Assembly: GCA_944391735.1 (NCBI GenBank) | Contig: CALXUR010000003.1 | Coordinates: forward strand, 12,287 to 76,286 | Origin: an uncultured Alphaproteobacteria bacterium | Lineage (GTDB): Bacteria; Pseudomonadota; Alphaproteobacteria; CAAHEQ01; UBA3637 | DNA length: 64,000 nt | Direction: 5' to 3' | Part shown: positions 1 to 64,000 of the stretch, piece after piece | Numbering within the stretch: the stretch's first letter is position 1 | How the letters are laid out: every line of letters begins with the position of its first letter | Notes under the pieces: model-generated | Seen by the model: only the letters and a program-made list of their open reading frames with translations | Databases searched by the model: none | Told to the model about the DNA's origin: nothing | Translations under genes and position numbers: made by a program

Positions 1-279
1 CATTTCGGTGCCGGTCGGGTAACATTAAGGACGGCTCCTGCCGGTACGGGTATTATCGCGGGTGGTCCGATGCGTGCTGTTTTTGAAGCCATGGGGATTC
101 AAGATGTTGTTGCCAAGTGCACCGGGTCTTCCAATCCGCACAACATGGTTCGCGCTACTTTTGATGCTTTGGACGGGTTGAATTCACCGCGCAGCGTTGC
201 TGCGAAACGCGGGAAAAAAGTCGGCGATATCGTCGGCCGCCGTGATGGTGAGGCTGCTGCCAAAGAAATCGCAGAATAA
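1..279 (+). CDS. rpsE: 30S ribosomal protein S5, C-terminal part (5' end lies outside the window)
   Basis: Frame 1 is open from base 1. The translation ...[39 protein letters not shown]... matches the conserved S5 C-terminus. Confidence 0.85.
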
Positions 280-290
280 GGAATAGAAAC

Positions 291-824
291 ATGAAACTGA
301 ATGAAATTCGTGATAACAAAGGGGCTCGCAAGCAGTCCATGCGTGTTGCGCGCGGCGTTGGTTCCGGCAAAGGCCGGACCGGCGGGCGTGGCTTTAAAGG
401 TCAGAAATCCCGTACGGGTGTTGCCATCAACGGTTTTGAAGGCGGACAAATGCCGGTTTACCGGCGTGCGCCAAAACGGGGGTTCAACAACATTTTCCGT
501 TTGACTTTTGCCGAAATTAACCTCGGTAGAATTCAAAAGGCGATTGACGACAAGATTTTGGCAGCCGATAAAGAAATCAATGCGATTGCTTTAATGGAGG
601 CCGGTCTGATCAAGAACATGCGTGACGGTATTCGTCTGTTAGGTAACGGTGCGTTTTCGTCCAAGGCTGTCATTCGTGTGACGGGTGCGACGAAGTCGGC
701 GGTTGCCGCGGTTGAAAAAGCGGGCGGACAAGTCATTGTCGAGCCGAAAAAAGAGACTGTTTTGAAAAAAGGTGTCAAGACATCTAAAAAAGAAAAAGCG
801 GTCAAGAAAACAAAAAAAGCGTAA
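291..824 (+). CDS. rplO: 50S ribosomal protein L15 with a Lys-rich C-terminal tail
   Basis: N-terminal [20 protein letters not shown] motif typical of L15. It directly follows rpsE with no rpmD (L30) gene in between. Confidence 0.9.
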
Positions 825-843
825 GATAAGGAGAGAGTGAGCA

Positions 844-2181
844 ATGGTATCGTTGTCAGAAAAAATGGCTTCAAAAATGGATTTTTCGGCTTTTTCGAAA
901 GCCAAGGATTTACAAAAAAGGCTGTTGTTCACTCTTTTCGCGTTGATTATTTTCCGGTTAGGGACGTATGTTCCCTTTCCGGGGATTAATCCGCAGGTGT
1001 TGAACGAATTTTTTTCCAGCAACAGCGGTGGGTTAATCGGTATGTTTAATGCCTTTACGGGGGGTGCTTTATCCCGTATGTCTATTTTTGCCCTGAACAT
1101 TATGCCGTATATTTCTGCCTCCATTATCATTCAATTGGGGGCCAGCGTTATTCCTTCTTTATCCGCTTTGAAAAAAGAAGGTGAATCGGGGATGCGGAAA
1201 ATGAATCAGTATACCCGTTATTTAACGATTTTAATCACGGTTGTGCAGGCGTTTTTCATGGCGCGGGCATTGGAGAGCGGTGGTGCGGTTATTATGCCGT
1301 CTCACGCTATGTTTGAATTATCGACGGTTGTATCTCTTTTAGGAGGAACAATGTTTGTCGTCTGGTTGGGAGAGCAAATCACGGCACGGGGCGTCGGTAA
1401 CGGCACATCATTAATTATTACGGTCGGTATCGTGGCGGGTATGCCGTCTGCCTTGTTACGGATTTTTGAAGAAGGCCGGGCAGGGGCTTTGTCGACAGGG
1501 CTTTTGTTGTTTATTATGGCGTTGGTTTTTGCCGTTATTTATATTGTTGTTATGTTTGAACGGGCTCAACGTCGGATTACGATTCAATACCCGAAACGTC
1601 AAATGGGCAACCGCATGATGCAGGGAATCAGCTCTCACCTGCCGTTAAAAATCAATCCGACAGGGGTGATGCCACCGATTTTTGCCAGTGCCATTTTGGC
1701 TATTCCTGTGGCGATTGTTCAATTTTCAAGTCAAAATTCAACATCCGAGTTTGTGACAAAAATGGCAACGCTTTTAACGCCGGGGCAATGGTTGTATATT
1801 GCGGTTTTTGCCTTTTTGATTGTCTTTTTTACATTCTTTTACACCAGTATTCAGCCGCATTCAAATCCGACGGAAATAGCCGATAGTTTAAAGAAGCAAG
1901 GCGGATTTATTGCGGGGATTCGTCCGGGTAAAAATACGGCGGATTATTTGGATTACGTCATTACACGTTTGACTGTTTTGGGTGCTATTTATCTGACGGT
2001 TTTATGTATTTTACCGGAATTTTTAATTGCAACCTTTAAGGTTCCCTTTTTCTTGGGCGGAACGACATTATTGATTGTTGTATCCGTTACGATGGAGACA
2101 ATGACCCAGATACAATCTCATTTGATTGCGCATCAATATGAAGGCTTAATTAAGAAAGCAAAGCTGAAAGGACGGTTATAA
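844..2181 (+). CDS. secY: Preprotein translocase subunit SecY
   Basis: 445 aa polytopic membrane protein with SecY motifs, in the spc operon position. Confidence 0.95.
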   Translation: MVSLSEKMASKMDFSAFSKAKDLQKRLLFTLFALIIFRLGTYVPFPGINPQVLNEFFSSNSGGLIGMFNAFTGGALSRMSIFALNIMPYISASIIIQLGASVIPSLSALKKEGESGMRKMNQYTRYLTILITVVQAFFMARALESGGAVIMPSHAMFELSTVVSLLGGTMFVVWLGEQITARGVGNGTSLIITVGIVAGMPSALLRIFEEGRAGALSTGLLLFIMALVFAVIYIVVMFERAQRRITIQYPKRQMGNRMMQGISSHLPLKINPTGVMPPIFASAILAIPVAIVQFSSQNSTSEFVTKMATLLTPGQWLYIAVFAFLIVFFTFFYTSIQPHSNPTEIADSLKKQGGFIAGIRPGKNTADYLDYVITRLTVLGAIYLTVLCILPEFLIATFKVPFFLGGTTLLIVVSVTMETMTQIQSHLIAHQYEGLIKKAKLKGRL

Positions 2182-2182
2182 A

Positions 2183-2869
2183 ATGGCAGAAAATAAACTT
2201 CCACCGCGGCATATCATTCTGATGGGGCCTCCGGGTAGTGGAAAAGGAACCCAAAGTGCTATTTTATCCGAAAAGTTAGGGATTAACACCTATTCGGCCG
2301 GTGAGTTGTTGAGAGAGGCGACTTTATCCGGGACGCGTGAAGGGAAAGCGATTAAAAAGCTGATTGATAAAGGGAATTTGGTTCCTGCGAAATACATTGT
2401 GAACCGGATTAAGGAAAAGTTGATGGAACCGGAAAATCTGAAAGGGTATATTTTGGATGGGTTTCCTCGGACTTTGGATCAAGCAAAAGTATTTGAAAAA
2501 ATGCAAAAGAAGTCTTATTTCCAAAAGAACAACCTGTGTGTTGATTTGGTCATTCTTTTGCAGGTGCCGGATGATTATGTGATTGAGCGCATCATCGGGC
2601 GCAGTCAATGTGCCAACTGTGGGACATTGTATCATGAAAAATATAAACCGACAAAGGTGTTCGGCGTATGCGATGCCTGTGGCGGAAAAGAATTTACACG
2701 GCGGGCGGACGATACCTATGAAACGGTAGTATCTAGACTCCGCAATTACCGCTCTGTAACGGCTCCGGTTATACCTTACTACGAAGAAAAGGGGCTTTTA
2801 GTGTGCGTTGATGGGACGGGACCCATTGACGTGGTTAGTGAAAAGATAAGAAAAATAGTAGGATACTGA
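2183..2869 (+). CDS. adk: Adenylate kinase with a zinc-binding lid (CxxC...CxxC)
   Basis: GPPGSGKGTQ P-loop. The lid has CANCG...CDACGG. The ATG sits 1 nt after the secY stop. Confidence 0.95.
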   Translation: MAENKLPPRHIILMGPPGSGKGTQSAILSEKLGINTYSAGELLREATLSGTREGKAIKKLIDKGNLVPAKYIVNRIKEKLMEPENLKGYILDGFPRTLDQAKVFEKMQKKSYFQKNNLCVDLVILLQVPDDYVIERIIGRSQCANCGTLYHEKYKPTKVFGVCDACGGKEFTRRADDTYETVVSRLRNYRSVTAPVIPYYEEKGLLVCVDGTGPIDVVSEKIRKIVGY

Positions 2870-2877
2870 ATTCGGGC

Positions 2878-2906
2878 TTGACACCGGACGAAAAATAGAG
2901 TATAAT
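2878..2906 (+). promoter_or_regulatory. Sigma70-type promoter of the rpsM-rpsK-rpoA-rplQ (alpha) operon
   Basis: TTGACA (2878-2883), 17 nt spacer, TATAAT (2901-2906). A perfect consensus, about 78 nt upstream of rpsM. Confidence 0.6.
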
Positions 2907-2984
2907 TCCCGCTCGTTCAGGTGTCCTTAAAAAGGTCTGAGCTTGGTTTTGTATTATTTTTTATAGGTTTAATGGAGAAGTACC

Positions 2985-3362
2985 TTGGCACGTATTGCTG
3001 GTGTAAACATTCCGACGTCTAAATTGGTTGTCATTGGGTTGACATACATTTACGGCATTGGTCGGAAAAAAGCTGAAGAAATCTGCACACAGGTCGGCAT
3101 TCCCGCGAATAAGCGCGTGAGCGATCTGACAGATGAAGAAACGTTGAAAATTCGTGAGTTGATCGATAATTCCTATCATGTGGAAGGGGATTTGCGTCGC
3201 GAAGTTTCGTTAAATATCAAACGTCTGATGGACTTGGGTTGTTATCGTGGGTTGCGTCACCGGAAAGGGTTGCCGGTTCGCGGTCAACGGACACACACGA
3301 ATGCCCGCACACGCAAGGGTAAAGCCATTGCGATTGCCGGTAAGAAGAAAGTCACTAAGTAA
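2985..3362 (+). CDS. rpsM: 30S ribosomal protein S13
   Basis: [10 protein letters not shown]... is a canonical S13 N-terminus. Confidence 0.95.
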
Positions 3363-3382
3363 GGCGGAAAGGATAGATTTCG

Positions 3383-3775
3383 ATGGCTGAAACAAAAACA
3401 GTGCGGACAAAAAACCGCGACAGAAAGAATATCGCAGTGGGCGTTGCTCATGTGAATTCGACTTTTAACAACACAATGATCACAATTACGGACACACAGG
3501 GGAATGCGATTTCCTGGTCTTCGTCGGGATTAAAAGGGTTCAAAGGATCTCGTAAATCGACGCCGTATGCGGCTCAAGTTGCGGCCGATGATGCGGCGCG
3601 TAAAGCGATGGAGCATGGGTTGAAGACAATCGATGTTTATGTAACGGGTCCGGGCACCGGCCGTGAATCGGCTCTGCGTGCTTTCCAAGCTGCCGGATTA
3701 GTGATTACGTCCATTAAGGACATTACTTCTCTGCCGCACAACGGATGCCGTGCGCGGAAACGTCGGAGAGTTTAG
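3383..3775 (+). CDS. rpsK: 30S ribosomal protein S11
   Basis: S11 family sequence. It is followed directly by rpoA, with no rpsD. Confidence 0.95.
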
Positions 3776-3844
3776 TATTTTTCGGAGAAACGGGAAGCGG
3801 CCTGTTTTCCGTTTCTTCATTATCTTAACAAAGGGGATCCTCTT

Positions 3845-4861
3845 ATGATGATACAAAAAAATTGGCAAGAGCTTATTAAACCGGATAAGTGTTCGGATGA
3901 CCAGGTTGTTCCCGGTATGAAAGCCACAATGATTGTGGAGCCGTTGGAGCGTGGATTCGGGACGACACTCGGGAATGCTTTGCGTCGGGTTTTGTTATCC
4001 TCCCTGCAGGGTGGTGCGGTGACGGCGATTAAGATTGCCGGTGTGTTGCATGAATTCTCATCCATTCCGGGTGTGCGGGAAGATGTTACCGAAATTATTT
4101 TAAATATCAAATCTCTTGCCTTAAAAGTGGATGCCGAAGGTCCGCAACGCATTTATTTAAACGCGACGGGACCGGGGGTTGTTACGGCGGCTCAGATTGT
4201 GACAAATCACACGGTGGAAGTGATGAATCCGGATTTGGTGATTTGTACATTAGACAAAGACGCCAGCATTGATATTGAAATGATTGTCAACACGGGTAAA
4301 GGGTATGTTACGGCGGCTCAAAACCGTCCGGAAGATTGCCCGATCGGGTTGTTACCGATTGATTCAATCTATTCACCGGTTAAGTCCGTTGTGTATAAAA
4401 CGGTCAATGCGCGGGTTGGTCAACAAACAGACTATGATAAGTTGTATTTGACGGTTGAGACGAACGGTGTTGTGACGCCGGAAGATGCGGTTGCTTTGGC
4501 GGCGCGTATTTTGCAAGAGCAGTTAAAAGTCTTTATCAACTTTGAAGAACCGGAAGAAGCGACATTAGAGGACAAGATTGCCGATTTACCGTTCAACAAG
4601 AATTTATTGTTGAAAGTGGACGAGTTGGAGTTATCTGTCCGTTCGGCGAACTGTTTGAAAAACGACAACATTATTTACATCGGTGATTTGGTTCAAAAAA
4701 CCGAAGCCGAGATGTTGCGGACTCCGAATTTCGGGCGTAAATCTTTGAATGAGATCAAAGAATTACTTGCGAGTATGGATTTGCATCTGGGTATGCAGGT
4801 TGAAGGATGGCCTCCGGAAGATCTGGAAGAGTTATCCGCAACTGTGGATTCAGAGGCTTAA
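3845..4861 (+). CDS. rpoA: DNA-directed RNA polymerase subunit alpha
   Basis: 338 aa with an alpha NTD and a CTD ([12 protein letters not shown]...). Confidence 0.95.
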
Positions 4862-4985
4862 AGTCAAACCGCCGGGAGTGGTTCCCGGCGTCTGACCTTT
4901 GCATTACCTAAACCGGGTGTGGATGGTCGGTTAACGTTATCGGCTTTGCGCGTTCAAGGCCTAAAAAAAGGAAAGGAAAGATAAC

Positions 4986-5474
4986 ATGCGTCACGGTTTT
5001 AAAAAAAGAACACTTAACAGAAAAATCGCACATCGTCGTGCTTTGTTTGCCAATATGGCAGCGGCGTTGATTAAACACGAGCAAATCAAAACAACTTTAC
5101 CGAAAGCTAAAGAGTTGCGTCCGGTTTTTGAAAAACTGGTTACCAAATCCAAGGAAAATACGCTGCACGTACGTCGTCAGTTGTTGTCTTTCCTGCGCGA
5201 TGAAAAGATGGTTGAAAAATTATTATCCGTCTTGGGACCGCGTTACAAAGAACGCAAAGGTGGCTATGTTCGTGTGTTAAAGGCCGGTTTCCGTTTCGGA
5301 GATTGCGCGCCGATGGCGATTGTTGAATTAGTGGATCGGGATGTGACAGCCAAGGGTCAGGATTCCGGTCAAATCGTTGAAGTGGAGGCCGATGCTCCGG
5401 TCGCCGAAGAAGCACCGAAAACGAAAAAAGCTTCCAAGTCAGCAAAAGCTAAAGAAGAAGCGAAAGCCGAGTAA
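4986..5474 (+). CDS. rplQ: 50S ribosomal protein L17 with a Lys/Ala-rich C-terminal extension
   Basis: [20 protein letters not shown]... is an L17 N-terminus. RBS AAAGGAAAGGAAAG precedes the start. Confidence 0.9.
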
Positions 5475-5494
5475 TTTAGGATAAGGTGGAAAAA

Positions 5495-5524
5495 GGAAGC
5501 GTTTCGGCGCTTCCTTTTTATTTT
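5495..5524 (+). terminator. Rho-independent terminator after rplQ
   Basis: GGAAGCG-tttcgg-CGCTTCC hairpin followed by a T-run. Confidence 0.6.
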
Positions 5525-5536
5525 GAGGGAAAAGAC

Positions 5537-5692
5537 ATGACAGCAAAAACGAAAGAAAGAATAGTTCAAATGTTTGCCGCCCAAAAGATTTACAGAACGG
5601 AGGTGGATCGCCGAAAGATAAAACGTTCGGCTGATAAGCGAAATAAATTAATGACCAGACAACGGAAGAATCAGGAAAAACAATACGCTTAA
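5537..5692 (+). CDS. Hypothetical small, highly basic protein (about 51 aa)
   Basis: ATG preceded by GAGGGA. The gene lies between two intrinsic terminators. Product MTAKTKERIVQMFAAQKIYRTEVDRRKIKRSADKRNKLMTRQRKNQEKQYA. No family recognised. Confidence 0.3.
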   Translation: MTAKTKERIVQMFAAQKIYRTEVDRRKIKRSADKRNKLMTRQRKNQEKQYA

Positions 5693-5719
5693 AAGAGGCT
5701 GTTAAGCCTCTTTTTTTTA
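5692..5719 (+). terminator. Rho-independent terminator
   Basis: AAGAGGCT-gtta-AGCCTCTT hairpin followed by T8. Confidence 0.6.
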
Positions 5720-5870
5720 CCATAAACTGTAACGAAAAAAGGGTCAATAAAAAGTTATAAAAACGTATAACATGGGCGCAGATATGAAGTCAAGAAAAAA
5801 ATGAAATAACAAAAAGACTTCCTGTATGTTGAGGAAAATGGGGGATAAGATGAAAAAATGTAAAAATTAA

Positions 5871-7406
5871 ATGACCATTAAATTTTTACAGGAAAGGGAA
5901 ATGGGAATGAGAAAAAAGGACTTGCGTGTTGTAGGGAAGCCTTCGACAGAGGGGCATTATGTGTTACAGGATCCCCGGGTCAAGCCCGAGGATGACACAT
6001 TTATGAAAGAGACCGAGGATGCCCCGTCATCCGAGAGACGAATTTTAGGTGGAATTGGGGGATCCAGAAAGGGTGATGAATCGGGTCGATCGATGGTGGA
6101 AATGCTGGGTGTGTTGGCCATCATGGGATTGTTGGCTATCGGTGGGATTATGGCTTACCGATACGCTGTTACGAAATATCAAGCAAATGAGACGTTTAAT
6201 GAACTGCGCCGCCGGGTGGTAATTCACTCTCAACAGAGTATAACGGGCACGCCTTTATCTCAGGTGGAAATGGGAGAGACAACGCAAATGGGCTATCCGA
6301 TAGCCGTTGCGCGTGTGGACAGCGGCTTTTTTGAGTTAACATTACAAGACATTGACAAGCGTCTGTGTCAAGAAATGGTTCGGACGGGATGGACGTTGCC
6401 GACACAGACGCGTGTGAACGGTATTGTGGTAGGGACGAATCCGGCGGCTTGCGGGGAAGAGAACGTCCTTGTGTTCCGATTCCAGGCGGAAATGGGAGGA
6501 TGTAAAACGGACGCGGATTGTCCTTGCGGAACGTGCGCAAACGGGACGTGTCAGACGAGTTGCAGCAGCGGGGAAAGCTGCGTTAAAAACTTTGATGACG
6601 GGCAATATGTGTGTTGCCCGGGTGGAAAAGTAGTCGGCAACAGTTGTTGTGAACATCCGGGCGAAAACGGCACGTGTTGTGATGAAAATAGCAAATATTG
6701 TTGTCCGCCCGATAAGCCGTTGTATGCACAAGGAAAATGTTATGACTGTGAGGAACAGTTTGTGATATTCGGTGTGGATACAGCCAATACGGAAACACGA
6801 AACAAATATGTGCAAATTTGTAATCGATGTCAAGATCGATGGGTATCGTCATATCATAATTTCAGATGTTATAAGCCGTGTCCTGAAGGAGAGATAATTG
6901 ATTATACAGGAACTTGCCATACCTGTGATGATTCCTCTTTTTTCAGACTTGACGGCACAGATCCGTCATGGTATCTGAGTGCCGAGGAGTGTTTTAAATG
7001 CCCGGGTGTTCGCTTTGCCGGATCGGGAGATTACGGGCAATGGAGTAATTATGGAACAGGATGTTATAATTGCTATGATCCTGAACAATCTGTTGAATTC
7101 GGAACATATGGAACACCCAGTTACACAGGAGGAAGCCGGAAACATCAAAATGCTTGCGACGCCTGTCCCAACAGACGATCGATTAATGATCTTTATTGTG
7201 CCAAATACTGTGAGGATGGAAAAGTATGGGACAATGTCGGGCAATGCCATGCGTGCGATGAAGAGGCAGATTTTAACGTGCAAGGTGTTCCGGAAAACAA
7301 ATGTGCGTGTCCCGGTGTGCGGTATTTGGACGGCAATATGTGTAAAAAATGTCCCGAAGACCTATCCGCTTTAACACCCGAACAGCAGGCACAATGCGGG
7401 GGATAA
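5871..7406 (+). CDS. Prepilin-type (type IV pilin-like) protein with a large Cys-rich C-terminal region. The true start may be an internal Met.
   Basis: Motif ...GDESG|RSMVEMLGVLAIMGLLAIGG: a cleavage-type Gly, Glu at +5, and a hydrophobic helix. The remaining roughly 400 aa hold more than 50 Cys in CxxC/CC patterns. Confidence 0.6.
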   Translation: MTIKFLQEREMGMRKKDLRVVGKPSTEGHYVLQDPRVKPEDDTFMKETEDAPSSERRILGGIGGSRKGDESGRSMVEMLGVLAIMGLLAIGGIMAYRYAVTKYQANETFNELRRRVVIHSQQSITGTPLSQVEMGETTQMGYPIAVARVDSGFFELTLQDIDKRLCQEMVRTGWTLPTQTRVNGIVVGTNPAACGEENVLVFRFQAEMGGCKTDADCPCGTCANGTCQTSCSSGESCVKNFDDGQYVCCPGGKVVGNSCCEHPGENGTCCDENSKYCCPPDKPLYAQGKCYDCEEQFVIFGVDTANTETRNKYVQICNRCQDRWVSSYHNFRCYKPCPEGEIIDYTGTCHTCDDSSFFRLDGTDPSWYLSAEECFKCPGVRFAGSGDYGQWSNYGTGCYNCYDPEQSVEFGTYGTPSYTGGSRKHQNACDACPNRRSINDLYCAKYCEDGKVWDNVGQCHACDEEADFNVQGVPENKCACPGVRYLDGNMCKKCPEDLSALTPEQQAQCGG

Positions 7407-7443
7407 CAAAAAGAAAGACTGAACAAAAAAACATAAAATCAGC

Positions 7444-7472
7444 TTGATTTTTCTTTGGATTCTTTGTATAAT
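7444..7472 (+). promoter_or_regulatory. Consensus promoter of parC. It predicts a leaderless or near-leaderless mRNA.
   Basis: TTGATT (7444-7449), 17 nt spacer, TATAAT (7467-7472). Only 7 nt separate the -10 box from the ATG at 7480. Confidence 0.5.
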
Positions 7473-7479
7473 CTCATCC

Positions 7480-9714
7480 ATGACAGAAAAACAAAATGAG
7501 ATAAAATCAACGGAAAACATTAAGGAAACGAAGCTGGCCGACGCATTGTCCGAGCGATATTTAGCCTATGCCATGTCAACAATTGTGGCGCGTTCTTTGC
7601 CGGATGTGCGTGACGGTTTGAAACCGGTGCATCGTCGTCTTTTATTTGCCATGCGTCAATTAAAATTAGATCCGGCGACAGGGTTTAAAAAATGTGCGCG
7701 CGTGGTGGGTGATGTGATTGGTAAATACCATCCGCATGGGGATACCTCGGTTTACGAAGCGATGGTTCGTTTGGCGCAGGATTTTGCCGTGCGTTATCCG
7801 TTGGTTGATGGTCAGGGTAACTTTGGCAACATTGACGGAGACAGAGCCGCGGCGATGCGCTATACGGAAGCGCGTTTAACGCCGGTCGCCATGGCTTTAA
7901 TGGACGGTTTGGATGATAACGCCGTTGATTTTGAAAAGACGTATGACGGAGAGGAGGAAGAGCCGAGTGTGATGCCCGCCGCTTTTCCGAATTTGTTGGC
8001 GAACGGATCATCCGGGATTGCCGTCGGTATGGCAACGAACATTCCGCCGCATAATGTTGGGGAAATATGTGATGCGTTGCAATATTTGATTAAACATCCG
8101 GACTGTGAAATTGTGAAGATGCTTGATTTTGTGCAAGGGCCGGATTTTCCGACAGGCGGGATTTTAGCGGAGTCCCGAGCCAACATCATCAAGGCTTATA
8201 CAACAGGGCGCGGTGCGATGAAAGTGCGTGCCAAGTGGGAAAAAGAAGAGTTGTCACACGGGCAGTATCAGATTGTTGTGACGGAAATTCCGTATGGTGT
8301 TCCCAAATCAGACCTGATCATGAAAATTGCCAAGTTGTTATCGGAAAAGAAGTTGCCTTTGTTGGCGGATATACGGGATGAATCGGCGGACAAGGTGCGT
8401 ATTGTCCTGGAACCGAAATCACGAACGGTCGCGCCGGAACAATTAATGGAGCATTTGTTTAAAAACACGGAGTTGCAGATTAACTTCAACTTGAACATGA
8501 ATGTGTTGGATGCGGATCACACGCCTCGGGTGATGAATTTAAAAGAGGTGTTGGCGGCCTTTTTAAAGCATCGGGACGCAGTGTTGGTGCGTCGATCCCG
8601 TTTTCGGTTAGATAAAATCGCGCACCGCATGGAATTATTGCAGGGCTTTTTAATCACCTATTTGAATCTGGACAGGGTTATTGAAATCATCCGCAACGAG
8701 GACGAACCCAAGCCGATTATGATTGAAGAGTTCAGTTTGTCGGAAGTTCAGGTCGAGGCGATTTTGAACATGCGGTTGCGCTCTTTAAGAAAATTGGAAG
8801 AGGCGCAGTTAAAGACCGAATTCGAAAATCTGGCTCTGGAAAAGGCGGGGTTGGAAAACCTGTTATCCGACGAGCAGATACGATTTAAAAAATTGTCCGA
8901 AGAAATCGGCGAAATCAAAAAGCAATTCGGGGCAAAAACGGTTTTAGGGGCGCGGCGCACGCAAATTGCGGAAGCGGTTGTCAGCATTGATGTTCCGATT
9001 GAGGCCATGATTGAGAAAGAACCGATCACCGTTGTTTTATCGAAAAAAGGGTGGATTCGGGCATTAAAAGGTCATACGGAGACGGACGATTTAAAATTCA
9101 AGGAAGGGGACAGTTTGAAGTTGGCTTTAAAGGCCTACACAACGGACAACATCATGTTGTTTGCCTCAAACGGTCGGTTTTACACGATTTTGGGTGATAA
9201 AATCCCGGGCGGTCGCGGTTTTGGGGAGCCGTTGCGGTTATCAATCGATTTACCGGAGGACGCCGACATTGTAACGTTGTTTGTCTGGCAAGCGGATGAA
9301 CAGTTATTGGTTGCCTCTTTGAAAGGAAAAGGATTTATTGTCCGGACGAAAGACATTATTGCCCAGACGCGTTCGGGGAAAATCATTTTGAATTTATCGG
9401 ATGATGACAAAGCTGTTTTATGTCGTCCGGCGGTGGGGGATCACGTTGCCGTTATCGGCACAAACCGAAAGATGATTGTGTTCAAAGCGGCGGAAATTCC
9501 AACGATGACACGCGGTAGTGGTGTCATGTTACAAAAATACGCGGGTGCGGCTTTATCCGACGTTAAATTCTTTAATTTGGAGGAAGGGTTGGCTTTCCCG
9601 TCCGGAAATGGTATTCGGGTTGAACGGAACATAGAGTTGTGGTTGGCCAAACGGGCAAGTGTCGGTAAAATTCCGCCGGTCGGGTTTCCGCGGAGTAATA
9701 AATTCGGGCATTAA
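7480..9714 (+). CDS. parC: DNA topoisomerase IV subunit A
   Basis: GyrA/ParC N-terminal domain ([24 protein letters not shown], active-site region). About 744 aa and no GyrA-box. The track ORF 7444..9714 begins with a TTG inside the promoter. Confidence 0.85.
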   Translation: MTEKQNEIKSTENIKETKLADALSERYLAYAMSTIVARSLPDVRDGLKPVHRRLLFAMRQLKLDPATGFKKCARVVGDVIGKYHPHGDTSVYEAMVRLAQDFAVRYPLVDGQGNFGNIDGDRAAAMRYTEARLTPVAMALMDGLDDNAVDFEKTYDGEEEEPSVMPAAFPNLLANGSSGIAVGMATNIPPHNVGEICDALQYLIKHPDCEIVKMLDFVQGPDFPTGGILAESRANIIKAYTTGRGAMKVRAKWEKEELSHGQYQIVVTEIPYGVPKSDLIMKIAKLLSEKKLPLLADIRDESADKVRIVLEPKSRTVAPEQLMEHLFKNTELQINFNLNMNVLDADHTPRVMNLKEVLAAFLKHRDAVLVRRSRFRLDKIAHRMELLQGFLITYLNLDRVIEIIRNEDEPKPIMIEEFSLSEVQVEAILNMRLRSLRKLEEAQLKTEFENLALEKAGLENLLSDEQIRFKKLSEEIGEIKKQFGAKTVLGARRTQIAEAVVSIDVPIEAMIEKEPITVVLSKKGWIRALKGHTETDDLKFKEGDSLKLALKAYTTDNIMLFASNGRFYTILGDKIPGGRGFGEPLRLSIDLPEDADIVTLFVWQADEQLLVASLKGKGFIVRTKDIIAQTRSGKIILNLSDDDKAVLCRPAVGDHVAVIGTNRKMIVFKAAEIPTMTRGSGVMLQKYAGAALSDVKFFNLEEGLAFPSGNGIRVERNIELWLAKRASVGKIPPVGFPRSNKFGH

Positions 9715-9741
9715 AATCGTCACGTTTTTAAAATACGAATC

Positions 9742-9772
9742 AAAAAAAACGCCTCACTCTGTCGAGTGGGGC
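9742..9772 (-). terminator. Intrinsic terminator for the minus-strand RHS remnant
   Basis: On the minus strand: GCCCCACTC-gaca-GAGTGAGGC hairpin followed by T8. Confidence 0.4.
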
Positions 9773-9778
9773 AAACGA

Positions 9779-10309
9779 TTATCGTTGGCGTTGAGCGTTG
9801 AACGCTTGTCGGAGAAAAGTGGGGCGATTGTTTCCAATTAGAACGATATCGGCAAAAACAGATGCTATTTTGCCGTCTTTGTATTCAACTTTACGAATGA
9901 GGCTGCCATTCGGAGCATAGTTTGTTTTTTGCGACGATTTTCCGTTTTCATCGAATTGAATCCTTTTCTTTATTGTGCCGTCATCATAAAATTCTGTTAT
10001 ACGTCACGGTGTTCCGAGTGAAGAGCACAGGATTGTTCGGATCAATGTATGATTCTTATCAAATGTTTCCCGAGACAGGGGTAATTGGTTGAAACCATAT
10101 TCCGTTTTGGATTTTAATTCCCCCGAGGCATCATATTTCCATTTCGTTTTCAGTTCATTGTTTGAATCATACTGTGTGCGGGATAGAATATGACCGTTTT
10201 GATCGTATTCATTTTTAAAACGACTGAAAGCGTTGTGTCCCGATTTTGTTTTAATATTGCCGTTTTCGTATCGTTCTATGGCTATATTCGATTGAGATGT
10301 ATCTGTCAT
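9779..10309 (-). pseudogene. Fragment of an RHS/YD-repeat protein gene, frameshifted and truncated
   Basis: Two minus-strand frames give consecutive YD repeats (YENGNIKTKSGHN..EYDQNGHIL..YDSNNEL..YDASGELKSKTEY and FYDDGTIKKRIQFDENGKS..YAPNGSLIRKVEYKDGKIAS). Only about 175 aa survive. AT-rich. Confidence 0.55.
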
Positions 10310-10501
10310 ATGATCCTCTGTTTATTAAGCCGATATATTTTGTTTTATATTATAACTATCCCTTTGTTTTATCAAGAAATATTTTTATCAAAGTATACGA
10401 AGAGGCGAAGAGGTTGTGTTTGGGGCAGTACTTTTTTTATTTTTTTAAGCTTGCCTTTTTTTATTCTTTCCTGTAACCTAAAAACAAAGAAGGAGAAAAC
10501 G

Positions 10502-11020
10502 ATGCGGATAAAATCATTATTAAGTATTTTAGGTGTTTTAACGGTATCAACCTCTGTTTGTGCCGCCGGCAACGGAATGGAAATTTTGGGAACATATGAT
10601 GCGTGGACGGCGTATGTGTTTCAGGATAAAGACGGAAAAGTATGTTACATGACCAGTGAGCCGACAAAGTCGCAAGGTAAATATAAAATTCGGGATGATG
10701 TTTTTTTATTTGTGACACATCGGATGGCGGATAAAACGTTTGACGTTGTTAATGTTATGGCCGGCTACACTTATCGCAAAGGATCCAAACCGACATTTAC
10801 GGTTGACAAGAAAAAACCGGTGTCTTTGGTATCTCATGCCGACACGGCATGGACCAAGGACGGTAAAACGGACAGGGTGTTGGTGGATCAGATGCGCAAG
10901 GGGAGCACGGCTGTTTTGAAAGGGACTTCGCAGCGCGGCACATTAACGACGGACACGTTTTCCCTGAAAGGATTTTCCAAAGCCTATCGGGCGATTCAAA
11001 AAGCATGCGGACGTGAATAA
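10502..11020 (+). CDS. Secreted protein, IalB-like (invasion-associated locus B family)
   Basis: RBS AAGGAGAAAAC then ATG. Signal peptide MRIKSLLSILGVLTVSTSVCAA. About 172 aa with a terminal Cys. Family resemblance is weak. Confidence 0.45.
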   Translation: MRIKSLLSILGVLTVSTSVCAAGNGMEILGTYDAWTAYVFQDKDGKVCYMTSEPTKSQGKYKIRDDVFLFVTHRMADKTFDVVNVMAGYTYRKGSKPTFTVDKKKPVSLVSHADTAWTKDGKTDRVLVDQMRKGSTAVLKGTSQRGTLTTDTFSLKGFSKAYRAIQKACGRE

Positions 11021-12082
11021 ATGAAAGAATTAATCGGCCTGAGCTTTGACGCGTTAACGCAGGAGTTGATTGCGATGGGGGAAAAGCCTTTTCGCGCCAA
11101 ACAGTTGTGGCATTGGATTTATAACAAAGGGGAAACGGATTTTTCCAAAATGACAACATTGGCCAAGCCGTTTCAAGCAAAATTGGCGGGATTGTATACG
11201 GTTACGCATCCGAAGATTGTAACCGAACAAACTTCGGTTGACCGAACGCGTAAATGGTTGGTTGAGTTTCAAGACGGAAAACAGGTGGAATGCGTGTATA
11301 TTCCGGAAGCCGACCGGGGGGCGGTGTGTATTTCGACACAGGTCGGTTGCGCCCAGGGATGTCGGTTTTGTCATACCGGAACGCAAAAGATGATGCGCAA
11401 CCTGACGGCAGGGGAAATTGTCGGACAATTCATGACCGCGCGGGACAGTTACGGGGAATGGCCGACGCCGACGGATGAGACGCGTTACCTGTCCAACATT
11501 GTTGTGATGGGAATGGGGGAGCCCCTTTATAACTTTGATCATTTAAAAACGGCTTTGCGGATTTTAATGGACGGTGACGGGATCGCGATTTCCAAGCGAA
11601 AAATCACGGTATCGACGGCCGGTATGGCGGATCATATCCCGGAGTTGGCGGATCTGGGGGTCAAGTTGGCGGTCAGTCTGCACGCGCCGAATGATGATAT
11701 TCGAAATCAAATTATGCCGATTAACCGTAAATTCCCGCTGAAGACTTTGATTGAGGCGTGTAAAGAATATCAACGTCGTTCCGAGCGACGGCAGTTCATC
11801 ACAATGGAATACGTGATGTTAAAAGGGATCAATGATCAGCCGGAACACGCGCGGGAATTGATGGAGCTTGTGAAAGGGTTGGAGGTTAAATTCAATCTGA
11901 TACCGTTCCATTATTGGGACGGTGCACCGTTTGAGCCCAGTAGTAACAATGCGATTCACCGGTTTTCCAAGATATTGGAGGAAAATTGGTTTGCGGCCCC
12001 TATTCGCCGGTCGCGGGGGGAAGACATTATGGCGGCCTGCGGGCAGTTGAAATCCGCAAAAGGCAACATTGACAAGGGGTAA
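11021..12082 (+). CDS. rlmN: 23S rRNA (adenine2503-C2)-methyltransferase, radical SAM
   Basis: CxxxCxxC radical-SAM motif (CAQGCRFCHTG) and overall RlmN similarity. Confidence 0.9.
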   Translation: MKELIGLSFDALTQELIAMGEKPFRAKQLWHWIYNKGETDFSKMTTLAKPFQAKLAGLYTVTHPKIVTEQTSVDRTRKWLVEFQDGKQVECVYIPEADRGAVCISTQVGCAQGCRFCHTGTQKMMRNLTAGEIVGQFMTARDSYGEWPTPTDETRYLSNIVVMGMGEPLYNFDHLKTALRILMDGDGIAISKRKITVSTAGMADHIPELADLGVKLAVSLHAPNDDIRNQIMPINRKFPLKTLIEACKEYQRRSERRQFITMEYVMLKGINDQPEHARELMELVKGLEVKFNLIPFHYWDGAPFEPSSNNAIHRFSKILEENWFAAPIRRSRGEDIMAACGQLKSAKGNIDKG

Positions 12083-12236
12083 GATATCATAAAGAAAAAC
12101 GATTATGAAAATCGTCTTTTATCCGGTTCAGGTTATTATTCAAAATAGAAGAGTGTCACAAAAGTGTCATTTGATTTTTGTATGCGTTTCGGGTATATAA
12201 TAAAACAGTTTTTTTAACAAAATGAGAGGAAATAAA

Positions 12237-13070
12237 ATGAAAACAGGTATTATGTCCGGTAAGAAAGGCTTGATTATGGGCGTTGCGAACGATCACTCCA
12301 TCGCTTGGGGGATTGCGAAAGCATTGGCCGATCAAGGTGCCGAACTAGCGTTCACGTATCAGGGGGAGACATTGGAAAAGCGGGTGCGTCCTTTGGCCGA
12401 ATCCGTCGGTTCCGATATTATGATTCCGTGCGATGTGTTGGATTCCGCTTCGATGGACGCTGCCTTTCGGACAATCAAAGACAAATGGGGCAAGATGGAC
12501 TTTGTGGTTCACGCCATTGCTTTTTCGGACAAGAACGAATTGAAAGGTCGGTATGTGGATACAACCGCCGCTAATTTCAGCAATTCGATGTTGATTTCCT
12601 GTTATTCTTTCACGGATGTTTGCCGTCGTGCCGCCGAATTAATGCCGGACGGCGGGTCATGCCTGACTCTGACATATTTGGGTGCGGAGCGGTATATTCC
12701 GAACTATAACGTCATGGGTGTGGCGAAAGCGGCGTTGGAGGCTTCCATCCACTTTATCGCGTTTGACCTGGGGCATCAAAACATTCGGGTTAACGCCATT
12801 TCCGCGGGGCCGGTTCGGACGTTGGCCGCGGCCGGTATCGGTGACTTCCGCCAGATTTTGGGTTGGACGGAAAACAACTCGGCTTTGTGTCGCAACGTGA
12901 CGATTGAAGACGTTGGCGGAACGGGTCTGTATTTGTGCAGTGATTTAGCATCAGGCGTAACGGGTGAAATCATCCATGTGGATGCGGGATACAGCCGTAA
13001 CGCGATGATTAATCCGAAGAATGCTCAAAAATCCGCGGAATTATTGAGTTCGTTTAAATTATCGGAATAA
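12237..13070 (+). CDS. fabI: Enoyl-[acyl-carrier-protein] reductase (NADH)
   Basis: GLIMGVANDHSIAWGIAK... with Tyr/Lys active-site region. RBS GAGAGGAAATAAA then ATG at 12237. Confidence 0.9.
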   Translation: MKTGIMSGKKGLIMGVANDHSIAWGIAKALADQGAELAFTYQGETLEKRVRPLAESVGSDIMIPCDVLDSASMDAAFRTIKDKWGKMDFVVHAIAFSDKNELKGRYVDTTAANFSNSMLISCYSFTDVCRRAAELMPDGGSCLTLTYLGAERYIPNYNVMGVAKAALEASIHFIAFDLGHQNIRVNAISAGPVRTLAAAGIGDFRQILGWTENNSALCRNVTIEDVGGTGLYLCSDLASGVTGEIIHVDAGYSRNAMINPKNAQKSAELLSSFKLSE

Positions 13071-13092
13071 GTTTCCACAGGCAGGAAAAGCA

Positions 13093-13125
13093 GACGCCCG
13101 TTTTATGACGGGCGTTTGTTTTTGT
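13093..13125. terminator. Hairpin between convergent fabI and murD-like, a likely bidirectional terminator
   Basis: GACGCCCG-ttttatga-CGGGCGT followed by TTGTTTTT. Confidence 0.5.
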
Positions 13126-13145
13126 GAGGGAGGATTCATATAAAA

Positions 13146-14405
13146 CTAAAGATCCGCCCAACGTCTGAAATCGTCTCCCCGTTCCGCAAAATTGGTATAC
13201 ATATTGTAACTGGGTGCCGCGGGGGATAATAAAATGGTGCCTCCCCGAGGGGTCATGTGTTGTGCGATATTAACGGCGGTCGGCATTTCCGATGTAATAC
13301 CGGTTTCGATGCCTGCTGTTTGCGCCATATCGGCCAATTTACTACCTGTATCGGGAAGGGTGACCAAACGGATTCGGTCTTTATGTTCGGCCATATAGGC
13401 GACCAAAGCGGTATAATCCTGTCCCCGATCCAAACCGCCGGCAATCAGCGTGATGGCCTGACCTTTATCAAGGGCTTTCAAGGCGGCGATGGCGGTTTCG
13501 GGGGTTGTTGAGATACTGTCGTCGACATAGGCAATGCCGTTCCGGTGTCCGATGGTTTGCAAGCGATGAGGCAGCGCGTGAAAGGTTTTAAACGCGTCAG
13601 CGCAAGCGGCCGGTTGCAACCCCAACAAGTCGACGACCGTCAAGACGGCGCAAGCGTCTTCGGCGTTGTGCAGACCGGGCAGGGGTAAATCCGATATCGG
13701 AAACAAAGGGAAGGCATCGTTATAGAACCACCCTTTAGAAATATGGATAGCCGATTCGGCGTTGAAATAAACCGCGGAAATATCCGATGTCAAGCGGGAG
13801 GTTTGATCACTTGTCGCATTCAGGACGGCTTGTCGCGCCAATCGAATCATGTGCAATTTATCTTCATAATACCGTTCGTGTGAGGTATGCCACTGGAGAT
13901 GTTCCGGATACAGATTGATTAGAACGCCTATGTCCGGGCGACCGGTTAAATCGGCGCATTGATAACTGGACATTTCGGCGACAATATAATCAGCGTCTGT
14001 ATCGACCAACGTTAACAACGGCACCCCGATATTGCCGCCCAACTCGACAGATTGTCCCAAATGTTTCAAGGTATGCGCCAACAGAGCCGAGGTTGTGCTT
14101 TTGCCTTTGGTGCCTGTTATGGCGATGACATGCGTTGTTTCTTTTTTGTTGGCAAAAAACAGGTTAGTGCCGGAGGTCACTGTAATGCCCTTTTGAACGG
14201 CCTCTTGTATTTCGGGGCGATACAGGCTGACCCCGGGAGATTTGACCAGAACATCACATTTTAAAATATCGGGCGTGTTGGCTTCCTCAATTTCGATTAA
14301 TTTAGCCGTCGGGCAATGATCGGATATAGCTTTCCAGGCGGTTTGACCCTCCTTACCCATACCCCAGATTCCGATTTTTTTATGCTCTAAATTGTGCCAA
14401 TACAT
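13146..14405 (-). CDS. murD: Mur ligase family, MurD-like UDP-N-acetylmuramoylalanine-D-glutamate ligase paralog
   Basis: ITGTKGKSTT P-loop, LGGNIGVPLL, EMSSYQ, LPHRLQ...NGIAYVDDSISTTPETAIAAL, LSPAAPSYNMYTNFAERG: MurD signature blocks. It is not in a dcw cluster context. Confidence 0.8.
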   Translation of the reverse strand: MYWHNLEHKKIGIWGMGKEGQTAWKAISDHCPTAKLIEIEEANTPDILKCDVLVKSPGVSLYRPEIQEAVQKGITVTSGTNLFFANKKETTHVIAITGTKGKSTTSALLAHTLKHLGQSVELGGNIGVPLLTLVDTDADYIVAEMSSYQCADLTGRPDIGVLINLYPEHLQWHTSHERYYEDKLHMIRLARQAVLNATSDQTSRLTSDISAVYFNAESAIHISKGWFYNDAFPLFPISDLPLPGLHNAEDACAVLTVVDLLGLQPAACADAFKTFHALPHRLQTIGHRNGIAYVDDSISTTPETAIAALKALDKGQAITLIAGGLDRGQDYTALVAYMAEHKDRIRLVTLPDTGSKLADMAQTAGIETGITSEMPTAVNIAQHMTPRGGTILLSPAAPSYNMYTNFAERGDDFRRWADL

Positions 14406-15699
14406 TTTCTGCCAGCTCCTTAGGTATTAAATGGGATGCGGCGGGGGTAAATATCAAGCCCTCCGCCGGAAAGGGAACACATGATTTCAATGCGTGAATA
14501 ACGGTGTCGTTTTGCCAATTCGGGCGTGCTGCCAACTGATGAAAAGCCCAGCGGGATTCATCGAATTCGCCGACACATTCAAACGGTTTGTGTCCGGACA
14601 AACCCAACAATTCACGATAGCCTTCAATTTGTTCGGCATCGTTGAGCGGATTGTTTCCGACAAGGCGAATCAAGGTATCTTTATCCATAAACGGTGCCAG
14701 GATTAAAAAGACGAAACGGCATTTATCACAGGTTCCGCACCAACGGTCAAGGCGTTTTGTTTTATCTAATTTAAAAGCTTTGTTACAGCTGGTAAACAGG
14801 GGAAAATAATCGGGGCACAAAGTGGAAAACAGGCGGGCGATATGGGCTTCGGACAGCGGGCGCAAAAGTGAGAAATAGCGAAAGTCCGGGGTTATTGTTT
14901 GTGTTATTTTGAAGAAGTCACGTTCAAAATCCAAAGATTTACTGTATTGATGATTAATGACCAGACTTCCCTGTATCAGGTTGCCGGAACTGGCCGACCG
15001 TTCACAGGACATGACAACATATTTTTTGTCATACAAAACGGCGGCAGCCCACAGGATAAATGCCAAAATGCCGGTAATCGGAACATGACCGTTATACACG
15101 TGTCCGGCGGTATTCAATTCGATCAGGCGCGGATCTATCCGGCGGCTTAAAACAAAAGAGGGCAGACCCGCGCTTTCCATACAATCACGTATCGGGCGCG
15201 GCGCGCCTATGGCGATTGTGGCGGCGGGTAAATCGGTTTGTTTGATGAGCTCAACGGTAACACAGGAATCTTTTCCGCCGCCGACGGGAATCAAGGCATT
15301 ATAGGGTAAACGGAGATCAATCGCCCGGCGTTGTGCGTTTTTATCCGAGGGAAAATGAATTTGACCTTGTAAATTTAAATTGTTTCTGACGGCAAATTCG
15401 CCCAATCCGTTTAAATAAAAACGGTTGAAAAAGGCGGCTTCATCGATGGTCAGCGGTTGCGTTTCCACAATTAGATTTGGGGGCAAAAAGGCCTTATAAT
15501 AACTGATCCCCGCAGCGATATGAAGCAGGTGGAAAATCTGATCCAAAACATATTTTTTGGCGGGGGATAAGTGAAGCGGTGCGTCCGGAAAAATAATTTG
15601 TTCGGAAAAGGTTTCATCGTTATCCACGGCATAGGTCAGAGTTAAAATTCCCGTTTCCGATGAAAAATCAACATTTTTATAATAAAAAGCCTTGCACAA
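14380..15699 (-). CDS. PP-loop (GGGKDS) ATP pyrophosphatase-family protein with a C-terminal CGTCDKC Cys cluster. Function unknown; candidate MurL-like partner of the adjacent MurD-like ligase.
   Basis: VGGGKDSCV PP-loop-like motif near residue 130. The C-terminal CxxCxxC recalls QueC-type zinc sites. The 3' end overlaps the murD-like start by 26 nt, so they form an operon. Confidence 0.45.
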   Translation of the reverse strand: MCKAFYYKNVDFSSETGILTLTYAVDNDETFSEQIIFPDAPLHLSPAKKYVLDQIFHLLHIAAGISYYKAFLPPNLIVETQPLTIDEAAFFNRFYLNGLGEFAVRNNLNLQGQIHFPSDKNAQRRAIDLRLPYNALIPVGGGKDSCVTVELIKQTDLPAATIAIGAPRPIRDCMESAGLPSFVLSRRIDPRLIELNTAGHVYNGHVPITGILAFILWAAAVLYDKKYVVMSCERSASSGNLIQGSLVINHQYSKSLDFERDFFKITQTITPDFRYFSLLRPLSEAHIARLFSTLCPDYFPLFTSCNKAFKLDKTKRLDRWCGTCDKCRFVFLILAPFMDKDTLIRLVGNNPLNDAEQIEGYRELLGLSGHKPFECVGEFDESRWAFHQLAARPNWQNDTVIHALKSCVPFPAEGLIFTPAASHLIPKELAENVLAQFRA

Positions 15700-15778
15700 A
15701 ATCTTTTTTCCTTTTACAATCTGAAATAACGTATATTGTATACATATTTTATCATTTTTTCAAGGGGAGAATGTGTGA

Positions 15779-16443
15779 TGTCTGTTATCTCAAAAATAAA
15801 AACGGCGAATGTGGTTTTTGTGTTATTGATGATTTCTTTGGGGGTTGTAGGATATCTGGCTTTCAGAGATGTGTTTCGAACGCCCGAGGAACAATTGGCG
15901 TATGGGATTGAAATGCTGGATAAAAAACAATATGGAGCGGCTGAACGGGCTTTGTCGAAGGCAACGGACGGCACTTCAAAAGAAACGGTTATTCAAGCGG
16001 CGTGGCGGTTGGGCAATTTATACCGGATCGGCGCGGACGGATTTCCCGTGAACGGTCCGAAAGCCGAGATGTTCTTGGAAAAGGCCGCTTCTTTAGGGTA
16101 TGCGCCGGCGCAATATGAATTGGCTTTGATGTATGACGTGGGGGACAAAATACCCGAAAACAGGCAGAAAGCCGTCGGATGGATGAATTATGCGGCTCAG
16201 GCCGGATTACCGGAGGCTTTATACGGTTTGGGCGTTTGGGCCGAGCGCGGATATATGGGGACACCGGATATGGGTAAGGTTATAACGTTATATAAAGCGG
16301 CGGCGACCAAGGGGCATATTAACGCGATGAAAAGTCTGATTGTTTTATATGGCGACGGGTTCGGCGGTTTTCCGCACAACCTTGAATGGTCGGCATATTG
16401 GTTGAATGAATTAAATAAAAAAGCAGAGGAACAAAAGAAATGA
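15779..16443 (+). CDS. Sel1-repeat (TPR-like) membrane-anchored protein
   Basis: RBS AAGGGGAG. N-terminal TM segment. Repeated AxxxLGxxYxxG Sel1 motifs. Confidence 0.7.
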
Positions 16444-18962
16444 CATTAAAGTATCGGAAAGACTATCAAGCACCACATTATCGGTTGCCGACGACGGAAT
16501 TGGATTTTAAATTGGATCCGACGGATACGATTGTAAAAGCGCGGTTGACGTTTAAAGAATATGACACCCGCCGCCCCTTGGTTTTAAACGGGCAATATAT
16601 GGAGTTATCGGAGATTCGTTTGAATGGGGACGTGTTATCGCGGGATGATTATGCGTTAACGGACAAAACGTTAACGATTTCGCCCGTTAAACCCGATTTC
16701 GTTTTGGAGACAACGGTGCATATCAATCCGGAGGCGAATACGCGTTTGATGGGGCTTTATACGTCGAACGGTATGTTTTGCACACAATGTGAGCCGGAGG
16801 GATTTCGCAGTATCACGTATTATCCGGATCATTCGGATGTGCCGAGTCGGTGGACGGTAACGATTCATGCCGATCGGACAAAATATCCGGTTTTATTGTC
16901 GAACGGGAACAAGGTGAAAGACGAAGGCAACACGGTTGTTTTTGAGGATCCTTTCAATAAACCGAGTTATTTGTTCGCTTTGGTAGCCGGGGATTTAGAT
17001 TCGTTACACGATACGTTTCAGACACTGTCCGGCAAGAGTGTCCGGTTGGGGCTTTATTGTGAAAAAGGAAAAAAGGATCGGTTGGGATGGGCGATGGACG
17101 CTTTGAAAAAGGCAATGGCCTGGGACGAACGCCGGTTCGGATTGGAATATGATTTGGATTCATTCAACATTGTGGCCGTGTCGCATTTTAATGCCGGCGC
17201 GATGGAAAACAAGTCTTTAAACATTTTCAACGACGCGGCATTGTTGGCTTCTCCGGATACGGCGACGGATGCGACGTATGAATATATTGAGCATGTCATC
17301 GCGCACGAATATTTCCATAACTACAGCGGCGATCGGGTAACGCTTCGCAGTTGGTTTGAATTGTCTTTAAAAGAGGGGTTTACGGTCTTTCGGGATCAGG
17401 AATTCGGATATGATGTGCGGTCGCGTGCCGTCGGACGGATTGATGACGCAATCACGTTGCGGTCGTATCAGTTCCCCGAAGATGACGGGCCTTTGTCGCA
17501 CCCGGTTCGTCCGGACGCTTATCATGAAATCGAAAACTTTTATACATTGACGATTTATGAAAAAGGGGCGGAAGTCATCCGGATGCAACAGGCGATTGTA
17601 GGGGATGAAGCTTTCCGGAAGGGGTGTGATATTTATTTCAGCCGATATGACGGGCAGGCGGTTACGATTGACGAGTTTGTCAAAGCGATTGAAGACGGAT
17701 CCGGCGTTGACATGACGCAATTCAAACAATGGTATTCCGTCGCCGGCCGACCGCGGGTCGCCGTTCGGACAAGTTGGCAAGACGGAACGTTCACGGTTCA
17801 ATTGAGTCAGACACACAAAACGTGTCCGACCCCGTTTGTCATTCCATTGAAATACGGATTGGTCGGGGCTGACGGAAAAGATATGCGGACGGGAACATTT
17901 ATTTTAGATCAGGCCGATCAGACTTTTACATTTGATCAGTTGCCTGAAAAGCCGGTGTTATCAATCAATCGGTTCTTTACGTCTCCGGTGGATGTTGACA
18001 TAACCTATACGGATGAGGAACGGTTGCGTTTAATGACGTATGATTCGGATTTATTTAATCGGTATGATGTCGGTCATCAATATGCGTTGGAGGCGATGGC
18101 TGATATGGTTAAAAACAAACGTTTTGAACCGGATATGAAGGTCATTCGGGCATTGGGATCGTATTTGACGCAGCCGGGGTTGGACAAAGCTTTCTTGGCG
18201 CGGGCGATTGTTCTTCCGACGGAGGAAGATTTGGTTGACCGGTTGGATGAAGTTGACATTGAAGCGGTTAAGGAAGCGCGTCGGGTAATGCGGCAGGCTT
18301 TCGCGGACACATACTATGCCGATTTATTACGGTTGTATCGGGAAAACGAAGTATCGGGAGCCTATAAGCCCGATGCCGAATCGGCTGCAAGGCGGGCGGT
18401 GCGAAACGTCGCTTTGGGATATTTGGCTTTGACGTTCCATAAAGATTTGGTTTGGGCGCAATATCAGGCGGCCGATAATTTAACGGACAGGTTATCCGCG
18501 TTAAGTATTTTAGTGAATAATGATTTGGACGACAAAGACGAGGCGTTGGCCGATTTTTACAATCGTTACAAAGGGGACGACCTGGTTTTGAACAAGTGGT
18601 TTGCGATACAGGCGCGTGCTCCGAAAGGCGACGCGTTGGCGGTTGTTAAAGGGTTAATTAATCATCCGGTATTTGATTATAAAAACCCGAACAAAGTGCG
18701 TGCCGTTATCGGGGCGTTTTCGGGAAATCTGGGTGCTTTTAATCGGGCGGACGGCGAAGGCTATCGTTTCTTTGCCGGACAGTGCGCATTGATTGATAAA
18801 TTAAATCCGCACTTGTCGGCGCGGTTGTTGACAGCGTTTTCAAAATATCGCAAGTTTGACGCGACACGGCAGTCGGCGGCGCGTGAGGTTATGACGAACC
18901 TGTTGGCTATTGATGATTTGTCGACGAATGCGCGTGAAACGGTTGAACGGATTATGGCATAG
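16440..18962 (+). CDS. pepN: Aminopeptidase N (M1 family)
   Basis: GAMEN and HEYFHNYSGDRVT (HExxH-x18-E) motifs. 840 aa. Confidence 0.95.
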   Translation: MTLKYRKDYQAPHYRLPTTELDFKLDPTDTIVKARLTFKEYDTRRPLVLNGQYMELSEIRLNGDVLSRDDYALTDKTLTISPVKPDFVLETTVHINPEANTRLMGLYTSNGMFCTQCEPEGFRSITYYPDHSDVPSRWTVTIHADRTKYPVLLSNGNKVKDEGNTVVFEDPFNKPSYLFALVAGDLDSLHDTFQTLSGKSVRLGLYCEKGKKDRLGWAMDALKKAMAWDERRFGLEYDLDSFNIVAVSHFNAGAMENKSLNIFNDAALLASPDTATDATYEYIEHVIAHEYFHNYSGDRVTLRSWFELSLKEGFTVFRDQEFGYDVRSRAVGRIDDAITLRSYQFPEDDGPLSHPVRPDAYHEIENFYTLTIYEKGAEVIRMQQAIVGDEAFRKGCDIYFSRYDGQAVTIDEFVKAIEDGSGVDMTQFKQWYSVAGRPRVAVRTSWQDGTFTVQLSQTHKTCPTPFVIPLKYGLVGADGKDMRTGTFILDQADQTFTFDQLPEKPVLSINRFFTSPVDVDITYTDEERLRLMTYDSDLFNRYDVGHQYALEAMADMVKNKRFEPDMKVIRALGSYLTQPGLDKAFLARAIVLPTEEDLVDRLDEVDIEAVKEARRVMRQAFADTYYADLLRLYRENEVSGAYKPDAESAARRAVRNVALGYLALTFHKDLVWAQYQAADNLTDRLSALSILVNNDLDDKDEALADFYNRYKGDDLVLNKWFAIQARAPKGDALAVVKGLINHPVFDYKNPNKVRAVIGAFSGNLGAFNRADGEGYRFFAGQCALIDKLNPHLSARLLTAFSKYRKFDATRQSAAREVMTNLLAIDDLSTNARETVERIMA

Positions 18963-18971
18963 GGAGGATAC

Positions 18972-19646
18972 ATGGAAAACTTGGAAAAAGTTGTTGCCGA
19001 TTTAAATGTTTTAAACGATCAAGCCCGGTTCGCGGAGGCGTTGGCCGAGGTAGAAAACATCTTAAATCAAGAGCAAGAGGAATCGTCCCTGTATGTGGTT
19101 AAAGGAAACGCTTTGTATGGGCTCGGTCGGTTTGAGGAGGCGTTGGCATCGTATGCGCAGGCGATTGAGGTCGATACGTTTGATGTTCAAGCACGCTGTA
19201 ATTACGGGTCGACGCTCTACACACTCGGTCGGTATGTGGATGCTTTGAATGCTTGTGATGCCGCTATTTTAACGGATGAGACCTTTGCGCCGTCCTATGT
19301 GAACGCGGCGCATTGTCTGGTGGCTTTACGGCATGAGGAAGAGGCCGTTTACGCTTTGCGTCAGGCCTTTGTCTTGGAGCCGAACGACGCGGCTCTGGGG
19401 CGGACGGTTGCGGATATGGCCGCCGACCTGGAAGATTATGACGTTGCGCGGGACACGTATTTTGCCGTGGCGGCGTTGCCGGATGCCGCGCCGGATACGG
19501 CGGAAGCCATTTATCACTTTTTTATGAAAGCCAAAGAAAACGGGGTGGAACGTATCACTTTAATGAAAGATATTGATTTATGGCGTCAAAAATTCGGGCG
19601 GAATCCGGAGGTTTTAAGATTATCCGGTGAGTTGTTAAAGGGATAG
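18972..19646 (+). CDS. TPR repeat protein
   Basis: Tandem TPR-like helical repeats. RBS AGGGAGG. Confidence 0.65.
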   Translation: MENLEKVVADLNVLNDQARFAEALAEVENILNQEQEESSLYVVKGNALYGLGRFEEALASYAQAIEVDTFDVQARCNYGSTLYTLGRYVDALNACDAAILTDETFAPSYVNAAHCLVALRHEEEAVYALRQAFVLEPNDAALGRTVADMAADLEDYDVARDTYFAVAALPDAAPDTAEAIYHFFMKAKENGVERITLMKDIDLWRQKFGRNPEVLRLSGELLKG

Positions 19647-19733
19647 CGGTTCACTTTAAAAGAAAAGATTTGCTTTTTGATTGGAAAAGCTGTATCCTGA
19701 CACAGATTAAACTGTAATAGGAAAGGAAAAAAT

Positions 19734-20216
19734 ATGGCAGGCAGTATTAATAAGGTCACTTTGGTCGGTAATTTGGGGCGGGATCCGGAAATTCGTCACA
19801 CCAATGCCGGACAAAAAATCGTTCACTTATCAGTGGCGACATCAGACACATGGAAAGACAAATCCGGGGAACGTCAAGAACGGACGGAATGGCATCGTGT
19901 TGTCGTATTTAACACCAATTTGGCCGATTTTGCGGAGCGATTCTTAAAAAAAGGGTCAAAGGTTTATGTTGAGGGAGCTTTGCAAACACGTAAATATACA
20001 GATGCTTCCGGACAGGAAAAGTTTACGACGGAAGTTGTTTTGGGTGCTTATCGTGGTGAGTTGGTTCTTTTGGATAATCGTAACTCAAATACAGACATGG
20101 GGATGTCCTCCGATACTTCATCGGCTGCTTCGATGGATAATACGGCTTCTAACGGCTGGGATAGTGCTTCGTCAAGCGGTGAGGCTGGCGGTTTTGATGA
20201 TGAGATTCCGTTTTAG
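19734..20216 (+). CDS. ssb: Single-stranded DNA-binding protein
   Basis: OB-fold N-terminus, Gly/Ser-rich tail ending DDEIPF. Confidence 0.95.
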   Translation: MAGSINKVTLVGNLGRDPEIRHTNAGQKIVHLSVATSDTWKDKSGERQERTEWHRVVVFNTNLADFAERFLKKGSKVYVEGALQTRKYTDASGQEKFTTEVVLGAYRGELVLLDNRNSNTDMGMSSDTSSAASMDNTASNGWDSASSSGEAGGFDDEIPF

Positions 20217-20230
20217 GAGAATTAAAACTA

Positions 20231-20266
20231 AAGAAAGCGGTTCATATTTGAACCGCTTTCTTTTTA
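20231..20266 (+). terminator. Rho-independent terminator after ssb
   Basis: AAGAAAGCGGTTCA-tattt-GAACCGCTTTCTT followed by a T-run. Confidence 0.65.
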
Positions 20267-20433
20267 TTCAATACCGCTTTTAATCATAACACAAAAATGA
20301 ACAATATTTTTTTATACTTTTAAGAAAATTCATAGATTTTATTTTTCCTTTAAAATTTAATAAATTTTTCTTGTCCAACAATCTTTTTCTATGCTATTTA
20401 AGATTCATTATTTTTATATAGAAAGGAAGATTT

Positions 20434-21552
20434 ATGGATAAAAAACAAACCGCTAATCTAAGAAATCAATCTTGTCAAAATGAGTCGGGAAAATCGATGG
20501 TTGAAATGTTGGGTGTCTTGGCTTTGATGGGATTATTGGCTATTCTGGGGGCTAAAGGATATAATATGGCGATGGAACGTGTGGCGTCGACCCGGATTTT
20601 GAATGAAGTCAATCGACGCTCCGTTGTTTACGCACAACAGATGATGAGTCATACCGAACTGTCGGAATTGGATTCGTCAGAGATGCCCGAAACAATAGAA
20701 GGCGGATATGCTTTTTCAGCCCGGCCTTTGGATAACGCTTTTTTTACGATTACCGTTGAAAATGTGGAAAAAGAAGTCTGTGCTCACATGGTTGATTTGA
20801 ATATGAAAACGGCGTTACGGCTACGTGTTGACGGGCAGATTTCCACAGGGGACAGTCAGATTTGCCAAAAAAGCAACGGCACGTTGGAATATACATTTTC
20901 TAAATTGTTAACTCCTTGTGAGGATTGTTTGGATAATATAACGACTTGTTCTTCAAACGCAGATTGTGAGGCAAATTATGAGTGTAAAAACGGCGTTTGC
21001 TCTTGTGCAATTCCATGTGGTGAGGCGTGTTGTTCAAGCGGTGAGACATGTGTTAATGGAGCTTGCTCGGTTGTTCAGGGCTGCACCAGTGATTTAGATT
21101 GTGACAACGGTATTTGTTTTTCGGATGGCGTGTGTGGGTGCCGGAGTTGGCGTGATTGCAATGAGGAATCCTATTGCGTCTGGCAAGATAGAACGCATTA
21201 TACTTGCTCCGGACGAGCCGACATTGCCCCAGGCAGTGATACGGGACCCTTCGGATGGATGGCGTCCAGCGTTACCATGCGTCAGGAAACGGCGGCGGAT
21301 TTTTGTGATAAGTATGGCAAATCTGATCCAACGGCTGTTGAGGTTGGTATATCGAATTTAGATGCAAATGGATCAATGACACCACCCGATTTTTTGGCGT
21401 GGCTTGGTCAAGGGAATTATTGGATTCAAGGAACAGATCCTTGGGGAAAAGGGTCGCGAGCTCTTATCTACATACATCCAAATAAAAAAATGAATTGGGG
21501 TAGTTTTAATTTGGGATATTTTTATAATAAAAATTATGCCCTCTGTCATTGA
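20434..21552 (+). CDS. Prepilin-type pilin-like protein with a Cys-rich C-terminal domain, paralog of 5871..7406
   Basis: ...QNESG|KSMVEMLGVLALMGLLAILGAKGY prepilin-like N-terminus. The C-terminal half is dense in Cys (CEDCLDNITTCSSNADCEANYECKNGVCSC...). Confidence 0.6.
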   Translation: MDKKQTANLRNQSCQNESGKSMVEMLGVLALMGLLAILGAKGYNMAMERVASTRILNEVNRRSVVYAQQMMSHTELSELDSSEMPETIEGGYAFSARPLDNAFFTITVENVEKEVCAHMVDLNMKTALRLRVDGQISTGDSQICQKSNGTLEYTFSKLLTPCEDCLDNITTCSSNADCEANYECKNGVCSCAIPCGEACCSSGETCVNGACSVVQGCTSDLDCDNGICFSDGVCGCRSWRDCNEESYCVWQDRTHYTCSGRADIAPGSDTGPFGWMASSVTMRQETAADFCDKYGKSDPTAVEVGISNLDANGSMTPPDFLAWLGQGNYWIQGTDPWGKGSRALIYIHPNKKMNWGSFNLGYFYNKNYALCH

Positions 21553-21700
21553 TTTTTCAAAGGCTTTTACCCCTTGTTTCCCAAACAGAATGCAAGGGGC
21601 AAAAAAATCCCGAAAAAAGCTTTTTTTGCTTGCGAAAAAAGTGAAAAAATGATACGCTGTTTCCAGTTATTTTTGAAGCGTTGAAAAGGGAATAAAAACA

Positions 21701-24496
21701 ATGACAGAACTGAATGAAACAGCGATCAGCACGGGTGTTGTGGATGTGATGCCGACACCGATTGAAGAGGAAATGCGCAAGTCATACCTTGATTATGCGA
21801 TGAGTGTGATCGTATCACGGGCTTTGCCGGATGTGCGTGACGGGTTAAAGCCGGTTCATCGGCGTATTTTGTTTTCAATGAATGAAAACGGATATGATTA
21901 CAACAAACCGTTCCGTAAATCGGCGCGTATCGTCGGTGATGTTATGGGTAAATACCACCCGCACGGGGACAGTTCGATTTATGAAGCCATGGTGCGGATG
22001 GCTCAAACTTTTTCAATGCGGGTTCCGTTAATTGATTCGCAAGGTAATTTCGGATCGATGGACGGAGACAAAGCGGCCGCGATGCGATACACGGAAGCGC
22101 GTTTGGCGCAGACGGCGCATTGGTTGTTGGAAGACATTGACCGCGATACGGTTGATTTCCGACCGAACTATGATGAAACGTGTCAGGAGCCGGAAGTGTT
22201 ACCGGCGCGGTTCCCGAACCTGTTGGTGAACGGATCGGGCGGTATTGCGGTCGGTATGGCAACAAATATCCCGCCACATAATTTAGGCGAAGTTGTTTCG
22301 GCCTGTATTGCAACGATTGATAATCCCGCTATTACTCCGGAGGAGTTAATGGAGTATGTTCCGGGGCCGGATTTCCCGACGGGGGGCATTATCTTGGGGC
22401 GTGGCGGTGCGCGTTCGGCCTATTTGACGGGGCGCGGGTCGGTTATCATGCGCGGGCGGTGCACGATTGAAGAGATTAAGAAAGACAAGACGGCGATTGT
22501 TGTTTCCGAGATTCCGTATCAGGTCAACAAGGCGCAGATGATCATTCGGATTGCCGAATTGGTTAAAGAAAAAGTCATTGACGGCATATCCGATTTGCGG
22601 GATGAATCCGACCGGCAAGGTGTGCGGGTTGTGATTGAATTGAAAAAAGACGCTTATCCGGATGTGGTTTTAAATCAACTATACAAATATACGCCGCTTC
22701 AGACAAGCTTTGGCATGAACATGTTGGCTCTGAACAACGGGCGGCCGGAATTGATGACATTGAAACAAATGATCGACGCGTTTATTTTGTTCCGCGAGGA
22801 AGTGGTGCGTCGCCGGACGATCTTTGAATTGAACAAAGCGCGAGACAGGGCACATGTGTTGGTTGGTTTGGCGATCGCCGTGGCCAATCTGGACAAGGTG
22901 ATTGAAATGATTAAAACGGCACCTGATCCGATGACGGCCAAGCAACGTTTGATGGAAACGCGGTGGGAAGCGCAGGATGTCGAATCATTAATTGCTTTGA
23001 TTGACGAGCCGGATCGGAAAGTTGAAAACGGTGTCTATATGTTATCCGAGGCGCAGGCCAAGGCTATTTTGGATTTAAAATTAAATCGTTTGACCGGGCT
23101 GGAACGTGATAAAATACATGGAGAAGTGGGTGAATTGGCCGCTTTAATCAAAGGGTATTTGGCGACGTTGGGGTCTCATGAAAAAATCTATGCGATTATT
23201 CGGGAAGAATTGGAAACCTTGAAAGCACAGTATCCGGATGAACGGCGAACCACGATTGAAGATGCCGAGTTTGAGCAGGATATGGAAGATTTAATTCCGC
23301 GCGAACAGATGGTGGTAACGGTTACGAATACGGGTTATATTAAACGGGTGCCTTTGTCAACTTACCGGGCGCAACACCGGGGTGGCAAAGGTCGTTCGGG
23401 GATGAGTACGCGTGATGAGGATACGGTGGCGAATCTGTTTGTGGCGTGTACGCACAGTCCTTTATTGTTTTTCTCGAGCCGTGGTATTGTGTATAAAATT
23501 AAGACCTATCGTTTGCCGGAGGGATCGCCTCAATCATTGGGGAAGGCTTTAATCAATTTATTGCCGCTACAACAAGGGGAAACGATTTCCACGATTTTAA
23601 CTTTACCGGAAACGGAAGAGGAATGCGATAACTTGACCGTTATGTTTGCGACGGCCAGCGGCGGTGTGCGGCGAAATCGGTTGTCAGACTTCTGGCGCGT
23701 CAACCAAAACGGCAAGATTGCCATGAAGTTGGACGAAGGGGATCAATTGATCGGTGTTTCTATTTGCACGGATGAAGATGATATTTTGTTAGCGGCCGCT
23801 CAAGGTAAATGTGTGCGTTTCCCGGTCAGTGATGTGCGGATTTTCGAATCGCGCGCTTCAACGGGCGTTCGGGGAATGAAGTTGAGCGACGGAGACAAAG
23901 TGATTTCGATGTCTGTTATCAAACATGCTAAGGCCGATATTGACAAGCGGGACGCGTATTTAAAGGAGGCTGCGGCTCGACGTCGTGCGGCGGGTGCCTC
24001 GGATGAAAATGAGGCGGTTGAGAGCGAACAATCCGTTAACACGGTTTTAACGCCGGCGGAATTTGACAAGATGGCTGCGGAGGAAGAGTTTATTTTGACT
24101 TTGACATCGGCCGGATACGGCAAGCGTTCCAGCGCGTATGAATACCGTATCACATCGCGCGGCACGTCCGGGGTTGTCAACATCAAAACGGACGAAGGTA
24201 AACGAGCGGCGGATGTTGTGGCGTCCATGCCGGTTCCGGCGGGGTCGCACATTATGCTTGTAACCGACGGCGGAAAGTTAATCCGTATGCGGACGGACGA
24301 TATCCGAATTGCGGGACGGTCGACAATGGGTGTCATTTTGTTCCGTCTGGATAAAAATGAAAAAGTCGTGTCCGCGACATGCATTACGGATATCGGTGAT
24401 GAAACGGCGGAAGATGAAGCGGCGGAGATGAACGCCGGCGCGATTGTTCAGGAATCACAACCTGTTCAAGAATTTGTAACGGAAGAGGAGGTTTAA
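21701..24496 (+). CDS. gyrA: DNA gyrase subunit A
   Basis: 931 aa with the GyrA-box [10 protein letters not shown] and an acidic tail. Confidence 0.95.
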
Positions 24497-24499
24497 CAA

Positions 24500-24775
24500 A
24501 TGTGTCCGTGTCCTTTTTGCACAGCGATAGCTATTTTATTGGCTCCTTTGTTATTCTTTAAACCGACGCGTGCGTGGTTAAAGAAGAAAATAAAAAAACA
24601 CCACGGTTCATGTGATGTGTGTCAACAGGCCGAACATGAAATGCATTTAAAAGAGCATACGGTTTGTCATTGCAACGCATGTCGGGCGGCCGAGAAAAAA
24701 CGTCATGAAAAATCAAAATCCGGCTTGGGAAAAAGACGGACGACTTCTAAAACAAATAAGGGGAAAAAGAAATAA
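24500..24775 (+). CDS. Hypothetical small His/Cys-rich basic protein with an N-terminal hydrophobic segment
   Basis: ATG sits 4 nt after the gyrA stop. Product MCPCPFCTAIAILLAPLLFF...HHGSCDVCQQAEHEMHLKEHTVCHCNACR. Possibly metal-binding. Confidence 0.35.
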   Translation: MCPCPFCTAIAILLAPLLFFKPTRAWLKKKIKKHHGSCDVCQQAEHEMHLKEHTVCHCNACRAAEKKRHEKSKSGLGKRRTTSKTNKGKKK

Positions 24776-24776
24776 A

Positions 24777-24944
24777 ATGAAGAAAAAAATAGGTATTAAA
24801 AAAACAAAAATGAATATTTTTTGGTTATTTTTGGTCGGTGTGCTTGTCGGTGTTATCATCGGGTTGCGGCAGTCTGTGTCCGAGCCGGTGGTTTCGGACG
24901 TGAATCCGGCACAAATAAGTCAAGGAAAGGGGAATCAATCATGA
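24777..24944 (+). CDS. Hypothetical small single-TM protein (55 aa)
   Basis: MKKKIGIKKTKMNIFWLFLVGVLVGVIIGL... The start directly follows the previous stop. The stop overlaps the ppi start (ATGA). Confidence 0.3.
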   Translation: MKKKIGIKKTKMNIFWLFLVGVLVGVIIGLRQSVSEPVVSDVNPAQISQGKGNQS

Positions 24945-25486
24945 AAAAATATTTAGTCGCCCTTTTAATGGGGTTATTTATCACAACAGCAGGAAAGGCA
25001 GAAACAATGGATAAGGATAATTTACTGTATATGGATTTAGATTACGGTCGCGTGGAGATTTTATTAAATCCGGAGATTGCGCCGAATCATGTGGCTCGAA
25101 TCAAGGAGTTAACGCGTCAGGGATTTTATGACGGTGTTAAGTTTCATCGGGTTATTCCCGGGTTTATGGCTCAAACCGGAGATCCGACGGGAACAGGCAT
25201 GGGCGGGTCCGGCAAAAAGTTAAAAGCCGAATTTAATAAAGAACCGCACGTTCGCGGAACGGTATCAATGGCGCGTGCAATGGATCCGGATAGTGCCGAC
25301 AGTCAATTTTTTATTTGTTTTGACGATGCCCGTTTTCTGGACGGACAATATACCGTTTTCGGAAAGGTTATTTCCGGAATGGAATATATTGATATGATTA
25401 AAGCCGGCACGTCCGCCAATAACGGGGCAGTTGCCAATCCGGATATTATCGTTAAAATGCAGGTCGCATCCGACGTTAAAGAATAA
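24941..25486 (+). CDS. ppiA: Periplasmic peptidyl-prolyl cis-trans isomerase (cyclophilin type)
   Basis: Signal peptide. FHRVIPGFMAQTGDP and other cyclophilin motifs. Confidence 0.85.
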   Translation: MKKYLVALLMGLFITTAGKAETMDKDNLLYMDLDYGRVEILLNPEIAPNHVARIKELTRQGFYDGVKFHRVIPGFMAQTGDPTGTGMGGSGKKLKAEFNKEPHVRGTVSMARAMDPDSADSQFFICFDDARFLDGQYTVFGKVISGMEYIDMIKAGTSANNGAVANPDIIVKMQVASDVKE

Positions 25487-25508
25487 GGGATCGATTGTGT
25501 ATTTCGGG

Positions 25509-25539
25509 CTCCCCCTTGCGAGCGGGGGAGTTTTTTTTT
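25509..25539 (+). terminator. Rho-independent terminator after ppi
   Basis: CTCCCCC-ttgcgagc-GGGGGAG followed by T9. Confidence 0.65.
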
Positions 25540-25566
25540 GACAAAAAAGAAAATGTGTGGTATACT
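25538..25566 (+). promoter_or_regulatory. Strong promoter with an extended -10
   Basis: TTGACA, 17 nt spacer, TGgTATACT. It is followed by the AAGGAGG RBS of the 25594 ORF. Confidence 0.6.
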
Positions 25567-25593
25567 GTAATTGTATTGAAAAGGAGGCCGAAC

Positions 25594-25743
25594 ATGACAG
25601 GATTAAAAGTATTGGATTCGATTTTGACGATTGCCGCTGTTTTGGAGGCGGCCTATAAAGCCGGTCAATTTATATCTAAAGCCGTTACACGGAATAATAA
25701 ACCGACGCCGCGGCGAAAAAATTTGGCCTATTGTCGGTCGTAA
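25594..25743 (+). CDS. Hypothetical small protein (49 aa), apparently highly expressed
   Basis: Consensus promoter, perfect RBS, and terminators on both sides. Product MTGLKVLDSILTIAAVLEAAYKAGQFISKAVTRNNKPTPRRKNLAYCRS. Confidence 0.45.
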   Translation: MTGLKVLDSILTIAAVLEAAYKAGQFISKAVTRNNKPTPRRKNLAYCRS

Positions 25744-25756
25744 TAAAAAAAGACAT

Positions 25757-25786
25757 AAAGGGGGATAAGTGCCCCCTTTTTTATTT
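25757..25786 (+). terminator. Rho-independent terminator
   Basis: AAAGGGGG-ataagtg-CCCCCTTT followed by a T-run. Confidence 0.6.
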
Positions 25787-25813
25787 GACTTTCACATTAT
25801 CTTCTGTTAATGT
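25785..25813 (+). promoter_or_regulatory. Candidate promoter of a non-coding transcript
   Basis: TTGACT (25785-25790), 17 nt spacer, TAATGT (25808-25813). Confidence 0.45.
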
Positions 25814-25819
25814 TTCAAC

Positions 25820-25979
25820 CGCAAGCGAGGTGCTTGCAGAGGCTCGAAACCTCTATGACGCTGTCTGCCCAATCGGGCGGATGTCGGGGAATAAGATCCC
25901 TTGGGGTCAAATAACCCGAGCTGTGCGTTATCAGCTTTCGAGCTCCGCCCACCTTGGTCTGTGCCAAGGTGGTTTTTTT
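25820..25979 (+). ncRNA. Candidate structured small RNA of about 160 nt (family unknown), bounded by its own promoter and terminator
   Basis: Several local hairpins (GCAAGC-gaggt-GCTTGC; AGAGG-ctcgaaa-CCTCT; GAGCTG...CAGCT) and a terminal CCACCTTGG-tctgtg-CCAAGGTGG hairpin followed by T7. The overlapping track ORF 25731..26018 runs through two terminators. Confidence 0.35.
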
Positions 25980-26004
25980 AACTTAAAAAATAAAGGAGCA
26001 TATC

Positions 26005-26400
26005 ATGCAAAATTTTAATCAACTATATATCACTCATCTGATCGGACAGGATATCGATCGTATCCGACACGAAATCGCTTTACTTTGTCGCCGTTCCAGA
26101 GTGGAACAAGCCTTAAGCCTTCGTATGGTTGAACAACAAACCGGCGGCGCGGTAACGGCGAAACAGCTGGATAAAATCGAAACGGAACAAAAACAAAAGA
26201 TAAATCTGGATTACTTGTGCTTGTTGGCGCGATCCCTGAATCGCCGGTTACAGGTTACTTTTATTCCGATTGATGAAACAGAGAAACTGACCATCCCTCG
26301 TTCGTGGTTGAAGTCGATGTTCGCTGTGGAACCACCCGTCTGTCAATCGGATGAGTCGACAAAAACGACGACACAACCGACACCCGTCTGTTCGGATTAA
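26005..26400 (+). CDS. XRE-family helix-turn-helix transcriptional regulator
   Basis: HTH-like segment LSLRMVEQQTGGAVTAKQLDKIETEQKQKINLDYLCLLARSL. Confidence 0.55.
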   Translation: MQNFNQLYITHLIGQDIDRIRHEIALLCRRSRVEQALSLRMVEQQTGGAVTAKQLDKIETEQKQKINLDYLCLLARSLNRRLQVTFIPIDETEKLTIPRSWLKSMFAVEPPVCQSDESTKTTTQPTPVCSD

Positions 26401-26469
26401 ATCAACTATCCCCGCCCCTCTCGGGCGGGGATAACGATATCCGATTTTTATGATAAAAAATCAAAATTG

Positions 26470-27204
26470 TTAATACCGAACGGAAATAAAGTAAAGGCCG
26501 GACGCGGGTGCCGTTTCCCCGCCTTGTTTGCGATCGCACGCCTTAAACGCGTGTTTGAAATCATCGACCGTCCATTTGCCACACCCGACATAGGCCAGGC
26601 TGCCGGCTATATTTCGGACTTGATGATATAAAAAGGATCGGGCTTTGATTCGGATGAAAACAAAATCACCCTGACGGGAAACGGTCAATTCATCAATCGT
26701 TTTAACGGGGGATTTGGCTTGACATTGAGCGGCGCGAAACGTGGACAAATCATGCTTGCCAATCAATAAATCGGCGGCCTGTTGCATTTTAACTTCATCC
26801 AACGGATGAACAAACCACCAGACGCGTTGATGATCCAAGGCCGGCGGAAAACGGGTATTTTGAATTTTATACAAATACTCTCGTTGACGGGCACTAAAAC
26901 GCGCATGGAAATCATCGGAAACCGCTTCAACGGATTTGATTGAAATCGGATGGGGACGAACCAAAGCGTTAATTGATTCCCGCAGTTTATACACATTTTG
27001 TTCCGTGGCACAGTCAAAATGCGCAACTTGTCCGACGGCGTGAACACCGGCGTCCGTTCGGCCGCTGCCTTGAACATCTACGGGTTCCCGAACGGCGATT
27101 GATACGGCTTTTTCCAAGACGCTTTGAACGGACAGATGTCCCTCTTGTTTTTGCCATCCGACAAACGGTGTTCCGTCATATTCAACCGTCAATTTATACC
27201 GCAA
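26470..27204 (-). CDS. truA: tRNA pseudouridine(38-40) synthase
   Basis: RYKLTVEYDGTPFVGWQKQ...GRTDAGVHA is a TruA signature. Confidence 0.9.
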   Translation of the reverse strand: MRYKLTVEYDGTPFVGWQKQEGHLSVQSVLEKAVSIAVREPVDVQGSGRTDAGVHAVGQVAHFDCATEQNVYKLRESINALVRPHPISIKSVEAVSDDFHARFSARQREYLYKIQNTRFPPALDHQRVWWFVHPLDEVKMQQAADLLIGKHDLSTFRAAQCQAKSPVKTIDELTVSRQGDFVFIRIKARSFLYHQVRNIAGSLAYVGCGKWTVDDFKHAFKACDRKQGGETAPASGLYFISVRY

Positions 27205-28105
27205 GGCGTGTTCCTTTCGGCAATGTCCACCCTTTCAACAGATCTTCGGCGGGCATGATTTTTTTACCGGCGCGTTGTAAAACCGTCAGGCGCAGAGCTG
27301 TTCCGCCACCACAGGCGATAAGCAGGCGATCATCCAAAACCGTTCCGGGAACGGCATCCGTCCGCGTGGGTTCGACTTCGGCACCGAACACGCGGATTCG
27401 TTCGGAACCGTGCATGAAATAAGCGATTGGAAACGGATTAAAAGCGCGGATATCCCGTTCAATTTGCATAGCCGACTTTGTCCAATCAATTAAGGCTTCT
27501 TCTTTTCTGATTTTATCGGCATAGGTGATTCCGTCGGTCGGTTGGGGGGTCGGGCTGGGCATTTCCGCCAACGTTTTTAACATTAAGTCCGCACCCAGAA
27601 CGGCCAATTGATCATGCAAGTTACCCGCCGTTGTATCCGGTGTAATGGGAACAACGCCTTTTAACAGCATATCGCCGGTATCCAATCCCGCGTCCATTTG
27701 CATAATGGTGATGCCCGATTCGGCGTCTCCGGCCTGAATAGCGCGTTGAATCGGTGCCGCGCCGCGCCAACGGGGCAACAGGGAGGCGTGCACGTTCAGA
27801 CATCCCAAACGGGGGGCATCCAAAACAGCTTGCGGTAAAATCAAACCATAAGCGCACACAACACCGATATCGGCTTTTAACGCGGCGAATTCGGCCTGAA
27901 CCTCAGGTTTGCGCAGACTTATCGGACAACGGACGGGAATACCCAATTGTTCGGCCGTGATTTGAACGGCGGAGGGAGAGAGTTTCAAACCCTTACCGGC
28001 CGGTCGGGGCGGTTGTGTATAGGCGCAAATGACTTCATGTTTGGCCGCAATGGCTTTTAAAACGGTTGCCGCGATATCCGGCGTTCCCATAAACACAACT
28101 TTCAT
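27194..28105 (-). CDS. fmt: Methionyl-tRNA formyltransferase
   Basis: MKVVFMGTPDIA start. Formyltransferase N- and C-domains. Overlaps the def stop. Confidence 0.9.
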   Translation of the reverse strand: MKVVFMGTPDIAATVLKAIAAKHEVICAYTQPPRPAGKGLKLSPSAVQITAEQLGIPVRCPISLRKPEVQAEFAALKADIGVVCAYGLILPQAVLDAPRLGCLNVHASLLPRWRGAAPIQRAIQAGDAESGITIMQMDAGLDTGDMLLKGVVPITPDTTAGNLHDQLAVLGADLMLKTLAEMPSPTPQPTDGITYADKIRKEEALIDWTKSAMQIERDIRAFNPFPIAYFMHGSERIRVFGAEVEPTRTDAVPGTVLDDRLLIACGGGTALRLTVLQRAGKKIMPAEDLLKGWTLPKGTRLAV

Positions 28106-28106
28106 A

Positions 28107-28637
28107 TTATACCTCGGCTTCCTCGGCAAGACGCGCCTCTTTTTTGCGACGCTTTTCCAAATGTTTCAGCAATAATTTACGTTTTAAGGGTGACAAATAA
28201 TCGATAAACAACTTACCGTCCAAGTGGTCGATTTCGTGTTGAAAAGCGACAGCCAAAAGGCCTTCGGCCGTGCGGGTTTGGGGATGTCCGTTTTCATCCA
28301 GATACCGGACGGTGACGCGCGCATGCCGTTCCACATCGGCATATTCGCGCGGAACGGACAGGCACCCTTCGTTATGACAGATCATTTCATCGGATCGATC
28401 AATAATTTCGGGATTAACCAATTTTATGGGATCCGGTTGTTCTCCGCCGCAATCAACAACAACCATGCGGCGCAATTCACCGACCTGGTTACCGGCCAGC
28501 CCGACGCCATGGGTGGCATACATAGTTTCCAACATATCCGCCAACAGTTGTTTAACGGCGGGTGTAACGGCCTGAACCGGCTCTGCTTTTTGCCGCAAAA
28601 CCGGGTGCGGCACTTCCAAGACTTGTAATTTTGACAT
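28107..28637 (-). CDS. def: Peptide deformylase
   Basis: GLAGNQVG, EGCLS and HEIDHL motifs. Start at MSKLQVLEVP. Confidence 0.9.
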   Translation of the reverse strand: MSKLQVLEVPHPVLRQKAEPVQAVTPAVKQLLADMLETMYATHGVGLAGNQVGELRRMVVVDCGGEQPDPIKLVNPEIIDRSDEMICHNEGCLSVPREYADVERHARVTVRYLDENGHPQTRTAEGLLAVAFQHEIDHLDGKLFIDYLSPLKRKLLLKHLEKRRKKEARLAEEAEV

Positions 28638-28702
28638 TTTTTCTTTCCTTTTCCTGTCACCTATTATATAATAAAAAGAGTTCATTTGCAAAGGAGAAAT
28701 TC

Positions 28703-29254
28703 ATGATACGTTTATTTGCGGGGTTGAGCCTGCCGGAAGAAATCAAAAAACAGTTGACAGACCTGCAAAGAAACCTGCCCGGTGCTTTGTGGCGTCCGGC
28801 CGAAAAAATGCATTTGACATTGCGGTTTATCGGGAACCTGGAAGAGCCTTTGGCGGAAGATGTTTTAAAAGAACTGCGCTATATTCGTTTTCCGGCTTTT
28901 CATTATTCTTTAAAAGGAGTCGGGTATTTTGCGCGCGGTGATGTGCCGCACCATATTTGGGTCGGTGTTGATGAAGACAAAGCGATACGCGAATTGCAAG
29001 AAAAAGTGGATCATGCCGTTAAGAAAGCGGGGGCGGGTCAGGAAGATAAATTTAAATTTGTGCCGCATGTGACATTAGGGAAACTGATCGGTTCGGATAT
29101 GGTGGATGTTTTTAAATTTATTCAGGAAAATAACTTGTTTCATTCGGATGTTTTTGAAGCTTCTTCATTCACGTTGTATCAGAGCATTGCGCGTGAGAAT
29201 GGCGAAGGAAAATATTATAAGGAAATTGAAGAGTATCCTTTGATGTTGGTTTAG
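28703..29254 (+). CDS. thpR: RNA 2',3'-cyclic phosphodiesterase / 2'-5' RNA ligase family
   Basis: Two HxT/S motifs (HLTLRF and HVTLGK). RBS AAAGGAG. Confidence 0.8.
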   Translation: MIRLFAGLSLPEEIKKQLTDLQRNLPGALWRPAEKMHLTLRFIGNLEEPLAEDVLKELRYIRFPAFHYSLKGVGYFARGDVPHHIWVGVDEDKAIRELQEKVDHAVKKAGAGQEDKFKFVPHVTLGKLIGSDMVDVFKFIQENNLFHSDVFEASSFTLYQSIARENGEGKYYKEIEEYPLMLV

Positions 29255-29266
29255 GAGGGGTCGCAT

Positions 29267-29410
29267 GCGTCATTTGATAAAGCCTCGTGTTTTACATCCG
29301 GGAGATACTGTCGCAACTATTTCTTTATCCTGGGGCGGGGCCGGATTATATCGAGAGCGTTACGAGCAAGGCAAGAGGCAGTTTGAGGAAGCGTTTGGTT
29401 ATTTTTAGAA
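29267..29410 (+). pseudogene. ldcA: N-terminal remnant (about 47 aa) of an LD-carboxypeptidase (LdcA/MccF family) gene
   Basis: MRHLIKPRVLHPGDTVATISLSWGGAGLYRERYEQGKRQFEEAFGYF then stop. Matches the LdcA N-terminal block (LkpGD.i.vvaPSsg...). The rest of the gene is absent. Confidence 0.45.
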
Positions 29411-29458
29411 CAGAAAACAATTGTTAGTCAGAAAATATATCTTGATCGGATTTCATTT

Positions 29459-30511
29459 TTATCTGCCCCGGGATTGAAGCAGTTTTGCCATAGAAAAGGC
29501 TTTATTATGAATTTGCTGTGTTTCTTTATCTAAAGTGGTATTATCTGTTTTATGAATACCCGTTTTATCCATTAGCTTTTGTTCCATATATGCTTGGATA
29601 CCATATGCATGTGTTTCCGAAGGCAACATCACATATAAATCCTTATAATTTTCAGATGTTTTATTGTCCAAGAGGTCTTCATAAACAGCGATATTTTCAA
29701 TATTACAGTCAAAAATACGGTTAATTAGAGGGTCGTCAAATCTTTTTTGGTGTTGTCGATGGTGTGTCCCCTCATGAAATAAAACGGATACCGCAAAAAA
29801 GTTATCACAATTTTGTAGCCGTTCTTCATTAAAATAAATTTTCCCCTTTTGATAATAGGCAGCATAGATGTGTGTATCTTCAGGCAGTCTATTTTTATGT
29901 TGTTGTGCTTTTTCTTGTTCCGGTGTGAAAAATTCAATTTCGGGTGCGGTTCCATAGATGTGTTTAAAAATTTCAGCGGCTTGTTTTAGTACTTCTTTTT
30001 TTTCCGGTAAAGATGTTTTATTCCAATTTTTTAATTTATTTGTTATTTGAGGTTGGGCGGCAATAAGGGTGGCATAGCTGTCGGCCAACTTTTTTTCATG
30101 ATCCCAAAAACGATTTGGAAAAGTCATTGTAAATAAACATATCCTTAAATTCTTATCATTTTTACGACAAATCCGTATTAAATCATCTAGTGTTTGTCGC
30201 CTTGGGAACAGCGCTTCTAAATAGTCCAATTTCTGTTCTAAAGATAATGTGGTGATTTGAGTCGGAGTTAGCGTTGAAAATTGTTCGACTTTTTGTAATT
30301 TAAGCTGATGATGGAGTCGATAGGTTTGAGCGTAGGTTTGAATTAGTATATTAAAGTCTTGTTGGGATATATTTTCCAACCGATTGTTTTGAATAATTTG
30401 ATTAATGCGTTGTGTATCTTTATCGGAAAAGGGAGTAAAACAGACACTCCCATCAGTATTCATCGTGATTTTACATCGATCCATTAAATCTTCAAATTCA
30501 TTAATATTCAT
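29459..30511 (-). CDS. Hypothetical protein with an HExxH (HEGTHH) zinc-metalloprotease-like motif. Low GC, probably horizontally acquired; candidate secreted effector.
   Basis: 350 aa with no signal peptide. Markedly more AT-rich than its neighbours. LFHEGTHHRQH motif. Lies between the ldcA remnant and the 3' end of a tRNA. Confidence 0.45.
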   Translation of the reverse strand: MNINEFEDLMDRCKITMNTDGSVCFTPFSDKDTQRINQIIQNNRLENISQQDFNILIQTYAQTYRLHHQLKLQKVEQFSTLTPTQITTLSLEQKLDYLEALFPRRQTLDDLIRICRKNDKNLRICLFTMTFPNRFWDHEKKLADSYATLIAAQPQITNKLKNWNKTSLPEKKEVLKQAAEIFKHIYGTAPEIEFFTPEQEKAQQHKNRLPEDTHIYAAYYQKGKIYFNEERLQNCDNFFAVSVLFHEGTHHRQHQKRFDDPLINRIFDCNIENIAVYEDLLDNKTSENYKDLYVMLPSETHAYGIQAYMEQKLMDKTGIHKTDNTTLDKETQQIHNKAFSMAKLLQSRGR

Positions 30512-30669
30512 ATTATTCCTTCCACCAGATGTTCCGAATATAATTATACAGTAAGATGATGGAAAAGTAAACTATATTGATGAGCCGAACGGGAGAGAGG
30601 GCGAATTGATGTTGGAATTGGAAAGTCCGGAGGGCGGATATATAAAAACCCCGTATCAAACGAGGTGTT

Positions 30670-30746
30670 TGGTGGGCCCGGTAGGACTTGAACCCACGAC
30701 CTATCCGTTATGAGCGGACAGCTCTAACCAACTGAGCTACAGGCCC
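30670..30746 (-). tRNA. tRNA with a CAU anticodon: elongator tRNA-Met or lysidine-modified tRNA-Ile2
   Basis: Minus-strand sequence GGGCCTGTAGCTCAGTTGGTTAGAGCTGTCCGCTCATAACGGATAGGTCGTGGGTTCAAGTCCTACCGGGCCCACCA folds as a cloverleaf with CCA encoded. Anticodon loop CUCAUAA. It is not the initiator type. The C4-G69 and C5-G68 pairs are compatible with TilS substrates. Confidence 0.9.
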
Positions 30747-30757
30747 CCATCTCCGGA

Positions 30758-30786
30758 ATCATACAAAAAAAACAGGAAAAAATCAA
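30758..30786 (-). promoter_or_regulatory. Candidate promoter of the CAU tRNA
   Basis: On the minus strand: TTGATT, 17 nt spacer, TATGAT, then 10 nt to the tRNA 5' end. Confidence 0.4.
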
Positions 30787-30923
30787 GTCTTTTTTTTATG
30801 GGTGGTATCTTTCTCATAACAGAATATGTTTTAAGCGGAATAATACGAAAAAAGTGTATTTTTGGGCTTCTAAAAATGGAAAAAGTGTGATATAATCACC
30901 CTTGTCATTAACAAAAGGAGAAT

Positions 30924-31454
30924 ATGAATATGTCTAAAGACTACACATTTAATCCTGGTGATTTCGTTGTTTATCCGGCGCATGGTGTCGGGCAGGTGAC
31001 AGAGATTCAGCAAACCGCCGTTGCCGGTCAAAATTTAGATTTGATTGCCATTAATTTCACAAAAGATAAAATGATGTTGCGTATTCCGTTGGCAAGCGCG
31101 CAAAAAAGCGGATTGCGTCAAATAGCGACACCGGCGATGATGGACGTTGCGGTTCATACATTGCAGGGTAAGGCGAAAGCGAAGCGGGCTCAATGGAGCA
31201 AACGGTCTCAGGAGTATGCGACGAAAATCAACTCCGGTGATCCGGTTGCGGTCGCGGAGGTGTTGCGTGACTTATATAAAAATCCGGCCGTTGCGGAGCA
31301 GACATACAGTGAGCGACAAATTTATGAGCAAGCGTTGGGACGCTTTGTTTCCGAATATGCGATTGTCAATGACATGAATGAGGCCGAGGCTGCCACACGT
31401 TTAGAATCTATCCTGAAAAGCAAATCCGCTTCTGTGAAAGCGGAGGCGAAGTAA
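30924..31454 (+). CDS. carD: CarD/CdnL-family RNA polymerase-binding transcription factor
   Basis: FNPGDFVVYPAHGVGQVTEIQ... is a CarD_CdnL_TRCF N-domain. An extended -10 box (TGaTATAAT, 30888-30896) lies upstream. Confidence 0.8.
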   Translation: MNMSKDYTFNPGDFVVYPAHGVGQVTEIQQTAVAGQNLDLIAINFTKDKMMLRIPLASAQKSGLRQIATPAMMDVAVHTLQGKAKAKRAQWSKRSQEYATKINSGDPVAVAEVLRDLYKNPAVAEQTYSERQIYEQALGRFVSEYAIVNDMNEAEAATRLESILKSKSASVKAEAK

Positions 31455-31460
31455 AGCTTT

Positions 31461-32483
31461 TTGAGGGATAATCAAGGGGGAATTGTGCTGAAAAAAAATC
31501 CGACGCTTTATGCAAGGAATGATACATGTGCCGCTTCAAGGTGGAGCGGCCTTTGTCGTTTTTTAAACAAATACATGCTGATTATCATTGCATTGTTTTT
31601 AGGGTTGTATTTATATGTTTATCCGGACGTTTTGGATAAGATATGGAACAGTCTTCGCGATTATTCGGGGGATTCGGCGTCTAAAATCACATTTGAATCT
31701 TTATTTCAGGCGGTTCTTTTCTTTTTGTTTGCGGCCTATCTGATCCGAAAATTGAAATCATTTTTGGATCGTCGGGTGTTATCTCATGTTGTTATGGATA
31801 TCGGTTCCCGGCACGCCGTTATTTCTCTAATCGGGTATATCGGTTGGTTGTTTATCGGAGTCATGACATTATCAATTGTCGGTATCAACTTAAGAAACCT
31901 GGCCATTGTGTTCGGTGCGTTATCCGTCGGTATTGGTTTCGGCCTTCAGAATGTGGTCAATAATTTTGTATCCGGCTTGGTCATCTTGTTTGAGCGACCG
32001 ATTAAAGAAGGGGATTGGGTTGTGATTAACGGGCAGGAGGGAATTGTCAAGAACATACGCATTCGTTCAACGGAACTGGAAACGTTCGATCGGGCAAACG
32101 TTTTAATTCCAAATGCCGATATTTTATCAAGTAATGTGTTGAATTGGACGCATAACGACATGTATGGTCGTGTTGTTGTAGCGGTCGGGGTATCATATAA
32201 CTCTGATTTGAATCACGTTCGAGACGTTTTATTGCGATGTGCGTCACGGGAGAAGGGGCTTTTAACGAATCCGGAACCTTACGTTTGGATTACATCTTTC
32301 GGAGCCAACAGTATTCATTTTGAGTTGCGTGGTATTACCGACAATGTTATGAACAAAGGAAGTATTCAAAGCCGGTTGATGTTTTCGGTTTTTGAAGCGT
32401 TTGAATCAGAGGGGATTGAAATTCCGCTACCCCAACGAATTGTCTGTGTTAAGCAGGGAGCCGATGATGAAAAACACGATTAA
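31461..32483 (+). CDS. Mechanosensitive ion channel, MscS family. The start codon is uncertain.
   Basis: TM helices followed by the FGLQNVVNNFVSGLVILFERPIKEGDWVVINGQEGIVKNI MscS core. Confidence 0.8.
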   Translation: MRDNQGGIVLKKNPTLYARNDTCAASRWSGLCRFLNKYMLIIIALFLGLYLYVYPDVLDKIWNSLRDYSGDSASKITFESLFQAVLFFLFAAYLIRKLKSFLDRRVLSHVVMDIGSRHAVISLIGYIGWLFIGVMTLSIVGINLRNLAIVFGALSVGIGFGLQNVVNNFVSGLVILFERPIKEGDWVVINGQEGIVKNIRIRSTELETFDRANVLIPNADILSSNVLNWTHNDMYGRVVVAVGVSYNSDLNHVRDVLLRCASREKGLLTNPEPYVWITSFGANSIHFELRGITDNVMNKGSIQSRLMFSVFEAFESEGIEIPLPQRIVCVKQGADDEKHD

Positions 32484-32766
32484 GAGAAGTATTGTGATAG
32501 GTCTGTTCGTTTTGTTGAGTGGTTGCGCAGAGGTGCGACCTTTTGTGGATACTCGTCGGGAAGCCGGGCAGGTGGAGCCGGTGGGACAGTCTCGGCCGGA
32601 GCGTATTGCGGTTTGTTACAACGCTTGGTGGGATGATGATGTTGAAATTTTACGGTTAGCCGAGGCCGAGTGTGCCAAACAAGGAAAACACGCCGTTGCG
32701 GATGGTGTTTCTTATTTTAATTGCCGTCTGGTAACGCCCAGTACCGCTTTTTATAAATGCCAATAA
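32464..32766 (+). CDS. Hypothetical lipoprotein
   Basis: MMKNTIKRSIVIGLFVLLSGC lipobox. About 100 aa. Confidence 0.5.
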   Translation: MMKNTIKRSIVIGLFVLLSGCAEVRPFVDTRREAGQVEPVGQSRPERIAVCYNAWWDDDVEILRLAEAECAKQGKHAVADGVSYFNCRLVTPSTAFYKCQ

Positions 32767-32779
32767 CAGAAGAATCCGT

Positions 32780-33385
32780 TTACGGAAGTGGTATAATCGG
32801 GATACCTTGAAGAGTCAGGTGGCCGTTTCGGGGTTTTAGCAGAAGAGTTTGTGGAGCGTCACTGATAACAAAGTTCAGAAAAGTCATGATTTCCGGCTTG
32901 ATGAACGGGCGAATAAACGACTTTAAGCCGATGGTTTGAGCCGAAAGCTGACCTGTTTCATGTGCGGTATCAATTTCTCCCGAAACATGAAAGGTCAGCA
33001 TATCCAATCGACCCTGCAGAGATCGAATACGAATACTTTTGGAAAACAGATCGGCATCCAACCGTATCGGACTGTCGGACGTTATCGTTGTTAAGGTCAG
33101 GCGTGGTGGCCAAGCCGGCGGAACACGAATATATAAGTCACCCAGTGAAATTGCCTGATGCCCCGACCGATAAAGTGTCAAGCCTTTCAAACGAACGCAG
33201 GCTTGAAACACACAATCCGCACGTGTTGCGCCGTTGGAAGTAATGGCAACCCAAGGCGTATTGAGTGTATCCAGAACGGTGGGGATTCGGTTTATCATCC
33301 TGTATTCCAAAAAACGAAAGGAAGCAAAGATGAAAGAAAAAAGCAAAAGAGAGGCAATTAAGAAGTATTTAACTGATTTTTTCAT
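32780..33385 (-). CDS. Hypothetical membrane-anchored protein
   Basis: ORF with a TM segment (MKKSVKYFLIASLLLFSFIF). The upstream TTG-start extension of the track ORF would overlap the tRNA-Ala promoter, so Met13 is taken as the start. Confidence 0.4.
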   Translation of the reverse strand: MKKSVKYFLIASLLLFSFIFASFRFLEYRMINRIPTVLDTLNTPWVAITSNGATRADCVFQACVRLKGLTLYRSGHQAISLGDLYIRVPPAWPPRLTLTTITSDSPIRLDADLFSKSIRIRSLQGRLDMLTFHVSGEIDTAHETGQLSAQTIGLKSFIRPFIKPEIMTFLNFVISDAPQTLLLKPRNGHLTLQGIPIIPLP

Positions 33386-33414
33386 GAAAGAGAGTATAAA
33401 GTAAAAAAGAGCTC

Positions 33415-33443
33415 TTGACAAGGTGAAAAAAAAAGAGTATAAG
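33415..33443 (+). promoter_or_regulatory. Promoter of tRNA-Ala
   Basis: TTGACA, 17 nt spacer, TATAAG, then 17 nt to the tRNA 5' end. Confidence 0.5.
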
Positions 33444-33460
33444 ATTTCTGTTTTTCTGAT

Positions 33461-33536
<76 letters not shown>

Positions 33537-33542
33537 AATTTA

Positions 33543-33573
33543 AGAGGGTTTGATAAACCCTCTTTTTTATTTT
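33543..33573 (+). terminator. Rho-independent terminator after tRNA-Ala
   Basis: AGAGGGTT-tgat-AAACCCTCT followed by T6. Confidence 0.6.
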
Positions 33574-33657
33574 GGAAGTTAAGCTTTTTTGACAGATCAA
33601 GCTGAAAAGAGATTATTTTTATAAGTCGTTCTATTTAAAATAAAAGATAAAATTTAT

Positions 33658-33686
33658 TTGACTTTGGTATTGAACGAACGTATAAC
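33658..33686 (+). promoter_or_regulatory. Promoter of island gene 33706
   Basis: TTGACT, 17 nt spacer, TATAAC. The same element recurs at 34588-34616. Confidence 0.5.
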
Positions 33687-33705
33687 GGATAAAAAGGGAT
33701 AAGTC

Positions 33706-34158
33706 ATGAAATATATTCTGATTTTAACATTACTGTTGATGAGTGTATCCGCTGGTGCGGTGACAGTTGAGGATATGTCAGAAGCACGAAAGCAAGCAGA
33801 GTTTGAGGCACGTGCGATAGATAAGATTTGTTGGAACGAGGCATTTAAAGATAAGCCGGATACGACAAGAGCTATGTGGGCGGCAGCGGTGCGGAACACA
33901 GACTGCTTATATAAGGAGATAGAAAAACAGGTAAAGCTGGCTTTTTTACCACAGGATCATGAAAAGATGATGGTGTTAATTCATGCAGCCGGTAAAAATA
34001 TAGCGGATATTTACTTTGAGATGCATACCAGTAACCGGTATTGTTACGGGCATTGCGGAACTATGAATAACATCACGCATACGGTGAATGAAATGGAGTT
34101 TTTAATTGGCGTGTTAACAGATTTAATTTTGATGAACAGGATAAAAGACAGTGTATGA
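33706..34158 (+). CDS. Small secreted Cys-containing protein (150 aa), copy 1. Candidate periplasmic immunity protein or lysozyme inhibitor.
   Basis: Signal peptide MKYILILTLLLMSVSAGA. Conserved Cys including CYGHCGTM. Paralogous to 34635..35087. Convergent with a GH108 toxin remnant. Confidence 0.5.
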   Translation: MKYILILTLLLMSVSAGAVTVEDMSEARKQAEFEARAIDKICWNEAFKDKPDTTRAMWAAAVRNTDCLYKEIEKQVKLAFLPQDHEKMMVLIHAAGKNIADIYFEMHTSNRYCYGHCGTMNNITHTVNEMEFLIGVLTDLILMNRIKDSV

Positions 34159-34207
34159 TTATAATAAATATATTTTCGGGAGGGGTTAAACCTCCCGAAT
34201 GAACTAT

Positions 34208-34530
34208 TTACTATTTAATTAAAGATTTTTCAAATCGTTTTTTCCAACCATATCCGAATTTAATTTGATTGGATATGGGTTGTTTTTTTATGTCAGAAAA
34301 ACGTTGTCGGACAATATAATTGTTGACGTCTTTCATTTGTTGAAGAGTTAAATTGTTCAGGGCATTAATAGTTTGAGATCCCATGACACCGTCTTCATCC
34401 ACTTGAAAAGAAGTGAATTGATTAATACCTTGTTGCGCCCATTGGATCGGCTCTGTCAGCGACAACGGCAGGTATTGATTCGCATTAACCGTTAAGGCGG
34501 GTTGCGGAATGGTTGGTTTTGATAGATAAA
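34208..34530 (-). pseudogene. 3' remnant of a GH108/PG_binding_3 toxin gene. Track ORF 34211..34465 covers the C-terminal 84 aa.
   Basis: About 88% DNA identity to the 3' end of 35098..36360. Upstream remnant sequence 34466-34530 (ggtattgattcgcattaaccgttaaggcgggttgcggaatggt) matches an internal part of the full gene near 35943-36010. This indicates an internal deletion. Confidence 0.55.
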
Positions 34531-34587
34531 GCTAAAAAGAAATCGTCTTTATAAACCGGTATATTGAAAATAAAAGATACAAATTAT

Positions 34588-34616
34588 TTGACTTTGATGT
34601 TGAACGAAAGTATAAC
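34588..34616 (+). promoter_or_regulatory. Promoter of island gene 34635, a duplicate of 33658-33686
   Basis: TTGACT, 17 nt spacer, TATAAC. Confidence 0.5.
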
Positions 34617-34634
34617 GGATAAAAAAGGCGAGTC

Positions 34635-35087
34635 ATGAAATATATTCTGATTTTAACATTACTGTTGATGAGTGTATCCGTTGATGCAGCGGAAAAGGAA
34701 GAAGTGTGTGACACGTTGGAATGTGCGAAGGCTCAAGCGCATCACATTGGAAAAACGTGTTGGGATGAGGCGTATAAGGATGATCCGTATTCGACAGCGG
34801 AGATGCGCCGAGCCGATTTTAATGCAAATGATTGCATGTATAAAGCGGTGGAGGAGCAAGTCAGGCAAGCTTTTGAACCGACCGAGCAAGAGCAGGTTTT
34901 AGAATGGATTATGACAGGGTGGCGTGGGGTCAGTCAAACATACTGGATGATTTTTAACAATAATAAATATTGTTACGGTCGTTGTGGAACAATGCAACAT
35001 TTACGAAATACTCCTTTTGAAGCTCAATTTTTAGAGCAGGTTTTGGCTTGGTTAATTCATGCAAATGCAAAGAAAGGGAGTATTTAA
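34635..35087 (+). CDS. Small secreted Cys-containing protein (150 aa), copy 2
   Basis: Same signal peptide as copy 1. CYGRCGTM. Convergent with the intact GH108 toxin gene. Confidence 0.5.
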   Translation: MKYILILTLLLMSVSVDAAEKEEVCDTLECAKAQAHHIGKTCWDEAYKDDPYSTAEMRRADFNANDCMYKAVEEQVRQAFEPTEQEQVLEWIMTGWRGVSQTYWMIFNNNKYCYGRCGTMQHLRNTPFEAQFLEQVLAWLIHANAKKGSI

Positions 35088-35097
35088 CTCCCTTCCT

Positions 35098-36360
35098 TTA
35101 TTTGATAAAGTGACGTTCGCTTCTGGTTGTCAGACCTTTTCGGCGGGTTCCGTATCCGGCTGGGTTTGCGTCAGCGTATTGGTTTATTTGTCCGGAACGT
35201 TGTCGGACAATATAATTGTTGACTTCTTTCATTTGTTGAAGGGTCAAATTATTAAGGGCATTAATGGTTTGTGATCCCATGATGCCGTCTTCATCTACTT
35301 GAAAAGAAGTCAATTGATTAATACCTTGTTGCACCCATTGAATCGGCTCTATCGGAGAATGGTTTGCCAAAAGGTCAAATAAGGTCTTGGCTAACTTTTC
35401 ATTTTTAATTTCTTCAATGCGGTAGGCATCGTAATAATCCATTTTATAAATGGTTGTTGCCTGATCCCTTGTTAAATCCTTAACGGTAGCGGGATATGTT
35501 CTTCCCAAAGTCGGATGGGCCGCTTTAAAACGATTTAATGAACCTTGAATAACACCCATATTGGTCGGTTGATCTATTCTAGTCGGTCTATCTTCATAAC
35601 CGCCCTCTTCCTGATAGACAGATGACAACAGGCGATCAAAACGGGTGGTGGAACCGTAGCCCAAAAGTTCATTCATCTTATCGACCGTCAGGTCATCGGG
35701 GCGCAAAATGCCGGTTCTATCCAAACCGTTATCTCGTTGAAAAGCCGAAATGCCGTCAAACAGTTGTTGGTCGGGATAGGGGGTTATTCCCTCTGACTCC
35801 GGCAGGTAATAGCCCAAGTCGTATAAGGCCTCTTTTGTCGAGATAACGTCTGTGGGAGAGGCGAAAGAGGGGCTGACGGATTGTGTGATAAAAAAGCCCT
35901 GCGCGTCGGTATTGTTATCTGTTAAAAAGTTCGGTTTTATCGGTGGTAACGACGGGTATTGATTTGCATCAACCGTTACGGACGGTTGCGAAATGGTCGG
36001 CTTTTGATAATAATTCGGCGCGGGCAGAGAGTTTAAATCCCGAAAGGCTCGATTTAACAATTTTTCGTTTTCTCGGGCATTTTTTTCGGCACGTTTGCTT
36101 TGGCTTGTTTCTTCCCTATTTTTTTGCTGTGCTTCTTTTTCATCATGGTCTTGTCCGCAGATGCGGTTATAGGGTTTGACATGCTTACCCTTTCGCATAT
36201 GGCCGGGAACGTGAATGAGTTTTTGGCAATGTCCGGATGTGTCGTGTCCTTTGGAACTGAGTTGTCGCTTCGGGATAATTTGTGCCTGTCCCGTGAAAGA
36301 GCTCAGGTTTTGTAATATTTTGGCGATATTGATAAATGCGGTAAGAGATTTTTGATCCAT
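35098..36360 (-). CDS. Polymorphic toxin-like protein: conserved His/Cys-rich N-terminal domain, S/T/P/Q-rich linker, GH108 lysozyme-like domain and PG_binding_3
   Basis: N-terminal GHDTSGHCQKLIHVPGHMRKGKHVKPYNRICGQDHDEKEAQQKN is shared with 38438..38773, 40284..41024 and 36841..37245. The C-terminal half has the EEGGYEDR...DQPTNMGVIQ catalytic block of glycoside hydrolase family 108 and a DEDGIMGSQTINALN PG-binding segment. Start taken as Met18 of the track ORF (RBS AAAGGAAAAGC). Confidence 0.6.
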   Translation of the reverse strand: MDQKSLTAFINIAKILQNLSSFTGQAQIIPKRQLSSKGHDTSGHCQKLIHVPGHMRKGKHVKPYNRICGQDHDEKEAQQKNREETSQSKRAEKNARENEKLLNRAFRDLNSLPAPNYYQKPTISQPSVTVDANQYPSLPPIKPNFLTDNNTDAQGFFITQSVSPSFASPTDVISTKEALYDLGYYLPESEGITPYPDQQLFDGISAFQRDNGLDRTGILRPDDLTVDKMNELLGYGSTTRFDRLLSSVYQEEGGYEDRPTRIDQPTNMGVIQGSLNRFKAAHPTLGRTYPATVKDLTRDQATTIYKMDYYDAYRIEEIKNEKLAKTLFDLLANHSPIEPIQWVQQGINQLTSFQVDEDGIMGSQTINALNNLTLQQMKEVNNYIVRQRSGQINQYADANPAGYGTRRKGLTTRSERHFIK

Positions 36361-36495
36361 GCTTTTCCTTTCAATAAAAAAAGCCCGCCGCAAGAGATTC
36401 CGGACAGGCATAAAAAAATCGGGATATACTTGTCCCGATTAACTAAAAAAAGTATAGCATAAATTAAATGAAAAGTCAAGGAATATTTTCCTATT
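36361..36495. repeat. Conserved 5' leader/promoter element of the toxin genes, copy R1. Other copies: 37261-37388, 38774-38918, 41025-41165.
   Basis: AATAAAAAAGCC(C/T)G(C/T)CG..AGATTCCGGACAGGCATAAAAAAATCGGGATAC recurs immediately upstream of every toxin start codon. R1 and R4 also share AAAAGTCAAGGAATATTTTCCTAT. Confidence 0.6.
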
Positions 36496-36556
36496 TTTGA
36501 TTTGTAAATGACTCCTTTTATATTCGTTGGGAAGAACAACGGGATTAAGAAGAGGG

Positions 36557-36796
36557 CTATTTCGGGTTTACGGGATAGAAACGGCATATTTGTTTTTCTA
36601 TATCCCAAACACCTCGGCCATAGCAAGTGTCTTCATTAACAACGCATTCAGTTCCCCAATCACAGTGCGCAAATATAAATCCCTTGGGACAAATACCACC
36701 CGAGAGACAATCATCCTCCCGTAAATCTATATAAGTCATAAGAGCGACTGTCACTATGGTAAAAACTGTCAAACACATAAAAAAGAAAAACTTCAT
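36557..36796 (-). CDS. Small secreted Cys-rich protein (79 aa, 8 Cys). Candidate immunity protein downstream of the decayed toxin 36841..37245.
   Basis: Signal peptide MKFFFFMCLTVFTIVTVAL. Same strand as the toxin remnant and directly 3' of it. Confidence 0.4.
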   Translation of the reverse strand: MKFFFFMCLTVFTIVTVALMTYIDLREDDCLSGGICPKGFIFAHCDWGTECVVNEDTCYGRGVWDIEKQICRFYPVNPK

Positions 36797-36840
36797 GTTA
36801 AAATGATATCAAGAATTTTTTTTGAAAGCAAGAGTGAAGT

Positions 36841-37245
36841 CTAATATTTCAAAGGTAAGCCTGATGGTCTGAAAATGCCACAGCTTTCACTTAATGTTTT
36901 TCCTTTATTGGCTCCCCGCAATCCGGAAATATTTGCTTTCATGTCAGATAAACTTTCATTAGGACCATATTTAAAAACATCTTTACTTTCTTTTAACAGA
37001 GATAACAGAAGGCCTACTAGGTTACCGTAGACACCCCGTGAACCGGCTTCATAGTTTGCTTTACAGTGAAAGTATTTATCTCCGCCGATAAAATTAGTTT
37101 TATTCATATCATTAAAATTTCGGATGAAATCTTTGAGCGGTGCAAATAGTCCGGTCGTTGTTTTTTCCGCTTGATTTTTTTATTGAGCTTCTTTTTCGTC
37201 GGGTGCTGGCACACCGATTGCATTTCCGATGGGTTCTGTTTCCAT
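36841..37245 (-). pseudogene. Decayed toxin paralog: the N-terminal domain carries an internal in-frame deletion and a CAA-to-TAA nonsense codon (37180-37182). The C-terminal small domain is of unknown function.
   Basis: METEPIGNAIGVPAPDE joins directly to KEAQ(*)KNQAEK, with the central roughly 55 codons missing. The same frame continues into track ORF 36841..37107 (FIGGDKYFHCKANYEAGSRG...). Confidence 0.5.
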
Positions 37246-37478
37246 GATCTTTTTCCTTTCAATAAAAAAGCCCGCCGCAAGAGATTCCGGACAGGCATAA
37301 AAAAATCGGGATACACTTTTATTTTAAAAAACTTGTTTTTTACTTTTGAAATTGATAGAATTGTATAAAGGTTTAAAGAGGATATCTAATGAAATATGTA
37401 TTTGGAATTATTTTGGGATTGTTTTTGGTTTCTTGTCAAACACAAGAACCGGTTCAATTTAAAAATCCGATTTTTTAT
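37195..37478. repeat. Duplicated module of about 285 bp: toxin N-terminus, leader, divergent intergenic region and lipoprotein N-terminus. Second copy at 38725-39008.
   Basis: Near-identical stretches from CGTCG(G/A)GTG..CACCGATTGCATTTCCGATGGGTTCTGTTTCCATGATCTTTTTCC through ...CAATTTAAAAATCCGATTTT. Confidence 0.6.
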
Positions 37479-37772
37479 GAAACACTTTATCCTATTTCCA
37501 AGACGGTTCGGGAGACGCGATTGACACCGACGAAGATATATGTGAATGCATTTATTTCGGAAAAAGAGTGTCGATTGCTAAAGAATACCGAGACCGTTTT
37601 GGAGTTTTCCTGTGAATACGACCATCCGTTCAGCGGGCATTTTTCGGATGTATTTTATCGGTATGTTATTGAAGGGGAGGAATCAAAATATACCAATTGT
37701 TTGATTGTTAGGTTGGAAATGCCCGGTGGAACAGCCTGGTTTTGTATTCACCGAGAAAAACCACAGGATTAA
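37389..37772 (+). CDS. Lipoprotein (127 aa), island-associated. Candidate immunity protein.
   Basis: MKYVFGIILGLFLVSCQTQEPVQFKNPIF lipobox. The N-terminal 30 aa are identical to 38919..39389. Convergent with the lysozyme-like toxin domain gene. Confidence 0.55.
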   Translation: MKYVFGIILGLFLVSCQTQEPVQFKNPIFYETLYPISKTVRETRLTPTKIYVNAFISEKECRLLKNTETVLEFSCEYDHPFSGHFSDVFYRYVIEGEESKYTNCLIVRLEMPGGTAWFCIHREKPQD

Positions 37773-37829
37773 GAATGTGATCGTTGCATATCGACTATTT
37801 GACTACTCGGCTGAAGATATATAGTGCAA

Positions 37830-38773
37830 CTATTTGTTTCTATATTTACAAGGAGAATAAAACCATCCATTGATTAATGGAATTTCCCGTAAAGTATTTC
37901 TGGCCCAATCATTGCGGGTTTTTCCGACCTGATATCTATTTACCTCGTTAATCATTTGAAAAACATTTTTTTTGTTAACGCCCTCAAAGAAAAAATGCCA
38001 TTTTTCAGAATTAAAATTGTGCCCCATATTATATTGCATGTCTAATAAAACCATTTGTAGCGTTCTGGGATATGTTTCAAATGCCGGAAATTTTGATTCT
38101 AATTCAGCTAAGTCATTTCCCAAATGTTCCATTGTTTTATCAATAATTGTGTGTTCGGATAGAGTTAGTTCTTGGGAATGATTTGTTACACGGAAGTCTT
38201 CTGAAGTATAATTTTTTCCAAATATTTTCTGTTTTTGAAAATCCAAGAGTCGTTTATATTCGCCTAGTTTTTGCTCGGTTGTAGCCTCTTTTCCTTGATA
38301 CATCCAGGGGAGTGATATAAAGGTTTTTTGATTCGGAATATATAACCCGCTGGCGGCTGTTATCTTTCCCAATGTATCCAAATAGGCATAATTGATTGAT
38401 CCTTCATGTTTTTTTAGATATGGCCAGTATGCTTGAATTAATTCATCATATTTTCGTTGTTTTTTTTAGATACAGTTTCTTTTTGAGAAAGTGTTTCTTT
38501 GTTAACTTTTTCCGCTTGGTTTTCTTGTTGAGCTTCTTTTTCGTCATGGTCACGGCCACAGGTGCGGTTATAGGCGTTGACGGGTTTGCCTTCGCGGCTA
38601 TGAGCGGGAACATGTATCATTTTTTGACAATGCCCCGATGTGTCGTGTCCGTTTTGAGAATTATCGCTGTTTCCGAACAGAAAAGCGAATAGATTTTGTC
38701 GGTTATTATTGACTTGGTTGTTTTCGTCGAGTGTCGGTACACCGATTGCATTTCCGATGGGTTCTGTTTCCAT
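37830..38773 (-). pseudogene. Toxin paralog split by a frameshift at a T8/A8 homopolymer: N-terminal conserved domain (38438..38773) and T4-lysozyme-like C-terminal domain (37830..38381)
   Basis: The N-domain ORF stops 20 codons after the A8 run. The downstream ORF frame is open from immediately after the run. Inserting one A fuses them. The C-terminal domain has LLDMQYNMG...NRYQVGKTRNDWARNTL, resembling the phage/T4 lysozyme (GH24) C-terminal lobe. Confidence 0.55.
38460..38467. repeat. T8 homopolymer (A8 on the coding strand) at the frameshift site
   Basis: gttg-TTTTTTTT-agat. A +1 slippage restores a roughly 310-aa open reading frame. Confidence 0.6.
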
Positions 38774-38918
38774 GATCTTTTTCCCTTCAATAAAAAAAAG
38801 CCTGCCGCAAGAGATTCCGGACAGGCATAAAAAAATCGGGATACACTTTTATTTTAAAAAACTTGTTTTTTACTTTTGAAATTGATAGAATTGTATAAAG
38901 GTTTAAAGAGGATATCTA

Positions 38919-39389
38919 ATGAAATATGTATTTGGAATTATTTTGGGATTGTTTTTGGTTTCTTGTCAAACACAAGAACCGGTTCAATTTAAAAATCCGA
39001 TTTTTAATAAAAAACTAGAAGCTATTTCCAAAATTCTTAATGATGTAAAAATAACTCCGACAGAAATTATAGATCTAAAGGATCCGGAGGTATTACCGGC
39101 AACGTGTGAGTTATTGTCCGATGAAGGATATCGTATTATTATGAAGTGTGTGCAGCCCTATCGAACAATACCGGTGCAAACGGTGTATTACCGTTTTACA
39201 AATATGGGAAAATATGAACCATTCTATTCGTCAGAAAAAAATCTGTGTGAAATTCATCAGGAGCAATGTGATGATATGGATTTTCAAAATTTTTACTCTT
39301 GGGGTGTTTTTGTCGTTCGATTAAACGATGGGGAGGATTGTGGTCCTCAGATGCCTGAAGACCAACTCCCCGAATGGTTGATCAGGTAA
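38919..39389 (+). CDS. Lipoprotein (156 aa), island-associated. Candidate immunity protein.
   Basis: Lipobox LVSC. The C-terminal roughly 90 aa (ATCELLSDEGYRIIMKCVQPYRTIPVQTVYYRFTNMGKYEPFYSSEKNLCEIHQEQCDDMDFQNFYSWGVFVVRLNDGEDCGPQ) are identical to 39445..39912. Confidence 0.55.
   Translation: MKYVFGIILGLFLVSCQTQEPVQFKNPIFNKKLEAISKILNDVKITPTEIIDLKDPEVLPATCELLSDEGYRIIMKCVQPYRTIPVQTVYYRFTNMGKYEPFYSSEKNLCEIHQEQCDDMDFQNFYSWGVFVVRLNDGEDCGPQMPEDQLPEWLIR
39081..39350. repeat. 270-bp direct repeat at near-100% identity. Second copy at 39610-39879.
   Basis: Identical from GATCCGGAGGTATTACCGGCAACGTGTGAG through GAGGATTGTGGTCCTCAG. It encodes the shared C-terminal part of the two lipoproteins. Confidence 0.6.
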
Positions 39390-39444
39390 ATGTTATCTTC
39401 TATTTTATGATTGAGGTAATTATATAAAGTTTTAAAGAGAGTAT

Positions 39445-39912
39445 TTGATGAAGCATGTGTTCGGGGTTATTTTGAGTGTGTTCTTGGTTGCTTGTCAAAC
39501 GCAAGAAGCGGTTCAATTTAAAAACCCGGTTTTTAATAGAAAGTTGGCATCAAATGTGAGTATGGATTACGATATTGTGATAACGCCGAGAATCATGGTC
39601 ACTTTAAATGATCCGGAGGTATTACCGGCAACGTGTGAGTTATTGTCCGATGAAGGATATCGTATTATTATGAAGTGTGTGCAGCCCTATCGAACAATAC
39701 CGGTGCAAACGGTGTATTACCGTTTTACAAATATGGGAAAATATGAACCATTCTATTCGTCAGAAAAAAATCTGTGTGAAATTCATCAGGAGCAATGTGA
39801 TGATATGGATTTTCAAAATTTTTACTCTTGGGGTGTTTTTGTCGTTCGATTAAACGATGGGGAGGATTGTGGTCCTCAGGCACCTAAGGACCAACTTCCC
39901 GAATGGTTTTGA
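39445..39912 (+). CDS. Lipoprotein (155 aa), tandem paralog of 38919..39389 with a divergent N-terminal third
   Basis: MMKHVFGVILSVFLVACQTQEAVQFKNPVF lipobox. The C-terminus is identical to the upstream paralog. Confidence 0.55.
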   Translation: MMKHVFGVILSVFLVACQTQEAVQFKNPVFNRKLASNVSMDYDIVITPRIMVTLNDPEVLPATCELLSDEGYRIIMKCVQPYRTIPVQTVYYRFTNMGKYEPFYSSEKNLCEIHQEQCDDMDFQNFYSWGVFVVRLNDGEDCGPQAPKDQLPEWF

Positions 39913-39936
39913 TTATACTATTTTTATTTTTTTGTT

Positions 39937-40251
39937 TTAAAGAGTAAAAGCTAAATATATATTCAACCCGATAAAATACAAAAGCGGATAACTTAATATT
40001 ATAACGGATTGCCACGGTTGTTGGTGATGACGCAGTCGTGCATACCATAAACAAAGGATAATCAGTATTGCTTCGGTTAAGTTGACTACAGTATAGTTAA
40101 GGGGATGATGATACATCCAACCTAAATTATCCGCTTGCCAGGGTATTTCCGGATTGGCAATATCTTGGAAACACCCGATAAAGAGAAAGCCTGTCAGAAA
40201 GATATTAAAAGCGGCAAGTAAAAAAAATAGAATGCGTTGAATATATTTCAT
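39937..40251 (-). CDS. Small polytopic membrane protein (104 aa). Candidate immunity protein directly downstream of the Tlde1-like toxin.
   Basis: Three predicted TM segments. Same strand as 40284..41024, 32 nt downstream. Confidence 0.45.
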   Translation of the reverse strand: MKYIQRILFFLLAAFNIFLTGFLFIGCFQDIANPEIPWQADNLGWMYHHPLNYTVVNLTEAILIILCLWYARLRHHQQPWQSVIILSYPLLYFIGLNIYLAFTL

Positions 40252-40283
40252 AATATTAATACTATCATCTTTTAAAAAAATGT

Positions 40284-41024
40284 CTAGTATTTAACTTGAA
40301 CAATAACATCATATCCATTATTTTGAAACCATTTTGCAAAATCAGCCATTGCCTTTGTTAGATCAATACATCCGGCAGAACCTGGCGTTAAGCCTCCATG
40401 AATAGAAAAATTATTTCTTCCATATAGATTAGTATCATTCGCTGGTGTTAACCAAATGCGTTGTTCTCCCCATGCAGCTGTTCCACCTCTCCACTGTCCG
40501 CCACCTATTGAAGACTTAAATTTTTGCCATGCTCCCAAATTTTCCCACTTTTGAAAATCGCTGATTTTTGCAACATAATTGTCTTCGGGAAGTGGACCAT
40601 AATTTTTTAAATCCTGATAATTTGGATGTTGAAAGCCCGGTCGTCCGGATACACCTTTCCATTCCTTAATAATTTCTCCATTTTCGTGCAGGGTAAGACT
40701 TTTACCATTAAAAGATAAATACTGCCCATTTTTTAGGTTTAATGGAGTATTCCATTGTGTATATGGATTATTTTTTTGTTGAGCCTCTTTTTCGTCGTGG
40801 TTACGGCCGCAGATGCGTTCATAGGCGTTGACGGGTTTGCCTTCGCGGCTATGAGCGGGAACATGTATCATTTTTTGACAATGCCCCGATGTGTCGTGTC
40901 CGTTTTGAGAATTGTCGCTGTTTCCGAACAGAAAAGCGAATAGATTTTGTTGACTGTTATTTCTCGGATTGTTTTCGTCGGGTGCTGGCACACCGATTGC
41001 ATTTCCGATGGATTGTGTTTCCAT
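40284..41024 (-). CDS. Polymorphic toxin-like protein: conserved His/Cys-rich N-terminal domain and Tlde1/DUF2778-like (YkuD L,D-transpeptidase-fold) C-terminal domain
   Basis: N-terminus METQSIGNAIGVPAPDENN...NGHDTSGHCQKMIHVPAHSREGKPVNAYERICGRNHDEKEAQQKN. C-terminus has ...GRPGFQHPNYQDLKNYGPLPEDNYV and FSIHGGLTPGSAGCIDL (His...SxGC catalytic motif of the YkuD/Tlde1 family). Confidence 0.6.
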   Translation of the reverse strand: METQSIGNAIGVPAPDENNPRNNSQQNLFAFLFGNSDNSQNGHDTSGHCQKMIHVPAHSREGKPVNAYERICGRNHDEKEAQQKNNPYTQWNTPLNLKNGQYLSFNGKSLTLHENGEIIKEWKGVSGRPGFQHPNYQDLKNYGPLPEDNYVAKISDFQKWENLGAWQKFKSSIGGGQWRGGTAAWGEQRIWLTPANDTNLYGRNNFSIHGGLTPGSAGCIDLTKAMADFAKWFQNNGYDVIVQVKY

Positions 41025-41242
41025 GGTCTTTTTCCTTTCAATAAAAAAGCCTGTCGGATCAGATTCCGAACAGGCATTAAAAAAATCGGGATACATTTAT
41101 CCCGATTAACTGAAAGATATCATATCATAAATCAGATTAAAAGTCAAGGAATATTTTCCTATAAATAGAAATATTTTCTTTATTGACTTTTGTCGGGAGG
41201 CGTGAAATACTGAACGAAAGTTGACGATGAAAGGAGAAGGTT

Positions 41243-41887
41243 ATGAAAAAAGTGTTGCTTGGAATCGGATGTTTATTGTTGGGGGCATGTTGTCATTCTT
41301 TACCGGGACAGTTACCGGAAGAGGTTGTATTTGAAAATGTGGATGAGGGGGCTCAGGTCGTTTATATGCCGACCTCGGGCGTTTGGACGCGGGGCGGTAT
41401 GGCGGACGATCGGATTGTTTGCACGCGTCATGTGTCATCCGGAACCGGCAGTTATTCGGAATACGTTTGTTCGGGGCAGCGTTTCGGTTTATCTTCAACA
41501 CAAGAATTTGTTTTGAAGGGCAGGCTTATCGGATACAGTGCGCATACGTTTAAATTTTATGAAACGGTTTTTCGGAACGGTTCTTTTGACACGCGGGAAT
41601 TAACGGTGTCGGCGGTTCAGGATTTGTTTCCCGACATGCGGATTGTGCCCGTATCCGATGTTAAAAAAGGCATTTTAACCGTTCGGCGGTGTGGCAGGGA
41701 TACGGAAGATGTTTTAATTGTGAATGATACGCCCGCCGATTTTTATCGTTATTCGTTTGATCCGCCGGTTAATGCCGGAACGCCGTTTAAATCCATTTTA
41801 ACCATGTCGGCACCTCAAACGGTTGTGCTGTCTCATTTTGATGAGGATACACCGGACTACCCGGCGTTAAGAATACGGATTCAATAA
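41243..41887 (+). CDS. Lipoprotein (214 aa), core-like GC. Divergent from the toxin leader copy R4.
   Basis: MKKVLLGIGCLLLGAC lipobox. Confidence 0.5.
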   Translation: MKKVLLGIGCLLLGACCHSLPGQLPEEVVFENVDEGAQVVYMPTSGVWTRGGMADDRIVCTRHVSSGTGSYSEYVCSGQRFGLSSTQEFVLKGRLIGYSAHTFKFYETVFRNGSFDTRELTVSAVQDLFPDMRIVPVSDVKKGILTVRRCGRDTEDVLIVNDTPADFYRYSFDPPVNAGTPFKSILTMSAPQTVVLSHFDEDTPDYPALRIRIQ

Positions 41888-41919
41888 AAGAGAGTCGGAG
41901 TTAGTTTTCGAGTATCGGA

Positions 41920-43035
41920 CTAAAGCGTGTCATCAGATGGAACGGGGTGGTATTGTCCGCCGGACAAAGGTTGGGAAACACCGGTTGTGTCCGGAAAGGT
42001 AATCGGCAGTTCCATTAGGGAGCGCACCGCCAAAAACGCGTATCCGGCGGCGTCCAGATTATAGTTCGGCATATCCGCTTCCGCAATGGTTTCCGTATTG
42101 TTGCCGAGGGCTTGCTTTAACCACAATACCAACGTCGGATTTAAGGTTCCGCCGCCCGTTAAAATCCATTTAACCGGTTTATCGGGCAAGAAAGCCTGAG
42201 CCCGAACGATACTTTGAACGATAAAAGCCGTCAACGTAGCCGCTCCATCGGCGGGCGAACACCCTTCGACCTGTTCCAAAAGAGGGGTGAAATCGTCTCG
42301 ATCCAAAGTTTTAGGAGGTGGTTGAAGAAGGTAAGGTGTTTTCAGTAAATAATCCAGCAATCTTTGATTGACAGTGCCTTTGGCGGCCCATTGTCCATCG
42401 AAATCCATATCCATGCCGGCATGGCGACGAAGCCAGCGATCCAGAAGCAGACATCCGACGCCGATATCAAAAGCGCGCAGTTCGCCCAACTGTCCGATGA
42501 ATGTGAGGGTTGAAATCCCGCTGAGCGATACAATGCACAGAGGCTTGGGTTGTGTTCGCGTGACAGCCTCCAGGAATGTCGGTAAGACGGGACCGCCCGT
42601 TCCGCCGGCTTTCAAGTCCGTTTGAATGAAACGGTCAATAACCGGAATCTGTAATTTTCGGGCAAGTGTATCGCTGTGTCCCAGGCTGATATCCAATCGA
42701 TCTGCGGTGTGGTGGCGCACGGAATGACCGGAATAACCGCAAATATCGATATGTGGAACATGCCGTGCTGTTTTATTAATCAATTCTTGCGCGACGGCAA
42801 GATGTTCCGCCGTGATACGGTCATCTAATGATTTTAACAGGTTCATGTCCGTGAAATCTTCGGGATATGACAGCTTTAAAATATCATCTCGTAATTCCGG
42901 CGAATAAGGGCGCGTTAGCGTCAGAGGTTCTTCCAAAATATCCAAGCCGTCCGTTTTCAAAATACAGGCGTCGATATAGACGGCGGATGAATCCGAATAA
43001 ATACCGAGAGCTGTTTCAGGTTCCAATGTTTTCAT
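41920..43035 (-). CDS. anmK: Anhydro-N-acetylmuramic acid kinase
   Basis: 371 aa ASKHA-fold sequence with AnmK blocks (DIGVGCLLLDRW, LTGGGT). Confidence 0.8.
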   Translation of the reverse strand: MKTLEPETALGIYSDSSAVYIDACILKTDGLDILEEPLTLTRPYSPELRDDILKLSYPEDFTDMNLLKSLDDRITAEHLAVAQELINKTARHVPHIDICGYSGHSVRHHTADRLDISLGHSDTLARKLQIPVIDRFIQTDLKAGGTGGPVLPTFLEAVTRTQPKPLCIVSLSGISTLTFIGQLGELRAFDIGVGCLLLDRWLRRHAGMDMDFDGQWAAKGTVNQRLLDYLLKTPYLLQPPPKTLDRDDFTPLLEQVEGCSPADGAATLTAFIVQSIVRAQAFLPDKPVKWILTGGGTLNPTLVLWLKQALGNNTETIAEADMPNYNLDAAGYAFLAVRSLMELPITFPDTTGVSQPLSGGQYHPVPSDDTL

Positions 43036-43038
43036 GTA

Positions 43039-43785
43039 TTATCCTTTGAATGGTGTTGGTAGTGTATCTTGAGCTTCTTCAATACGGTCATACAACTCAT
43101 CCAGAAAAGCGCGACGATGTAATCCCGGCTGAATTGGTTTTAAAAACCGCACGGTAACCGTTCCCGGATATTTGATAATTTTATTTTTGGGCCAGCAATA
43201 GCCACTGTTCAGGGCAACCGGAACAACGGGAACGTTGCATTGTTCATACAGGAACGCGACGCCGGGGCTATACGGTTTTTTTGTTCCCGGTTTTGTCCGA
43301 GTTCCTTCCGGGAAAATAATCAGATTCATGCCCTCTGCTAAATGTTTTTGAACACCGGCCAGCATTTTCCGCATTGTTTTCGCGCCGCCCTTTCGATCAA
43401 TGGGGATACACCCGACCTTTAAAAAATACAATCCCGCGAGAGGAATCAGCATCAGTTCGCGTTTCAAAACATAAAAAGTATTGGGGATGATGTGATGGAA
43501 AATGGTTGTTTCCAATGCCGACTGATGTTTGGAGGCCACGATATAGCCGTTTTCTTTCGGTAAATTTTCAAGGCCTTCAAACCGTATTTTGACACCACAG
43601 AAAAACCGCAATAACGCGTTGGCCAATCGTGTCCAGTAAATCGGAAAATACAAAGCAATGCGGCGCGGCATAAACAGTGTCGGAATCATCACGAAGAACA
43701 GAAACAGCGTGATGAGGTAAAAAACAAGTGTGAACAAAGCGGAACGTATCAGATTAATCATGAATAAAGCACCATATCCTTTCAA
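43039..43785 (-). CDS. plsC: 1-acyl-sn-glycerol-3-phosphate acyltransferase
   Basis: HQSALE (HxxxxD-type) and FPEGTRT motifs. Confidence 0.8.
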   Translation of the reverse strand: MKGYGALFMINLIRSALFTLVFYLITLFLFFVMIPTLFMPRRIALYFPIYWTRLANALLRFFCGVKIRFEGLENLPKENGYIVASKHQSALETTIFHHIIPNTFYVLKRELMLIPLAGLYFLKVGCIPIDRKGGAKTMRKMLAGVQKHLAEGMNLIIFPEGTRTKPGTKKPYSPGVAFLYEQCNVPVVPVALNSGYCWPKNKIIKYPGTVTVRFLKPIQPGLHRRAFLDELYDRIEEAQDTLPTPFKG

Positions 43786-44359
43786 TTAACTTTTGCAAAT
43801 GTGTCGCGATAAATTTGTGATATTCGACGAATAAAAGCCATGCGTAGCGCGTGCGTACCCATTCAACGGAATTATCAAACGATTTCGGAAAAACGGGCAG
43901 CGGGATGATTTTCAGATTCGGATTTTGGTTCAGAACTTCAAAAATACTGCGAGGCATGTGGTAAAAGCTGGTGACCAACAGGACGGATCGGATATTTTTG
44001 GTATGAATCCAATCCGCTGTTTCCCGTGCGTTGCCACGTGTATCCTCCGCCTCATATCCCAATGTGACATTTTCGGCTAATTCCTCCGGCAGGGAACGGA
44101 TTAAATCGGGGGGTTGCACCGCTTTGTTGACCCCGGAAATCAACAAATTTTTGGCATAATTTTCTTTTAACAGTTCCAACGCGGTGTTGATTCTGTCCCC
44201 GCCGCCGGTCAGAACAACGATGGCGTCTGTCGGTTCTGCCGGTGTAAAACGAAAACTGAGAGCATAAAGGCTGAACAAGCCGAATCCGATAATCCAAACG
44301 CTTAATCCGATGATAAAGACGTAGGAGGAAAGCAGGGGCGTCAGTTTCTTTTTCTTCAT
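43754..44359 (-). CDS. DUF218 / YdcF (ElyC)-like membrane-anchored protein
   Basis: VVLTGGGDR...LISG...TRGNARE...LLVTSFYHMPR pattern. Confidence 0.6.
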   Translation of the reverse strand: MKKKKLTPLLSSYVFIIGLSVWIIGFGLFSLYALSFRFTPAEPTDAIVVLTGGGDRINTALELLKENYAKNLLISGVNKAVQPPDLIRSLPEELAENVTLGYEAEDTRGNARETADWIHTKNIRSVLLVTSFYHMPRSIFEVLNQNPNLKIIPLPVFPKSFDNSVEWVRTRYAWLLFVEYHKFIATHLQKLIERIWCFIHD

Positions 44360-45249
44360 TACAGAAATCGTTTCAGATAGACCATAACCGTTTTAAAAGT
44401 TGTCAGAAAGGCCAGAACGGAAAGAGCAAAGGGAACACTTAATAAAACACCCCATTGCACCGCGGAGAGGGTTGGTTTCAGGATGAAATCAAAGGAGGCT
44501 CCCTGAATAAAAAATGACACGCCCGCCATAATCGGCAGTGTCAGGAAAAAACCGAACAAACTGCCCGTCAGTGTTAATTGAAAGCTGCGGCCGGCATATT
44601 GTTGCGTAACATATAGATCACCGGCCCCCATCATATGGACAAGCGCGATGACCGGTTCATGGACGGTCAGGCTGGTGCGGGTCGCATAGATAACCGTGAA
44701 TGCGGCCGTCAGTGTCAATAAGACAAGAATAAAGCCGATCAGTTTGATAATGCCGGAAGAAATACGTAACAACGGATTCAACCAAATACGATGACTATCC
44801 AACACGGCGGCCGGCACTTGGGCGGCCAGATCCGTTTTTATTTGAGCCACATCCAGATTGCCGTTCGGATCCACGGTGACATCAATTAATTTCGGTAAAG
44901 GTAATTCCGTTACGATTGCATTTTCCCCCAGCCAGGGTGTCATCAGGTCTCCCATTTGGCGATCGGATAAGACTGTCGCGCCCAAGATACCTTCACTGGA
45001 ACGCAAAATTGTCAGGGTTGTTTCAATTTCACGATCGACTTTTTCCCCGCGTGCGACGCCTGATTCGGTGTAAGTGGGAATTTGAACGGTCAAAGAGCCG
45101 GAAACGGTTCGTTGCCAACGTGTTACGGACGAATATGTTGTCATGCCGGCCGCCAAAATCAAAACAGCGATGAATGTCATCAGCATGCTCATCCACGGTA
45201 AAAACAGCCGCGCCGGATCGGTTGCAAAAAAGATATTTGATTTAGTCAT
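44359..45249 (-). CDS. ftsX: Cell division ABC transporter permease FtsX-like
   Basis: Four-TM FtsX topology. Overlaps ftsE. Confidence 0.8.
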   Translation of the reverse strand: MTKSNIFFATDPARLFLPWMSMLMTFIAVLILAAGMTTYSSVTRWQRTVSGSLTVQIPTYTESGVARGEKVDREIETTLTILRSSEGILGATVLSDRQMGDLMTPWLGENAIVTELPLPKLIDVTVDPNGNLDVAQIKTDLAAQVPAAVLDSHRIWLNPLLRISSGIIKLIGFILVLLTLTAAFTVIYATRTSLTVHEPVIALVHMMGAGDLYVTQQYAGRSFQLTLTGSLFGFFLTLPIMAGVSFFIQGASFDFILKPTLSAVQWGVLLSVPFALSVLAFLTTFKTVMVYLKRFL

Positions 45250-45988
45250 TGCCTGTCCCCCGATTAAATAGTTTTGAGGCCATGTCTTTATACTGGTTCG
45301 GTTGAATAACGCTTAACCGGCCTTTTTCCAAATGTAGCCGGGGAAAATTAAAGTGTTTGATCAGTCCTTCATTATGGGTGGCGATAACAACTGTTGTGCC
45401 CAGTTTATTAAGTTCCAGAAACAAATGTAGCAATCTTTTGGCCATAATGTCATCCACGTTTCCCGTCGGTTCGTCGGCCATCAAAAGCGTCGGTCGATTA
45501 ATAACGGCACGGGCGATGGCAACGCGTTGTTTTTCTCCGCCGGACAATTCGGGCGGATAGGCGCGCATTTGGTGTTCCAGGCCGACCCAAACCAACAGTT
45601 CCGAAACATGCCGCCGGATTTCCGATTCTTTGGCTCCGGCGATGCGTAGAGGAAGAGCCACGTTGTCAAACGCCGTCAAATGATCCAACAGGCGGAAATC
45701 CTGAAACACGACACCCATTTGCCGTCGGATGCGGGCTTTGGCCGCCCGTGTCAGCTCGTCAACGGCGTAACCGAACAGACGGACGCGTCCTTTTGTCGGA
45801 AGATGATAAAGATACAGCAGACTCAGCAAAGATGTTTTACCGGCACCGCTTTCACCCGTCATAAAATAGAACGAACCGGGATCCAGTGTGAACTGAATAT
45901 CTTTCAAAACCTCCGGTCCCGAATCGTATCGGAACGAAACGCCGTTAAATTCGGCGACGGGAGATGACAATTTATTTTGCGTGGCCAT
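45242..45988 (-). CDS. ftsE: Cell division ATP-binding protein FtsE
   Basis: Walker A GESGAGKTS, ABC signature LSGGEKQR and Walker B. Confidence 0.9.
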   Translation of the reverse strand: MATQNKLSSPVAEFNGVSFRYDSGPEVLKDIQFTLDPGSFYFMTGESGAGKTSLLSLLYLYHLPTKGRVRLFGYAVDELTRAAKARIRRQMGVVFQDFRLLDHLTAFDNVALPLRIAGAKESEIRRHVSELLVWVGLEHQMRAYPPELSGGEKQRVAIARAVINRPTLLMADEPTGNVDDIMAKRLLHLFLELNKLGTTVVIATHNEGLIKHFNFPRLHLEKGRLSVIQPNQYKDMASKLFNRGTGND

Positions 45989-46073
45989 TTTTAATCCTTA
46001 TCAAAATAGTTGTATCTTTTTTTGAAATCGTATATATTACATTTACACTATTTTTTTGAAAAGGGAAAGACAA

Positions 46074-47354
46074 ATGTTTATCATATGCCCAAAATGTTCT
46101 GCAAAGTATCGACTTCCGGATGATATTGATCTGAAAGAAGGGCAAAAATTGAAATGTTCCGCCTGCGGTTTGGTTTTTGAAAAAGGGCAGGAGGCACCTT
46201 TTGTATTAGAGCGACCGGAATCTTCTGTCCCGGATCAGGGGATATCGACCGAGGAGAGTAAACCTCAGAATAATCCGCCCCCCGAATGGACGGCACCGGA
46301 ATATGTGTCCGGCGGGCAATCCAGCGCGGAACCGGCCGTTTCGGATGATGAAGTTTTCAGAACGCCGATGTTCGACCGTGCCATAGCGGTGGGCAATCGG
46401 GAGGCGGCCGGCTTGAACGTGTCCCCCGCATCATTCGGTCGTTCCGGAGATATTATACCGGAGGCTTTTGTTCCGGTCGAATCGTCGTCTCCCAAGACGT
46501 CGAAAAAAAGCGGTTTGATTTTAGTTGTCATTTATTTAGTGGCTATTATCGGTTTTTGTTGCGCGGCGTGGCATTATCGTGACATGTTGATGCCGGCATT
46601 TTATTCTTTTATGCCGCGGCCGACGAATGAACGTGCCATTCGTCCCGTTGTTCGAGAAGATGTCCCGGTGACGAAAAAGGATTCTAAACCGGTTGAAAAA
46701 TCCGCCGTTGTTCAGCTGGAAAAGAAAAAAAGTCCTGATGAGGCGATTCCCGTAAAAGGGGAAACGGTTGTTTCGGATCAATCGGAGCGGGGGATGGAAG
46801 AAGTCGTTAAAACCGTTCCGGTGGAAACCATTGTTATTGAACCTGTTGCTTTACCGGCGGAACCTGTTCCTGTTAATCCGGCAGAGGCGGGGGCGGTAGT
46901 TGGAGCGGCGGTATCCGCCCAACCGGTTATTGATCGTGCGGTCGATGTTTCGGACAAGTCGGGTGCGGTGCAAAAGAGGGAAGACACAGTCGATTCAACA
47001 CAAGCGGAGCCTCAACCGGTTTTTGACGCGGAGCCGTTGTTTGACATGGTTGCCGAACCGGTGCCGACTGCGTCCGAGAATGAATTAAGTATTCAAGATG
47101 TTCATTTTCGGATTGTTCCCGATGAGGGAGCCGGGGAACAGTTATTGGTTGAAGGAACGTTGCGGAACACCGCCTCTGACAGTCGGAGTATTCCTGTTTT
47201 AACGGCGACCGTTTGGAGTGGAAACAGTCAGATTTTAGGGCAGAAAAAGGTGCATGTAACGCAAGAGCAAATCGGCGCGGGACAAATCGTGTCTTTTTAT
47301 ACAAGTTTCACGCCGGCACCGGTGGGAGCCAGTCATGTTGATGTCACTTTTTAG
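46074..47354 (+). CDS. MJ0042-type zinc-ribbon protein with a central TM segment and a DUF3426-like C-terminal domain
   Basis: ICPKCSAKY...CSACG N-terminal zinc ribbon. Pro/Glu-rich linker. Divergent from ftsEX. RBS AAAGGGAAAGACAA then ATG at 46074. Confidence 0.6.
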   Translation: MFIICPKCSAKYRLPDDIDLKEGQKLKCSACGLVFEKGQEAPFVLERPESSVPDQGISTEESKPQNNPPPEWTAPEYVSGGQSSAEPAVSDDEVFRTPMFDRAIAVGNREAAGLNVSPASFGRSGDIIPEAFVPVESSSPKTSKKSGLILVVIYLVAIIGFCCAAWHYRDMLMPAFYSFMPRPTNERAIRPVVREDVPVTKKDSKPVEKSAVVQLEKKKSPDEAIPVKGETVVSDQSERGMEEVVKTVPVETIVIEPVALPAEPVPVNPAEAGAVVGAAVSAQPVIDRAVDVSDKSGAVQKREDTVDSTQAEPQPVFDAEPLFDMVAEPVPTASENELSIQDVHFRIVPDEGAGEQLLVEGTLRNTASDSRSIPVLTATVWSGNSQILGQKKVHVTQEQIGAGQIVSFYTSFTPAPVGASHVDVTF

Positions 47355-47360
47355 AGGTGT

Positions 47361-48086
47361 TTGATGAAATTGGGCGTGATATTTATTTTTGGGTGGATGA
47401 CGGTGGCGGAGATTGCTTTGGCGGCGTGTCCTGCCGGAGATGATGTGTCGCGTTCCCAAGGTATATCGGCGGCTATTCCCGTTTATGAATCGTGTGCTTT
47501 ACGGCAGAATGATGATGAAACGCAATTATATCTGGCTCAACTGTATGATCGGGGGCAATCCGGTGTTTCCCGGAATATTCAGCGGGCGTTGTTATTTTAT
47601 CATTTGAGTGCGGAAAATGGTAATGCGACGGCTCAAGTCGGGTTATCCAAGTTGTTGACACGTTTGGATGATGATGAGGCGACGCGGCCGGAAATTCGGG
47701 CGTATATGGAAAAGATAGAAGGACAGTTGAAAAACCGCGGGCAAACATCTTTTAAGGGACAGATGTTACATCCTTATACATTATTGTTGTTGGCGGCGGA
47801 AAAGCCGGCGTCAAAATGGTTTTATCCGACGACAGTAACCAGTGATCCGGAGGCGCTGCGTCTTTTAAAGAAATATGATATAACGCCGGACAAAAAAGAA
47901 GCGTCCTATGCCGAAGCGACGGCTTGGAAACAGCGAAAAATGTTGGATATGGCACGTGATGTTTTTTCGGTATCGGAATACAATTCTTTTTATGACAGAT
48001 TGTATCCGGCACAGGGGGGACCGGATGCGTTTGCGCGATCACAGGCGATAAATGAGTTAAAGGAAAAATTGGAATCGGGAAAATAA
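47361..48086 (+). CDS. Secreted Sel1-repeat protein
   Basis: Signal peptide MMKLGVIFIFGWMTVAEIALA. Sel1-like AQLYDRGQSGVSRNIQRALLFYHLSAENGNATAQVGL. Confidence 0.5.
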   Translation: MMKLGVIFIFGWMTVAEIALAACPAGDDVSRSQGISAAIPVYESCALRQNDDETQLYLAQLYDRGQSGVSRNIQRALLFYHLSAENGNATAQVGLSKLLTRLDDDEATRPEIRAYMEKIEGQLKNRGQTSFKGQMLHPYTLLLLAAEKPASKWFYPTTVTSDPEALRLLKKYDITPDKKEASYAEATAWKQRKMLDMARDVFSVSEYNSFYDRLYPAQGGPDAFARSQAINELKEKLESGK

Positions 48087-49397
48087 ATGAAAATTTATAT
48101 AAAAACCTTTGGTTGTCAGATGAACATGTATGACTCCGCGCGTATGCGGGATGCTTTGAGTGTTCTGGGATATCAGGAAACGGATCAAAAAGAAGACGCA
48201 GACATTTTGTTGTTGAATACATGTCATATTCGGGAAAAAGCGTCCGAAAAGCTATTTTCCGAAATCGGGCGGATGAATGAGGTCAAACAAGTCCGGAAAG
48301 CGCGGGGACTGGACACATTATTAATTGTGGCAGGATGTGTGGTGCAAGCCGGCGGAGAGGAATTATTGCGTCGCGCCCACGCGGTTGACATTGCCGTCGG
48401 ACCTCAAAATTATCATCGGTTACCGGAGTTGGTAACGAAATTCGACCGAAAGAAAGGACGTGTGGTTGTGGCGGATTTTCCGGCAGAATCCAAGTTTGAT
48501 TTTTTGCCGGAAACGCGGGCGGGCGGCGCTTCTTGTTTTTTAGCCGTTCAAGAAGGGTGTGATCATTTTTGTTCTTATTGCGTTGTGCCGTATACGCGGG
48601 GGTGCGAATACTCCCGACCTGCCGATGAGATATTAGCCGAAGCGCGGCGTCTGGTGGAAACGGGAGCCAAGGAAATTATGTTATTGGGGCAGAATGTGAA
48701 CGGGTGGCATGGCGACGGCGCGCGGGATCTGGGGGATGTGATTCGCATGATGGCCGATATTCCGGGATTAATGCGGATCCGATACACGACATCCTATCCC
48801 TCTGAAATGACAGATAATATTATCACGGCGCATCGGGATGTGCCGCAATTGATGCCGTATATTCATTTACCGATTCAATCGGGGAGTGATGGTGTGTTAA
48901 AAGCAATGAATCGGCAATACACGGTTAAAGAGTATTTGGATATTGTTGATCGTTTTCGGTCGGTTCGTCCGGATATTGCGATTTCATCCGATTTTATTGT
49001 CGGGTTTCCGGGGGAAACGGATGCGGATTTTGAAGGGACGATGGATATCGTTCGGCGTGTTCAATATGCCAGTTCATTTTCCTTTAAGTTCAGCCCTCGT
49101 CCGGGAACGCCTGCCAGTTTAATGAAAAACCAAATTAAGGAGGCTGTTAAAACGGATCGCCTGATGCGACTTCAGGCGTTATTGTTGGATCAGCAAAAAG
49201 CTTTTAATGCAGCCACCGTCGGCAAGACGTTGGATGTTTTAATGATTGAAAAGGGAAAGGAGCAAGGGCAACTGTCCGGTTACACCCCTTATTTGCAAAA
49301 CACGCATGTTGCTTTGGATCAATCCTGTTTGGGGCAAATTGTAACGGTTCGGATAACCGGTGCGACGGCAACGTCTTTGTCGGGTGAGGTTGTTTGA
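48087..49397 (+). CDS. miaB: tRNA-2-methylthio-N6-dimethylallyladenosine synthase
   Basis: KIYIKTFGCQMNMYDS MTTase N-domain, radical SAM CxxxCxxC, TRAM domain. Confidence 0.9.
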   Translation: MKIYIKTFGCQMNMYDSARMRDALSVLGYQETDQKEDADILLLNTCHIREKASEKLFSEIGRMNEVKQVRKARGLDTLLIVAGCVVQAGGEELLRRAHAVDIAVGPQNYHRLPELVTKFDRKKGRVVVADFPAESKFDFLPETRAGGASCFLAVQEGCDHFCSYCVVPYTRGCEYSRPADEILAEARRLVETGAKEIMLLGQNVNGWHGDGARDLGDVIRMMADIPGLMRIRYTTSYPSEMTDNIITAHRDVPQLMPYIHLPIQSGSDGVLKAMNRQYTVKEYLDIVDRFRSVRPDIAISSDFIVGFPGETDADFEGTMDIVRRVQYASSFSFKFSPRPGTPASLMKNQIKEAVKTDRLMRLQALLLDQQKAFNAATVGKTLDVLMIEKGKEQGQLSGYTPYLQNTHVALDQSCLGQIVTVRITGATATSLSGEVV

Positions 49398-49419
49398 TGT
49401 GAGGCCGTATGTTTAAAAG

Positions 49420-49441
49420 TCCCCTCTCGGCCGAGAGGGGA
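49420..49441. terminator. Perfect palindromic hairpin between convergent miaB and the DMT transporter gene
   Basis: TCCCCTCTCGG CCGAGAGGGGA. Confidence 0.6.
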
Positions 49442-49450
49442 TGTTGATAT

Positions 49451-50368
49451 CTATTTCTTTTGAGAGGCGGTGGTCTGATGTCGGCTGACAATATAGACGC
49501 CGGCAATGACGGCCAGGCCACCGATGATTTGAGGCCACCCGATCGTTGTTCCCAATAAAAGTGCGGCGCCGCTCATACTGAAAACCGGTTGCAGATAATA
49601 AATAATGCCCGTTTTAACGGTTCCGATACGGCTGAGGGCGTTGTTCCAGGCCAGATACGCCAATACGGAATTGAAGATACCCAGATAAATGAAAATGGAA
49701 TAATCTGTCATGGAAAAATGTTTCCATTCCGTCGGCGGTGTCAGGCTGAAAAAGAAGGGAGCCAAAATCAGGACGCCGATGATAACCGTAGCGCAGAGTA
49801 AGGTTGTTTGGGGCAAATCAGGCGGTCTTTTATATTGAAGAAAGCTGTAAACCGCGAAACAAAAAGCGTTCAGGAGCATCCAAAAATCGCCGGATTTCCA
49901 GGGGATACCGCCTAAATCACCCCAATGTCCTTTTGTGATGATCGTGAAAACACCGAGAAGGGCGATTAAAATGCCTATGATTTGACCGATTTGAACGGGC
50001 GTTTTTAAAAAGACGGCGGACAAAATGACCAAAAAAACAGGACCCAACAGGTTTAAAAGACTCATGTTGACGGCATCGATCGTATGGCCGGCCAGATAAA
50101 TTAAGGTGTTGTCCAAGACAATGCCCGACAGAGCCAGGCCGATAATCCATATCCCGTGTTTTAATAAGAAATCTTTTTGAGCGATCAAATTTTTCCAAGC
50201 AAAAGGCAATAAAATAAGTAAAGCGAAGAACCAGCGGCCGAAAGCAAATTCAACCGGTGTCAGATCCGTTGCGAAATGTTGGGCGATCAGGACGTTTAAG
50301 CTCCAGAAAAAGACGGCTGTCAGTGCTAAAAGATAGCCGCTTAATGTTTGTTTGTCGGAAATAAACAT
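49451..50368 (-). CDS. EamA/DMT-family transporter
   Basis: Ten-TM protein with two EamA-like halves. RBS AGGAGG before the ATG at 50368. Confidence 0.7.
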   Translation of the reverse strand: MFISDKQTLSGYLLALTAVFFWSLNVLIAQHFATDLTPVEFAFGRWFFALLILLPFAWKNLIAQKDFLLKHGIWIIGLALSGIVLDNTLIYLAGHTIDAVNMSLLNLLGPVFLVILSAVFLKTPVQIGQIIGILIALLGVFTIITKGHWGDLGGIPWKSGDFWMLLNAFCFAVYSFLQYKRPPDLPQTTLLCATVIIGVLILAPFFFSLTPPTEWKHFSMTDYSIFIYLGIFNSVLAYLAWNNALSRIGTVKTGIIYYLQPVFSMSGAALLLGTTIGWPQIIGGLAVIAGVYIVSRHQTTASQKK

Positions 50369-50432
50369 GATATAATATCCTCCTGTTTTTATATAGGATA
50401 AAAAAAGAGATGGCAAAAGCGTCAAAAGTATA

Positions 50433-51578
50433 TCAAATGGCTTTGTGTGTTAATGCCCAAGCGTTTTCTTGACGTTCAAAGGTTTCTTCGCGTCCGTCTT
50501 CCCAACGCAAAACCATCAGGGTCGGCGTTTGATACATAATCGTAGCGCGTTCTTGTGTGCTTTGGCGTTTGAACCGATTGAACCCGTCCGGAATCAGATT
50601 ATCCAGATAGTCATCATGCTTCAGATACAGGCTGCCCGCAGGCAGATGTTCATCCGTGCATTCTTTACGATAGATAAAGTCAAGGGTGGCCTGATCCACA
50701 AGTTGCACCCGCGGATTATTCAGTTGCATTTGATGCAGCAGATCGCATCGGTTACCAGACAAGGCGTCCGTTTGAGAAATTCCGAATCGTTCCAAAAAAC
50801 GAGCCGATGTTTTTTTGCGGTTATCTTTTATGGCTTGGTAATAAGCGGGGCTGTTTGTGCGGTGTCGCCGCAGTGTCATCAACGGTTCATTGATCATAGA
50901 CAGATGGCCGCCGGCAAAAATAATCTGACGCCAAAAATCATAATCTTCCGAACTGATAAATGCTTCGTTATAACGGATATGATGATTTTGGATGAAGTCG
51001 CGGCGAACAACGGCCAGGTTTGTAAAATAATTTCCCAGATTCATCAAAACATCCAATCGTTTTTTAGGAACCCAGTTGTTGGGAACGGGCGATGTTGTTT
51101 TTGTATAGGTAGCGTTGACGGCCGTGATATCAGGGTGGTTTTCCAAATAGGCAACAGATTTTTCCAGGCGTGTCGGAAGGGATATATCGTCGCTGTCCAT
51201 AATAGCAATATATTTTCCCCGTGCGGCATCGTTTCCTTTATTTCGTGAATAGGAAATCCCTTTATTTTGGGGATTACGCAACAATATGATTCGATTGTCT
51301 TTATCGGCGTAAGCGGCCAAAACCGCCGATGAATCATCCGTTGACCCGTCATCGACGATAATAAATTCAAAGTCGGTGAAAGTTTGATTTAAGATAGATT
51401 CTATGGCACGCGGCAACAGATCCGCGCGGTTATAGGTCGGCATGACAACGGATACCGTCGGCGGTATCAACCGACGTTTTATGCCGCGACGAACGGTGGG
51501 GTGTATTATTATTGTCAGACAAATAGCAATCGTTATGAGAAAAATAACGGAGCCAATCTGTTTGATTGTCAGTCGCAT
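50433..51578 (-). CDS. Family 2 glycosyltransferase with an N-terminal TM anchor
   Basis: VVMPTYNRADLLPRAIESILNQTFTDFEFIIVDDGSTDDS is the GT2 DxD-containing N-terminus. Confidence 0.75.
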   Translation of the reverse strand: MRLTIKQIGSVIFLITIAICLTIIIHPTVRRGIKRRLIPPTVSVVMPTYNRADLLPRAIESILNQTFTDFEFIIVDDGSTDDSSAVLAAYADKDNRIILLRNPQNKGISYSRNKGNDAARGKYIAIMDSDDISLPTRLEKSVAYLENHPDITAVNATYTKTTSPVPNNWVPKKRLDVLMNLGNYFTNLAVVRRDFIQNHHIRYNEAFISSEDYDFWRQIIFAGGHLSMINEPLMTLRRHRTNSPAYYQAIKDNRKKTSARFLERFGISQTDALSGNRCDLLHQMQLNNPRVQLVDQATLDFIYRKECTDEHLPAGSLYLKHDDYLDNLIPDGFNRFKRQSTQERATIMYQTPTLMVLRWEDGREETFERQENAWALTHKAI

Positions 51579-51579
51579 G

Positions 51580-52158
51580 TTACGCCTTTCCGGCCGTTCC
51601 CGATAAACGATAAGCGTCTATTCCGACGGATTTTAATGCTTCCCGCCATCTATCCGCGTAGGGCGTATGGAACAAAATCTGATTATCTGCCGGAACCGTT
51701 AACCAGGTGTTGCTCATTAATTCATCTTCCAATTGACCGCGGCGCCATGTGGCGCATCCCAAAATCAGTAAAAACTCTTTCGGTCCCCGTTTTCCGGCAA
51801 TATCCCGCAAGATTTCCTGAGTTGTGGTCAGTGAAACATCCGCCGATATCGGTTGTGTCATTAAGCCGGTATAATCAGGCGAATGTAAAATAAAACCGCG
51901 CGCCGCTTGAACAGGCCCCCCAAGCAACAGGGGCGGTAATTTGATATCCGGCACGGGAATGTGCATCTGCATTAAAATTTCTTGAAAGAACAAACGTTCG
52001 GCGGGTTGGTTGATGACAAGCCCTTGCGCACCGTCTTCTTCGGTGTGTCTAAAAATATAAACGACTTTTCTGTCAAAACGGGCGTCTTCCATTCCCGGGA
52101 CGGCAACTAAAAACTGTCCCGTTAATGGAATGAATGATGGCATTTTGTTATCGTTCAT
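51580..52158 (-). CDS. YqgE/AlgH family protein (UPF0301)
   Basis: LTGQFLVAVPGMED..F..VVYIFRHTEEDGAQGLVINQP pattern. Confidence 0.75.
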   Translation of the reverse strand: MNDNKMPSFIPLTGQFLVAVPGMEDARFDRKVVYIFRHTEEDGAQGLVINQPAERLFFQEILMQMHIPVPDIKLPPLLLGGPVQAARGFILHSPDYTGLMTQPISADVSLTTTQEILRDIAGKRGPKEFLLILGCATWRRGQLEDELMSNTWLTVPADNQILFHTPYADRWREALKSVGIDAYRLSGTAGKA

Positions 52159-52510
52159 TTTTTTCGTCGTCGTCGAAATTTTCCACGATACCGCTTAAAT
52201 CCGAATTGTTTTCTTCCATTTCCTCTGAATCTTCCAGGATATCCAATCCGTCCGATCCGATTTCTTCATCGGCCAGGGGGACATCCTCCGTCATTTGCAA
52301 CAAGGCTTCCTCATCCAGATTTTCATCATCAATTTTGGGTGCCGCTTTTTTGGCCAGTTTCATCAGTTGTTTTGTTTTGGCTTCTTCATATGTATCCAAA
52401 GAATATTGTTCACCGCATTTGGGACAAACAAAAGTTTCTTTCCGCATATCATAGAAAAAGGCACCGCATTTCGTGCATTTTCGTTTCAGACCCCATTCAG
52501 GTTTTGTCAT
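52148..52510 (-). CDS. Zinc-ribbon protein of the FYDLN_acid family (TIGR02300-like) with an acidic C-terminus
   Basis: KCTKCGAFFYDM...VCPKCG followed by an Asp/Glu-rich tail. RBS GGAGG 5 nt before the ATG at 52510. The track ORF extension to 52810 is non-coding leader. Confidence 0.6.
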   Translation of the reverse strand: MTKPEWGLKRKCTKCGAFFYDMRKETFVCPKCGEQYSLDTYEEAKTKQLMKLAKKAAPKIDDENLDEEALLQMTEDVPLADEEIGSDGLDILEDSEEMEENNSDLSGIVENFDDDEKNER

Positions 52511-52789
52511 TTTTTCCTCCATACTGTCAAAGTCTTTTATGAGCGTTTTACACATTCTGGAGCCGTTGTCAATAAAAAAATGAATAGAGGAATGAAAAAA
52601 GGCGGAGCGGGAGGCTGTATTTAATGATTGCAATTGCGGATAAAATATGCTATATAGGGGGTGTCTGCCGGGGGACGGCGGATACGGTTCCGGAGCACAC
52701 CTATCCGGTTCCGGCGGAAAATCGGGTGTGATTAAGTCCGCAAAGTTTTGCTTTGACGGCCAATTAGAATAATTTTTTAGGAATATTAT

Positions 52790-54571
52790 ATGAATAAAAC
52801 AGAAAACCAAATGCCGGGCGTATCCGAAGATTTTGGCGCATTGCTTGATGAATTTATGGGAAAGGGTGCCCTTCAGGGGAAAGTTGTTTCCGGTAAAGTC
52901 GTTGGTTTTGATGATGACGTGGTCATTGTTGACGTTGGTTTAAAATCCGAAGGACGCATTCCGTTGTCCGAATGCGGTGCTCAGGAGTTACATGTCGGTG
53001 ACATGATTGAAGTGTTCATTGATCGTTATGAAGACAAAAACGGAAATGCCGTTTTATCCCGCGAAAAAGCGCGTCGGGAAGAAGCCTGGGGCGATTTGGA
53101 AAAGGCGATGGAAAAAGGCGAGCATGTGACCGGAACGATTTTCGGGCGTGTCAAAGGTGGTTTTACGGTCGATTTGAACGGTGCTACGGCGTTCCTGCCG
53201 GGCAGCCAGATTGACGTTCGTCCGATTCGCGATATGACACCGTTGATGGGAATTCCTCAACCGTTTGCTTTATTGAAAATGGACAAATTACGCGGTAACA
53301 TCGTTGTGTCCCGTCGGGCGGTTTTGGAAGAAACACGTGCCGAACAGCGTTCCGAAATCATTAAAAACCTAACCGAAGGGCAAGTTGTGGAAGGAACGGT
53401 CAAGAACATTACGGATTATGGTGCCTTTATTGATTTGGGCGGTGTTGACGGGTTGTTGCATGTGACGGATATTTCCTGGAAGCGCGTGACGAATCCGGCC
53501 GAGGTTTTATCTGTCGGTCAAACGATCAAGGTTCAAATTATCAAGTTCAACACGGATACGGGTCGTATTTCTCTGGGCATGAAGCAACTGGAAAATGATC
53601 CGTGGGTCGGTATTAACGATCGTTTCCCCGTTGGAACGGTCTTAAAAGGAAAAATCAGCAATATCACGGATTACGGTGCGTTCATTGAAATTGCTCCGGG
53701 GATCGAAGGTTTGGTGCATGTTTCCGAAATGAGTTGGACGAAAAAGAATGTTCACCCGAGCAAAATCGTTGCGATGAGCCAGGAAGTGGATGTGATTATT
53801 TTGGATGTTGATGAATCCAAACGCCGCATTTCTTTGGGTATGAAACAGCTGCAGGAAAACCCGTGGAAGACTTTTGCCGAAACGCATAACGTCGGTGATG
53901 TTATCGAAGGTGAAATCAAGAATATGATTGAATTCGGTATCTTTATTGCTTTGACGGATGATTTGGACGGCATGATTCACACATCGGATCTGTCTTGGGA
54001 CAAGTCGGGTGAAGAAGCGATCAAAGATTACAAGAAAGGTATGGTTATCAAAGCCAAAATCTTGGATATTGATGTTGAAAAAGAACGGATTTCTTTGGGC
54101 GTAAAGCAATTATCCGAAGATCCTTTTGCCGGTGTTTCCGAAACACTTAAGAAAGGTGCCGTTGTGACAGGCGTTGTTTCCGCGATTGAAGAAAACGGAA
54201 TTGAAGTTGATGTCAATGGCATTAAAGGGTATATCAAACGTTCTGATTTATCACGGGATCGGTCGGAGCAGAAAACAGAACGCTTTGCCATCGGTGAAAA
54301 AGTCGATGCTAAAGTAACTTTGTTTGATGCCAAGACACGCAAGTTGAACCTGTCTATCAAAGCGCGTGAAGTGGATGAGGAAAAACAGGCGATGGAAGAA
54401 TTCGGTTCGACATCCGCAGGGGCTTCTTTGGGGGATATTTTAGGTGCCGCTTTGGCCAAGAAAGCCAAAAAGGCGACGAAAAAAGAAGACTCTGAAGAAA
54501 AACCGGCCAAGAAAAAAGCTACGGCTAAGAAAGCCAAAGCCGATGACGAGGCGGAAAAAACGGAAGAGTAA
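52790..54571 (+). CDS. rpsA: 30S ribosomal protein S1
   Basis: Six S1 domains. 593 aa. Confidence 0.95.
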   Translation: MNKTENQMPGVSEDFGALLDEFMGKGALQGKVVSGKVVGFDDDVVIVDVGLKSEGRIPLSECGAQELHVGDMIEVFIDRYEDKNGNAVLSREKARREEAWGDLEKAMEKGEHVTGTIFGRVKGGFTVDLNGATAFLPGSQIDVRPIRDMTPLMGIPQPFALLKMDKLRGNIVVSRRAVLEETRAEQRSEIIKNLTEGQVVEGTVKNITDYGAFIDLGGVDGLLHVTDISWKRVTNPAEVLSVGQTIKVQIIKFNTDTGRISLGMKQLENDPWVGINDRFPVGTVLKGKISNITDYGAFIEIAPGIEGLVHVSEMSWTKKNVHPSKIVAMSQEVDVIILDVDESKRRISLGMKQLQENPWKTFAETHNVGDVIEGEIKNMIEFGIFIALTDDLDGMIHTSDLSWDKSGEEAIKDYKKGMVIKAKILDIDVEKERISLGVKQLSEDPFAGVSETLKKGAVVTGVVSAIEENGIEVDVNGIKGYIKRSDLSRDRSEQKTERFAIGEKVDAKVTLFDAKTRKLNLSIKAREVDEEKQAMEEFGSTSAGASLGDILGAALAKKAKKATKKEDSEEKPAKKKATAKKAKADDEAEKTEE

Positions 54572-54589
54572 TCGACGGTTGATTCCAAG

Positions 54590-54619
54590 AAAGCGCGCTA
54601 TTTCGGCGCGCTTTTTTTT
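54590..54619 (+). terminator. Rho-independent terminator after rpsA
   Basis: AAAGCGCGC-tatttcg-GCGCGCTTT followed by T8. Confidence 0.7.
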
Positions 54620-54650
54620 GTTGACAAGAGCGGATTTGAATGATACGTTG

Positions 54651-54686
54651 GGTGACATAGATTGATTTAAGAGGTTAATATATGAC
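54651..54686. repeat. 36-bp direct repeat GGTGACATAGATTGATTTAAGAGGTTAATATATGAC, copy 1. Copy 2 at 54717-54752 carries the real start codon of 54748.
   Basis: Exact duplication 66 bp apart. It includes the GAGG RBS and the ATG. Confidence 0.7.
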
Positions 54687-54747
54687 TATCCGGAATGATA
54701 TCTGAAACAGGTTTAAGGTGACATAGATTGATTTAAGAGGTTAATAT

Positions 54748-55410
54748 ATGACGGATATAATGCATAAAAGTATTTCACAAGATGAATCCGGAAGAACGTT
54801 GACGGAACTTTTGGTTGTTTTGGTCCTTATGGGATTTTTATCTTTAGCCTTTATTCGCGGATATGTGTGGGCTATGGATATGTATCACGCCAGTGAAACA
54901 ATGAATGAAATGGAAGTTCGGGCGACGACGTTGGCGACTTTGTATGGTCGGGAAGGTTGGCCCGCTGTGGGAACGGATGTTACGCTTGAAGAATTCGGCA
55001 ATGTAACGAATCATGGTTATCCGATTAAGATGACAACCTATAATGACGGTATGTTTGTGTTTGCCGTTTCGGATGTGCCGGTTAAAGTTTGCGAAAAGAT
55101 TTTGCGAGATTGGCGCATGGTTGAATGGTTGATGGTGGATGAAAACAGTGATGATCCGATCGGACCTGAACCCGGGGGAATCGGTAGTGAAGATAACTAC
55201 TATGATTTTTCAAATCCCAATCACGACCTGTGTTCCAGGTTTGCAAAGGCCGATGAAGAGAATAATGGTCAGCCGACCGTAAAAATGTATTTCTGGTTTC
55301 ATAGGGAATTAGACCTGTGTCAGGGCGATAACTGCGGCACGACGCCGGGTGGAGACGAACCCGATCAAGAGGATCAAGGGGGCACCGAAGGCGACGGAGG
55401 AACCGTATAA
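54748..55410 (+). CDS. Prepilin-type pilin-like protein (220 aa), third paralog
   Basis: ...QDESG|RTLTELLVVLVLMGFLSLAFIRGY prepilin-like N-terminus. Acidic Gly-rich C-terminus. Confidence 0.55.
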   Translation: MTDIMHKSISQDESGRTLTELLVVLVLMGFLSLAFIRGYVWAMDMYHASETMNEMEVRATTLATLYGREGWPAVGTDVTLEEFGNVTNHGYPIKMTTYNDGMFVFAVSDVPVKVCEKILRDWRMVEWLMVDENSDDPIGPEPGGIGSEDNYYDFSNPNHDLCSRFAKADEENNGQPTVKMYFWFHRELDLCQGDNCGTTPGGDEPDQEDQGGTEGDGGTV

Positions 55411-55535
55411 TGGGCAAGATTGTTATCTGCATTATCGGGATGTGTTTTTTGGTTGCTTGCGGTCGCGTATCCAAGCCGGTTCCGCCGGAAGGGAATATAT
55501 ACCCTTATCCCTATGTTGTAACACAGGATCCCTAG
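55410..55535 (+). CDS. Hypothetical small lipoprotein (41 aa), translationally coupled to the pilin-like gene (TAATG overlap)
   Basis: MGKIVICIIGMCFLVACGRVSKPVPPEGNIYPYPYVVTQDP with lipobox LVAC. Confidence 0.35.
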   Translation: MGKIVICIIGMCFLVACGRVSKPVPPEGNIYPYPYVVTQDP

Positions 55536-55554
55536 CGAATGGGTTTCCAATCAA

Positions 55555-55582
55555 AAATCCCCGGATGAAACGCCGGGGATTT
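55555..55582. terminator. 10-bp perfect hairpin. It works as an intrinsic terminator for the minus-strand gene 55601..56209, with the T-run on the minus strand.
   Basis: AAATCCCCGG-atgaaacg-CCGGGGATTT. Confidence 0.45.
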
Positions 55583-55600
55583 GATGTGTCCGGATTGACC

Positions 55601-56209
55601 TTATTCTTGAACAAAGACGGATTTGGGTTCGCCGCATAAAGGGCATGTCCAATCATCCGGCAGTTCTTCAAAGGGAATATCTCCGTCATACACATAGCCG
55701 CAAACGGTGCAAACCCATTTTTTTGATTCTGTCATTTTATTCTCCTTTCTTTTTCTGTTTTGATAGTCCGCATAAATCAGAGCCGGTGCCATAGAGCCGG
55801 GTTCGACGGCCTGAACATCACATAACAAGACCCAATGCGTAGCGGTTTCGATTCTCTGTGTGATGACAAGTGTCATATAAGCGGAAGCCTGATTCAAAAC
55901 CGGCAGGTTTTGATATAAATGATAAGGAACATTTTTCCATTTGTCCGTTGTTTTGGATGATTGCATACCGAAGTTTCGGATGACATCATCCGGCGTATCA
56001 ACCGGCAGGACGGACAGGGACAATTTTTGGGATATCAGGACATTTTCACAGGTAAATGAGCTTTTCCCCAAAGAGATCATAATTTGGGCGGGCGAAGCTT
56101 CAATCACCATCACGGCATCAATACAACTTCCGATTAAACGGTCTTGCGTGTCGCGGGCACCTGTTACATACAGTCCATGGGAAATTTTAAAAAGGGCGTC
56201 TAAATTCAT
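55601..56209 (-). CDS. Flavin reductase-like domain fused to a C-terminal rubredoxin
   Basis: C-terminal [13 protein letters not shown]...DDWTCPLCG rubredoxin CxxCG...CPxCG pair. RBS GGAGG before the Met at 56209. Confidence 0.75.
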
Positions 56210-56320
56210 CCTGTCCTCCATTCTGATTTAAGATAACGTAAAACGGGATAAAGTGCAACTTTTTTATTGAAAAAGAAATAAAAGTGCCTATAATGCATAT
56301 ATTCAGTAAAAGGGATAAAA

Positions 56321-56917
56321 ATGAAAAAATATAAGATGATTACTGTTTTTGCCGGTGCGGCGGCGTCTATTTCATCGGTGCACCATGCCCCGATGCGTCG
56401 AACCGGAGAATTGTTGGCCGAACACGGTATTACCGTTGTTTTCGGGATCGGGGACGAAGGCATGATGGGCAGTATGTTCCAAGGGGTTCGTAATAAAAAC
56501 GGACAGGTTGTCGGTATCACAACGTTAAAATTGTTGGAATTGCAATGTAAGGATCCGTCGGTTTTCCGGTTGGGTGAGATAAAAATTGTCCCGAATTTGT
56601 CGCGGCGGAAAATGGATATGTTTCAAATGGGGGACGCGGTTTTAATCGGACCGGGCGGTTGGGGGACAATTGATGAGTTTTCCGAATACGCGGTTTTGAT
56701 TCAAACGGGTGAAGTCAAGAAAAAACCGATGATTTTTCTGAACTATAATGATTTTTGGAAGCCTTTTCAAGAATTGATGTTGAACATGTTGCAAGAAGGC
56801 ACTTTGAACCAGGATAAAGTGGATTTTGTGGAGTTTATTGACCATCCGGATGAAATTTTTGAAGCCTTGGAAAAGGTTCAAAATCGTTTGGATGCGAAAG
56901 AAAAGGAATCGGTGTAA
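56321..56917 (+). CDS. LOG-family (TIGR00730) nucleotide-binding protein, putative cytokinin riboside 5'-monophosphate phosphoribohydrolase-like
   Basis: GIGDEGMMGS...GPGGWGTIDEF resembles the LOG GGGxGLMG...PGGxGTxEE motifs. Confidence 0.7.
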   Translation: MKKYKMITVFAGAAASISSVHHAPMRRTGELLAEHGITVVFGIGDEGMMGSMFQGVRNKNGQVVGITTLKLLELQCKDPSVFRLGEIKIVPNLSRRKMDMFQMGDAVLIGPGGWGTIDEFSEYAVLIQTGEVKKKPMIFLNYNDFWKPFQELMLNMLQEGTLNQDKVDFVEFIDHPDEIFEALEKVQNRLDAKEKESV

Positions 56918-56927
56918 TACCAACGAA

Positions 56928-57464
56928 TCAAGCGCGCGGTTTGCATCCGCAATATTTTTGAGAATAGAGCCCTTTTTCCTTTGTCAGACGGGCTCTTTTT
57001 TCTTCTCCGCCGTTTTTACGCCAGTTGGTCGTATCATAGGGAATATGCTCTTCCTCTGCCGCTTTTAGGCCGGCGCGGCAAACTTGGTCAAAATCTTTAT
57101 AGCGTGAAATACCAAGGACGGATGAAAAGCGGGTAAAGCCGTTCTCCCGCGCGTAATGTGCCGCCTCTTTCAAGCGGATGAAAAAGCAAATATCACACCT
57201 TTTTCCGCGTTCCGGTTCGGTTTCCAACCCTTGGGTTGCGTGTGTCCATGTTCCCGGATCATAGGGCAATTCTATGAATGGAACGCCCAATTCATCACAT
57301 ATCCGTTTATTTTCGTTTTTGCGTTTTTCGTATTCATCTTTCGGGCGGATATTGGGATTATAAAATAAAACGGTAAAATCCGTTTTCGCCTCATATAAAT
57401 CCCGTATAACGCCGACAGAACAGGGCGCGCAGCAGGATAACAGCAATAACCTATCTTTTGTCAT
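56928..57464 (-). CDS. queH: Epoxyqueuosine reductase QueH (DUF208)
   Basis: LLLLSCCAPCS...FYNPNI...RCDICF signature. Confidence 0.8.
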   Translation of the reverse strand: MTKDRLLLLSCCAPCSVGVIRDLYEAKTDFTVLFYNPNIRPKDEYEKRKNENKRICDELGVPFIELPYDPGTWTHATQGLETEPERGKRCDICFFIRLKEAAHYARENGFTRFSSVLGISRYKDFDQVCRAGLKAAEEEHIPYDTTNWRKNGGEEKRARLTKEKGLYSQKYCGCKPRA

Positions 57465-57542
57465 GGAAACAGTATATCGAAAAACAGAGTGAAATGCAAT
57501 AAGAAGTTGACAAGGATATGAAATCTTGATAGGCTCGGGCTT

Positions 57543-57992
57543 ATGTCAAAACTCATAGAATTGTATTTACAAATTTTTCATTTTTGGATGCGCTTTCCCG
57601 AAAAAGTGCGTTATCTGTTGGTTGGCGGATATAACACGGTTATTTCATATGCGTTGTATGCATTGTTTTTGTGGATGTCCGACAGTCACCATCCGCAGGC
57701 GGCTTTGTTCGCTTCCTTTTTAATATCGTCGATTAACAGTTATTGGACGCAAAAGATTTATGTGTTCGGAACCAGAGGAAACTATGGTCGGGAATATGTG
57801 CGCTGTCTTTTTTCATGGGGGATCAGTTATCTGATGAATGTCTGCCTGTTGCAGTTTTTTCTATGGCTGAATTGGAATCCCTATGTTGCTCAATTTTTAG
57901 CATTGGCGTTGGTGACGGTTAACAGTTACCTGATGTTGAAATATATTGCTTTTCAAAATCATAAAAGGGGAAATCATGTTCGCGACCTATAA
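57543..57992 (+). CDS. GtrA-family membrane protein
   Basis: RYLLVGGYNTVISYALYALF GtrA-like motif. Four TM segments. Confidence 0.65.
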   Translation: MSKLIELYLQIFHFWMRFPEKVRYLLVGGYNTVISYALYALFLWMSDSHHPQAALFASFLISSINSYWTQKIYVFGTRGNYGREYVRCLFSWGISYLMNVCLLQFFLWLNWNPYVAQFLALALVTVNSYLMLKYIAFQNHKRGNHVRDL

Positions 57993-59892
57993 GCGTGTTT
58001 TTTGGTTATCGGCGTTGATGAGCGTCTTTGTTTTTGCTCCTTTTTACGTGACGGGATTTTCGACGGATGTATGGACGCATTTGATTCGGATTCGGGAATG
58101 GGTAGCGGCCGGTTTCCCGTGGCGGGAGCAGTTGTTAATGTCCTATAATTTCCCGTTCGGAGATGAAATGCATTGGACCAGACCGTTGGACATTATCGGC
58201 TATATTTTTGCGTGGCCGTTTATTCCCGGATGGGGATTGAAAAGAGCTCTGGAAATCATGGCGGCTTTTACACCGATTTTGTTTTTAATTGTCGGTGTGC
58301 GAGGATTCTTTTTCGGATTACGTGGTTATTTAACGCCACGGATGGCTTTTCTGGCTTTTTGGCTTTTTTTCTGGGGTATCGGATACGGGTGGGGACAATC
58401 CTTGCCGGGGTATTTTGATCAACATGTGTTTCATTTCGCGTTGTTATTATGGTGTATCGGTTTGATTTTAAGAAGCTTCCGGGTTAAAGAAAACGCAGGG
58501 TGTTTGGTGTGGAGTGGTATTTTAGGGGCAATCGGAACATGGATAACGGCCGACTTTTTTGTTAACTTATATATTTTATCGCTTCCTTTTGCGCTTGGGT
58601 GGCTGATACGTAATATGTCGTTAAAGCCTCTATTGCTCTTTTTCGGCAGTTACACACTTGTGTTGGGTGGTGTTATGTTGTTTGATCATCCGATAGGCGG
58701 TTTTTTCAGTCTTGATTTATATCGGCCGTCTTTGATTCATGTGATAATCGGGGCGATGACGTGTTTGGCTGTCGGCGTATTGATGTTTTTATTTCGATAT
58801 GTTCGGTCGACGTGTTTCCGGCGTTTGATTTATGGCACGTTGATATGTTTGAGTGTCGGTCTCTTTTTGATTTTGGTTTTTGGTGATGTGTTCATGCGGC
58901 CGCCGTATGACCTGTGGATGTATCACACATGGGTTAAACATGTCAGTGAAATGCAACCTTTATGGTCCAGTTGGAATGAATTATTGGAATACACGATTTT
59001 ACCGTTCATTTTGGCAATCGGTATGATGGTGTGGGTGATTCGCCGATACCGTTCTCCTTTAATGCCGTTGGTCGTAATCGGTGCCGCGGGAACGATTATA
59101 TACGCTTGTGTAATGGCATTTCATGTGCGTGTCGGTATTAGCCAGATGGCATTTTTTGTTTATTTAGGTGCCGCTTTTTTGAATCTTGTTTTTTTCCCGC
59201 GGGAGAAATCTTTTAAAATCTCCTTTTTATTTGTGGTCTTTTATTTAATTTTTATGGGAACGCATTTAAAAGGGAATGAAATTTTAACACGTATCAAAAC
59301 ATGGGGTGTTCAACATTATTTGGAAATGTATAAAAAGGACAACACAATTGACGTGCCGGAATATCTGAAACCGTTATTTGAAAATGCCGTTCGGGAAGAA
59401 ATGAAAAATAATCGGTCTGAAACAGCCGAAAAACCGAAAGAGGAAGTTCCCGAAAAACAGGATTTTAAGTGTGTTTCAAATGAAAAAATATGGGATGTTA
59501 TTCGTCAGGACGCCTCAAACGGCGCGTTGTTTACGGATATTTTTTCGGCACCTCAATTGGTTTGGGAAACGGGGAAGCCGACTTTGGGCGGGCCGTATCA
59601 TACAAATGTAGCGGGGATTACCGATTTGTTTTCTATTCAAACGGATCGTCCGCCGTATCATCGGGCGCGGGCACTTTTGAAAAAACATCAAGTGACGCAG
59701 TTATACTTGTTTCATCCGTCCTGTCAATCTGTTTTATTTGAAAAAAATGGCGGTAAAACAGAGCCGTATACAAAGAATATGTTTCATTTCGCCGTGTATC
59801 ATGAAACCGAAGACATGCCGGATTGGGTTCGATTGGAATATGAAGATCCCGCAACGCATATTAAAATTTTTCGTGTTGAACCGGTAAAATGA
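57976..59892 (+). CDS. Large polytopic membrane protein, possibly a GT-C-fold glycosyltransferase
   Basis: More than 12 TM helices then a soluble C-terminal domain. Adjacent to and overlapping the GtrA-like gene. RBS AAGGGG before the ATG at 57976. Confidence 0.4.
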   Translation: MFATYKRVFWLSALMSVFVFAPFYVTGFSTDVWTHLIRIREWVAAGFPWREQLLMSYNFPFGDEMHWTRPLDIIGYIFAWPFIPGWGLKRALEIMAAFTPILFLIVGVRGFFFGLRGYLTPRMAFLAFWLFFWGIGYGWGQSLPGYFDQHVFHFALLLWCIGLILRSFRVKENAGCLVWSGILGAIGTWITADFFVNLYILSLPFALGWLIRNMSLKPLLLFFGSYTLVLGGVMLFDHPIGGFFSLDLYRPSLIHVIIGAMTCLAVGVLMFLFRYVRSTCFRRLIYGTLICLSVGLFLILVFGDVFMRPPYDLWMYHTWVKHVSEMQPLWSSWNELLEYTILPFILAIGMMVWVIRRYRSPLMPLVVIGAAGTIIYACVMAFHVRVGISQMAFFVYLGAAFLNLVFFPREKSFKISFLFVVFYLIFMGTHLKGNEILTRIKTWGVQHYLEMYKKDNTIDVPEYLKPLFENAVREEMKNNRSETAEKPKEEVPEKQDFKCVSNEKIWDVIRQDASNGALFTDIFSAPQLVWETGKPTLGGPYHTNVAGITDLFSIQTDRPPYHRARALLKKHQVTQLYLFHPSCQSVLFEKNGGKTEPYTKNMFHFAVYHETEDMPDWVRLEYEDPATHIKIFRVEPVK

Positions 59893-59899
59893 GGGAATG

Positions 59900-60577
59900 T
59901 TAGAGCAGTTGCTCCCTGACTTTAGGTAAACGATGTTTTAAGGCGTATGTATTAAGGAAAAACCCTGTCAGATTCAATCCGTTTTGGATATCGGCGTCCG
60001 TGGCCGGTGCATTTTGCCAGATAAAGCGGGGAAGGGGCAGGAGTTTGTCATGATAGGGGAGGCCTTTTTCCCGACTGACCGCCCGACCCGTTCGGGGGGA
60101 AATATAGGCTAAATCGTTTTTATCTCCACCGCCGGCGCAACAGGACGTATCCAACCCGAAACCGACGGCACTTAAAAAAATCATTTCCAAGCGGACATAG
60201 TGCTTCATGAAATCAGGTGTTTCCAAAATATCTAAAAAGGCGAAAACAGCATCATATAAATCGGGAAAAGCCTGTCTTTCCGGTAAAAGATCGTCCACCA
60301 GGGCGCAAAGAGACGCCAGACAAGCCAATCGTTTTGCATCATCCAGGAATCGGATGGAAAAAGGGCAAATTTCCTCCAAATAAAAAGTTCCCAGTTGTTC
60401 AGCCAGGCGCGCTTGCCAACGGGCGGCGACAAACGTTCCCGTTTCGGGAGGTATTTTTTTTTGATAAACACCTAGGAAACGCCCGTTTTCCCGTGTCAGC
60501 AAGCTGACAATATATGATTTTTCCCCCAATTTACGGGCGGATAGGACAAGTGCTTTGTCCGTTTTAAAATCAGGCAT
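59900..60577 (-). CDS. recO: DNA repair protein RecO
   Basis: OB-fold N-terminus. CxxC...CxxC-like zinc region (SCCAGGG...). Confidence 0.8.
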   Translation of the reverse strand: MPDFKTDKALVLSARKLGEKSYIVSLLTRENGRFLGVYQKKIPPETGTFVAARWQARLAEQLGTFYLEEICPFSIRFLDDAKRLACLASLCALVDDLLPERQAFPDLYDAVFAFLDILETPDFMKHYVRLEMIFLSAVGFGLDTSCCAGGGDKNDLAYISPRTGRAVSREKGLPYHDKLLPLPRFIWQNAPATDADIQNGLNLTGFFLNTYALKHRLPKVREQLL

Positions 60578-61469
60578 TGAAATTCAAACCCCAATCGGTG
60601 TATTGTCCCGGATCTTCAGACCAATTTTCTTTGACCTTAACAAACAGAAACAAATGCACGGGTCTTTCGAACAGGCGGCTCATATCCCGGCGGGCAAGTT
60701 CGCCGATCTTTTTAATCATACTTCCTTTTTTGCCGAGAACGATGGATTTTTGTCCGGTTCGTTCGACATAAATCGTTTGTTCAATACGAATGCCGTTTTT
60801 TTGCTCCTGAAAACGGGTTGTTTCAACCGCCAGTGTATAGGGTAGCTCTTGTTGCAAATTCATGAACAGTTTTTCCCGTGTGATTTCGGCCGCAAACAAC
60901 CGGTTCGGCAAATCTGACAGTTGATCACCCGGAAACATCCACATACCCTTGGGGGCGCGGTGGGCTAAATATTGTTTTAACTCGGCGATATTTTCACCTG
61001 TTTCGGCAGAAACCATAAAGGTGTCCGTGAAAATATTTGCTTGGTTTAGCTCGGCGATTAAAGGTAATAATTTTCCTTTTGAAACCAAATCGATTTTATT
61101 CAGCACCAAAATTGTTTTTTGTTTATTTTGAGCCAGACTGTCAACGATGGTTCGGGTGTTTTTATCTATACCTTTGGCCGCGTCGACAACCAATAAACGC
61201 AGGTCGGATTCTTCGGATTCCGTCCAAGCCGAGGCGACCATGGCTCGGTCTAACCGTCGGGAGGGCTTGAATATGCCCGGTGTGTCGACTAAAATAATTT
61301 GACTTTCACCCTCAACGAAAATCCCCCGAATTCGGGAACGTGTGGTTTGCACCTTGGGTGAAACGATGGATACTTTTGCACCGACCAATCGATTGACCAA
61401 GGTTGATTTTCCCGCGTTCGGCGCGCCTAAAACCGCGGCGAATGCGAAATGTTGTCGGTTAATATCCAT
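60570..61469 (-). CDS. era: GTPase Era
   Basis: G1 GAPNAGKST, G3 DTPG, G4 NKID and a KH domain. Confidence 0.95.
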   Translation of the reverse strand: MDINRQHFAFAAVLGAPNAGKSTLVNRLVGAKVSIVSPKVQTTRSRIRGIFVEGESQIILVDTPGIFKPSRRLDRAMVASAWTESEESDLRLLVVDAAKGIDKNTRTIVDSLAQNKQKTILVLNKIDLVSKGKLLPLIAELNQANIFTDTFMVSAETGENIAELKQYLAHRAPKGMWMFPGDQLSDLPNRLFAAEITREKLFMNLQQELPYTLAVETTRFQEQKNGIRIEQTIYVERTGQKSIVLGKKGSMIKKIGELARRDMSRLFERPVHLFLFVKVKENWSEDPGQYTDWGLNFNA

Positions 61470-62097
61470 GCATACATGTCTCCATAAAAACTTGAGCCGC
61501 TTGTTGTTCCGCCTCTTTTTTGGAATGTCCGCGTCCCGTAACCGTGTGCGGACCGGCAGATAATATGACGGTGAAAACAGGGTGATGATCCGGACCGCTT
61601 TGGTCCGTCAATTTATAAACGGGTAATTCTTTAAAGTGTTTTTGCGTCCATTCTTGAACGGCCGATTTCGGATCTTGCGGTGCACGTTGTTTAGATAAGA
61701 GCAACGGTGTCCAGATGGGGGCCATGAACTGTTTAACGGCATCCAATCCGGCATCCAAATATAAGGCACCGAGGACGGATTCACACACGTCCGACAAGAC
61801 AGATGTATTATGCCGCAGTTCGTTTTCCGATGTTTTTAAAAGGGCGGGTAACCCGATTTGCTCGGCAACTTCAGCCAATGTTTCTTCCCGCACCAAGGCA
61901 ACAAAGCGTTTAGCCAAATCGCCTTCTTTTTCATCGGGAAAGGCATCATATAACATTTCCGCGACGACAATGCCGACAACTCTGTCCCCTAAAAACTCAA
62001 GTCGCTCATACCCCGCGGGACGCCCTTTGTGTGCCAGTTGAAGGGCTTGATCCAGCAATTTTTTATTATGAAATAAGTCTGCTAATTTTTGCATCAT
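61459..62097 (-). CDS. rnc: Ribonuclease III
   Basis: ERLEFLGDRV catalytic signature and a dsRBD. Confidence 0.9.
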   Translation of the reverse strand: MMQKLADLFHNKKLLDQALQLAHKGRPAGYERLEFLGDRVVGIVVAEMLYDAFPDEKEGDLAKRFVALVREETLAEVAEQIGLPALLKTSENELRHNTSVLSDVCESVLGALYLDAGLDAVKQFMAPIWTPLLLSKQRAPQDPKSAVQEWTQKHFKELPVYKLTDQSGPDHHPVFTVILSAGPHTVTGRGHSKKEAEQQAAQVFMETCMHGY

Positions 62098-62834
62098 CAG
62101 ACAAGTCCTTTAAAAAAACGTTCTAAACGCAGAGAATCGCCCCATTTCCAGAATTGCCAGAAAGCACCTGTCCCGTTGTTTGAATAAAAAATAAATCGTG
62201 CTTTTCCCTCCAGATTTTGAGCCGGGACAAATCCGAAAATACGGCTGTCGGATGAGTTATCCCGATTGTCTCCCATCATAAAATAATGATTTTCGGGAAC
62301 GGTAAAGACATCTGTATCATCCAGTATTTTGTTATCTCCCTGTTCATAAATCAGATGTTGAACCCCATTCGGGAGTGTTTCCAGGTATTTTGTATAATGG
62401 ACAAGGCCTTCCACTTCAACGACCCAGTCTTCTTCGGCGATTTTTTCACGCTCGACCAATTTATCGTTAATATAGAGGCGGCCGCCGGCCATTTGAATGC
62501 GATCCCCCGGCAGGCCGATGACACGCTTGATGTAATCTGTTTTGTTGTCCGTCGGCAGTTTAAAAATAACGATATCACCCCGTTGCGGTTCATCGGCAAA
62601 AATGCGTCCGCGCGGAACAAGGGGAACGGAGAGAGGGAAAGAATGACGGGAGTAGCCGTAATCGTATTTTGAAACAAAAAGATAATCTCCGATCAAGAGT
62701 GTCGGAACCATGGAGCTGGACGGAATATTATACGGCTCAAAAATCAAAGATCGGATGGCCAAGGCGATTAAAAGAGCCCAAAAAAGACCGCGGACATTTG
62801 ACCAGAAGGTGTCTTTCTTTTTTTTCTTTTCCAT
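62097..62834 (-). CDS. lepB: Signal peptidase I
   Basis: SSSMVPTL (Ser box), GDNRDNSSDSR and a Lys box. Confidence 0.9.
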   Translation of the reverse strand: MEKKKKKDTFWSNVRGLFWALLIALAIRSLIFEPYNIPSSSMVPTLLIGDYLFVSKYDYGYSRHSFPLSVPLVPRGRIFADEPQRGDIVIFKLPTDNKTDYIKRVIGLPGDRIQMAGGRLYINDKLVEREKIAEEDWVVEVEGLVHYTKYLETLPNGVQHLIYEQGDNKILDDTDVFTVPENHYFMMGDNRDNSSDSRIFGFVPAQNLEGKARFIFYSNNGTGAFWQFWKWGDSLRLERFFKGLV

Positions 62835-62885
62835 TTGAAATTTTATCCTTTATCTGTTATGATGATTCAATGAATCATGTTATAG

Positions 62886-64000
<1,115 letters not shown>

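Follow-up and report, generated by a model that had tools for sequence, protein, structure and literature searches.

What is the AT-rich block that follows a tRNA-Ala gene at 33537-41240 of the window (the whole 64-kb stretch of DNA analysed), and how would its gene products reach their targets? Evidence from domain content, conserved gene pairing and strain comparison indicates that the block is most probably a polymorphic periplasm-acting toxin/immunity locus for interbacterial antagonism.

A resident hypervariable locus beside tRNA-Ala

The left boundary is formed by two features:

33461..33536, plus strand: tRNA-Ala(CGC) (ARAGORN; Rfam tRNA 64.9 bits), left edge of the variable locus
33542..33564, plus strand: terminator-like hairpin 3' of tRNA-Ala, a 10-bp stem and then a T run

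On its other side, the 7.7-kb block is bounded by a conserved lipoprotein gene (41243). As the earlier note had proposed, the segment starts right after the tRNA terminator (the tRNA ends at 33536 and the hairpin occupies 33542-33564) and has a lower GC content, which was 0.378 in 33537-41240 versus 0.458 on each flank and 0.435 to 0.479 in 82 same-size windows elsewhere, all above the value of the block. The variable locus is likewise flanked by tRNA-Ala(CGC) in L001, L003 and L018. The description of the block as an island at a tRNA held for its AT-richness and its position, but not in the sense of a classical tRNA-integrated island, which was ruled out: neither an integrase nor a copy of the tRNA 3' end as a repeat was found at the locus, and synteny comparison revealed a single toxin/immunity pair at the same tRNA site in a sister species. 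The 33.5-41.2 kb block is therefore a resident hypervariable locus.

Predicted toxin genes and their candidate immunity partners

The block contains five minus-strand paralogues: two intact, two disrupted and one 3' remnant.

35098..36360, minus strand: toxin A, intact, 420 aa, with N-domain, PG_binding_1, GH108 muramidase and PG_binding_3-like tail
35704-35853, minus strand: PG_binding_1 of toxin A (Pfam 1.1e-9)
35359-35622, minus strand: GH108 muramidase domain of toxin A (Pfam 2.8e-13)
36841..37245, minus strand: toxin B pseudogene, C-terminal serum-amyloid-A (SAA)/Lipocone domain, N-domain core deleted
37830..38773, minus strand: toxin C, N-domain and T4-lysozyme-like (GH24-like) domain, split by a frameshift
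40284..41024, minus strand: toxin D, intact, 246 aa, N-domain and Tlde1/YkuD-like L,D-transpeptidase
40317-40634, minus strand: Tlde1/YkuD-like L,D-transpeptidase domain of toxin D, motif HGG...GSAGC
~34211..34530, minus strand: remnant E, displaced 3' end of a GH108-type toxin, linker joined to PG_binding_3

All paralogues listed in the earlier note were present, and its view of copies in different stages of decay agrees with our analysis; its count of four paralogous genes stands for their presence, but only A and D are intact, with B and C disrupted and E a remnant. Profile searches gave C-terminal matches for A (GH108), D (Tlde1_dom 7.7e-9, 36.5 bits against a cut-off of 30.1; YkuD 0.018) and E (PG_binding_3 1.5e-6). 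Toxin A, whose translation contains an EEGGY motif, also matched the NCBIfam holin-associated N-acetylmuramidase at 2.2e-15, under that model's cut-off. The DNA of remnant E is 90% identical to 35196-35358, and its C-terminal tail differs. Toxin D has ten near-identical cluster members on other contigs, and Tlde1 is an antibacterial effector with an LD-transpeptidase fold (PMC9638812).

The C-domain of toxin C had no match in Pfam; the family profile matched T4 gp5 lysozyme, T4 lysozyme (T4L) and pesticin in the PDB (best E 4.7e-4), hhalign against T4L gave E 3.4e-4, and an invariant E-x8-D-x5-T has the spacing of T4L E11/D20/T26. A 1-nt deletion in an A8 run (T8 on the plus strand, 38460-38467) breaks the reading frame of the gene; an in-phase A_AAA_AAC heptamer is present, and the full protein is regained by a -1 shift. 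Strain L017 carries the identical frameshift; an intact orthologue of 302 aa occurs elsewhere (P0005/L003). Toxin B contains an in-frame TAA at 37180-37182 and, with the His/Cys core of the N-domain gone, retains just the first ~16 aa and an EKEAQ linker; full-length intact alleles exist (P0003, 213 aa), and L017 has a 134-aa core-less allele. Its C-domain, left unnamed by the earlier note, is serum-amyloid-A/Lipocone (PF00277, 5.3e-14 and 6.5e-18), the predicted targets of which are lipid-linked cell-wall precursors, not peptidoglycan itself (PMC12419801). Thus the proposal that the identified C-domains act on peptidoglycan applies to GH108, T4-lysozyme-like and Tlde1, but would not extend to this fourth domain. 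To judge from its motif, the SAA domain of the toxin B clade may be catalytically altered, with ANISGLR where the family has sNxxGR (PMC12419801).

Interleaved with the toxin genes are the following small genes:

33706..34158, plus strand: 150-aa secreted Cys-containing protein, paralogue a, signal-peptide-like N-terminus; candidate immunity
34635..35087, plus strand: 150-aa secreted protein, paralogue b, convergent with toxin A; candidate GH108-toxin immunity
36557..36796, minus strand: candidate immunity protein, 79 aa, membrane-anchored and Cys-rich, following the SAA gene in the same direction
37389..37772, plus strand: 127-aa lipoprotein, lipobox LVSC, convergent with toxin C
38919..39389, plus strand: 156-aa lipoprotein; candidate orphan immunity, clade-2 T4-lysozyme-like toxin
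39445..39912, plus strand: 155-aa lipoprotein, tandem paralogue of the 38919-39389 gene (82% identity); second candidate orphan immunity
39937..40251, minus strand: candidate immunity protein, 104 aa, about three hydrophobic segments, following the Tlde1 toxin gene in the same direction after 32 nt

That these genes encode immunity factors gained comparative support from conserved pairing with toxin type, orphan arrays and a lipocalin-like fold. Each toxin type was accompanied by the same kind of neighbour across independent loci: the GH108 toxin by the 150-aa secreted protein in L001 and L018, and the Tlde1 toxin by the 104-aa membrane protein in L001, L017 and L018. A 37%-identical homologue of the latter without a Tlde1 gene in L014 speaks against that pairing; a distant Tlde1 toxin (P0007, L004) is followed by a non-homologous 120-aa multi-TM protein. 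The 79-aa protein is 98.6% identical over 73 aligned residues to the gene downstream of an intact SAA toxin in L013, and weakly similar (E 0.014) to a 71-aa gene after a distant SAA toxin (P0010, L006); a small Cys-stabilised immunity domain has been described as coupled to prok-SAA toxins, in which prok-SAA is the toxin tip (PMC12419801). The 127-aa lipoprotein (37389-37772) is a candidate immunity protein for the clade-1 T4-lysozyme-like toxin: in L003, a lipoprotein with 69% identity to it is encoded convergently with the intact toxin C orthologue, and homologues adjoin the L019 toxin. The clade-2 toxin that matches the 156- and 155-aa lipoproteins is not encoded in the window. Paralogue a (33706-34158), 43% identical to 34635-35087, 95% conserved in strain L001 and with no match in Pfam or NCBIfam, is a candidate immunity gene stranded with displaced remnant E.

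Orphan arrays of partner genes, with toxin 3' remnants, also exist, and the lipoprotein partner family comprises 40 clusters. For one partner, modelling gives a lipocalin-like barrel of periplasmic location, and a T6SS immunity protein ranks second among its structural matches; the fold is generic, which weakens its weight for immunity, and none of the putative immunity proteins showed homology to characterised ones.

Comparison of strains of one species (the window, L001, L017 and L018) revealed variable cassette order, and showed that pseudogenes, 3' remnants and orphan immunity genes are leftovers of cassette reshuffling. The constant module of ~330 bp supplies homology for recombination, which duplicates, displaces and reshuffles toxin/immunity cassettes between strains.

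A shared N-domain and a conserved leader

The toxins have in common an N-terminal region of ~85 aa containing a 45-aa His/Cys core, and their genes share a 5' leader:

36118-36249, minus strand: N-domain core of toxin A
38519-38650, minus strand: N-domain core of toxin C
40770-40901, minus strand: N-domain core of toxin D
36358..36492, minus strand: full leader of A (covariance-model match 97.4 bits); palindrome and -35 at 36475-36492, -10 TATACT at 36451-36456, hairpin 1 with U7 at 36417-36440, hairpin 2 with U7 at 36383-36409, then SD
37243..37324, minus strand: truncated leader of B (64.8 bits); 3' arm of hairpin 1, hairpin 2 and SD, without promoter
38771..38854, minus strand: truncated leader of C (66.1 bits)
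41022..41160, minus strand: full leader of D (100.4 bits; z = -4.0); palindrome and -35 at 41143-41160, -10 TATGAT, hairpin 1 with U7 at 41084-41107, hairpin 2 with U6 at 41049-41075, then SD

Both shared elements are real, but the leader is incomplete in B and C, which keep its 3' part only and have neither a promoter nor the 5' arm of hairpin 1. The N-domain had no match in Pfam, NCBIfam or the PDB, and no relative of known function was detectable. An exhaustive HMMER search of 1.84e9 representative proteins gave 17 matches at E<=0.001, 3 of them repetitive false positives; the remaining ~14 clusters were fused to SAA, GH108, GH24-like or Tlde1 domains only, or truncated. A word-indexed search of 5.8e9 clusters returned just 2 to 8 matches, and 185,579 species genomes a single locus, so that the taxonomic range is very narrow (a few uncultured lineages). 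Because the domain has no relative of known function and its AF2 model was unusable (pLDDT 38), we can only infer that it is a new delivery or marker domain.

The leader layout, a palindrome adjoining a near-consensus promoter and then two hairpin-plus-U-run elements, is kept across genera, and the 18-nt palindrome/-35 is identical in 7 loci. Covariation supports the hairpins, with compensatory changes in 9 of 16 pairs and 94.6% of cells paired versus 36-51% in slid controls (0/500 shuffles). All 12 strong covariance-model matches in 143 kb lay directly upstream of genes of this toxin family. To go by these features, the leader would be a new regulatory element: toxin transcription would begin at a strong promoter bearing a conserved palindromic operator and would then have to pass two terminator-like hairpins in tandem, which would act as a gate.

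Across genera, the His/Cys domain is conserved together with hairpin 1, itself conserved in sequence, and N-domain-only ORFs recur (P0001, P0002, P0009, P0019), as might be expected if the domain were a zinc-knuckle-like nucleic-acid binder acting on hairpin 1 in autoregulation or antitermination, with the short ORFs as regulators, and not a delivery tag. We consider this highly improbable, since frameshifts and stops explain the N-domain-only ORFs, the L019 toxin has the N-domain core yet lacks a leader of this type, no homology or structure favours nucleic-acid binding, and the toxin would still need an export signal.

The GH108 and GH24 folds are typical of endolysins, toxin A weakly matches a holin-associated muramidase, and the control of phage late genes has a similar layout, with terminators behind a strong promoter; these points would suit lysis enzymes of phage or GTA origin, or housekeeping autolysins accompanied by inhibitors, serving remodelling or lysis of the cell's own wall. 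Such an origin is very doubtful, given that no phage genes lie nearby, that the N-domain was missing from the 2.9 million viral contigs, 50,697 phage records and 72,556 plasmids searched, that Tlde1 and SAA are not lysis enzymes, and that conflict systems are characteristically polymorphic, with orphan immunity arrays and shuffling between strains.

Candidate routes to the target periplasm

Inspection of the translations revealed no signal peptide in the toxins, which should therefore be harmless in the producer cytoplasm and need a dedicated route of exit. As the earlier note had reported, no secretion-machinery genes were present in the window, judged from its 20 largest other ORFs (15 housekeeping, 5 without a Pfam match), and across the window and ~80 kb of related loci the one sign of machinery for secretion or uptake was a VirB10/VirB11 adjacency. 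In that case (L019), an intact N-domain/GH24 toxin and a lipoprotein directly follow virB10-like, virB11 and tRNA-Ala genes, and Xanthomonas-type killing T4SS effectors are also mostly periplasm-acting, with lipoprotein immunity proteins. Export by a bacteria-killing T4SS, or by flagellar T3SS, vesicles or holin-like release, is nevertheless unlikely: the adjacency occurs in 1 of about 8 independent contexts, T4SS signals are usually C-terminal, and the window toxins each end with the toxin domain and lack an XVIPCD-like signal, because Pfam found no further domain in them.

We favour an export route that ends in the target periplasm, for which import across the outer membrane in the manner of bacteriocins and delivery as T6SS cargo have about the same likelihood, each a tentative reading. 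In the former, the proteins would be diffusible colicin-like bacteriocins, with the polar N-terminus and the possibly metal-binding His/Cys N-domain forming a receptor-binding/translocation module that hijacks an outer-membrane transporter of related bacteria to bring the enzyme in, no further than the periplasm, after release through lysis of a few induced producers. This would fit the four C-domain types, all periplasm-acting, with a nuclease or cytoplasm-acting domain in none of the ~14 clusters, as well as the very narrow taxonomic range and the tight gating predicted from the leader. Bacteriocins are known for two periplasmic activities, pesticin-type T4-like muramidase (pesticin being among the PDB matches) and colicin-M-type lipid II cleavage, and both have counterparts here. 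Of the four immunity genes, two run convergently to the toxin gene and are transcribed on their own, as are those of colicin M and pore-forming colicins. ColM-type polymorphic toxins have been described (PMC5821083), and the ~95-aa ferredoxin domain of pectocins, which parasitises an outer-membrane transporter, shows that an uptake domain can be small (PMC3302902, PMC4671253). Against import stand a pre-core N-terminus of 0 to ~55 aa with no TonB or Tol box recognisable across the family, the absence of a lysis gene, an SOS box and a linked TonB-dependent receptor gene, and the placement of Tlde1 in T6SS by the literature retrieved, which covered that route.

As cargo of a T6SS encoded elsewhere in the genome, the toxins would carry the N-domain as a new marker/loading domain like MIX, FIX, RIX and WHIX. 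The established families of T6SS effectors include Tlde1 (PMC9638812), the toxins lack signal peptides, and polymorphic orphan T6SS effectors that have an immunity gene next to them are defined by short marker domains at the N-terminus (PMC10435454, PMC12135965). However, Hcp, VgrG, PAAR, adaptor and core genes were absent from the 64-kb window and every related locus, the toxin repertoire is limited to targets in the periplasm, half of the immunity genes converge on the toxin gene instead of forming an operon with it, and the N-domain, unlike known T6SS marker domains, is confined to a few uncultured lineages.

In this family, a constant 5' module (leader and ~85-aa N-terminal region) is joined to interchangeable envelope-damaging C-terminal enzymes, namely GH108 muramidase, T4-lysozyme-like muramidase, Tlde1 L,D-transpeptidase/carboxypeptidase and the SAA/Lipocone domain, which would attack from the periplasmic side and reach their targets only in the recipient-cell periplasm. 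The shared N-domain would be the best candidate tag for the export route or the target-uptake step. Conserved pairing, orphan arrays and fold suggest that each toxin type would be neutralised by its own adjacent periplasm-facing partner: a lipocalin-like lipoprotein, a secreted 150-aa protein, a Cys-rich anchored protein or a small polytopic membrane protein. Loci of this type are already known; the new parts are the putative delivery or marker N-domain and the predicted regulatory leader.

Composition and toxin genes of the island

The island at 33537–41240 lies directly 3′ of a tRNA-Ala gene and carries minus-strand paralogues of a toxin family, here called A to E, which share an N-terminal region of about 85 aa (N-domain) and a 5′ control region (leader). 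All of the minus-strand genes named in the earlier note were found in the sequence, and repeat analysis agreed with its description of them: the shared leader and N-domain were 74–91% identical at the DNA level, and the downstream parts were unrelated. The copies are, as had been proposed, at differing stages of decay (A and D intact, C frameshifted, B core-deleted with a stop, E a remnant).

Features of the island and its boundary
33461–33536, + strand: tRNA-Ala(CGC), called by ARAGORN
33542–33564: terminator-like hairpin after tRNA-Ala
~34211–34530, − strand: E, remnant in which the linker is joined straight to the last domain of an A-type gene
35098–36360, − strand: A, intact ORF of 420 aa
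36841–37245, − strand: B, N-domain core gone by in-frame deletion; in-frame TAA at 37180–37182
37830–38773, − strand: C, in two frames, with a 111-aa N-domain ORF split from the enzyme domain
40284–41024, − strand: D, intact ORF of 246 aa

Comparison of base composition revealed a GC content of 0.378 in 33537–41240 versus 0.458 on both flanks and 0.435–0.479 in 82 equally long windows from other parts of the 64 kb, which bears out the AT-richness noted previously. The flanks consist of housekeeping genes (AnmK, an acyltransferase and a 214-aa lipoprotein on one side; a 213-aa protein, MscS and CarD on the other), whose order is kept in a second strain and in the sister species, with 97–98% flank identity between the window and the second strain (L001). 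The remainder of the window is also housekeeping, including SecY, RpoA, ParC, GyrA, PepN, S1, Era and MiaB-like genes. In the sister species (L003, from a MAG with the label uncultured Alphaproteobacteria), the equivalent site is occupied by just one lysozyme-like toxin gene, which is intact, together with its lipoprotein gene. A search for another copy of the tRNA 3′ end, allowing up to 3 mismatches, found none, and no integrase was present among the ORFs of the window; a classical tRNA-integrated island was rejected on these two grounds and because the site is occupied in the sister species. The locus is a resident recombination hot spot, not a recently integrated element. Cassettes are found 3′ of a tRNA gene in three independent contexts: the window, L019 (tRNA-Ala GGC) and L020 (tRNA-Val). 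The contigs carrying the family are from ENA, Logan and NCBI metagenome assemblies, and we take the record name XIEF21 and the locus tags IJ660 and J6Y85 to be suggestive of ruminant gut MAGs.

Elsewhere in the window, a 350-aa protein with HEGTH (HExxH, zincin-like) is encoded at 29459–30511 (−), in a second AT-rich patch (GC ~0.37) adjoining tRNA-Met (30670–30746), and a 648-aa polytopic membrane protein is encoded at 57946–59892 (+), a region with a strong T-over-A skew (AT skew −0.35); neither had a Pfam match. Paralogous proteins of 511 and 372 aa, at 5871–7406 (+) and 20434–21552 (+), begin like prepilins (G|RSMVEMLGVLAIMGLLA and G|KSMVEMLGVLALMGLLA, Glu being at +5) and are rich in Cys over long C-terminal regions, again with no Pfam match to either.

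Profile searches on the C-terminal domains, for which peptidoglycan-acting enzymes had been predicted, returned GH108, PG_binding_3 and Tlde1 matches. In Pfam, A matched PG_binding_1 (1.1e-9), GH108 (2.8e-13; 50.6 bits versus a cut-off of 21.2) and, weakly, PG_binding_3, and E matched PG_binding_3 (1.5e-6). D matched Tlde1_dom (PF10908, 7.7e-9; 36.5 bits versus a cut-off of 30.1) and, weakly, YkuD, and its translation shows the His...S-x-G-C motif of the LD-transpeptidase fold as HGGLTPGSAGC. C gave no Pfam match, including to Phage_lysozyme; a profile built from six members of its family matched T4 gp5 lysozyme, T4 lysozyme and pesticin in PDB (E from 4.7e-4 at best to 0.02 for T4 gp5 and T4 lysozyme) and the family aligned along the whole length of T4 lysozyme (hhalign E 3.4e-4, 38% probability). 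Glu11, Asp20 and Thr26 are the textbook residues of T4 lysozyme, and their spacing is exactly that of E21, D30 and T36, the sole invariant acidic or hydroxyl residues of the C-family alignment; by these profile matches and this spacing, the earlier T4-lysozyme-like assignment was right, with C as a divergent member of GH24. B, which had been left unassigned, contains a serum amyloid A (SAA) domain (PF00277, 5.3e-14; E = 6.5e-18 when upstream in-frame residues are added, 65.4 bits versus a cut-off of 30.8). At the active-site motif of this family, sNxxGR, the SAA clade of the window reads ANISGLR, with the Arg one position off, and the database cluster P0010 reads NADGR. According to Burroughs et al. 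(eLife 2025, PMC12419801), bacterial SAA domains belong to the Lipocone superfamily. From the GH108, T4-lysozyme-like, Tlde1 and SAA/Lipocone identities it follows that all four enzyme types would act on the envelope from the periplasmic side; no signal peptide was found in the translation of any toxin.

The frameshift in C results from the loss of one base within an A8 run (38460–38467, where the + strand reads T8). The split site (38455–38480, minus strand) reads TCT AAA AAA AAC and contains A_AAA_AAC, a classical −1 slippery heptamer, in the correct phase, and a −1 shift there yields the full-length toxin. The C gene of strain L017 has the same frameshift with the heptamer retained (GAA AAA AAC), and in a second clade (P0019) an A5 run within this linker carries a frameshift. 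Judging from the sequence, the frameshift at the heptamer of C may represent either decay or slippage-dependent low-level expression.

The N-domain and its leader

The three N-domain copies in the window align across 85 residues, and residues 42–85 are near-identical (GHDTSGHCQK.IHVP.H.R.GK.V..Y.R.CG..HDEKEAQQ.N). A word-indexed search of 5.8 billion clusters gave two N-domain proteins, and eight with a broader profile; a scan of 185,579 species, with one genome each, gave one locus; and an exhaustive HMMER search of 1.84 billion representatives gave 17 matches at E ≤ 0.001, 3 of which were repetitive artefacts. The N-domain comes first in every real match (~14 database clusters) and is followed by one of the four C-domain types or ends in a truncated ORF: SAA in P0003, P0010 and P0013; GH108 in P0004; T4-lysozyme-like in P0005, P0006, P0008, P0011, P0015 and the L019 gene; and Tlde1 in P0007, P0014 and P0020. 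The variants are 31–62% identical to one another, with C49, V55, R60, Y68, R70, C72, G73 and H76 invariant and H43, D44, S46, G47, H54, H58 and G62 near-invariant, and this His/Cys pattern suggests a small knuckle that may be metal-binding or disulfide-stabilised. The residues ahead of the 45-aa core number from none to ~55 and are polar, often with an N-L-[LF]-x-x-[YF]-[IL] helix. No homologue of the N-domain was found in Pfam (12 variants, E up to 10), NCBIfam or the PDB profile search, and none in viral contigs, phage records or plasmids; a search of JGI metagenomes with a protein pattern and a degenerate DNA pattern gave just six chance matches. An AF2 model from an 11-sequence alignment had a pLDDT of 38 and was unusable.

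The same leader architecture was found ahead of A and D and ahead of homologous genes in six other loci, representing at least four lineages, with locus GC contents of 0.37–0.50. An exactly conserved 18-nt element, AGGAAAAT(A/T)TTCCTTGAC, forms a 5-N4-5 palindrome merged with the −35 hexamer and is separated by a 17-nt spacer from an extended −10 (TGnTATACT or TATGAT). Hairpin 1 (AATCGGGA-N8-TCCCGATT, then U7) lies about 10 nt past the −10 and is followed by hairpin 2, its own U6–8 run, the Shine–Dalgarno sequence and the ATG. Hairpin 1 is conserved in sequence, including the loop, with two compensatory pair changes in L015, and hairpin 2 is conserved as structure only, with compensatory changes in 7 of its 8 pairs. 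Analysis of pairing across seven distinct leaders revealed paired bases in 94.6% of cells, versus 36–51% with the partner strand slid by 1–3 columns, and 9 double-change pairs versus 0–2 in the slid controls; none of 500 shuffles reached the observed values. A covariance model of the leader gave 12 strong matches (64–100 bits) in the 143 kb of the window and related loci, all of them directly upstream of N-domain toxin genes, and other matches scored 27 bits or less. No Rfam family corresponds to the leader. The most divergent family member, P0015 (in L005), is preceded by a 53-aa ORF and a weak leader-model match (27 bits, E 0.008), at L005 3082–3166 and 3394–3555, and an RTX-repeat protein is encoded just upstream.

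The leaders of B and C retain just the portion from the loop of hairpin 1 onward, a duplication junction having put the upstream region of a divergent lipoprotein gene in the promoter's place. Upstream in-frame ATGs, which would extend ORFs A and D through the hairpins, were rejected as coding for want of conservation of the extension: the sequence at this point is GTG TAA in L014 and offers no start in L015. SOS control was also rejected, as the island contains no GTTC-N7-GTTC box. From these sequence features, we read the leader as a putative strong, operator-controlled promoter followed by two intrinsic terminators that would have to be overcome for expression. In phage late-gene control, a strong constitutive promoter is followed by a terminator that is overcome by an antiterminator such as lambda Q. 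The leader resembles this arrangement in its near-consensus promoter, immediate terminator-like hairpins and position upstream of muramidase genes, but it differs in having two hairpins in tandem and an operator that is palindromic; no gene for an antiterminator was identified, and the leader has neither a phage context nor an Rfam family.

Partner genes and shuffling of cassettes

Comparative genomics revealed that every toxin type retains its own neighbour type across independent loci, which speaks, at the level of gene context, for the earlier proposal that the adjacent small genes are candidate immunity factors. The clade-1 T4-lysozyme-like toxin (C and its intact orthologues, found in L003 and L019) is paired with a convergent gene for a 123–127-aa lipoprotein that is 69% identical between the window and L003, and the clade-2 toxins P0006 (L014) and P0011 (L015) are convergent with 154–159-aa lipoproteins. 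These P0006 and P0011 partners are 48% and 37–40% identical to the tandem lipoproteins of the window at 38919–39389 and 39445–39912, which, since the window has no clade-2 toxin, are candidate orphan immunity genes. In both the window and L013, the gene after the SAA toxin encodes an anchored Cys-rich protein of 79 aa, and a 71-aa protein after a distant SAA toxin in L006 is weakly similar to it. A Cys-stabilised immunity domain is reported with prok-SAA toxins in PMC12419801, and the 79-aa neighbour fits that description and may be its equivalent. In four strains, a co-directional gene 32 nt downstream of the Tlde1 gene encodes a 104-aa protein with ~3 TM segments; in L004, a non-homologous 120-aa polytopic protein takes its place. 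The GH108 gene is convergent with a gene for a secreted 150-aa protein, and remnant E retains its own paralogue of the latter (43% identical). A profile search with the lipoprotein family gave 40 clusters, more than the same method yields for the toxins, and the few with names read ‘MAG: ... Alphaproteobacteria bacterium’.

Related loci contain further arrangements of these genes. L019 (6001–12372) encodes an intact N-domain-core/lysozyme-like toxin and a lipoprotein directly 3′ of tRNA-Ala(GGC), with a gene for a VirB11-type ATPase and one for a 2156-aa protein with a TrbI/VirB10 domain just upstream; the conserved leader is absent from this toxin gene. L021 (10001–17607) encodes a distant homologue of the immunity lipoproteins adjoining a pair of Cys-rich proteins, a Phage_Mu_F protein that by eye resembles lysozyme in its C-terminal part, and a homologue of Tlde1 (37% identity) that lacks the N-domain; other carriers, too, seem to have these toxin/immunity modules in circulation. 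Downstream (3′) of tRNA-Val in L020 (6021–8946), five diversified lipoprotein paralogues and one polytopic protein (121 aa) are encoded without a toxin gene, and three of the lipoprotein genes are trailed by 25–46-aa remnants of lysozyme-like 3′ ends; by its gene content, this is a candidate orphan immunity array. Orphan immunity arrays are known from gut Bacteroidales as acquired interbacterial defence clusters. The tandem diversified immunity paralogues without a toxin (38919–39912 in the window; five in L020) are alike in this respect, but no recombinase or mobile-element genes were seen, and the hosts are Alphaproteobacteria.

Comparison of the strains showed that the cassette order, from AnmK towards the tRNA, is D, C, B, A, E in the window, SAA, Tlde1, GH108 in L001 and L018, and C, SAA, Tlde1 in L017, all strains of the same species. 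The GH108 gene is split in L001, whereas the window and L018 have it intact. Of the SAA alleles, that of L013 is intact over its full length, and that of L001 is also full-length and has a TAA; in L017 the core is deleted and the frame open, and in the window the core deletion is combined with a TAA (TAA at 37180–37182 in the window and ~10247–10249 in L001; open alleles P0003/L013 and L017 9167–9571). Because the same TAA lies on both backgrounds and both also occur stop-free, these allele sequences imply recombination between alleles. Displaced 3′ ends and orphan cassettes comprise E with its 150-aa gene, the lipoprotein genes at 38919–39912, and the L020 array with its GH24 remnants.

Relation to known systems and route of delivery

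The architecture is that of a polymorphic toxin/immunity system, three of whose four defining features were found: one N-terminal region on four unrelated C-domain types (window and ~14 database clusters), a specific immunity candidate beside every toxin type (by comparative genomics), and displaced toxin 3′ ends with orphan immunity cassettes. The fourth feature, which is absent, would be either linkage to a secretion system or a recognisable trafficking domain: the N-domain has no database match and the window contains no secretion-machinery genes, the latter in agreement with the earlier note. The labels T6SS effector island, colicin-type bacteriocin locus and tRNA-integrated island were rejected, a defining feature of each having been sought in the window or the related loci inspected and not found. 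As in the polymorphic toxins of the Zhang/Aravind framework (CDI, Rhs and MafB-type), a constant N-terminus is combined with variable toxin tips, an adjacent cognate immunity gene, displaced remnants and orphan immunity, and recombination in the constant part reshuffles cassettes. Unlike in those systems, the constant part is just ~85 aa long and is a domain that matches nothing in the databases; RHS, filamentous and PAAR regions are missing, as are linked secretion genes; and the repertoire consists of four envelope-targeting domains only. Compared with the prok-SAA Lipocone toxins (PMC12419801), the SAA toxin tip followed by a small Cys-rich membrane-anchored protein is alike, whereas the trafficking domains listed in the consulted sections of that paper do not include the N-domain, the copy in the window is a pseudogene, and its clade has a shifted form of the sNxxGR motif described there.

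The family consists of signal-less proteins in which one N-domain is joined to four envelope-targeting enzymes, with type-specific periplasm-facing partners, orphan partners, toxin remnants, a conserved promoter/terminator leader, and cassettes shuffled between strains. We consider it quite probable that the enzymes would be toxins delivered into the periplasm of competitors, that the partners would be their immunity proteins, that the N-domain would be the element recognised in the delivery step, and that the leader would hold the toxins off until a signal permits read-through. A non-antagonistic role of the enzymes in lysis or remodelling appears very unlikely.

Two routes of delivery, each possible at best and rated about equal, were weighed. 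A released bacteriocin imported across the outer membrane would match a solely periplasmic repertoire with the activities of pesticin and colicin M, the small uptake domain of pectocins (PMC3302902, PMC4671253), convergent and separately transcribed immunity genes in some cassettes, predicted tight gating of transcription and a narrow host range. Pesticin, colicin M and the ferredoxin pectocins (PMC3302902, PMC4671253, PMC5821083) also share with this family a modular build, with targeting at the N-terminus and an enzyme of T4-lysozyme-like or lipid-II-cleaving type at the C-terminus, periplasmic action and immunity, and one uptake domain with swapped killing domains. However, no TonB box or receptor-binding domain is recognisable here, the extreme N-terminus has no conserved motif beyond a loose helix before the core, the locus is chromosomal with no SOS box in the island, no lysis-gene candidate was recognised in the window, and the lipid-II candidate has the SAA/Lipocone fold and not the ColM fold.

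The second route, as T6SS cargo effectors and similarly tentative, is in keeping with the T6SS pedigree of Tlde1 (PMC9638812), the precedent of N-terminal marker domains (PMC10435454, PMC12135965) and the lack of signal peptides in the toxins. MIX, FIX, RIX and WHIX effectors (PMC10435454, PMC12135965) resemble the family in a short N-terminal domain common to unrelated toxins, the lack of a signal peptide, orphan locations and neighbouring immunity genes; D resembles Salmonella Tlde1 (PMC9638812) in its Tlde1 domain, above the Pfam cut-off, and its His...S-x-G-C motif. In contrast, no Hcp, VgrG, PAAR, adaptor or core T6SS gene was found in the window or the related loci inspected, the N-domain is not sequence-related to those marker domains (no Pfam match), the family is periplasm-acting only and of narrow phylogenetic range, and D bears an extra N-domain with no T6SS cluster. 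Tldi1 is periplasmic and soluble, and, going by this general description, differs from the neighbour of D, a small polytopic membrane protein. Export by a T4SS is improbable to us; it is suggested by one locus, L019, in which the toxin gene directly follows virB10-like and virB11 genes.

A bolder reading, which we hold to be doubtful, is that the His/Cys N-domain might be a previously unrecognised delivery module for periplasm-acting enzymes only, e.g. a small metal-binding ‘Trojan horse’ passing through an outer-membrane transporter, or a tag for another export route that would be one not yet linked to antibacterial toxins. The same reading would make the leader a new cis-regulatory element, composed of operator-promoter, sequence-conserved hairpin and second terminator, that would work by conditional antitermination.

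The overall logic of the locus is familiar. What is new is the N-domain, its restriction as one carrier to four cell-wall enzymes with a bacterial SAA domain among them, and the conserved leader of operator, promoter and double terminator. Toxin/immunity arsenals influence the coexistence of strains in dense communities, and we know of no antagonism system characterised in uncultured Alphaproteobacteria, in which the N-domain provides a compact marker for finding new envelope-targeting toxins. Four cell-wall enzymes on one carrier form a natural test set for toxin transport only up to the periplasm, and the leader, which is small, is supported by covariation and combines a pair of tandem terminators with an operator conserved to the letter, offers a putative case of gated toxin expression. 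Bacterial SAA-domain toxins and candidate immunity partners are now available; an enzymatic, antibacterial origin has been proposed for animal serum amyloid A in PMC12419801, and the toxins described here bear on that proposal.

Follow-up and report, generated by a model that had tools for sequence, protein, structure and literature searches.

The window, that is, the whole 64-kb stretch of DNA that was analysed, carries two homologous cassettes (33587–34530 and 34517–36013) next to a tRNA-Ala gene. Each of them consists of a promoter and the gene for a 150-aa secreted protein with four cysteines, here called imm1 and imm2, and in both the secreted-protein gene converges tail-to-tail on the 3′ end of a GH108/PG_binding_3 gene. 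In the second cassette this is an intact toxin gene, ToxA, and in the first it is a toxin remnant. The flank on the tRNA side was 99.5% conserved in the related strain L003. The features are collected in Table 1.

Table 1. Positions of the genes and other features at the locus, in window coordinates
Feature	Position	Strand	Basis or remark
tRNA-Ala(CGC)	33461..33536	+	ARAGORN; left border of toxin/immunity island
Promoter/leader copy 1 (imm1)	33587..33705	+	-35 TTGACT 33658-33663, 17-nt spacer, -10 TATAAC 33681-33686, RBS AAGGGA; direct reading
imm1, type-1 150-aa secreted four-Cys protein	33706..34158	+	ORF
GC-rich hairpin between imm1 and remnant, likely bidirectional terminator	34175..34199	.	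terminator scan
Toxin remnant, 3′ part: PG_binding_3 core and type-1 C-terminal tail, 84 codons and stop	34211..34465	-	Pfam PF09374, 28.7 bits
Toxin remnant, 5′ part: 22 codons, corresponding to toxin codons ~116-137	34464..34531	-	self-BLAST vs 35948-36013, 84%; protein alignment; junction sequences
Promoter/leader copy 2 (imm2)	34517..34634	+	-35 34588-34593, -10 34611-34616
imm2, type-2 150-aa secreted four-Cys protein	34635..35087	+	ORF
Hairpin between convergent imm2 and ToxA	35074..35094	.	terminator scan
ToxA, 420-aa toxin	35098..36360	-	Pfam; start from L001 gene call and P0002
ToxA promoter TTGACT-17-TATACT (36479-36451) and leader with two terminator-like hairpins	36361..36479	-	repeat families D7, D10
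79-aa Cys-rich secreted protein, downstream of ToxB	36557-36796	-	translation
ToxB, short N-terminal module and SAA-like domain	36841-37245 (region 36557..37245)	-	translation; Pfam SAA, E 5e-14
127-aa lipoprotein, converging with ToxC	37389-37772	+	translation
ToxC, N-terminal module and lysozyme-like C-terminal domain, frameshifted in window	37830-38773	-	intact 302-aa homologue P0012
Two tandem lipoprotein genes, candidate immunity genes	38919-39389, 39445-39912	+	ORFs; repeat families D1, D3, D4 (38919..40251)
104-aa membrane protein, candidate immunity gene	39937-40251	-	ORF
ToxD, N-terminal module and Tlde1 L,D-transpeptidase-like domain	40284-41024	-	PF10908 match; translation
ToxD leader and promoter	41025-41147	-	leader folding z = -5.7

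When the locus was compared with itself by BLAST, three strong blocks of homology were obtained. They paired 33587–33758 with 34517–34687 (87%, E 1e-50; promoter and signal peptide), 34300–34454 with 35196–35350 (92%, E 2e-58; PG_binding_3 core), and 34464–34529 with 35948–36013 (84%, E 3e-12; an internal toxin segment), and all are far above chance. The homology of the two regions, proposed in an earlier sequence-only reading, was thus confirmed, and direct reading located the TTGACT-17-TATAAC promoter that it had assigned to both copies (33658–33686 and 34588–34616). The same reading had each secreted-protein gene facing a GH108/PG_binding_3 3′ end, and this also held, for the intact toxin (35098–36360) as for the remnant (34211–34531). 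The two proteins, put at about 45% identity, measured 43% overall and 37% over the mature part, with the motifs CYGHCGTM and CYGRCGTM both present. Their signal peptides had been called identical, which is true of the first 15 residues; the next few differ.

Along the cassettes the identity profile was a mosaic, with 85–100% in the arms and 18–50% in the interior (per 40-nt window). The low stretches fell in the part that encodes the mature immunity protein and in the final ~33 codons of the toxin. Since identity collapses at precisely these places, the copies are to be read as diverged alleles and not as recent duplicates. The junctions lie at short microhomologies, one of 8 bp (TTTTGAYA, 34517–34524) and one TATCGG-like (about 34457–34464); promoter/leader copy 2 meets the toxin remnant in microhomology at its left edge, TTTTGATA. 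The hairpin between imm2 and ToxA covers the 3′ end of imm2 with its stop codon (35085–35087) and ends just short of the ToxA stop codon (35098–35100).

ToxA, the toxin remnant and the toxin array

ToxA is composed, in this order, of an N-terminal module (GHDTSGHCQK...CG..HDEKEAQ), a charged linker, PG_binding_1, the GH108 catalytic domain and PG_binding_3 with what we call a type-2 tail. It scored 50.6 bits for Glyco_hydro_108 (PF05838), where the cut-off is 21.2, and also matched PG_binding_1 in Pfam. Among solved structures, it matched the GH108 proteins 7DNP, 2IS5 and 2IKB, and TtsA (6V40); the stretch aligned with TtsA stops just before the ToxA tail. The catalytic Glu motif E-G-G-Y is found in ToxA as EEGGYED and is absent from the remnant, which showed 5% identity to the catalytic segment. 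For PG_binding_3 (PF09374, cut-off 24.6), the remnant with its type-1 tail scored 28.7 bits, and ToxA with its type-2 tail scored 15.5 bits over the first half of the profile only.

The remnant joins 22 codons in frame to the final 84, for a total of 106. The fusion removes about 196 codons, which contain PG_binding_1 and the GH108 catalytic domain. The 3′ part lacks a catalytic domain, a start codon and a promoter, and a stop codon lies just upstream of the 5′ part. The sequence-only reading had described the last ~110 codons plus an internal segment; both parts are there, and the total is slightly less. The recombined remnant that it described is real and non-functional, with microhomologies at the junctions.

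The ToxA/imm2 pair stands at the end of an array, 7.5 kb long, in which four toxins (GH108, SAA-like, lysozyme-like and Tlde1) target peptidoglycan. The four minus-strand genes, within 35098–41024, have a common promoter, leader and N-terminal module, and their C-terminal domains differ. The same module occurs in P0011, P0012 and P0015, each time with a different C-terminus. It is restricted to this lineage, only four very close relatives having been returned by a profile search of 5.8 billion proteins. The three lineage-specific N-terminal modules gave no Pfam match even at E ≤ 1, and the toxin leaders gave none in Rfam. ToxB has an internal stop at about 37180–37182. The intact homologue of ToxC, P0012, matched none of the PDB sequences. 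Between ToxC and ToxD stand the tandem lipoprotein genes and the gene for the 104-aa membrane protein.

The array shows a common N-terminal region with alternative C-termini, an adjacent co-varying immunity gene (at the level of linkage) and displaced or orphan cassettes, all of which are traits of polymorphic toxins. A recognised trafficking or secretion domain, another such trait, was not found: neither the 64-kb window nor the toxin N-termini held secretion-system genes or a known trafficking domain. No T6SS genes and no MIX, FIX or PAAR marker were seen near the toxin within the window, where the flanking genes are housekeeping genes, and holin, spanin and phage structural genes were likewise absent from it. 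By eye, the toxin N-termini (METEPIGN..., MDQKSL...) showed no clear ETxxV-type box, and no lysis gene was noticed.

Relatives of the 150-aa proteins and their neighbours

An exhaustive HMMER search recovered 83 cluster representatives for the family of the 150-aa proteins; a word-indexed protein search with imm2 gave one close relative only. imm1 matched the family HMM with E 2e-46. An N-terminal hydrophobic leader was present in 67 of 80 members, four cysteines were conserved in >90%, and the family carries an almost invariant Cys-x3/4-Cys loop, NKYCxxxCGTM. The two proteins gave no match in Pfam, NCBIfam, PHROGs or the PDB, a profile search against PDB sequences returning nothing relevant and no solved inhibitor. 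The family is unannotated and, as a family of antidotes, so far undescribed.

LprI/DUF1311 (PF07007), suggested in the sequence-only reading as a possible family, was rejected. Neither protein matched it at E ≤ 0.1, one of the 80 relatives did so weakly (E 3e-4), and the fold was not matched. An AF2 model of imm2 built from an 80-sequence alignment predicted a four-helix bundle (pLDDT 94); an earlier model from a two-sequence alignment had reached pLDDT 77 and gave no useful fold match. When the pLDDT-94 model was searched with Foldseek, the best hit in the PDB had E 0.67 and only generic helical bundles appeared, as was also the case for BFVD. Matches of this generic kind mean that the structure adds no functional support.

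Genome loci of the family were located with one degenerate DNA pattern for NKYCxxxCGTM. All 17 loci obtained with this pattern were in uncultured gut Alphaproteobacteria. An exact 25-nt toxin-core pattern found no match in JGI metagenomes. Outside the window's own clade, 19 independent loci from roughly five lineages were considered (L004, L005–L021 and L029), and a GH108 gene adjoined a family member in 11 of them. In all 11, a family member was tail-to-tail with the GH108 gene. In nine it was a clear member, directly tail-to-tail at a distance of 3–60 bp; in L009 and L010 a weakly matching member lay 3′ of the GH108 gene on the same strand, and a clear member converged from beyond the weak one. 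In L017, an immunity gene that is independent of those at our locus adjoined a GH108 3′ stump. The remaining eight of the 19 loci had no adjacent GH108 gene, and some were near phage-like genes.

Because of the GH108 adjacency at 11/19 loci and the tail-to-tail arrangement in all 11, cognate periplasmic immunity is the best reading that these sequences offer for the 150-aa proteins. The earlier proposal of periplasmic lysozyme inhibitors or immunity proteins therefore keeps its second half: the linkage to GH108, together with the agreement between protein type and toxin tail described below, makes them good candidates for immunity, and the LprI assignment falls away.

Types of toxin tail and putative immunity gene in related strains

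The tails of the two toxin types, ~33 residues each, could not be aligned. A type-2 tail with an adjacent type-2 immunity gene was found in the window, in L002, L022, L023 and L025, and in L024, whose contig holds only the last 69 toxin codons, the whole tail included. L003 has an intact toxin with a type-1 tail and an adjacent type-1 immunity gene. The window remnant, which faces imm1, has a tail 100% identical to that of this L003 toxin. Of the eight related strains compared, seven had a readable tail and an adjacent immunity gene, and the two types agreed in all seven, as they did for the window remnant with imm1. In L026 the tail was unreadable at the contig end. Immunity-only arrays were present in L002, L003, L024 and L025.

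imm1 was 95–96% identical to its type-1 counterparts in L002 and L003, and imm2 97–99% identical to the toxin-adjacent gene of L002, L023, L024 and L025. Against the L002/L003 orthologues, the pN/pS of imm1 was 0.14–0.15, which showed that imm1 is under purifying selection. As judged from these comparisons, the two copies in the window are two putative specificity alleles, and we infer that the toxin tail is the specificity determinant. The pairing rests on few independent events, because only two specificity haplotypes were sampled, and it could reflect physical linkage instead of molecular recognition.

Interpretation of the locus and comparison with known systems

We put at roughly 0.7 the probability that the region, which comes from an uncultured gut alphaproteobacterium, forms the distal end of a polymorphic-toxin island on the chromosome, in which ToxA is a muramidase, imm2 its cognate immunity gene and imm1 an orphan, the system having two types. 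ToxA would be an exported antibacterial muramidase with a lineage-specific N-terminal delivery module, and PG_binding_3 would form its substrate-groove domain. imm2, presumed to be the cognate immunity gene of the intact toxin, would be transcribed from its own promoter towards the toxin 3′ end. Its product would be Sec-exported to the periplasm, where it may bind and block ToxA that comes in or leaks. imm1 would be an orphan immunity gene, because its matching toxin is not intact in the window, and it probably serves against the type-1 toxin of co-resident strains.

The population holds two types that differ sharply only in the last ~33 residues of the toxin and in the mature immunity protein. 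Since the genes converge, the variable tail and the variable immunity part lie side by side, and they are bracketed by two conserved arms, of which one is the promoter with the signal peptide and the second the PG_binding_3 core. At this locus, a type-1 module (imm1 with a type-1 toxin 3′ end) may have been pushed outward by a type-2 module, the join being made at the 8-bp microhomology. The displaced toxin would have been truncated at its 5′ end and would then have lost its catalytic part by an in-frame microhomology deletion. The promoter copies were just 75–88% identical, each closer to a different relative. The history had more events than this simple model.

A more elaborate scheme is possible, and we consider it doubtful. 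According to it, the tail ends the PG_binding_3 groove, and tail and mature immunity protein would make up a specificity cassette that is swapped as one. The convergent layout would be there to make the variable parts neighbours, flanked on either side by a conserved arm for recombination. Immunity might have two parts, the disulfide-stapled NKYCxxxCGTM loop plugging the conserved GH108 cleft and the variable helices reading the tail. The His/Cys-rich N-terminal module might mark a so far undescribed delivery route, and the leader terminators might gate expression; the leader hairpins are at 36383–36440 and 41049–41107.

The sequence-only reading had spoken of a tandemly duplicated cassette. 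The repeat is real; the two copies, as argued above, do not come from a simple tandem duplication, and remnant and imm1 are better seen as a displaced module of the other specificity allele. A plain duplication in situ followed by decay would make imm1 and imm2 redundant paralogues that do not differ in specificity, and the remnant would be a decayed second copy of the resident toxin. The head-to-tail layout would suit it, as would the 8-bp TTTTGAYA at the junction, which is expected for illegitimate recombination, and the signal-peptide DNA, which is 96% identical over 57 nt between the copies (repeat family D11). We regard it as very improbable, and a simple recent duplication was rejected, since identity between the mature proteins is only 37% and the tails are unalignable, both types are kept as conserved alleles (95–99%) in other strains, the remnant tail is that of L003, and imm1 is under purifying selection.

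Slightly less probable still is that the 150-aa proteins act as general inhibitors of lysozyme, comparable to LprI, Ivy or MliC, and protect the cell wall from host or foreign lysozymes instead of being cognate immunity proteins. That they are periplasmic, small and disulfide-rich would agree with this, and so would the one weakly LprI-like relative and the members that have no GH108 neighbour. Against it stand the lack of any match to a Pfam or NCBIfam family or to the structure of a solved inhibitor, the tight and repeated linkage of the family to GH108 toxin genes, and the pairing of alleles, which holds. There is also little chance, in our estimate, that the GH108 gene is an endolysin derived from a phage or GTA, or a TtsA-like secretion muramidase (type 10 secretion), with the 150-aa protein as a periplasmic regulator. 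ToxA did match the PHROG endolysin model (E 2e-23) and, weakly, the NCBIfam model ‘holin-associated N-acetylmuramidase’ (56.8 bits, cut-off 240), its closest solved relatives include TtsA, and phage-like genes are near some family members; but the window lacks holin, spanin and phage structural genes, the N-terminal module and leader are common to Tlde1, lysozyme-like and SAA-like genes of one array, as is typical of polymorphic toxins, and conflict between bacteria would account for the orphan immunity arrays and the toxin stumps. The type of locus is already known from bacterial warfare, and the family of its likely antidotes is one not described before.

The convergent layout had been called unusual for effector/immunity pairs. 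This is so for T6SS, CDI and Rhs pairs; in colicin M/Cmi and colicin B/Cbi it is standard, the immunity gene being placed downstream of the toxin on the other strand and having a promoter of its own (PMC8469651, PMC5821083). In the 150-aa family, too, this layout is the rule. The ToxA locus has the same opposite-strand downstream gene with its own promoter, as seen in the sequence, and would further resemble these colicins in acting on the cell wall from the periplasmic side, in a predicted periplasm-facing immunity and in a modular toxin with a C-terminal killing domain. Unlike them, it is chromosomal, alphaproteobacterial and placed inside a multi-toxin array; unlike colicin M, ToxA has a GH108 muramidase as its catalytic domain and not a lipid II phosphatase, and the immunity protein is not YebF-like.

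With CDI (CdiA-CT/CdiI), Rhs and other polymorphic toxins (Zhang et al. 2012, PMC3482391), the locus has in common a conserved N-terminal part with variable C-termini. As in CDI/Rhs orphan modules, displaced C-terminal fragments and immunity genes lie distal to the full-length gene, and there are extra immunity genes. Here the genes converge and are not co-directional, no known trafficking domain was found, and the swapped unit would be smaller than a toxin domain, comprising about 33 residues of the toxin together with the immunity gene. Unlike a CDI/Rhs module, the displaced fragment alone cannot restore a working toxin, because the catalytic domain is missing. The two alleles form a natural system in which the immunity protein changes along with a toxin tail of ~33 residues, so that immunity specificity is testable with chimeras.

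Like TtsA/Sen1395 (PDB 6V40, 6V3Z), ToxA has a GH108 catalytic domain followed by PG_binding_3; in both TtsA and Sen1395, substrate specificity is determined by the C-terminal domain, the groove residues being 164–167 of 180 (PMC6996933). ToxA differs in having about 245 extra N-terminal residues and in belonging to a toxin array. TtsA, unlike ToxA, serves typhoid toxin export in its own cell, without an immunity partner. ToxD, with its Tlde1 domain, peptidoglycan target and periplasmic immunity logic, resembles the Salmonella T6SS pair Tlde1/Tldi1, from which it differs in that no T6SS genes or effector markers were seen at the array, its N-terminal module being unrelated to such markers. As the locus shows, uncultured gut Alphaproteobacteria carry islands of several putative toxins against the cell wall, with an uncharacterised N-terminal module that is probably for delivery.

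Lysozyme inhibitors of the Ivy type plug the active site of the enzyme with a CKPHDC loop that is constrained by a disulfide. The 150-aa proteins are likewise small and predicted to be periplasmic, and by analogy their Cys loop (NKYCxxxCGTM) could occlude a conserved active site; they have no sequence or fold relationship to Ivy, which is alpha/beta, whereas the model of the 150-aa proteins is an all-helical bundle. This unannotated periplasmic family, of at least 83 sequence clusters, is likely to supply the immunity partners of GH108 muramidase toxins. Should its members inhibit GH108 enzymes, this would make them a new class of muramidase inhibitors, relevant to phage lysins and to TtsA-type secretion muramidases.

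Two cassettes and two putative specificity types

The sequence-only reading had described a repeated cassette of a promoter, a gene for a 150-aa secreted protein and a convergent GH108/PG_binding_3 3' end, and this was confirmed by ORFs, promoters, self-BLAST and Pfam. According to the ORF calls and the sequence itself, the genes of both secreted proteins, imm1 and imm2 (putative immunity proteins), each face the 3' end of an ORF on the minus strand. Glyco_hydro_108 and PG_binding_1 matches were obtained for the intact minus-strand gene (ToxA), and a PG_binding_3 match for the short ORF 34211–34465 (Pfam). Self-BLAST returned three blocks of homology: 33587–33758 versus 34517–34687 (87%, E 1e-50), 34300–34454 versus 35196–35350 (92%, E 2e-58) and 34464–34529 versus 35948–36013 (84%, E 3e-12). 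The imm1 and imm2 proteins are 43% identical and share signal-peptide residues 1–15; the Cys motif is CYGHCGTM in one and CYGRCGTM in the other. When the cassette copies were examined by a 40-nt sliding comparison, their identity was found to be a mosaic: 75–100% for the promoter and signal-peptide arm, 85–98% for the PG_binding_3 core, and 18–72%, mostly below 50%, for the part encoding the mature immunity protein and for the toxin's final ~33 codons.

Positions of features in the window
Feature	Position	Strand	Remarks
imm1 promoter	33658–33686	+	TTGACT-17-TATAAC; raw sequence
imm1 ORF	33706–34158	+	150 aa; ORF list and raw sequence
imm2 promoter	34588–34616	+	TTGACT-17-TATAAC; raw sequence
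imm2 ORF	34635–35087	+	150 aa; ORF list and raw sequence
ToxA	35098–36360	-	C-terminus PG_binding_1, GH108, PG_binding_3; intact
Toxin promoter/leader	36361–36479	-	two tandem terminator-like hairpins
79-aa Cys-rich secreted protein	36557–36796	-	downstream of ToxB, same strand
ToxB	36841–37245	-	C-terminus SAA-like; internal stop
Partial promoter/leader copy	37243–37335		
Lipoprotein gene 1	37389–37772		
ToxC	37830–38773	-	C-terminus lysozyme-like; frameshifted
Partial promoter/leader copy	38774–38865		
Lipoprotein gene 2	38919–39389		
Lipoprotein gene 3	39445–39912		
ToxD	40284–41024	-	C-terminus Tlde1; intact
Toxin promoter/leader	41025–41147	-	two tandem terminator-like hairpins

The window was compared with seven related strains (L002, L003, L022–L026). 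Two immunity types were observed, ~42% identical between types and 91–99% within a type. The toxins, 87–96% identical up to ...NNYIVRQR and unalignable beyond it, carry two types of tail. Read towards the toxin, the order is imm2 and tail 2 in L022; imm2, imm1 and tail 1 in L003; imm2, imm1, imm2 and tail 2 in L002, L024 and L025 (the L024 contig holds only the last 69 toxin codons, whole tail included); imm1, imm2 and tail 2 in L023; and imm1, imm2 in L026, with the toxin at the contig end and its tail not read. The window has imm1, a toxin remnant with tail 1, the second promoter, imm2 and a toxin with tail 2. In every strain with a readable tail, the toxin-adjacent immunity gene was of the same type as the tail. 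The remnant tail is 100% identical to that of the intact L003 toxin. The pN/pS of imm1 against its orthologues was 0.14–0.15; hence, imm1 is being maintained.

Among these eight, a toxin stump was kept in the window only; a comparable one lies beside an immunity gene in an unrelated lineage (L017, 329–655). At the 5' end of the remnant, toxin-derived sequence is joined to the immunity promoter block at its left edge. The junction is TTTTGATA, an 8-mer that each of the two parent sequences contains (33589 and 36003). Within the remnant, codons ~138–333, which covered PG_binding_1 and the GH108 catalytic domain, were deleted in frame between two TATCGG-like sites. The pattern is consistent with illegitimate recombination and then a deletion at microhomology. 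The promoter copies are only 75–88% identical and each resembles a different relative; there were more events than can be put in order. In L017 (15–655), the immunity-family gene is tail-to-tail with the GH108 stump, a 108-aa ORF with the PG_binding_3 end only, and the pair adjoins an unrelated 830-aa gene.

The immunity family and its linkage to GH108

One close relative came from a word-indexed search, and an exhaustive profile search gave 83 cluster representatives at E <= 1e-3, 23 of them at E <= 1e-10. The family conserves four Cys and the loop NKYCxxxCGTM. An N-terminal hydrophobic leader was present in 67 of 80 members, the other 13 including fragments and possibly mis-called starts. 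Genome matches to the immunity motif were all in uncultured alphaproteobacterial or proteobacterial MAGs; where a title names the source, it is a human, mouse or roe deer gut.

No match for imm1 or imm2 was found in Pfam, NCBIfam or PHROG, and a Pfam scan of the 80 members gave just six single-member chance-level matches, one of them a weak LprI. An AF2 model from 80 sequences (pLDDT 94, pTM 0.87) predicted a bundle of four helices, the conserved Cys loop linking helix 3 to helix 4; for this model Foldseek returned generic helical bundles only (best E 0.67 in PDB, 0.89 in BFVD). Since there was no family match and the fold matches were generic, the family is uncharacterised, and the LprI membership suggested earlier was not borne out by the tests run. 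It may be noted that in L006 (495–2385) two secreted proteins of ~152 aa are encoded on either side of a 251-aa family member, on the strand opposite to it, with similar arrangements in L014, L015 and L018. These ~152-aa proteins match the family HMM weakly (E 1e-4 to 1e-9), lack the CxxxCGTM loop and, by sequence, may form a sister family; no GH108 gene lies near these arrangements.

ORFs were called in 19 loci retrieved independently of the toxin (L004, L005–L021, L029) and scored with immunity-family and GH108 HMMs. A GH108 gene adjoined a family member in 11 loci, several of which are mutual near-duplicates, so that they represent ~5 independent lineages. In nine of the 11, a clear family member was directly tail-to-tail with the GH108 gene (gap 3–60 bp); in L009 and L010 the GH108 gene is followed by a weakly matching member on its own strand, and a clear member converges from beyond. 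The GH108 proteins have differing, lineage-specific N-terminal modules, and within each lineage the module is also found on Tlde1 toxins. The remaining eight loci are immunity-only clusters, some adjoining phage-like genes.

In another lineage, a GH108 toxin and several other proteins have the common N-terminal module MSKSIGKLLGG... (L005 2909–3655, L020 499–1245, L007 2840–3652, L011 3707–4231 and 6784–7668). The latter have phage-like genes as neighbours, and one of them carries a tail-fibre-type C-terminal IGLIAQEV motif, a hint that this module may couple cargo to a particle of phage origin.

Proposed mechanism and known systems

ToxA would most likely be exported by a route that its N-terminal module specifies, since it lacks a signal peptide and shares this module with other toxins of the array. 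It would then cleave glycan strands in competing cells, and the Sec-exported immunity protein would neutralise it in the periplasm. For TtsA and Sen1395, two GH108 enzymes of solved structure, substrate specificity is set by the C-terminal domain, and groove residues 164–167 are close to the C-terminal end (PMC6996933). The alignment of ToxA to TtsA stops just before the variable tail, which places the tail at about the position of the groove residues. We infer that the immunity protein would use its conserved disulfide-stapled loop to engage the conserved catalytic cleft and its variable helices to recognise the tail.

The Tlde1 domain is otherwise known from T6SS, and here it occurs (ToxD) in the same array as ToxA. 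Colicins M and B, for their part, have an immunity gene that lies on the opposite strand and is driven by a promoter of its own (PMC8469651, PMC5821083), as does the window. By these analogies ToxA may act either as a diffusible, colicin-like bacteriocin or as a contact-dependent effector. Judged by sequence, the locus belongs to a known kind: it is a putative polymorphic toxin/immunity locus that carries a displaced orphan module. Its new features are the consistently convergent layout of immunity and GH108 genes, the putative 150-aa immunity family, GH108 as a putative toxin domain used between bacteria, with a small unit of toxin tail and immunity gene that appears to be swapped, and a putative N-terminal delivery module.

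Island setting

The pair forms the left end of an island running from tRNA-Ala (33461–33536) to ~41.1 kb. A tmRNA label for 33461–33536 was rejected as a clan-competition artefact (Rfam 39.5 bits, below the cut-off of 47; ARAGORN, plain tRNA-Ala(CGC)). ToxA–ToxD have a common promoter, leader and N-terminal module, the latter being METEPIGN... or MDQKSL... followed by GHDTSGHCQKxIHVPxHxRxGKxVxxYxRxCGxxHDEKEAQ. Searches of Pfam, PHROG and PDB sequences gave nothing for the C-terminal domain of ToxC; an intact homologue of 302 aa (P0012) exists elsewhere. The remaining window genes are housekeeping (SecY, GyrA/ParC, MurD-like, RlmN, S1, Era and others), and no secretion system was seen among the genes of the 64-kb window.

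The SAA-like end of ToxB matches serum amyloid A (Pfam SAA, E 5e-14); its internal stop falls after the N-terminal module, and strain L003 has a longer, 134-aa version. Each toxin gene has a conserved promoter and, after it, a leader in which both hairpins are followed by a U-run and lie shortly upstream of the RBS. Folding of the ToxD leader gave z = -5.7, and its second hairpin shows paired changes relative to the ToxA copy; an Rfam search of the leaders gave no match. Toxin expression may be under antitermination control.

The three lipoprotein genes, convergent on ToxC and ToxD, have a near-identical promoter and lipoprotein signal (shared segments 37264–37501, 38794–39031 and 39403–39542, two copies being 97–98% identical). 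The first differs in its mature part from the second and third, which lie in tandem and share 96% identity over 300 nt. Their conserved 5' arm and variable body follow the same design as imm1/imm2. Adjoining tRNA-Met, a 350-aa protein with an HEGTHH motif (29459–30511, minus strand) matched nothing in Pfam or NCBIfam; most related strains have it, but L022 lacks it at that position.

Follow-up and report, generated by a model that had tools for sequence, protein, structure and literature searches.

A short Cys/His-containing N-terminal module forms the constant head of a small, lineage-restricted family of polymorphic toxins in uncultured alphaproteobacteria. In every full-length member the module is N-terminal and is fused to one of four toxin domains (Tlde1, a GH24/pesticin-like lysozyme, GH108 or prok-SAA), all of which act in the periplasm, and a small immunity-like gene encoding a signal peptide, a lipobox or a TM segment adjoins every toxin at all loci. 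A constant N-terminal region joined to unrelated C-terminal toxins, with a small immunity-like gene beside each, is the arrangement expected of polymorphic toxins sensu Zhang/Aravind. As judged by sequence comparison, the module is previously undescribed. [quoted passage not shown]

The window (the 64-kb stretch of DNA that was analyzed) contains a low-GC island at 33.5-41.2 kb in which four toxin cassettes, A to D, lie on the minus strand (Table 1). An intact gene behind a complete promoter is found only in cassettes A (GH108) and D (Tlde1); the core of B is deleted and its frame contains a stop codon, and C is frameshifted. Cassette A starts at the ATG at 36360, and the near-identical representative P0004 (420 residues) has the same start; the ORF list instead begins this frame at 36411, an artefact that comes from reading leader hairpin 2 as coding sequence. 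Cassettes C and D have the entire N-terminus of about 85 residues and the 5' leader in common, with 90% DNA identity over 278 nt. The preliminary description had placed an N-terminal consensus on nearly identical DNA at three loci. That consensus is right for C and D, but near identity was overstated for cassette A, as A has only the 42-residue core in common with them (76-78% DNA identity over 134 nt) and its first 37 residues (MDQKSLTAFINIAKILQNL...) are unrelated to METEPIGNAIGVP.... Nor is the domain found in all toxin paralogs, as had been claimed: cassette B, the fourth cassette, which was overlooked earlier, lacks the core, and the L017 lysozyme toxin, which has the same promoter and leader, carries an unrelated N-terminus that showed no relationship to the module in a profile comparison. 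Hence, the module is not obligatory for this type of cassette. Cassette B has lost its promoter; its core was deleted between two GACGAAAA direct repeats, and codon 22, which follows EKEAQ, is an in-frame TAA. Programmed read-through of this TAA was considered and rejected in favor of decay, since the codon is a plain CAA-to-TAA change, the promoter and core are also lost, and the intact counterpart of the SAA fusion is found elsewhere (P0003). Cassette C has an intact 302-residue orthologue in L004 (P0005), and relatives match PF00959. Cassettes are stacked in differing numbers between the same flanking genes: the window has four, L001 three and L004 one.

Table 1 Features of the toxin island, in coordinates of the window
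Feature	Position	Strand	Description	Match or score
Candidate GH108 immunity gene	34635..35087	+	150-aa secreted protein with signal peptide MKYILILTLLLMSVS, convergent with toxin A	
Cassette A	35098..36360	-	Intact 420-aa toxin: N-module, PG_binding_1, GH108 muramidase	PF05838 2.8e-13, PF01471 1.1e-9
Cassette A His/Cys core	36124..36249	-	G38-Q79: GHDTSGHCQKLIHVPGHMRKGKHVKPYNRICGQDHDEKEAQQ (GHDTSGHCQK...DHDEKEAQQ)	
Cassette A 5' leader	36365..36444	-	Two tandem terminator-like hairpins, U-run after each	Covariance model R1, 86.9 bits
Cassette A promoter	36451..36492	-	TTGACT-17-TATACT, overlapping palindrome GGAAAATATTCC	
Candidate Imm-SAA for cassette B	36557..36796	-	79 aa, one TM segment, Cys-rich part	
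Cassette B	36841..37245	-	Degraded prok-SAA (serum-amyloid-A-like) toxin	PF00277 1.1e-17
Cassette B truncated leader	37252..37324	-	Promoter absent; hairpin 2 and the 3' half of hairpin 1 remain	R1, 44.7 bits
Candidate lysozyme immunity gene	37389..37772	+	127-aa lipoprotein, lipobox LVSC, convergent with cassette C lysozyme	
Cassette C toxin remnant	37830..38381	-	GH24/pesticin-like lysozyme domain, out of frame with N-module	
Cassette C N-module	38438..38773	-	111-aa ORF, full N-module, ended by frameshift	Identical to P0001
Cassette C truncated leader	38781..38854	-	No promoter	R1, 48.7 bits
Two paralogous lipoprotein genes	38919..39912	+	156 and 155 aa; 300-nt repeat, 96% identical	
Candidate Tlde1 immunity gene	39937..40251	-	Membrane protein, 104 aa, immediately 3' of toxin D	
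Cassette D	40284..41024	-	Intact 246-aa toxin: N-module, Tlde1 L,D-transpeptidase-like domain	PF10908 6.1e-9
Cassette D His/Cys core	40776..40901	-	G42-Q83, with the family-wide invariant C49, H58, C72 and H76	
Cassette D regulatory module	41031..41160	-	Palindrome, TTGACT-17-TATGAT, two-hairpin leader	R1, 83.2 bits

The distribution of the module was established by an exhaustive HMMER profile search of 1.84 billion proteins, which recovered 14 genuine cluster representatives (E = 1.8e-20 to 4.7e-5). The similarity among the modules is far beyond chance. Two further Tlde1 fusions, P0022 and P0023, bring the representatives to about 16, all of them metagenomic. A literature search on the sample and assembly accessions gave no match, and labels such as SHIW14 and TONG22 may point to studies of rumen or gut. 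The prok-SAA members are cassette B, P0003, P0010 and P0013 (PF00277, 1.1e-17 to 1.3e-16), and the lysozyme domains of members also give weak pesticin-family matches. Proteins P0014, P0016 and P0017 were discarded as long repeat proteins with scores summed over many weak stretches. A word-indexed protein search with the 89-residue module and with the 14-sequence alignment gave only short truncated ORFs; as it missed the multidomain members that the exhaustive search recovered, it is uninformative on distribution. A scan of GTDB genomes found the module in one other species only (L004), a protein-pattern scan of JGI metagenomes and IMG/VR did not find it, and tblastn against plasmids and phages gave nothing. 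None of the 14 N-modules matched a Pfam model (the best E value, 0.088, was to an unrelated viral family), NCBIfam and PHROGs gave no match, and the PDB gave neither a match nor a structural neighbor. In line with the preliminary description, the module thus gives no match to PAAR, LXG, DUF4157 or another described trafficking domain. The two outcomes that would have spoken against that description, a clear match to a known domain and restriction to one locus, did not occur, as no profile matched and relatives in other genomes are fused to four toxin types.

All 15 distinct sequences conserve C49, H58, C72 and H76 without exception, with the knuckle spacing C49-x8-H58-x13-C72-x3-H76, and V55, R60, Y68, R70 and G73 are also invariant. 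Nine invariant residues are each written with two to four synonymous codons among 15 distinct DNA versions; the module is, on this sequence evidence, under selection at the protein level. The core is preceded by a polar leader of about 40 residues, predicted to be disordered, which is Ser-, Thr-, Asn- and Gln-rich in several members and holds a short aromatic/hydrophobic motif (NLFAFLF, NLLQxYI or SLTAFINI). The charged helix EKEAQQKN is the junction to the variable toxin domain. An AlphaFold model based on the 14-sequence alignment placed four short strands within residues 50-72 (pLDDT 85-91) and a helix at residues 78-84, with residues 1-40 disordered, and predicted that a beta-hairpin knuckle of about 35 residues carries the four Cys/His ligands; for the whole Tlde1 toxin, AlphaFold run on the single sequence gave no usable model (mean pLDDT 37.8). 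Sequence and model agree on four conserved Cys/His ligands on the knuckles of a beta-hairpin scaffold, as in zinc-knuckle and zinc-ribbon-like units. The metal-binding fold suggested earlier is therefore plausible, and the knuckle probably binds one zinc ion. In common with zinc ribbon, zinc knuckle and treble-clef mini-domains, the four invariant ligands are modeled on two knuckles flanking a beta-hairpin, with the last ligand at the helix start. No signal peptide was visible by inspection in the N-terminus of any member. Inspection of the N-termini likewise showed no double-glycine leader, Tat motif, lipobox or TonB box, each of which had been considered.

The module is accompanied by a regulatory region. 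The cassette A promoter is conserved in L004, L007, L011, L012 and L017, and the leader hairpins, of which hairpin 1 is listed as terminator-like, are backed by compensatory base-pair changes. A scan of the leader against Rfam gave only sub-threshold noise (PyrR, 28.7 bits versus a gathering score of 54). A dedicated promoter, an operator-like palindrome and a double-terminator leader are atypical of T6SS effectors, an observation that counts against that system.

The constant association of the module with a conserved structured leader RNA, together with the resemblance of the invariant R60, R70 and Y68 beside the CHCH site to nucleic-acid-binding knuckles, raises a reading in which the knuckle has no part in delivery. 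It could act in the producer as a metal-dependent folding or stability cap, as an autoinhibitory pro-domain or in nucleic-acid-binding feedback on its own leader RNA, or it could persist mainly as a recombination homology block. The ready loss of the core by repeat-mediated deletion, as in cassette B, and the L017 toxin, which has the leader without the module, fit this general reading. However, purifying selection on the protein holds even where identity has fallen to 30-45%, which disfavors hitch-hiking on DNA homology. Moreover, enzymes that act in the periplasm have no need of a cytoplasmic inhibitor, and in described polymorphic toxin systems the constant N-terminal part of variable toxins is a trafficking domain (PMC12419801). 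We regard a role outside delivery as improbable.

The immunity-like genes recur with their toxins. The candidate GH108 immunity gene has a paralogue at 33706-34158, and the same arrangement is found in L001 and L003. The 79-residue gene downstream of cassette B fits the TM+Imm-SAA architecture described in PMC12419801, and a similar gene with a TM segment and a Cys-rich part lies downstream of the SAA toxin in L017. An orthologue of the 127-residue lipoprotein is convergent with the intact lysozyme toxin of L004, and a co-directional gene of 120-131 residues follows every Tlde1 member. The paralogous 156- and 155-residue lipoprotein genes are probably orphan immunity genes. At the lysozyme and GH108 cassettes the immunity-like gene does not follow its toxin in the same direction but converges on it. 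Convergent immunity genes such as these are uncommon for T6SS effector-immunity pairs and speak against the T6SS.

The convergent, opposite-strand placement of the lysozyme and GH108 immunity-like genes is like that of cmi with colicin M (PMC5821083), and would fit toxins that leave the cell with no secretion system of their own, for instance when part of the population lyses. In that case the N-module would be the import part, its disordered leader threading through, and its knuckle docking on, a nutrient receptor in the target's outer membrane. In a parallel manner, cell-wall toxins reach the periplasm by means of the ferredoxin domain in pectocins and the N-terminal domain in colicin M and pesticin. 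The layout found here, in which a disordered N-terminus is followed by a small folded domain, a helical linker and the toxin, approximates that of colicin M and the pectocins (PMC4671253, PMC3302902). The weak pesticin-family matches of the lysozyme domains point the same way, as does the finding that every locus is a stand-alone toxin-immunity cassette amid housekeeping genes without nearby secretion genes; chromosomal ColM-type genes also come without lysis genes (PMC5821083). The operator-like palindrome and two terminators would fit costly, conditional expression. Pectocins M1, M2 and P and the colicin M/pesticin-type proteins (PMC3302902, PMC4671253, PMC5821083) thus share with the present family a small metal-binding or disordered N-terminal part, a helical linker and a periplasm-acting cell-wall toxin (lipid-II-targeting or lysozyme-like), encoded by stand-alone chromosomal genes that lack a lysis gene, with a periplasmic or membrane-bound immunity protein that is often on the opposite strand. 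In contrast, the pectocin import domain is a [2Fe-2S] ferredoxin of about 95 residues with the receptor FusA, whereas here a CHCH unit of about 35-45 residues is predicted and no TonB box is recognizable. This folded part is far below the known receptor-binding domains in size, the member N-termini, with residues 1-40 predicted to be disordered, have no consistent TonB or TolB box, no candidate receptor was found, and there is no report of Tlde1 in a diffusible bacteriocin. On balance, uptake as a bacteriocin seems somewhat unlikely. We consider unlikely the broader proposal that promoter, double-terminator leader and CHCH knuckle together define a class of modular bacteriocins in uncultured alphaproteobacteria that is self-contained, aimed at the cell wall and independent of any secretion system. 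In it, a metal-binding mini-domain of about 40 residues would alone carry folded enzymes across the outer membrane of a rival by pectocin-like piracy of a metal or nutrient receptor, and antitermination of the new leader RNA would gate expression.

We infer a delivery or adaptor role for the module by analogy, since no secretion-system genes flank the loci save one VirD4-like gene. The module would be a delivery determinant, recognized in order to move unrelated toxin domains from the producer into the periplasm of a rival, and under the route we favor it would be a cargo marker particular to the clade, by which the toxin is loaded onto the spike or tube of the T6SS. The conserved module plus its upstream promoter and leader would in addition provide the homology for swapping and stacking toxin-immunity cassettes at one chromosomal hot spot. 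The leaning toward the T6SS comes from the toxin domains and from precedent: the only role known for Tlde1 is that of T6SS effector (PMC9638812), prok-SAA toxins are tied to the T6SS and MuF (PMC12419801), close Tlde1-domain relatives include Rhs-associated proteins (P0055, P0041), and short N-terminal markers on orphan polymorphic T6SS effectors are exemplified by RIX (PMC10435454), PIX (10.1101/2023.07.16.549128) and WHIX (PMC12135965). The traits of such marker domains are present here, namely a constant N-terminal domain, orphan polymorphic antibacterial effectors and adjacent immunity-like genes, the lysozyme/GH108 ones being convergent. As in the MIX/RIX/PIX/WHIX class, the module is short and constant, lacks a signal peptide, precedes interchangeable antibacterial toxins and is clade-restricted, and the effector-immunity pairs of that class are often orphans away from the secretion cluster. 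The differences are that there is no sequence similarity, that the present module has a Cys/His knuckle where those have Arg-rich or helical domains, that some immunity-like genes are convergent and the leader is dedicated and terminator-rich, and that T6SS dependence, like the presence of a T6SS in these genomes, is here putative.

The preliminary description had looked to co-occurring secretion loci to indicate the pathway. Of the T6SS genes sought (Hcp, VgrG, PAAR, TssB/C, adaptor), none occurs anywhere in the window or in the 10 kb around any of some nine independent loci, and the sole T4SS-related gene in the flanks encodes a VirD4/TraG-like coupling protein, at a distance of 8 kb from the L015 and L016 toxin. 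This gene would fit an export signal of another kind, read by a T4SS coupling protein, a T1SS/ABC exporter, flagellar export, GTA/phage-like packaging or an undescribed pathway. The disordered N-terminal 40 residues with their Ser/Thr/Asn/Gln-rich composition in several members, the flagellar genes in one genome (L012) and the fusion elsewhere of prok-SAA toxins to MuF head-packaging domains (PMC12419801) are consistent with such a signal. However, the VirD4-like gene occurs in just one genomic context, the cassettes have no consistently linked exporter gene, in the bactericidal T4SS and T1SS substrates known so far the signal lies at the C-terminus, and the module is absent from IMG/VR and phage records. 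Export by any of these routes is thus unlikely.

Two further kinds of module invite comparison. PAAR and PAAR-like (DUF4150) domains are likewise N-terminal, metal-binding (predicted for the present module) and fused to variable T6SS toxins, and the PAAR tip carries Zn. PAAR is, however, a cone of three beta-sheets of about 95 residues with PAAR motifs; the module differs in length, motifs and predicted fold and gave no Pfam PAAR match. Compared by description, the broken-hairpin trafficking domain (Burroughs et al. 2025, PMC12419801) is also a very short beta-hairpin module found with many toxin types, including prok-SAA and lysozyme, without a signal peptide or secretion-system linkage, but it is C-terminal and tends to go without immunity genes, whereas the present module is N-terminal, contains Cys and His and is always beside immunity-like genes. 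The authors of that work proposed the broken hairpin itself as an externalization device (PMC12419801).

Constant N-terminal modules reveal new effectors and delivery routes, and MIX, RIX, PIX and WHIX each opened an effector class. As the module has no detectable relative in curated libraries and sits on four kinds of cell-wall toxin, it is a usable search handle for toxins in poorly known uncultured alphaproteobacteria; one of the four kinds is a bacterial serum-amyloid-A homologue. Should the knuckle of about 40 residues suffice for delivery, it would be among the smallest known protein-delivery tags and might serve to target enzymes to Gram-negative periplasms. Its impact is limited by a very narrow distribution, the representatives in the proteins searched coming from metagenomes only, with no known cultured host or linked machinery. 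Separately, the double-terminator leader is a candidate new cis-regulatory RNA of toxin expression.

Purifying selection maintains a constant module at the N-terminus of toxins of this locus, where it is fused to interchangeable, periplasm-acting toxin domains with immunity-like genes adjacent. All 1.84 billion cluster representatives were searched with a profile built from the window copies of this His/Cys-rich N-module (about 85 residues, 42-residue core). Of 17 matches, 14 were genuine (E-values 3.5e-51 to 4.7e-5) and three were discarded as repeat-protein artefacts; using the toxin domain as query gave two further Tlde1 fusions, P0022 and P0023. The N-module was N-terminal in every full-length member and was joined to Tlde1 (database representatives P0007, P0012, P0022 and P0023), a GH24/pesticin-like lysozyme (P0005, P0006, P0008, P0011 and P0015, the PF00959 threshold being met in P0008 and P0011), prok-SAA (P0003, P0010 and P0013) or GH108 (P0004). 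Hence the segment is not confined to this locus. The module is nevertheless very sparsely distributed, and all its carriers are metagenomic. Among GTDB species representatives it occurred in just one other genome, an uncultured alphaproteobacterium (L004), at the same chromosomal site. Pfam, NCBIfam and PDB sequences gave no match, PHROGs only non-significant ones (best E = 0.036), and the module was absent from PLSDB plasmids, GenBank phages, IMG/VR and JGI metagenomes. The N-module thus has no detectable relative and appears undescribed, as the preliminary description had thought possible; as a general kind, polymorphic toxins with a constant head at the N-terminus are already well known.

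In a 14-sequence alignment V55, R60, Y68, R70, C72, G73 and H76 (cassette D numbering) were invariant and C49, H54, H58 and G62 nearly so. Among 15 distinct DNA versions C49, V55, H58, R60, Y68, R70, C72, G73 and H76 were all invariant, each specified by two to four synonymous codons, whereas H54 was replaced by Tyr in three. Invariant residues written in varied codons show that purifying selection acts on the protein and that DNA homogenisation is not the cause. With its invariant tetrad spaced C49-x8-H58-x13-C72-x3-H76, the module is pictured as a small knuckle of beta-hairpin type that probably binds zinc and follows a floppy leader peptide with a recurrent aromatic/hydrophobic motif (NLFAFLF, SIFSFFL, NLLQxYI, SLTAFINI or SLFTIFQ).

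On the minus strand, the interval originally flagged (36100-36360) falls within an island of low GC content (0.355-0.41 versus about 0.45-0.49 in the surroundings) that holds four toxin cassettes with a common 5' leader, present as the four copies of repeat family D7. The consensus and the nearly identical DNA reported for three loci hold for cassettes C and D, at 90% identity across 278 nt, but not for cassette A, which has in common with them only the 42-residue core GHDTSGHCQK...DHDEKEAQQ (76-78% over 134 nt) and differs in residues 1-37. The head was also said to be common to all toxin paralogs; it is indeed fused to four toxin types, but a fourth cassette, B, had gone unnoticed and has lost the core through a 186-nt deletion between two GACGAAAA direct repeats. 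Cassette B, in which a bacterial SAA homologue serves as the toxin domain, also has an in-frame nonsense codon (CAA-to-TAA), found again in a sister strain (L001); the intact N-module-SAA fusion is known elsewhere (P0003). Cassettes B and C also lack the promoter, and only half of their first leader hairpin remains; A and D are thus the live genes of the window, and B and C are decaying. The same hot spot, edged by an AnmK-adjacent lipoprotein gene and by tRNA-Ala with a gene for a 213-aa protein, has one cassette in L004 (another species) and three in L001, against four in the window. Which cassettes are pseudogenised varies by strain (GH108, for example, is split in L001 and intact in the window), and cassettes are thus stacked, swapped and decaying at this site.

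Features of the toxin locus and of related loci
Feature	Sequence	Position	Strand	Content
tRNA-Ala(cgc)	window	33461-33536		island border
Lipoprotein/AnmK block	window	41243-43035		island border
Hot spot	window	33461-41243
Hot spot	L004	9150-12232
Hot spot	L001	9137-15146
Cassette A	window	36360->35098	minus	420 aa; N-module, PG_binding_1, GH108
Cassette B	window	37245->36841	minus	serum-amyloid-A-like (prok-SAA) toxin, PF00277 1.1e-17
Cassette C	window	38773->38438	minus	N-module alone
Cassette C remnant	window	38381->37830	minus	lysozyme-like, out of frame, downstream of N-module
Cassette D	window	41024->40284	minus	246 aa; N-module, Tlde1 (PF10908)
Regulatory module	window	36365-36492; 41031-41160	minus	promoter and leader
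Spurious ORF extensions	window	36361-36411; 37246-37316; 41025-41096	minus	MPVRNLLRRAF...ERK...
Tandem paralogous pairs	window	33706-34158 + 34635-35087; 38919-39389 + 39445-39912	plus	secreted proteins or lipoproteins
Lysozyme toxin	L017	260-1015	minus	GH24/pesticin-like; same promoter and double-hairpin leader
VirD4/TraG-type gene	L015	18116-20437		T4SS coupling protein
VirD4/TraG-type gene	L016	8621-10942		T4SS coupling protein

One regulatory layout lay upstream of every cassette, even where the proteins are only 30-55% identical, and recurred at the related loci L001, L004, L007 and L011-L017. Its promoter is sigma-70-like (TTGACT-17-TATACT), and the palindrome GGAAAATATTCC often overlaps it; next come two terminator-like hairpins in tandem, with a U-run after each, and then a Shine-Dalgarno sequence before the start codon. 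RNAalifold predicted 16 leader pairs, nine with compensatory double changes. A covariance model trained on 11 leaders and scanned over 205 kb gave 17 strong matches (44.7-86.9 bits), all directly upstream of toxins of this family, plus a truncated eighteenth upstream of the L010 toxin, and nothing comparable elsewhere in the sequence scanned. The leader is absent from Rfam, which makes this regulatory module a candidate for a new leader that works by attenuation or antitermination. Searching DNA for the pattern of promoter and hairpins recovered L017, where this regulatory module stands before two toxins, one an N-module-SAA fusion and the other a lysozyme toxin; the 77-aa N-terminus of the latter lacks the Cys/His core and is unrelated to the N-module (hhalign probability 0.1). 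Hence the leader serves toxins with different heads and is more general than the N-module. The N-module, though common in these cassettes, is not an obligatory part of them. Spurious N-terminal ORF extensions in the window arise when leader hairpin 2 is read as coding sequence; P0003 is publicly annotated with a false 18-residue extension of this origin.

Every toxin was adjoined by a small gene for a lipoprotein, secreted or membrane protein (candidate immunity), convergent on the opposite strand for lysozyme and GH108 toxins and co-directional downstream of Tlde1 and SAA toxins. The 79-aa TM and Cys-rich gene after the SAA toxin matches the Imm-SAA type of Burroughs et al. (PMC12419801). The same paper establishes prok-SAA as a tip of polymorphic toxins, with a predicted activity of cutting lipid-carrier head groups. 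Given these neighbours and the toxin domain types, all four types attack the cell wall on its periplasmic side. A signal peptide is missing from each of them. The N-module would be the delivery determinant of these toxins; a role other than delivery is the least probable of the readings weighed.

Our leading reading, with a probability of about 0.35, is that the N-module marks T6SS cargo, because Tlde1 is known from T6SS only (PMC9638812), each of the four toxin types is either established or proposed as T6SS cargo, and RIX, PIX and WHIX set a precedent for short markers, specific to a clade, at the N-terminus of orphan effectors. No T6SS genes were found in the whole 64-kb window or in the roughly 20 kb surrounding the toxin in each of about nine independent contexts; the toxin neighbourhoods were all housekeeping and of alphaproteobacterial type (GapR, TrcR, DUF3126, DciA and similar). 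The observation in the preliminary description was partly confirmed, and its interpretation, a possibly undescribed, metal-binding delivery or adaptor domain, was supported in part. Cassettes that stand alone with no linked machinery, immunity genes on the opposite strand, tightly gated transcription and a domain order that runs from a disordered leader through a small metal domain and a helical linker to the cell-wall toxin would fit a bacteriocin-type uptake domain, a doubtful reading that we rank second. Colicin M, pesticin and the ferredoxin-headed pectocins closely parallel this layout, immunity orientation, gating and domain order (PMC5821083, PMC3302902, PMC4671253). Service of some other export route is unlikely, and we place it below both the T6SS cargo marker and the uptake domain.

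The sole secretion-related gene near any family member examined encodes a VirD4/TraG-type coupling protein about 8 kb from the N-module-Tlde1 toxin of L015/L016, a nearness that may be coincidental. The two tandem paralogous pairs of the island (repeat families D1, D9 and D11; identity up to 96%) resemble immunity genes, either duplicated or orphaned, that outlasted their toxins. Across 1-64000 the plus strand showed a strong and persistent positive GC skew, the cumulative skew climbing almost monotonically to 4.7. The whole window is therefore part of a single replichore, whose C-rich strand carries the toxin genes of the minus strand.
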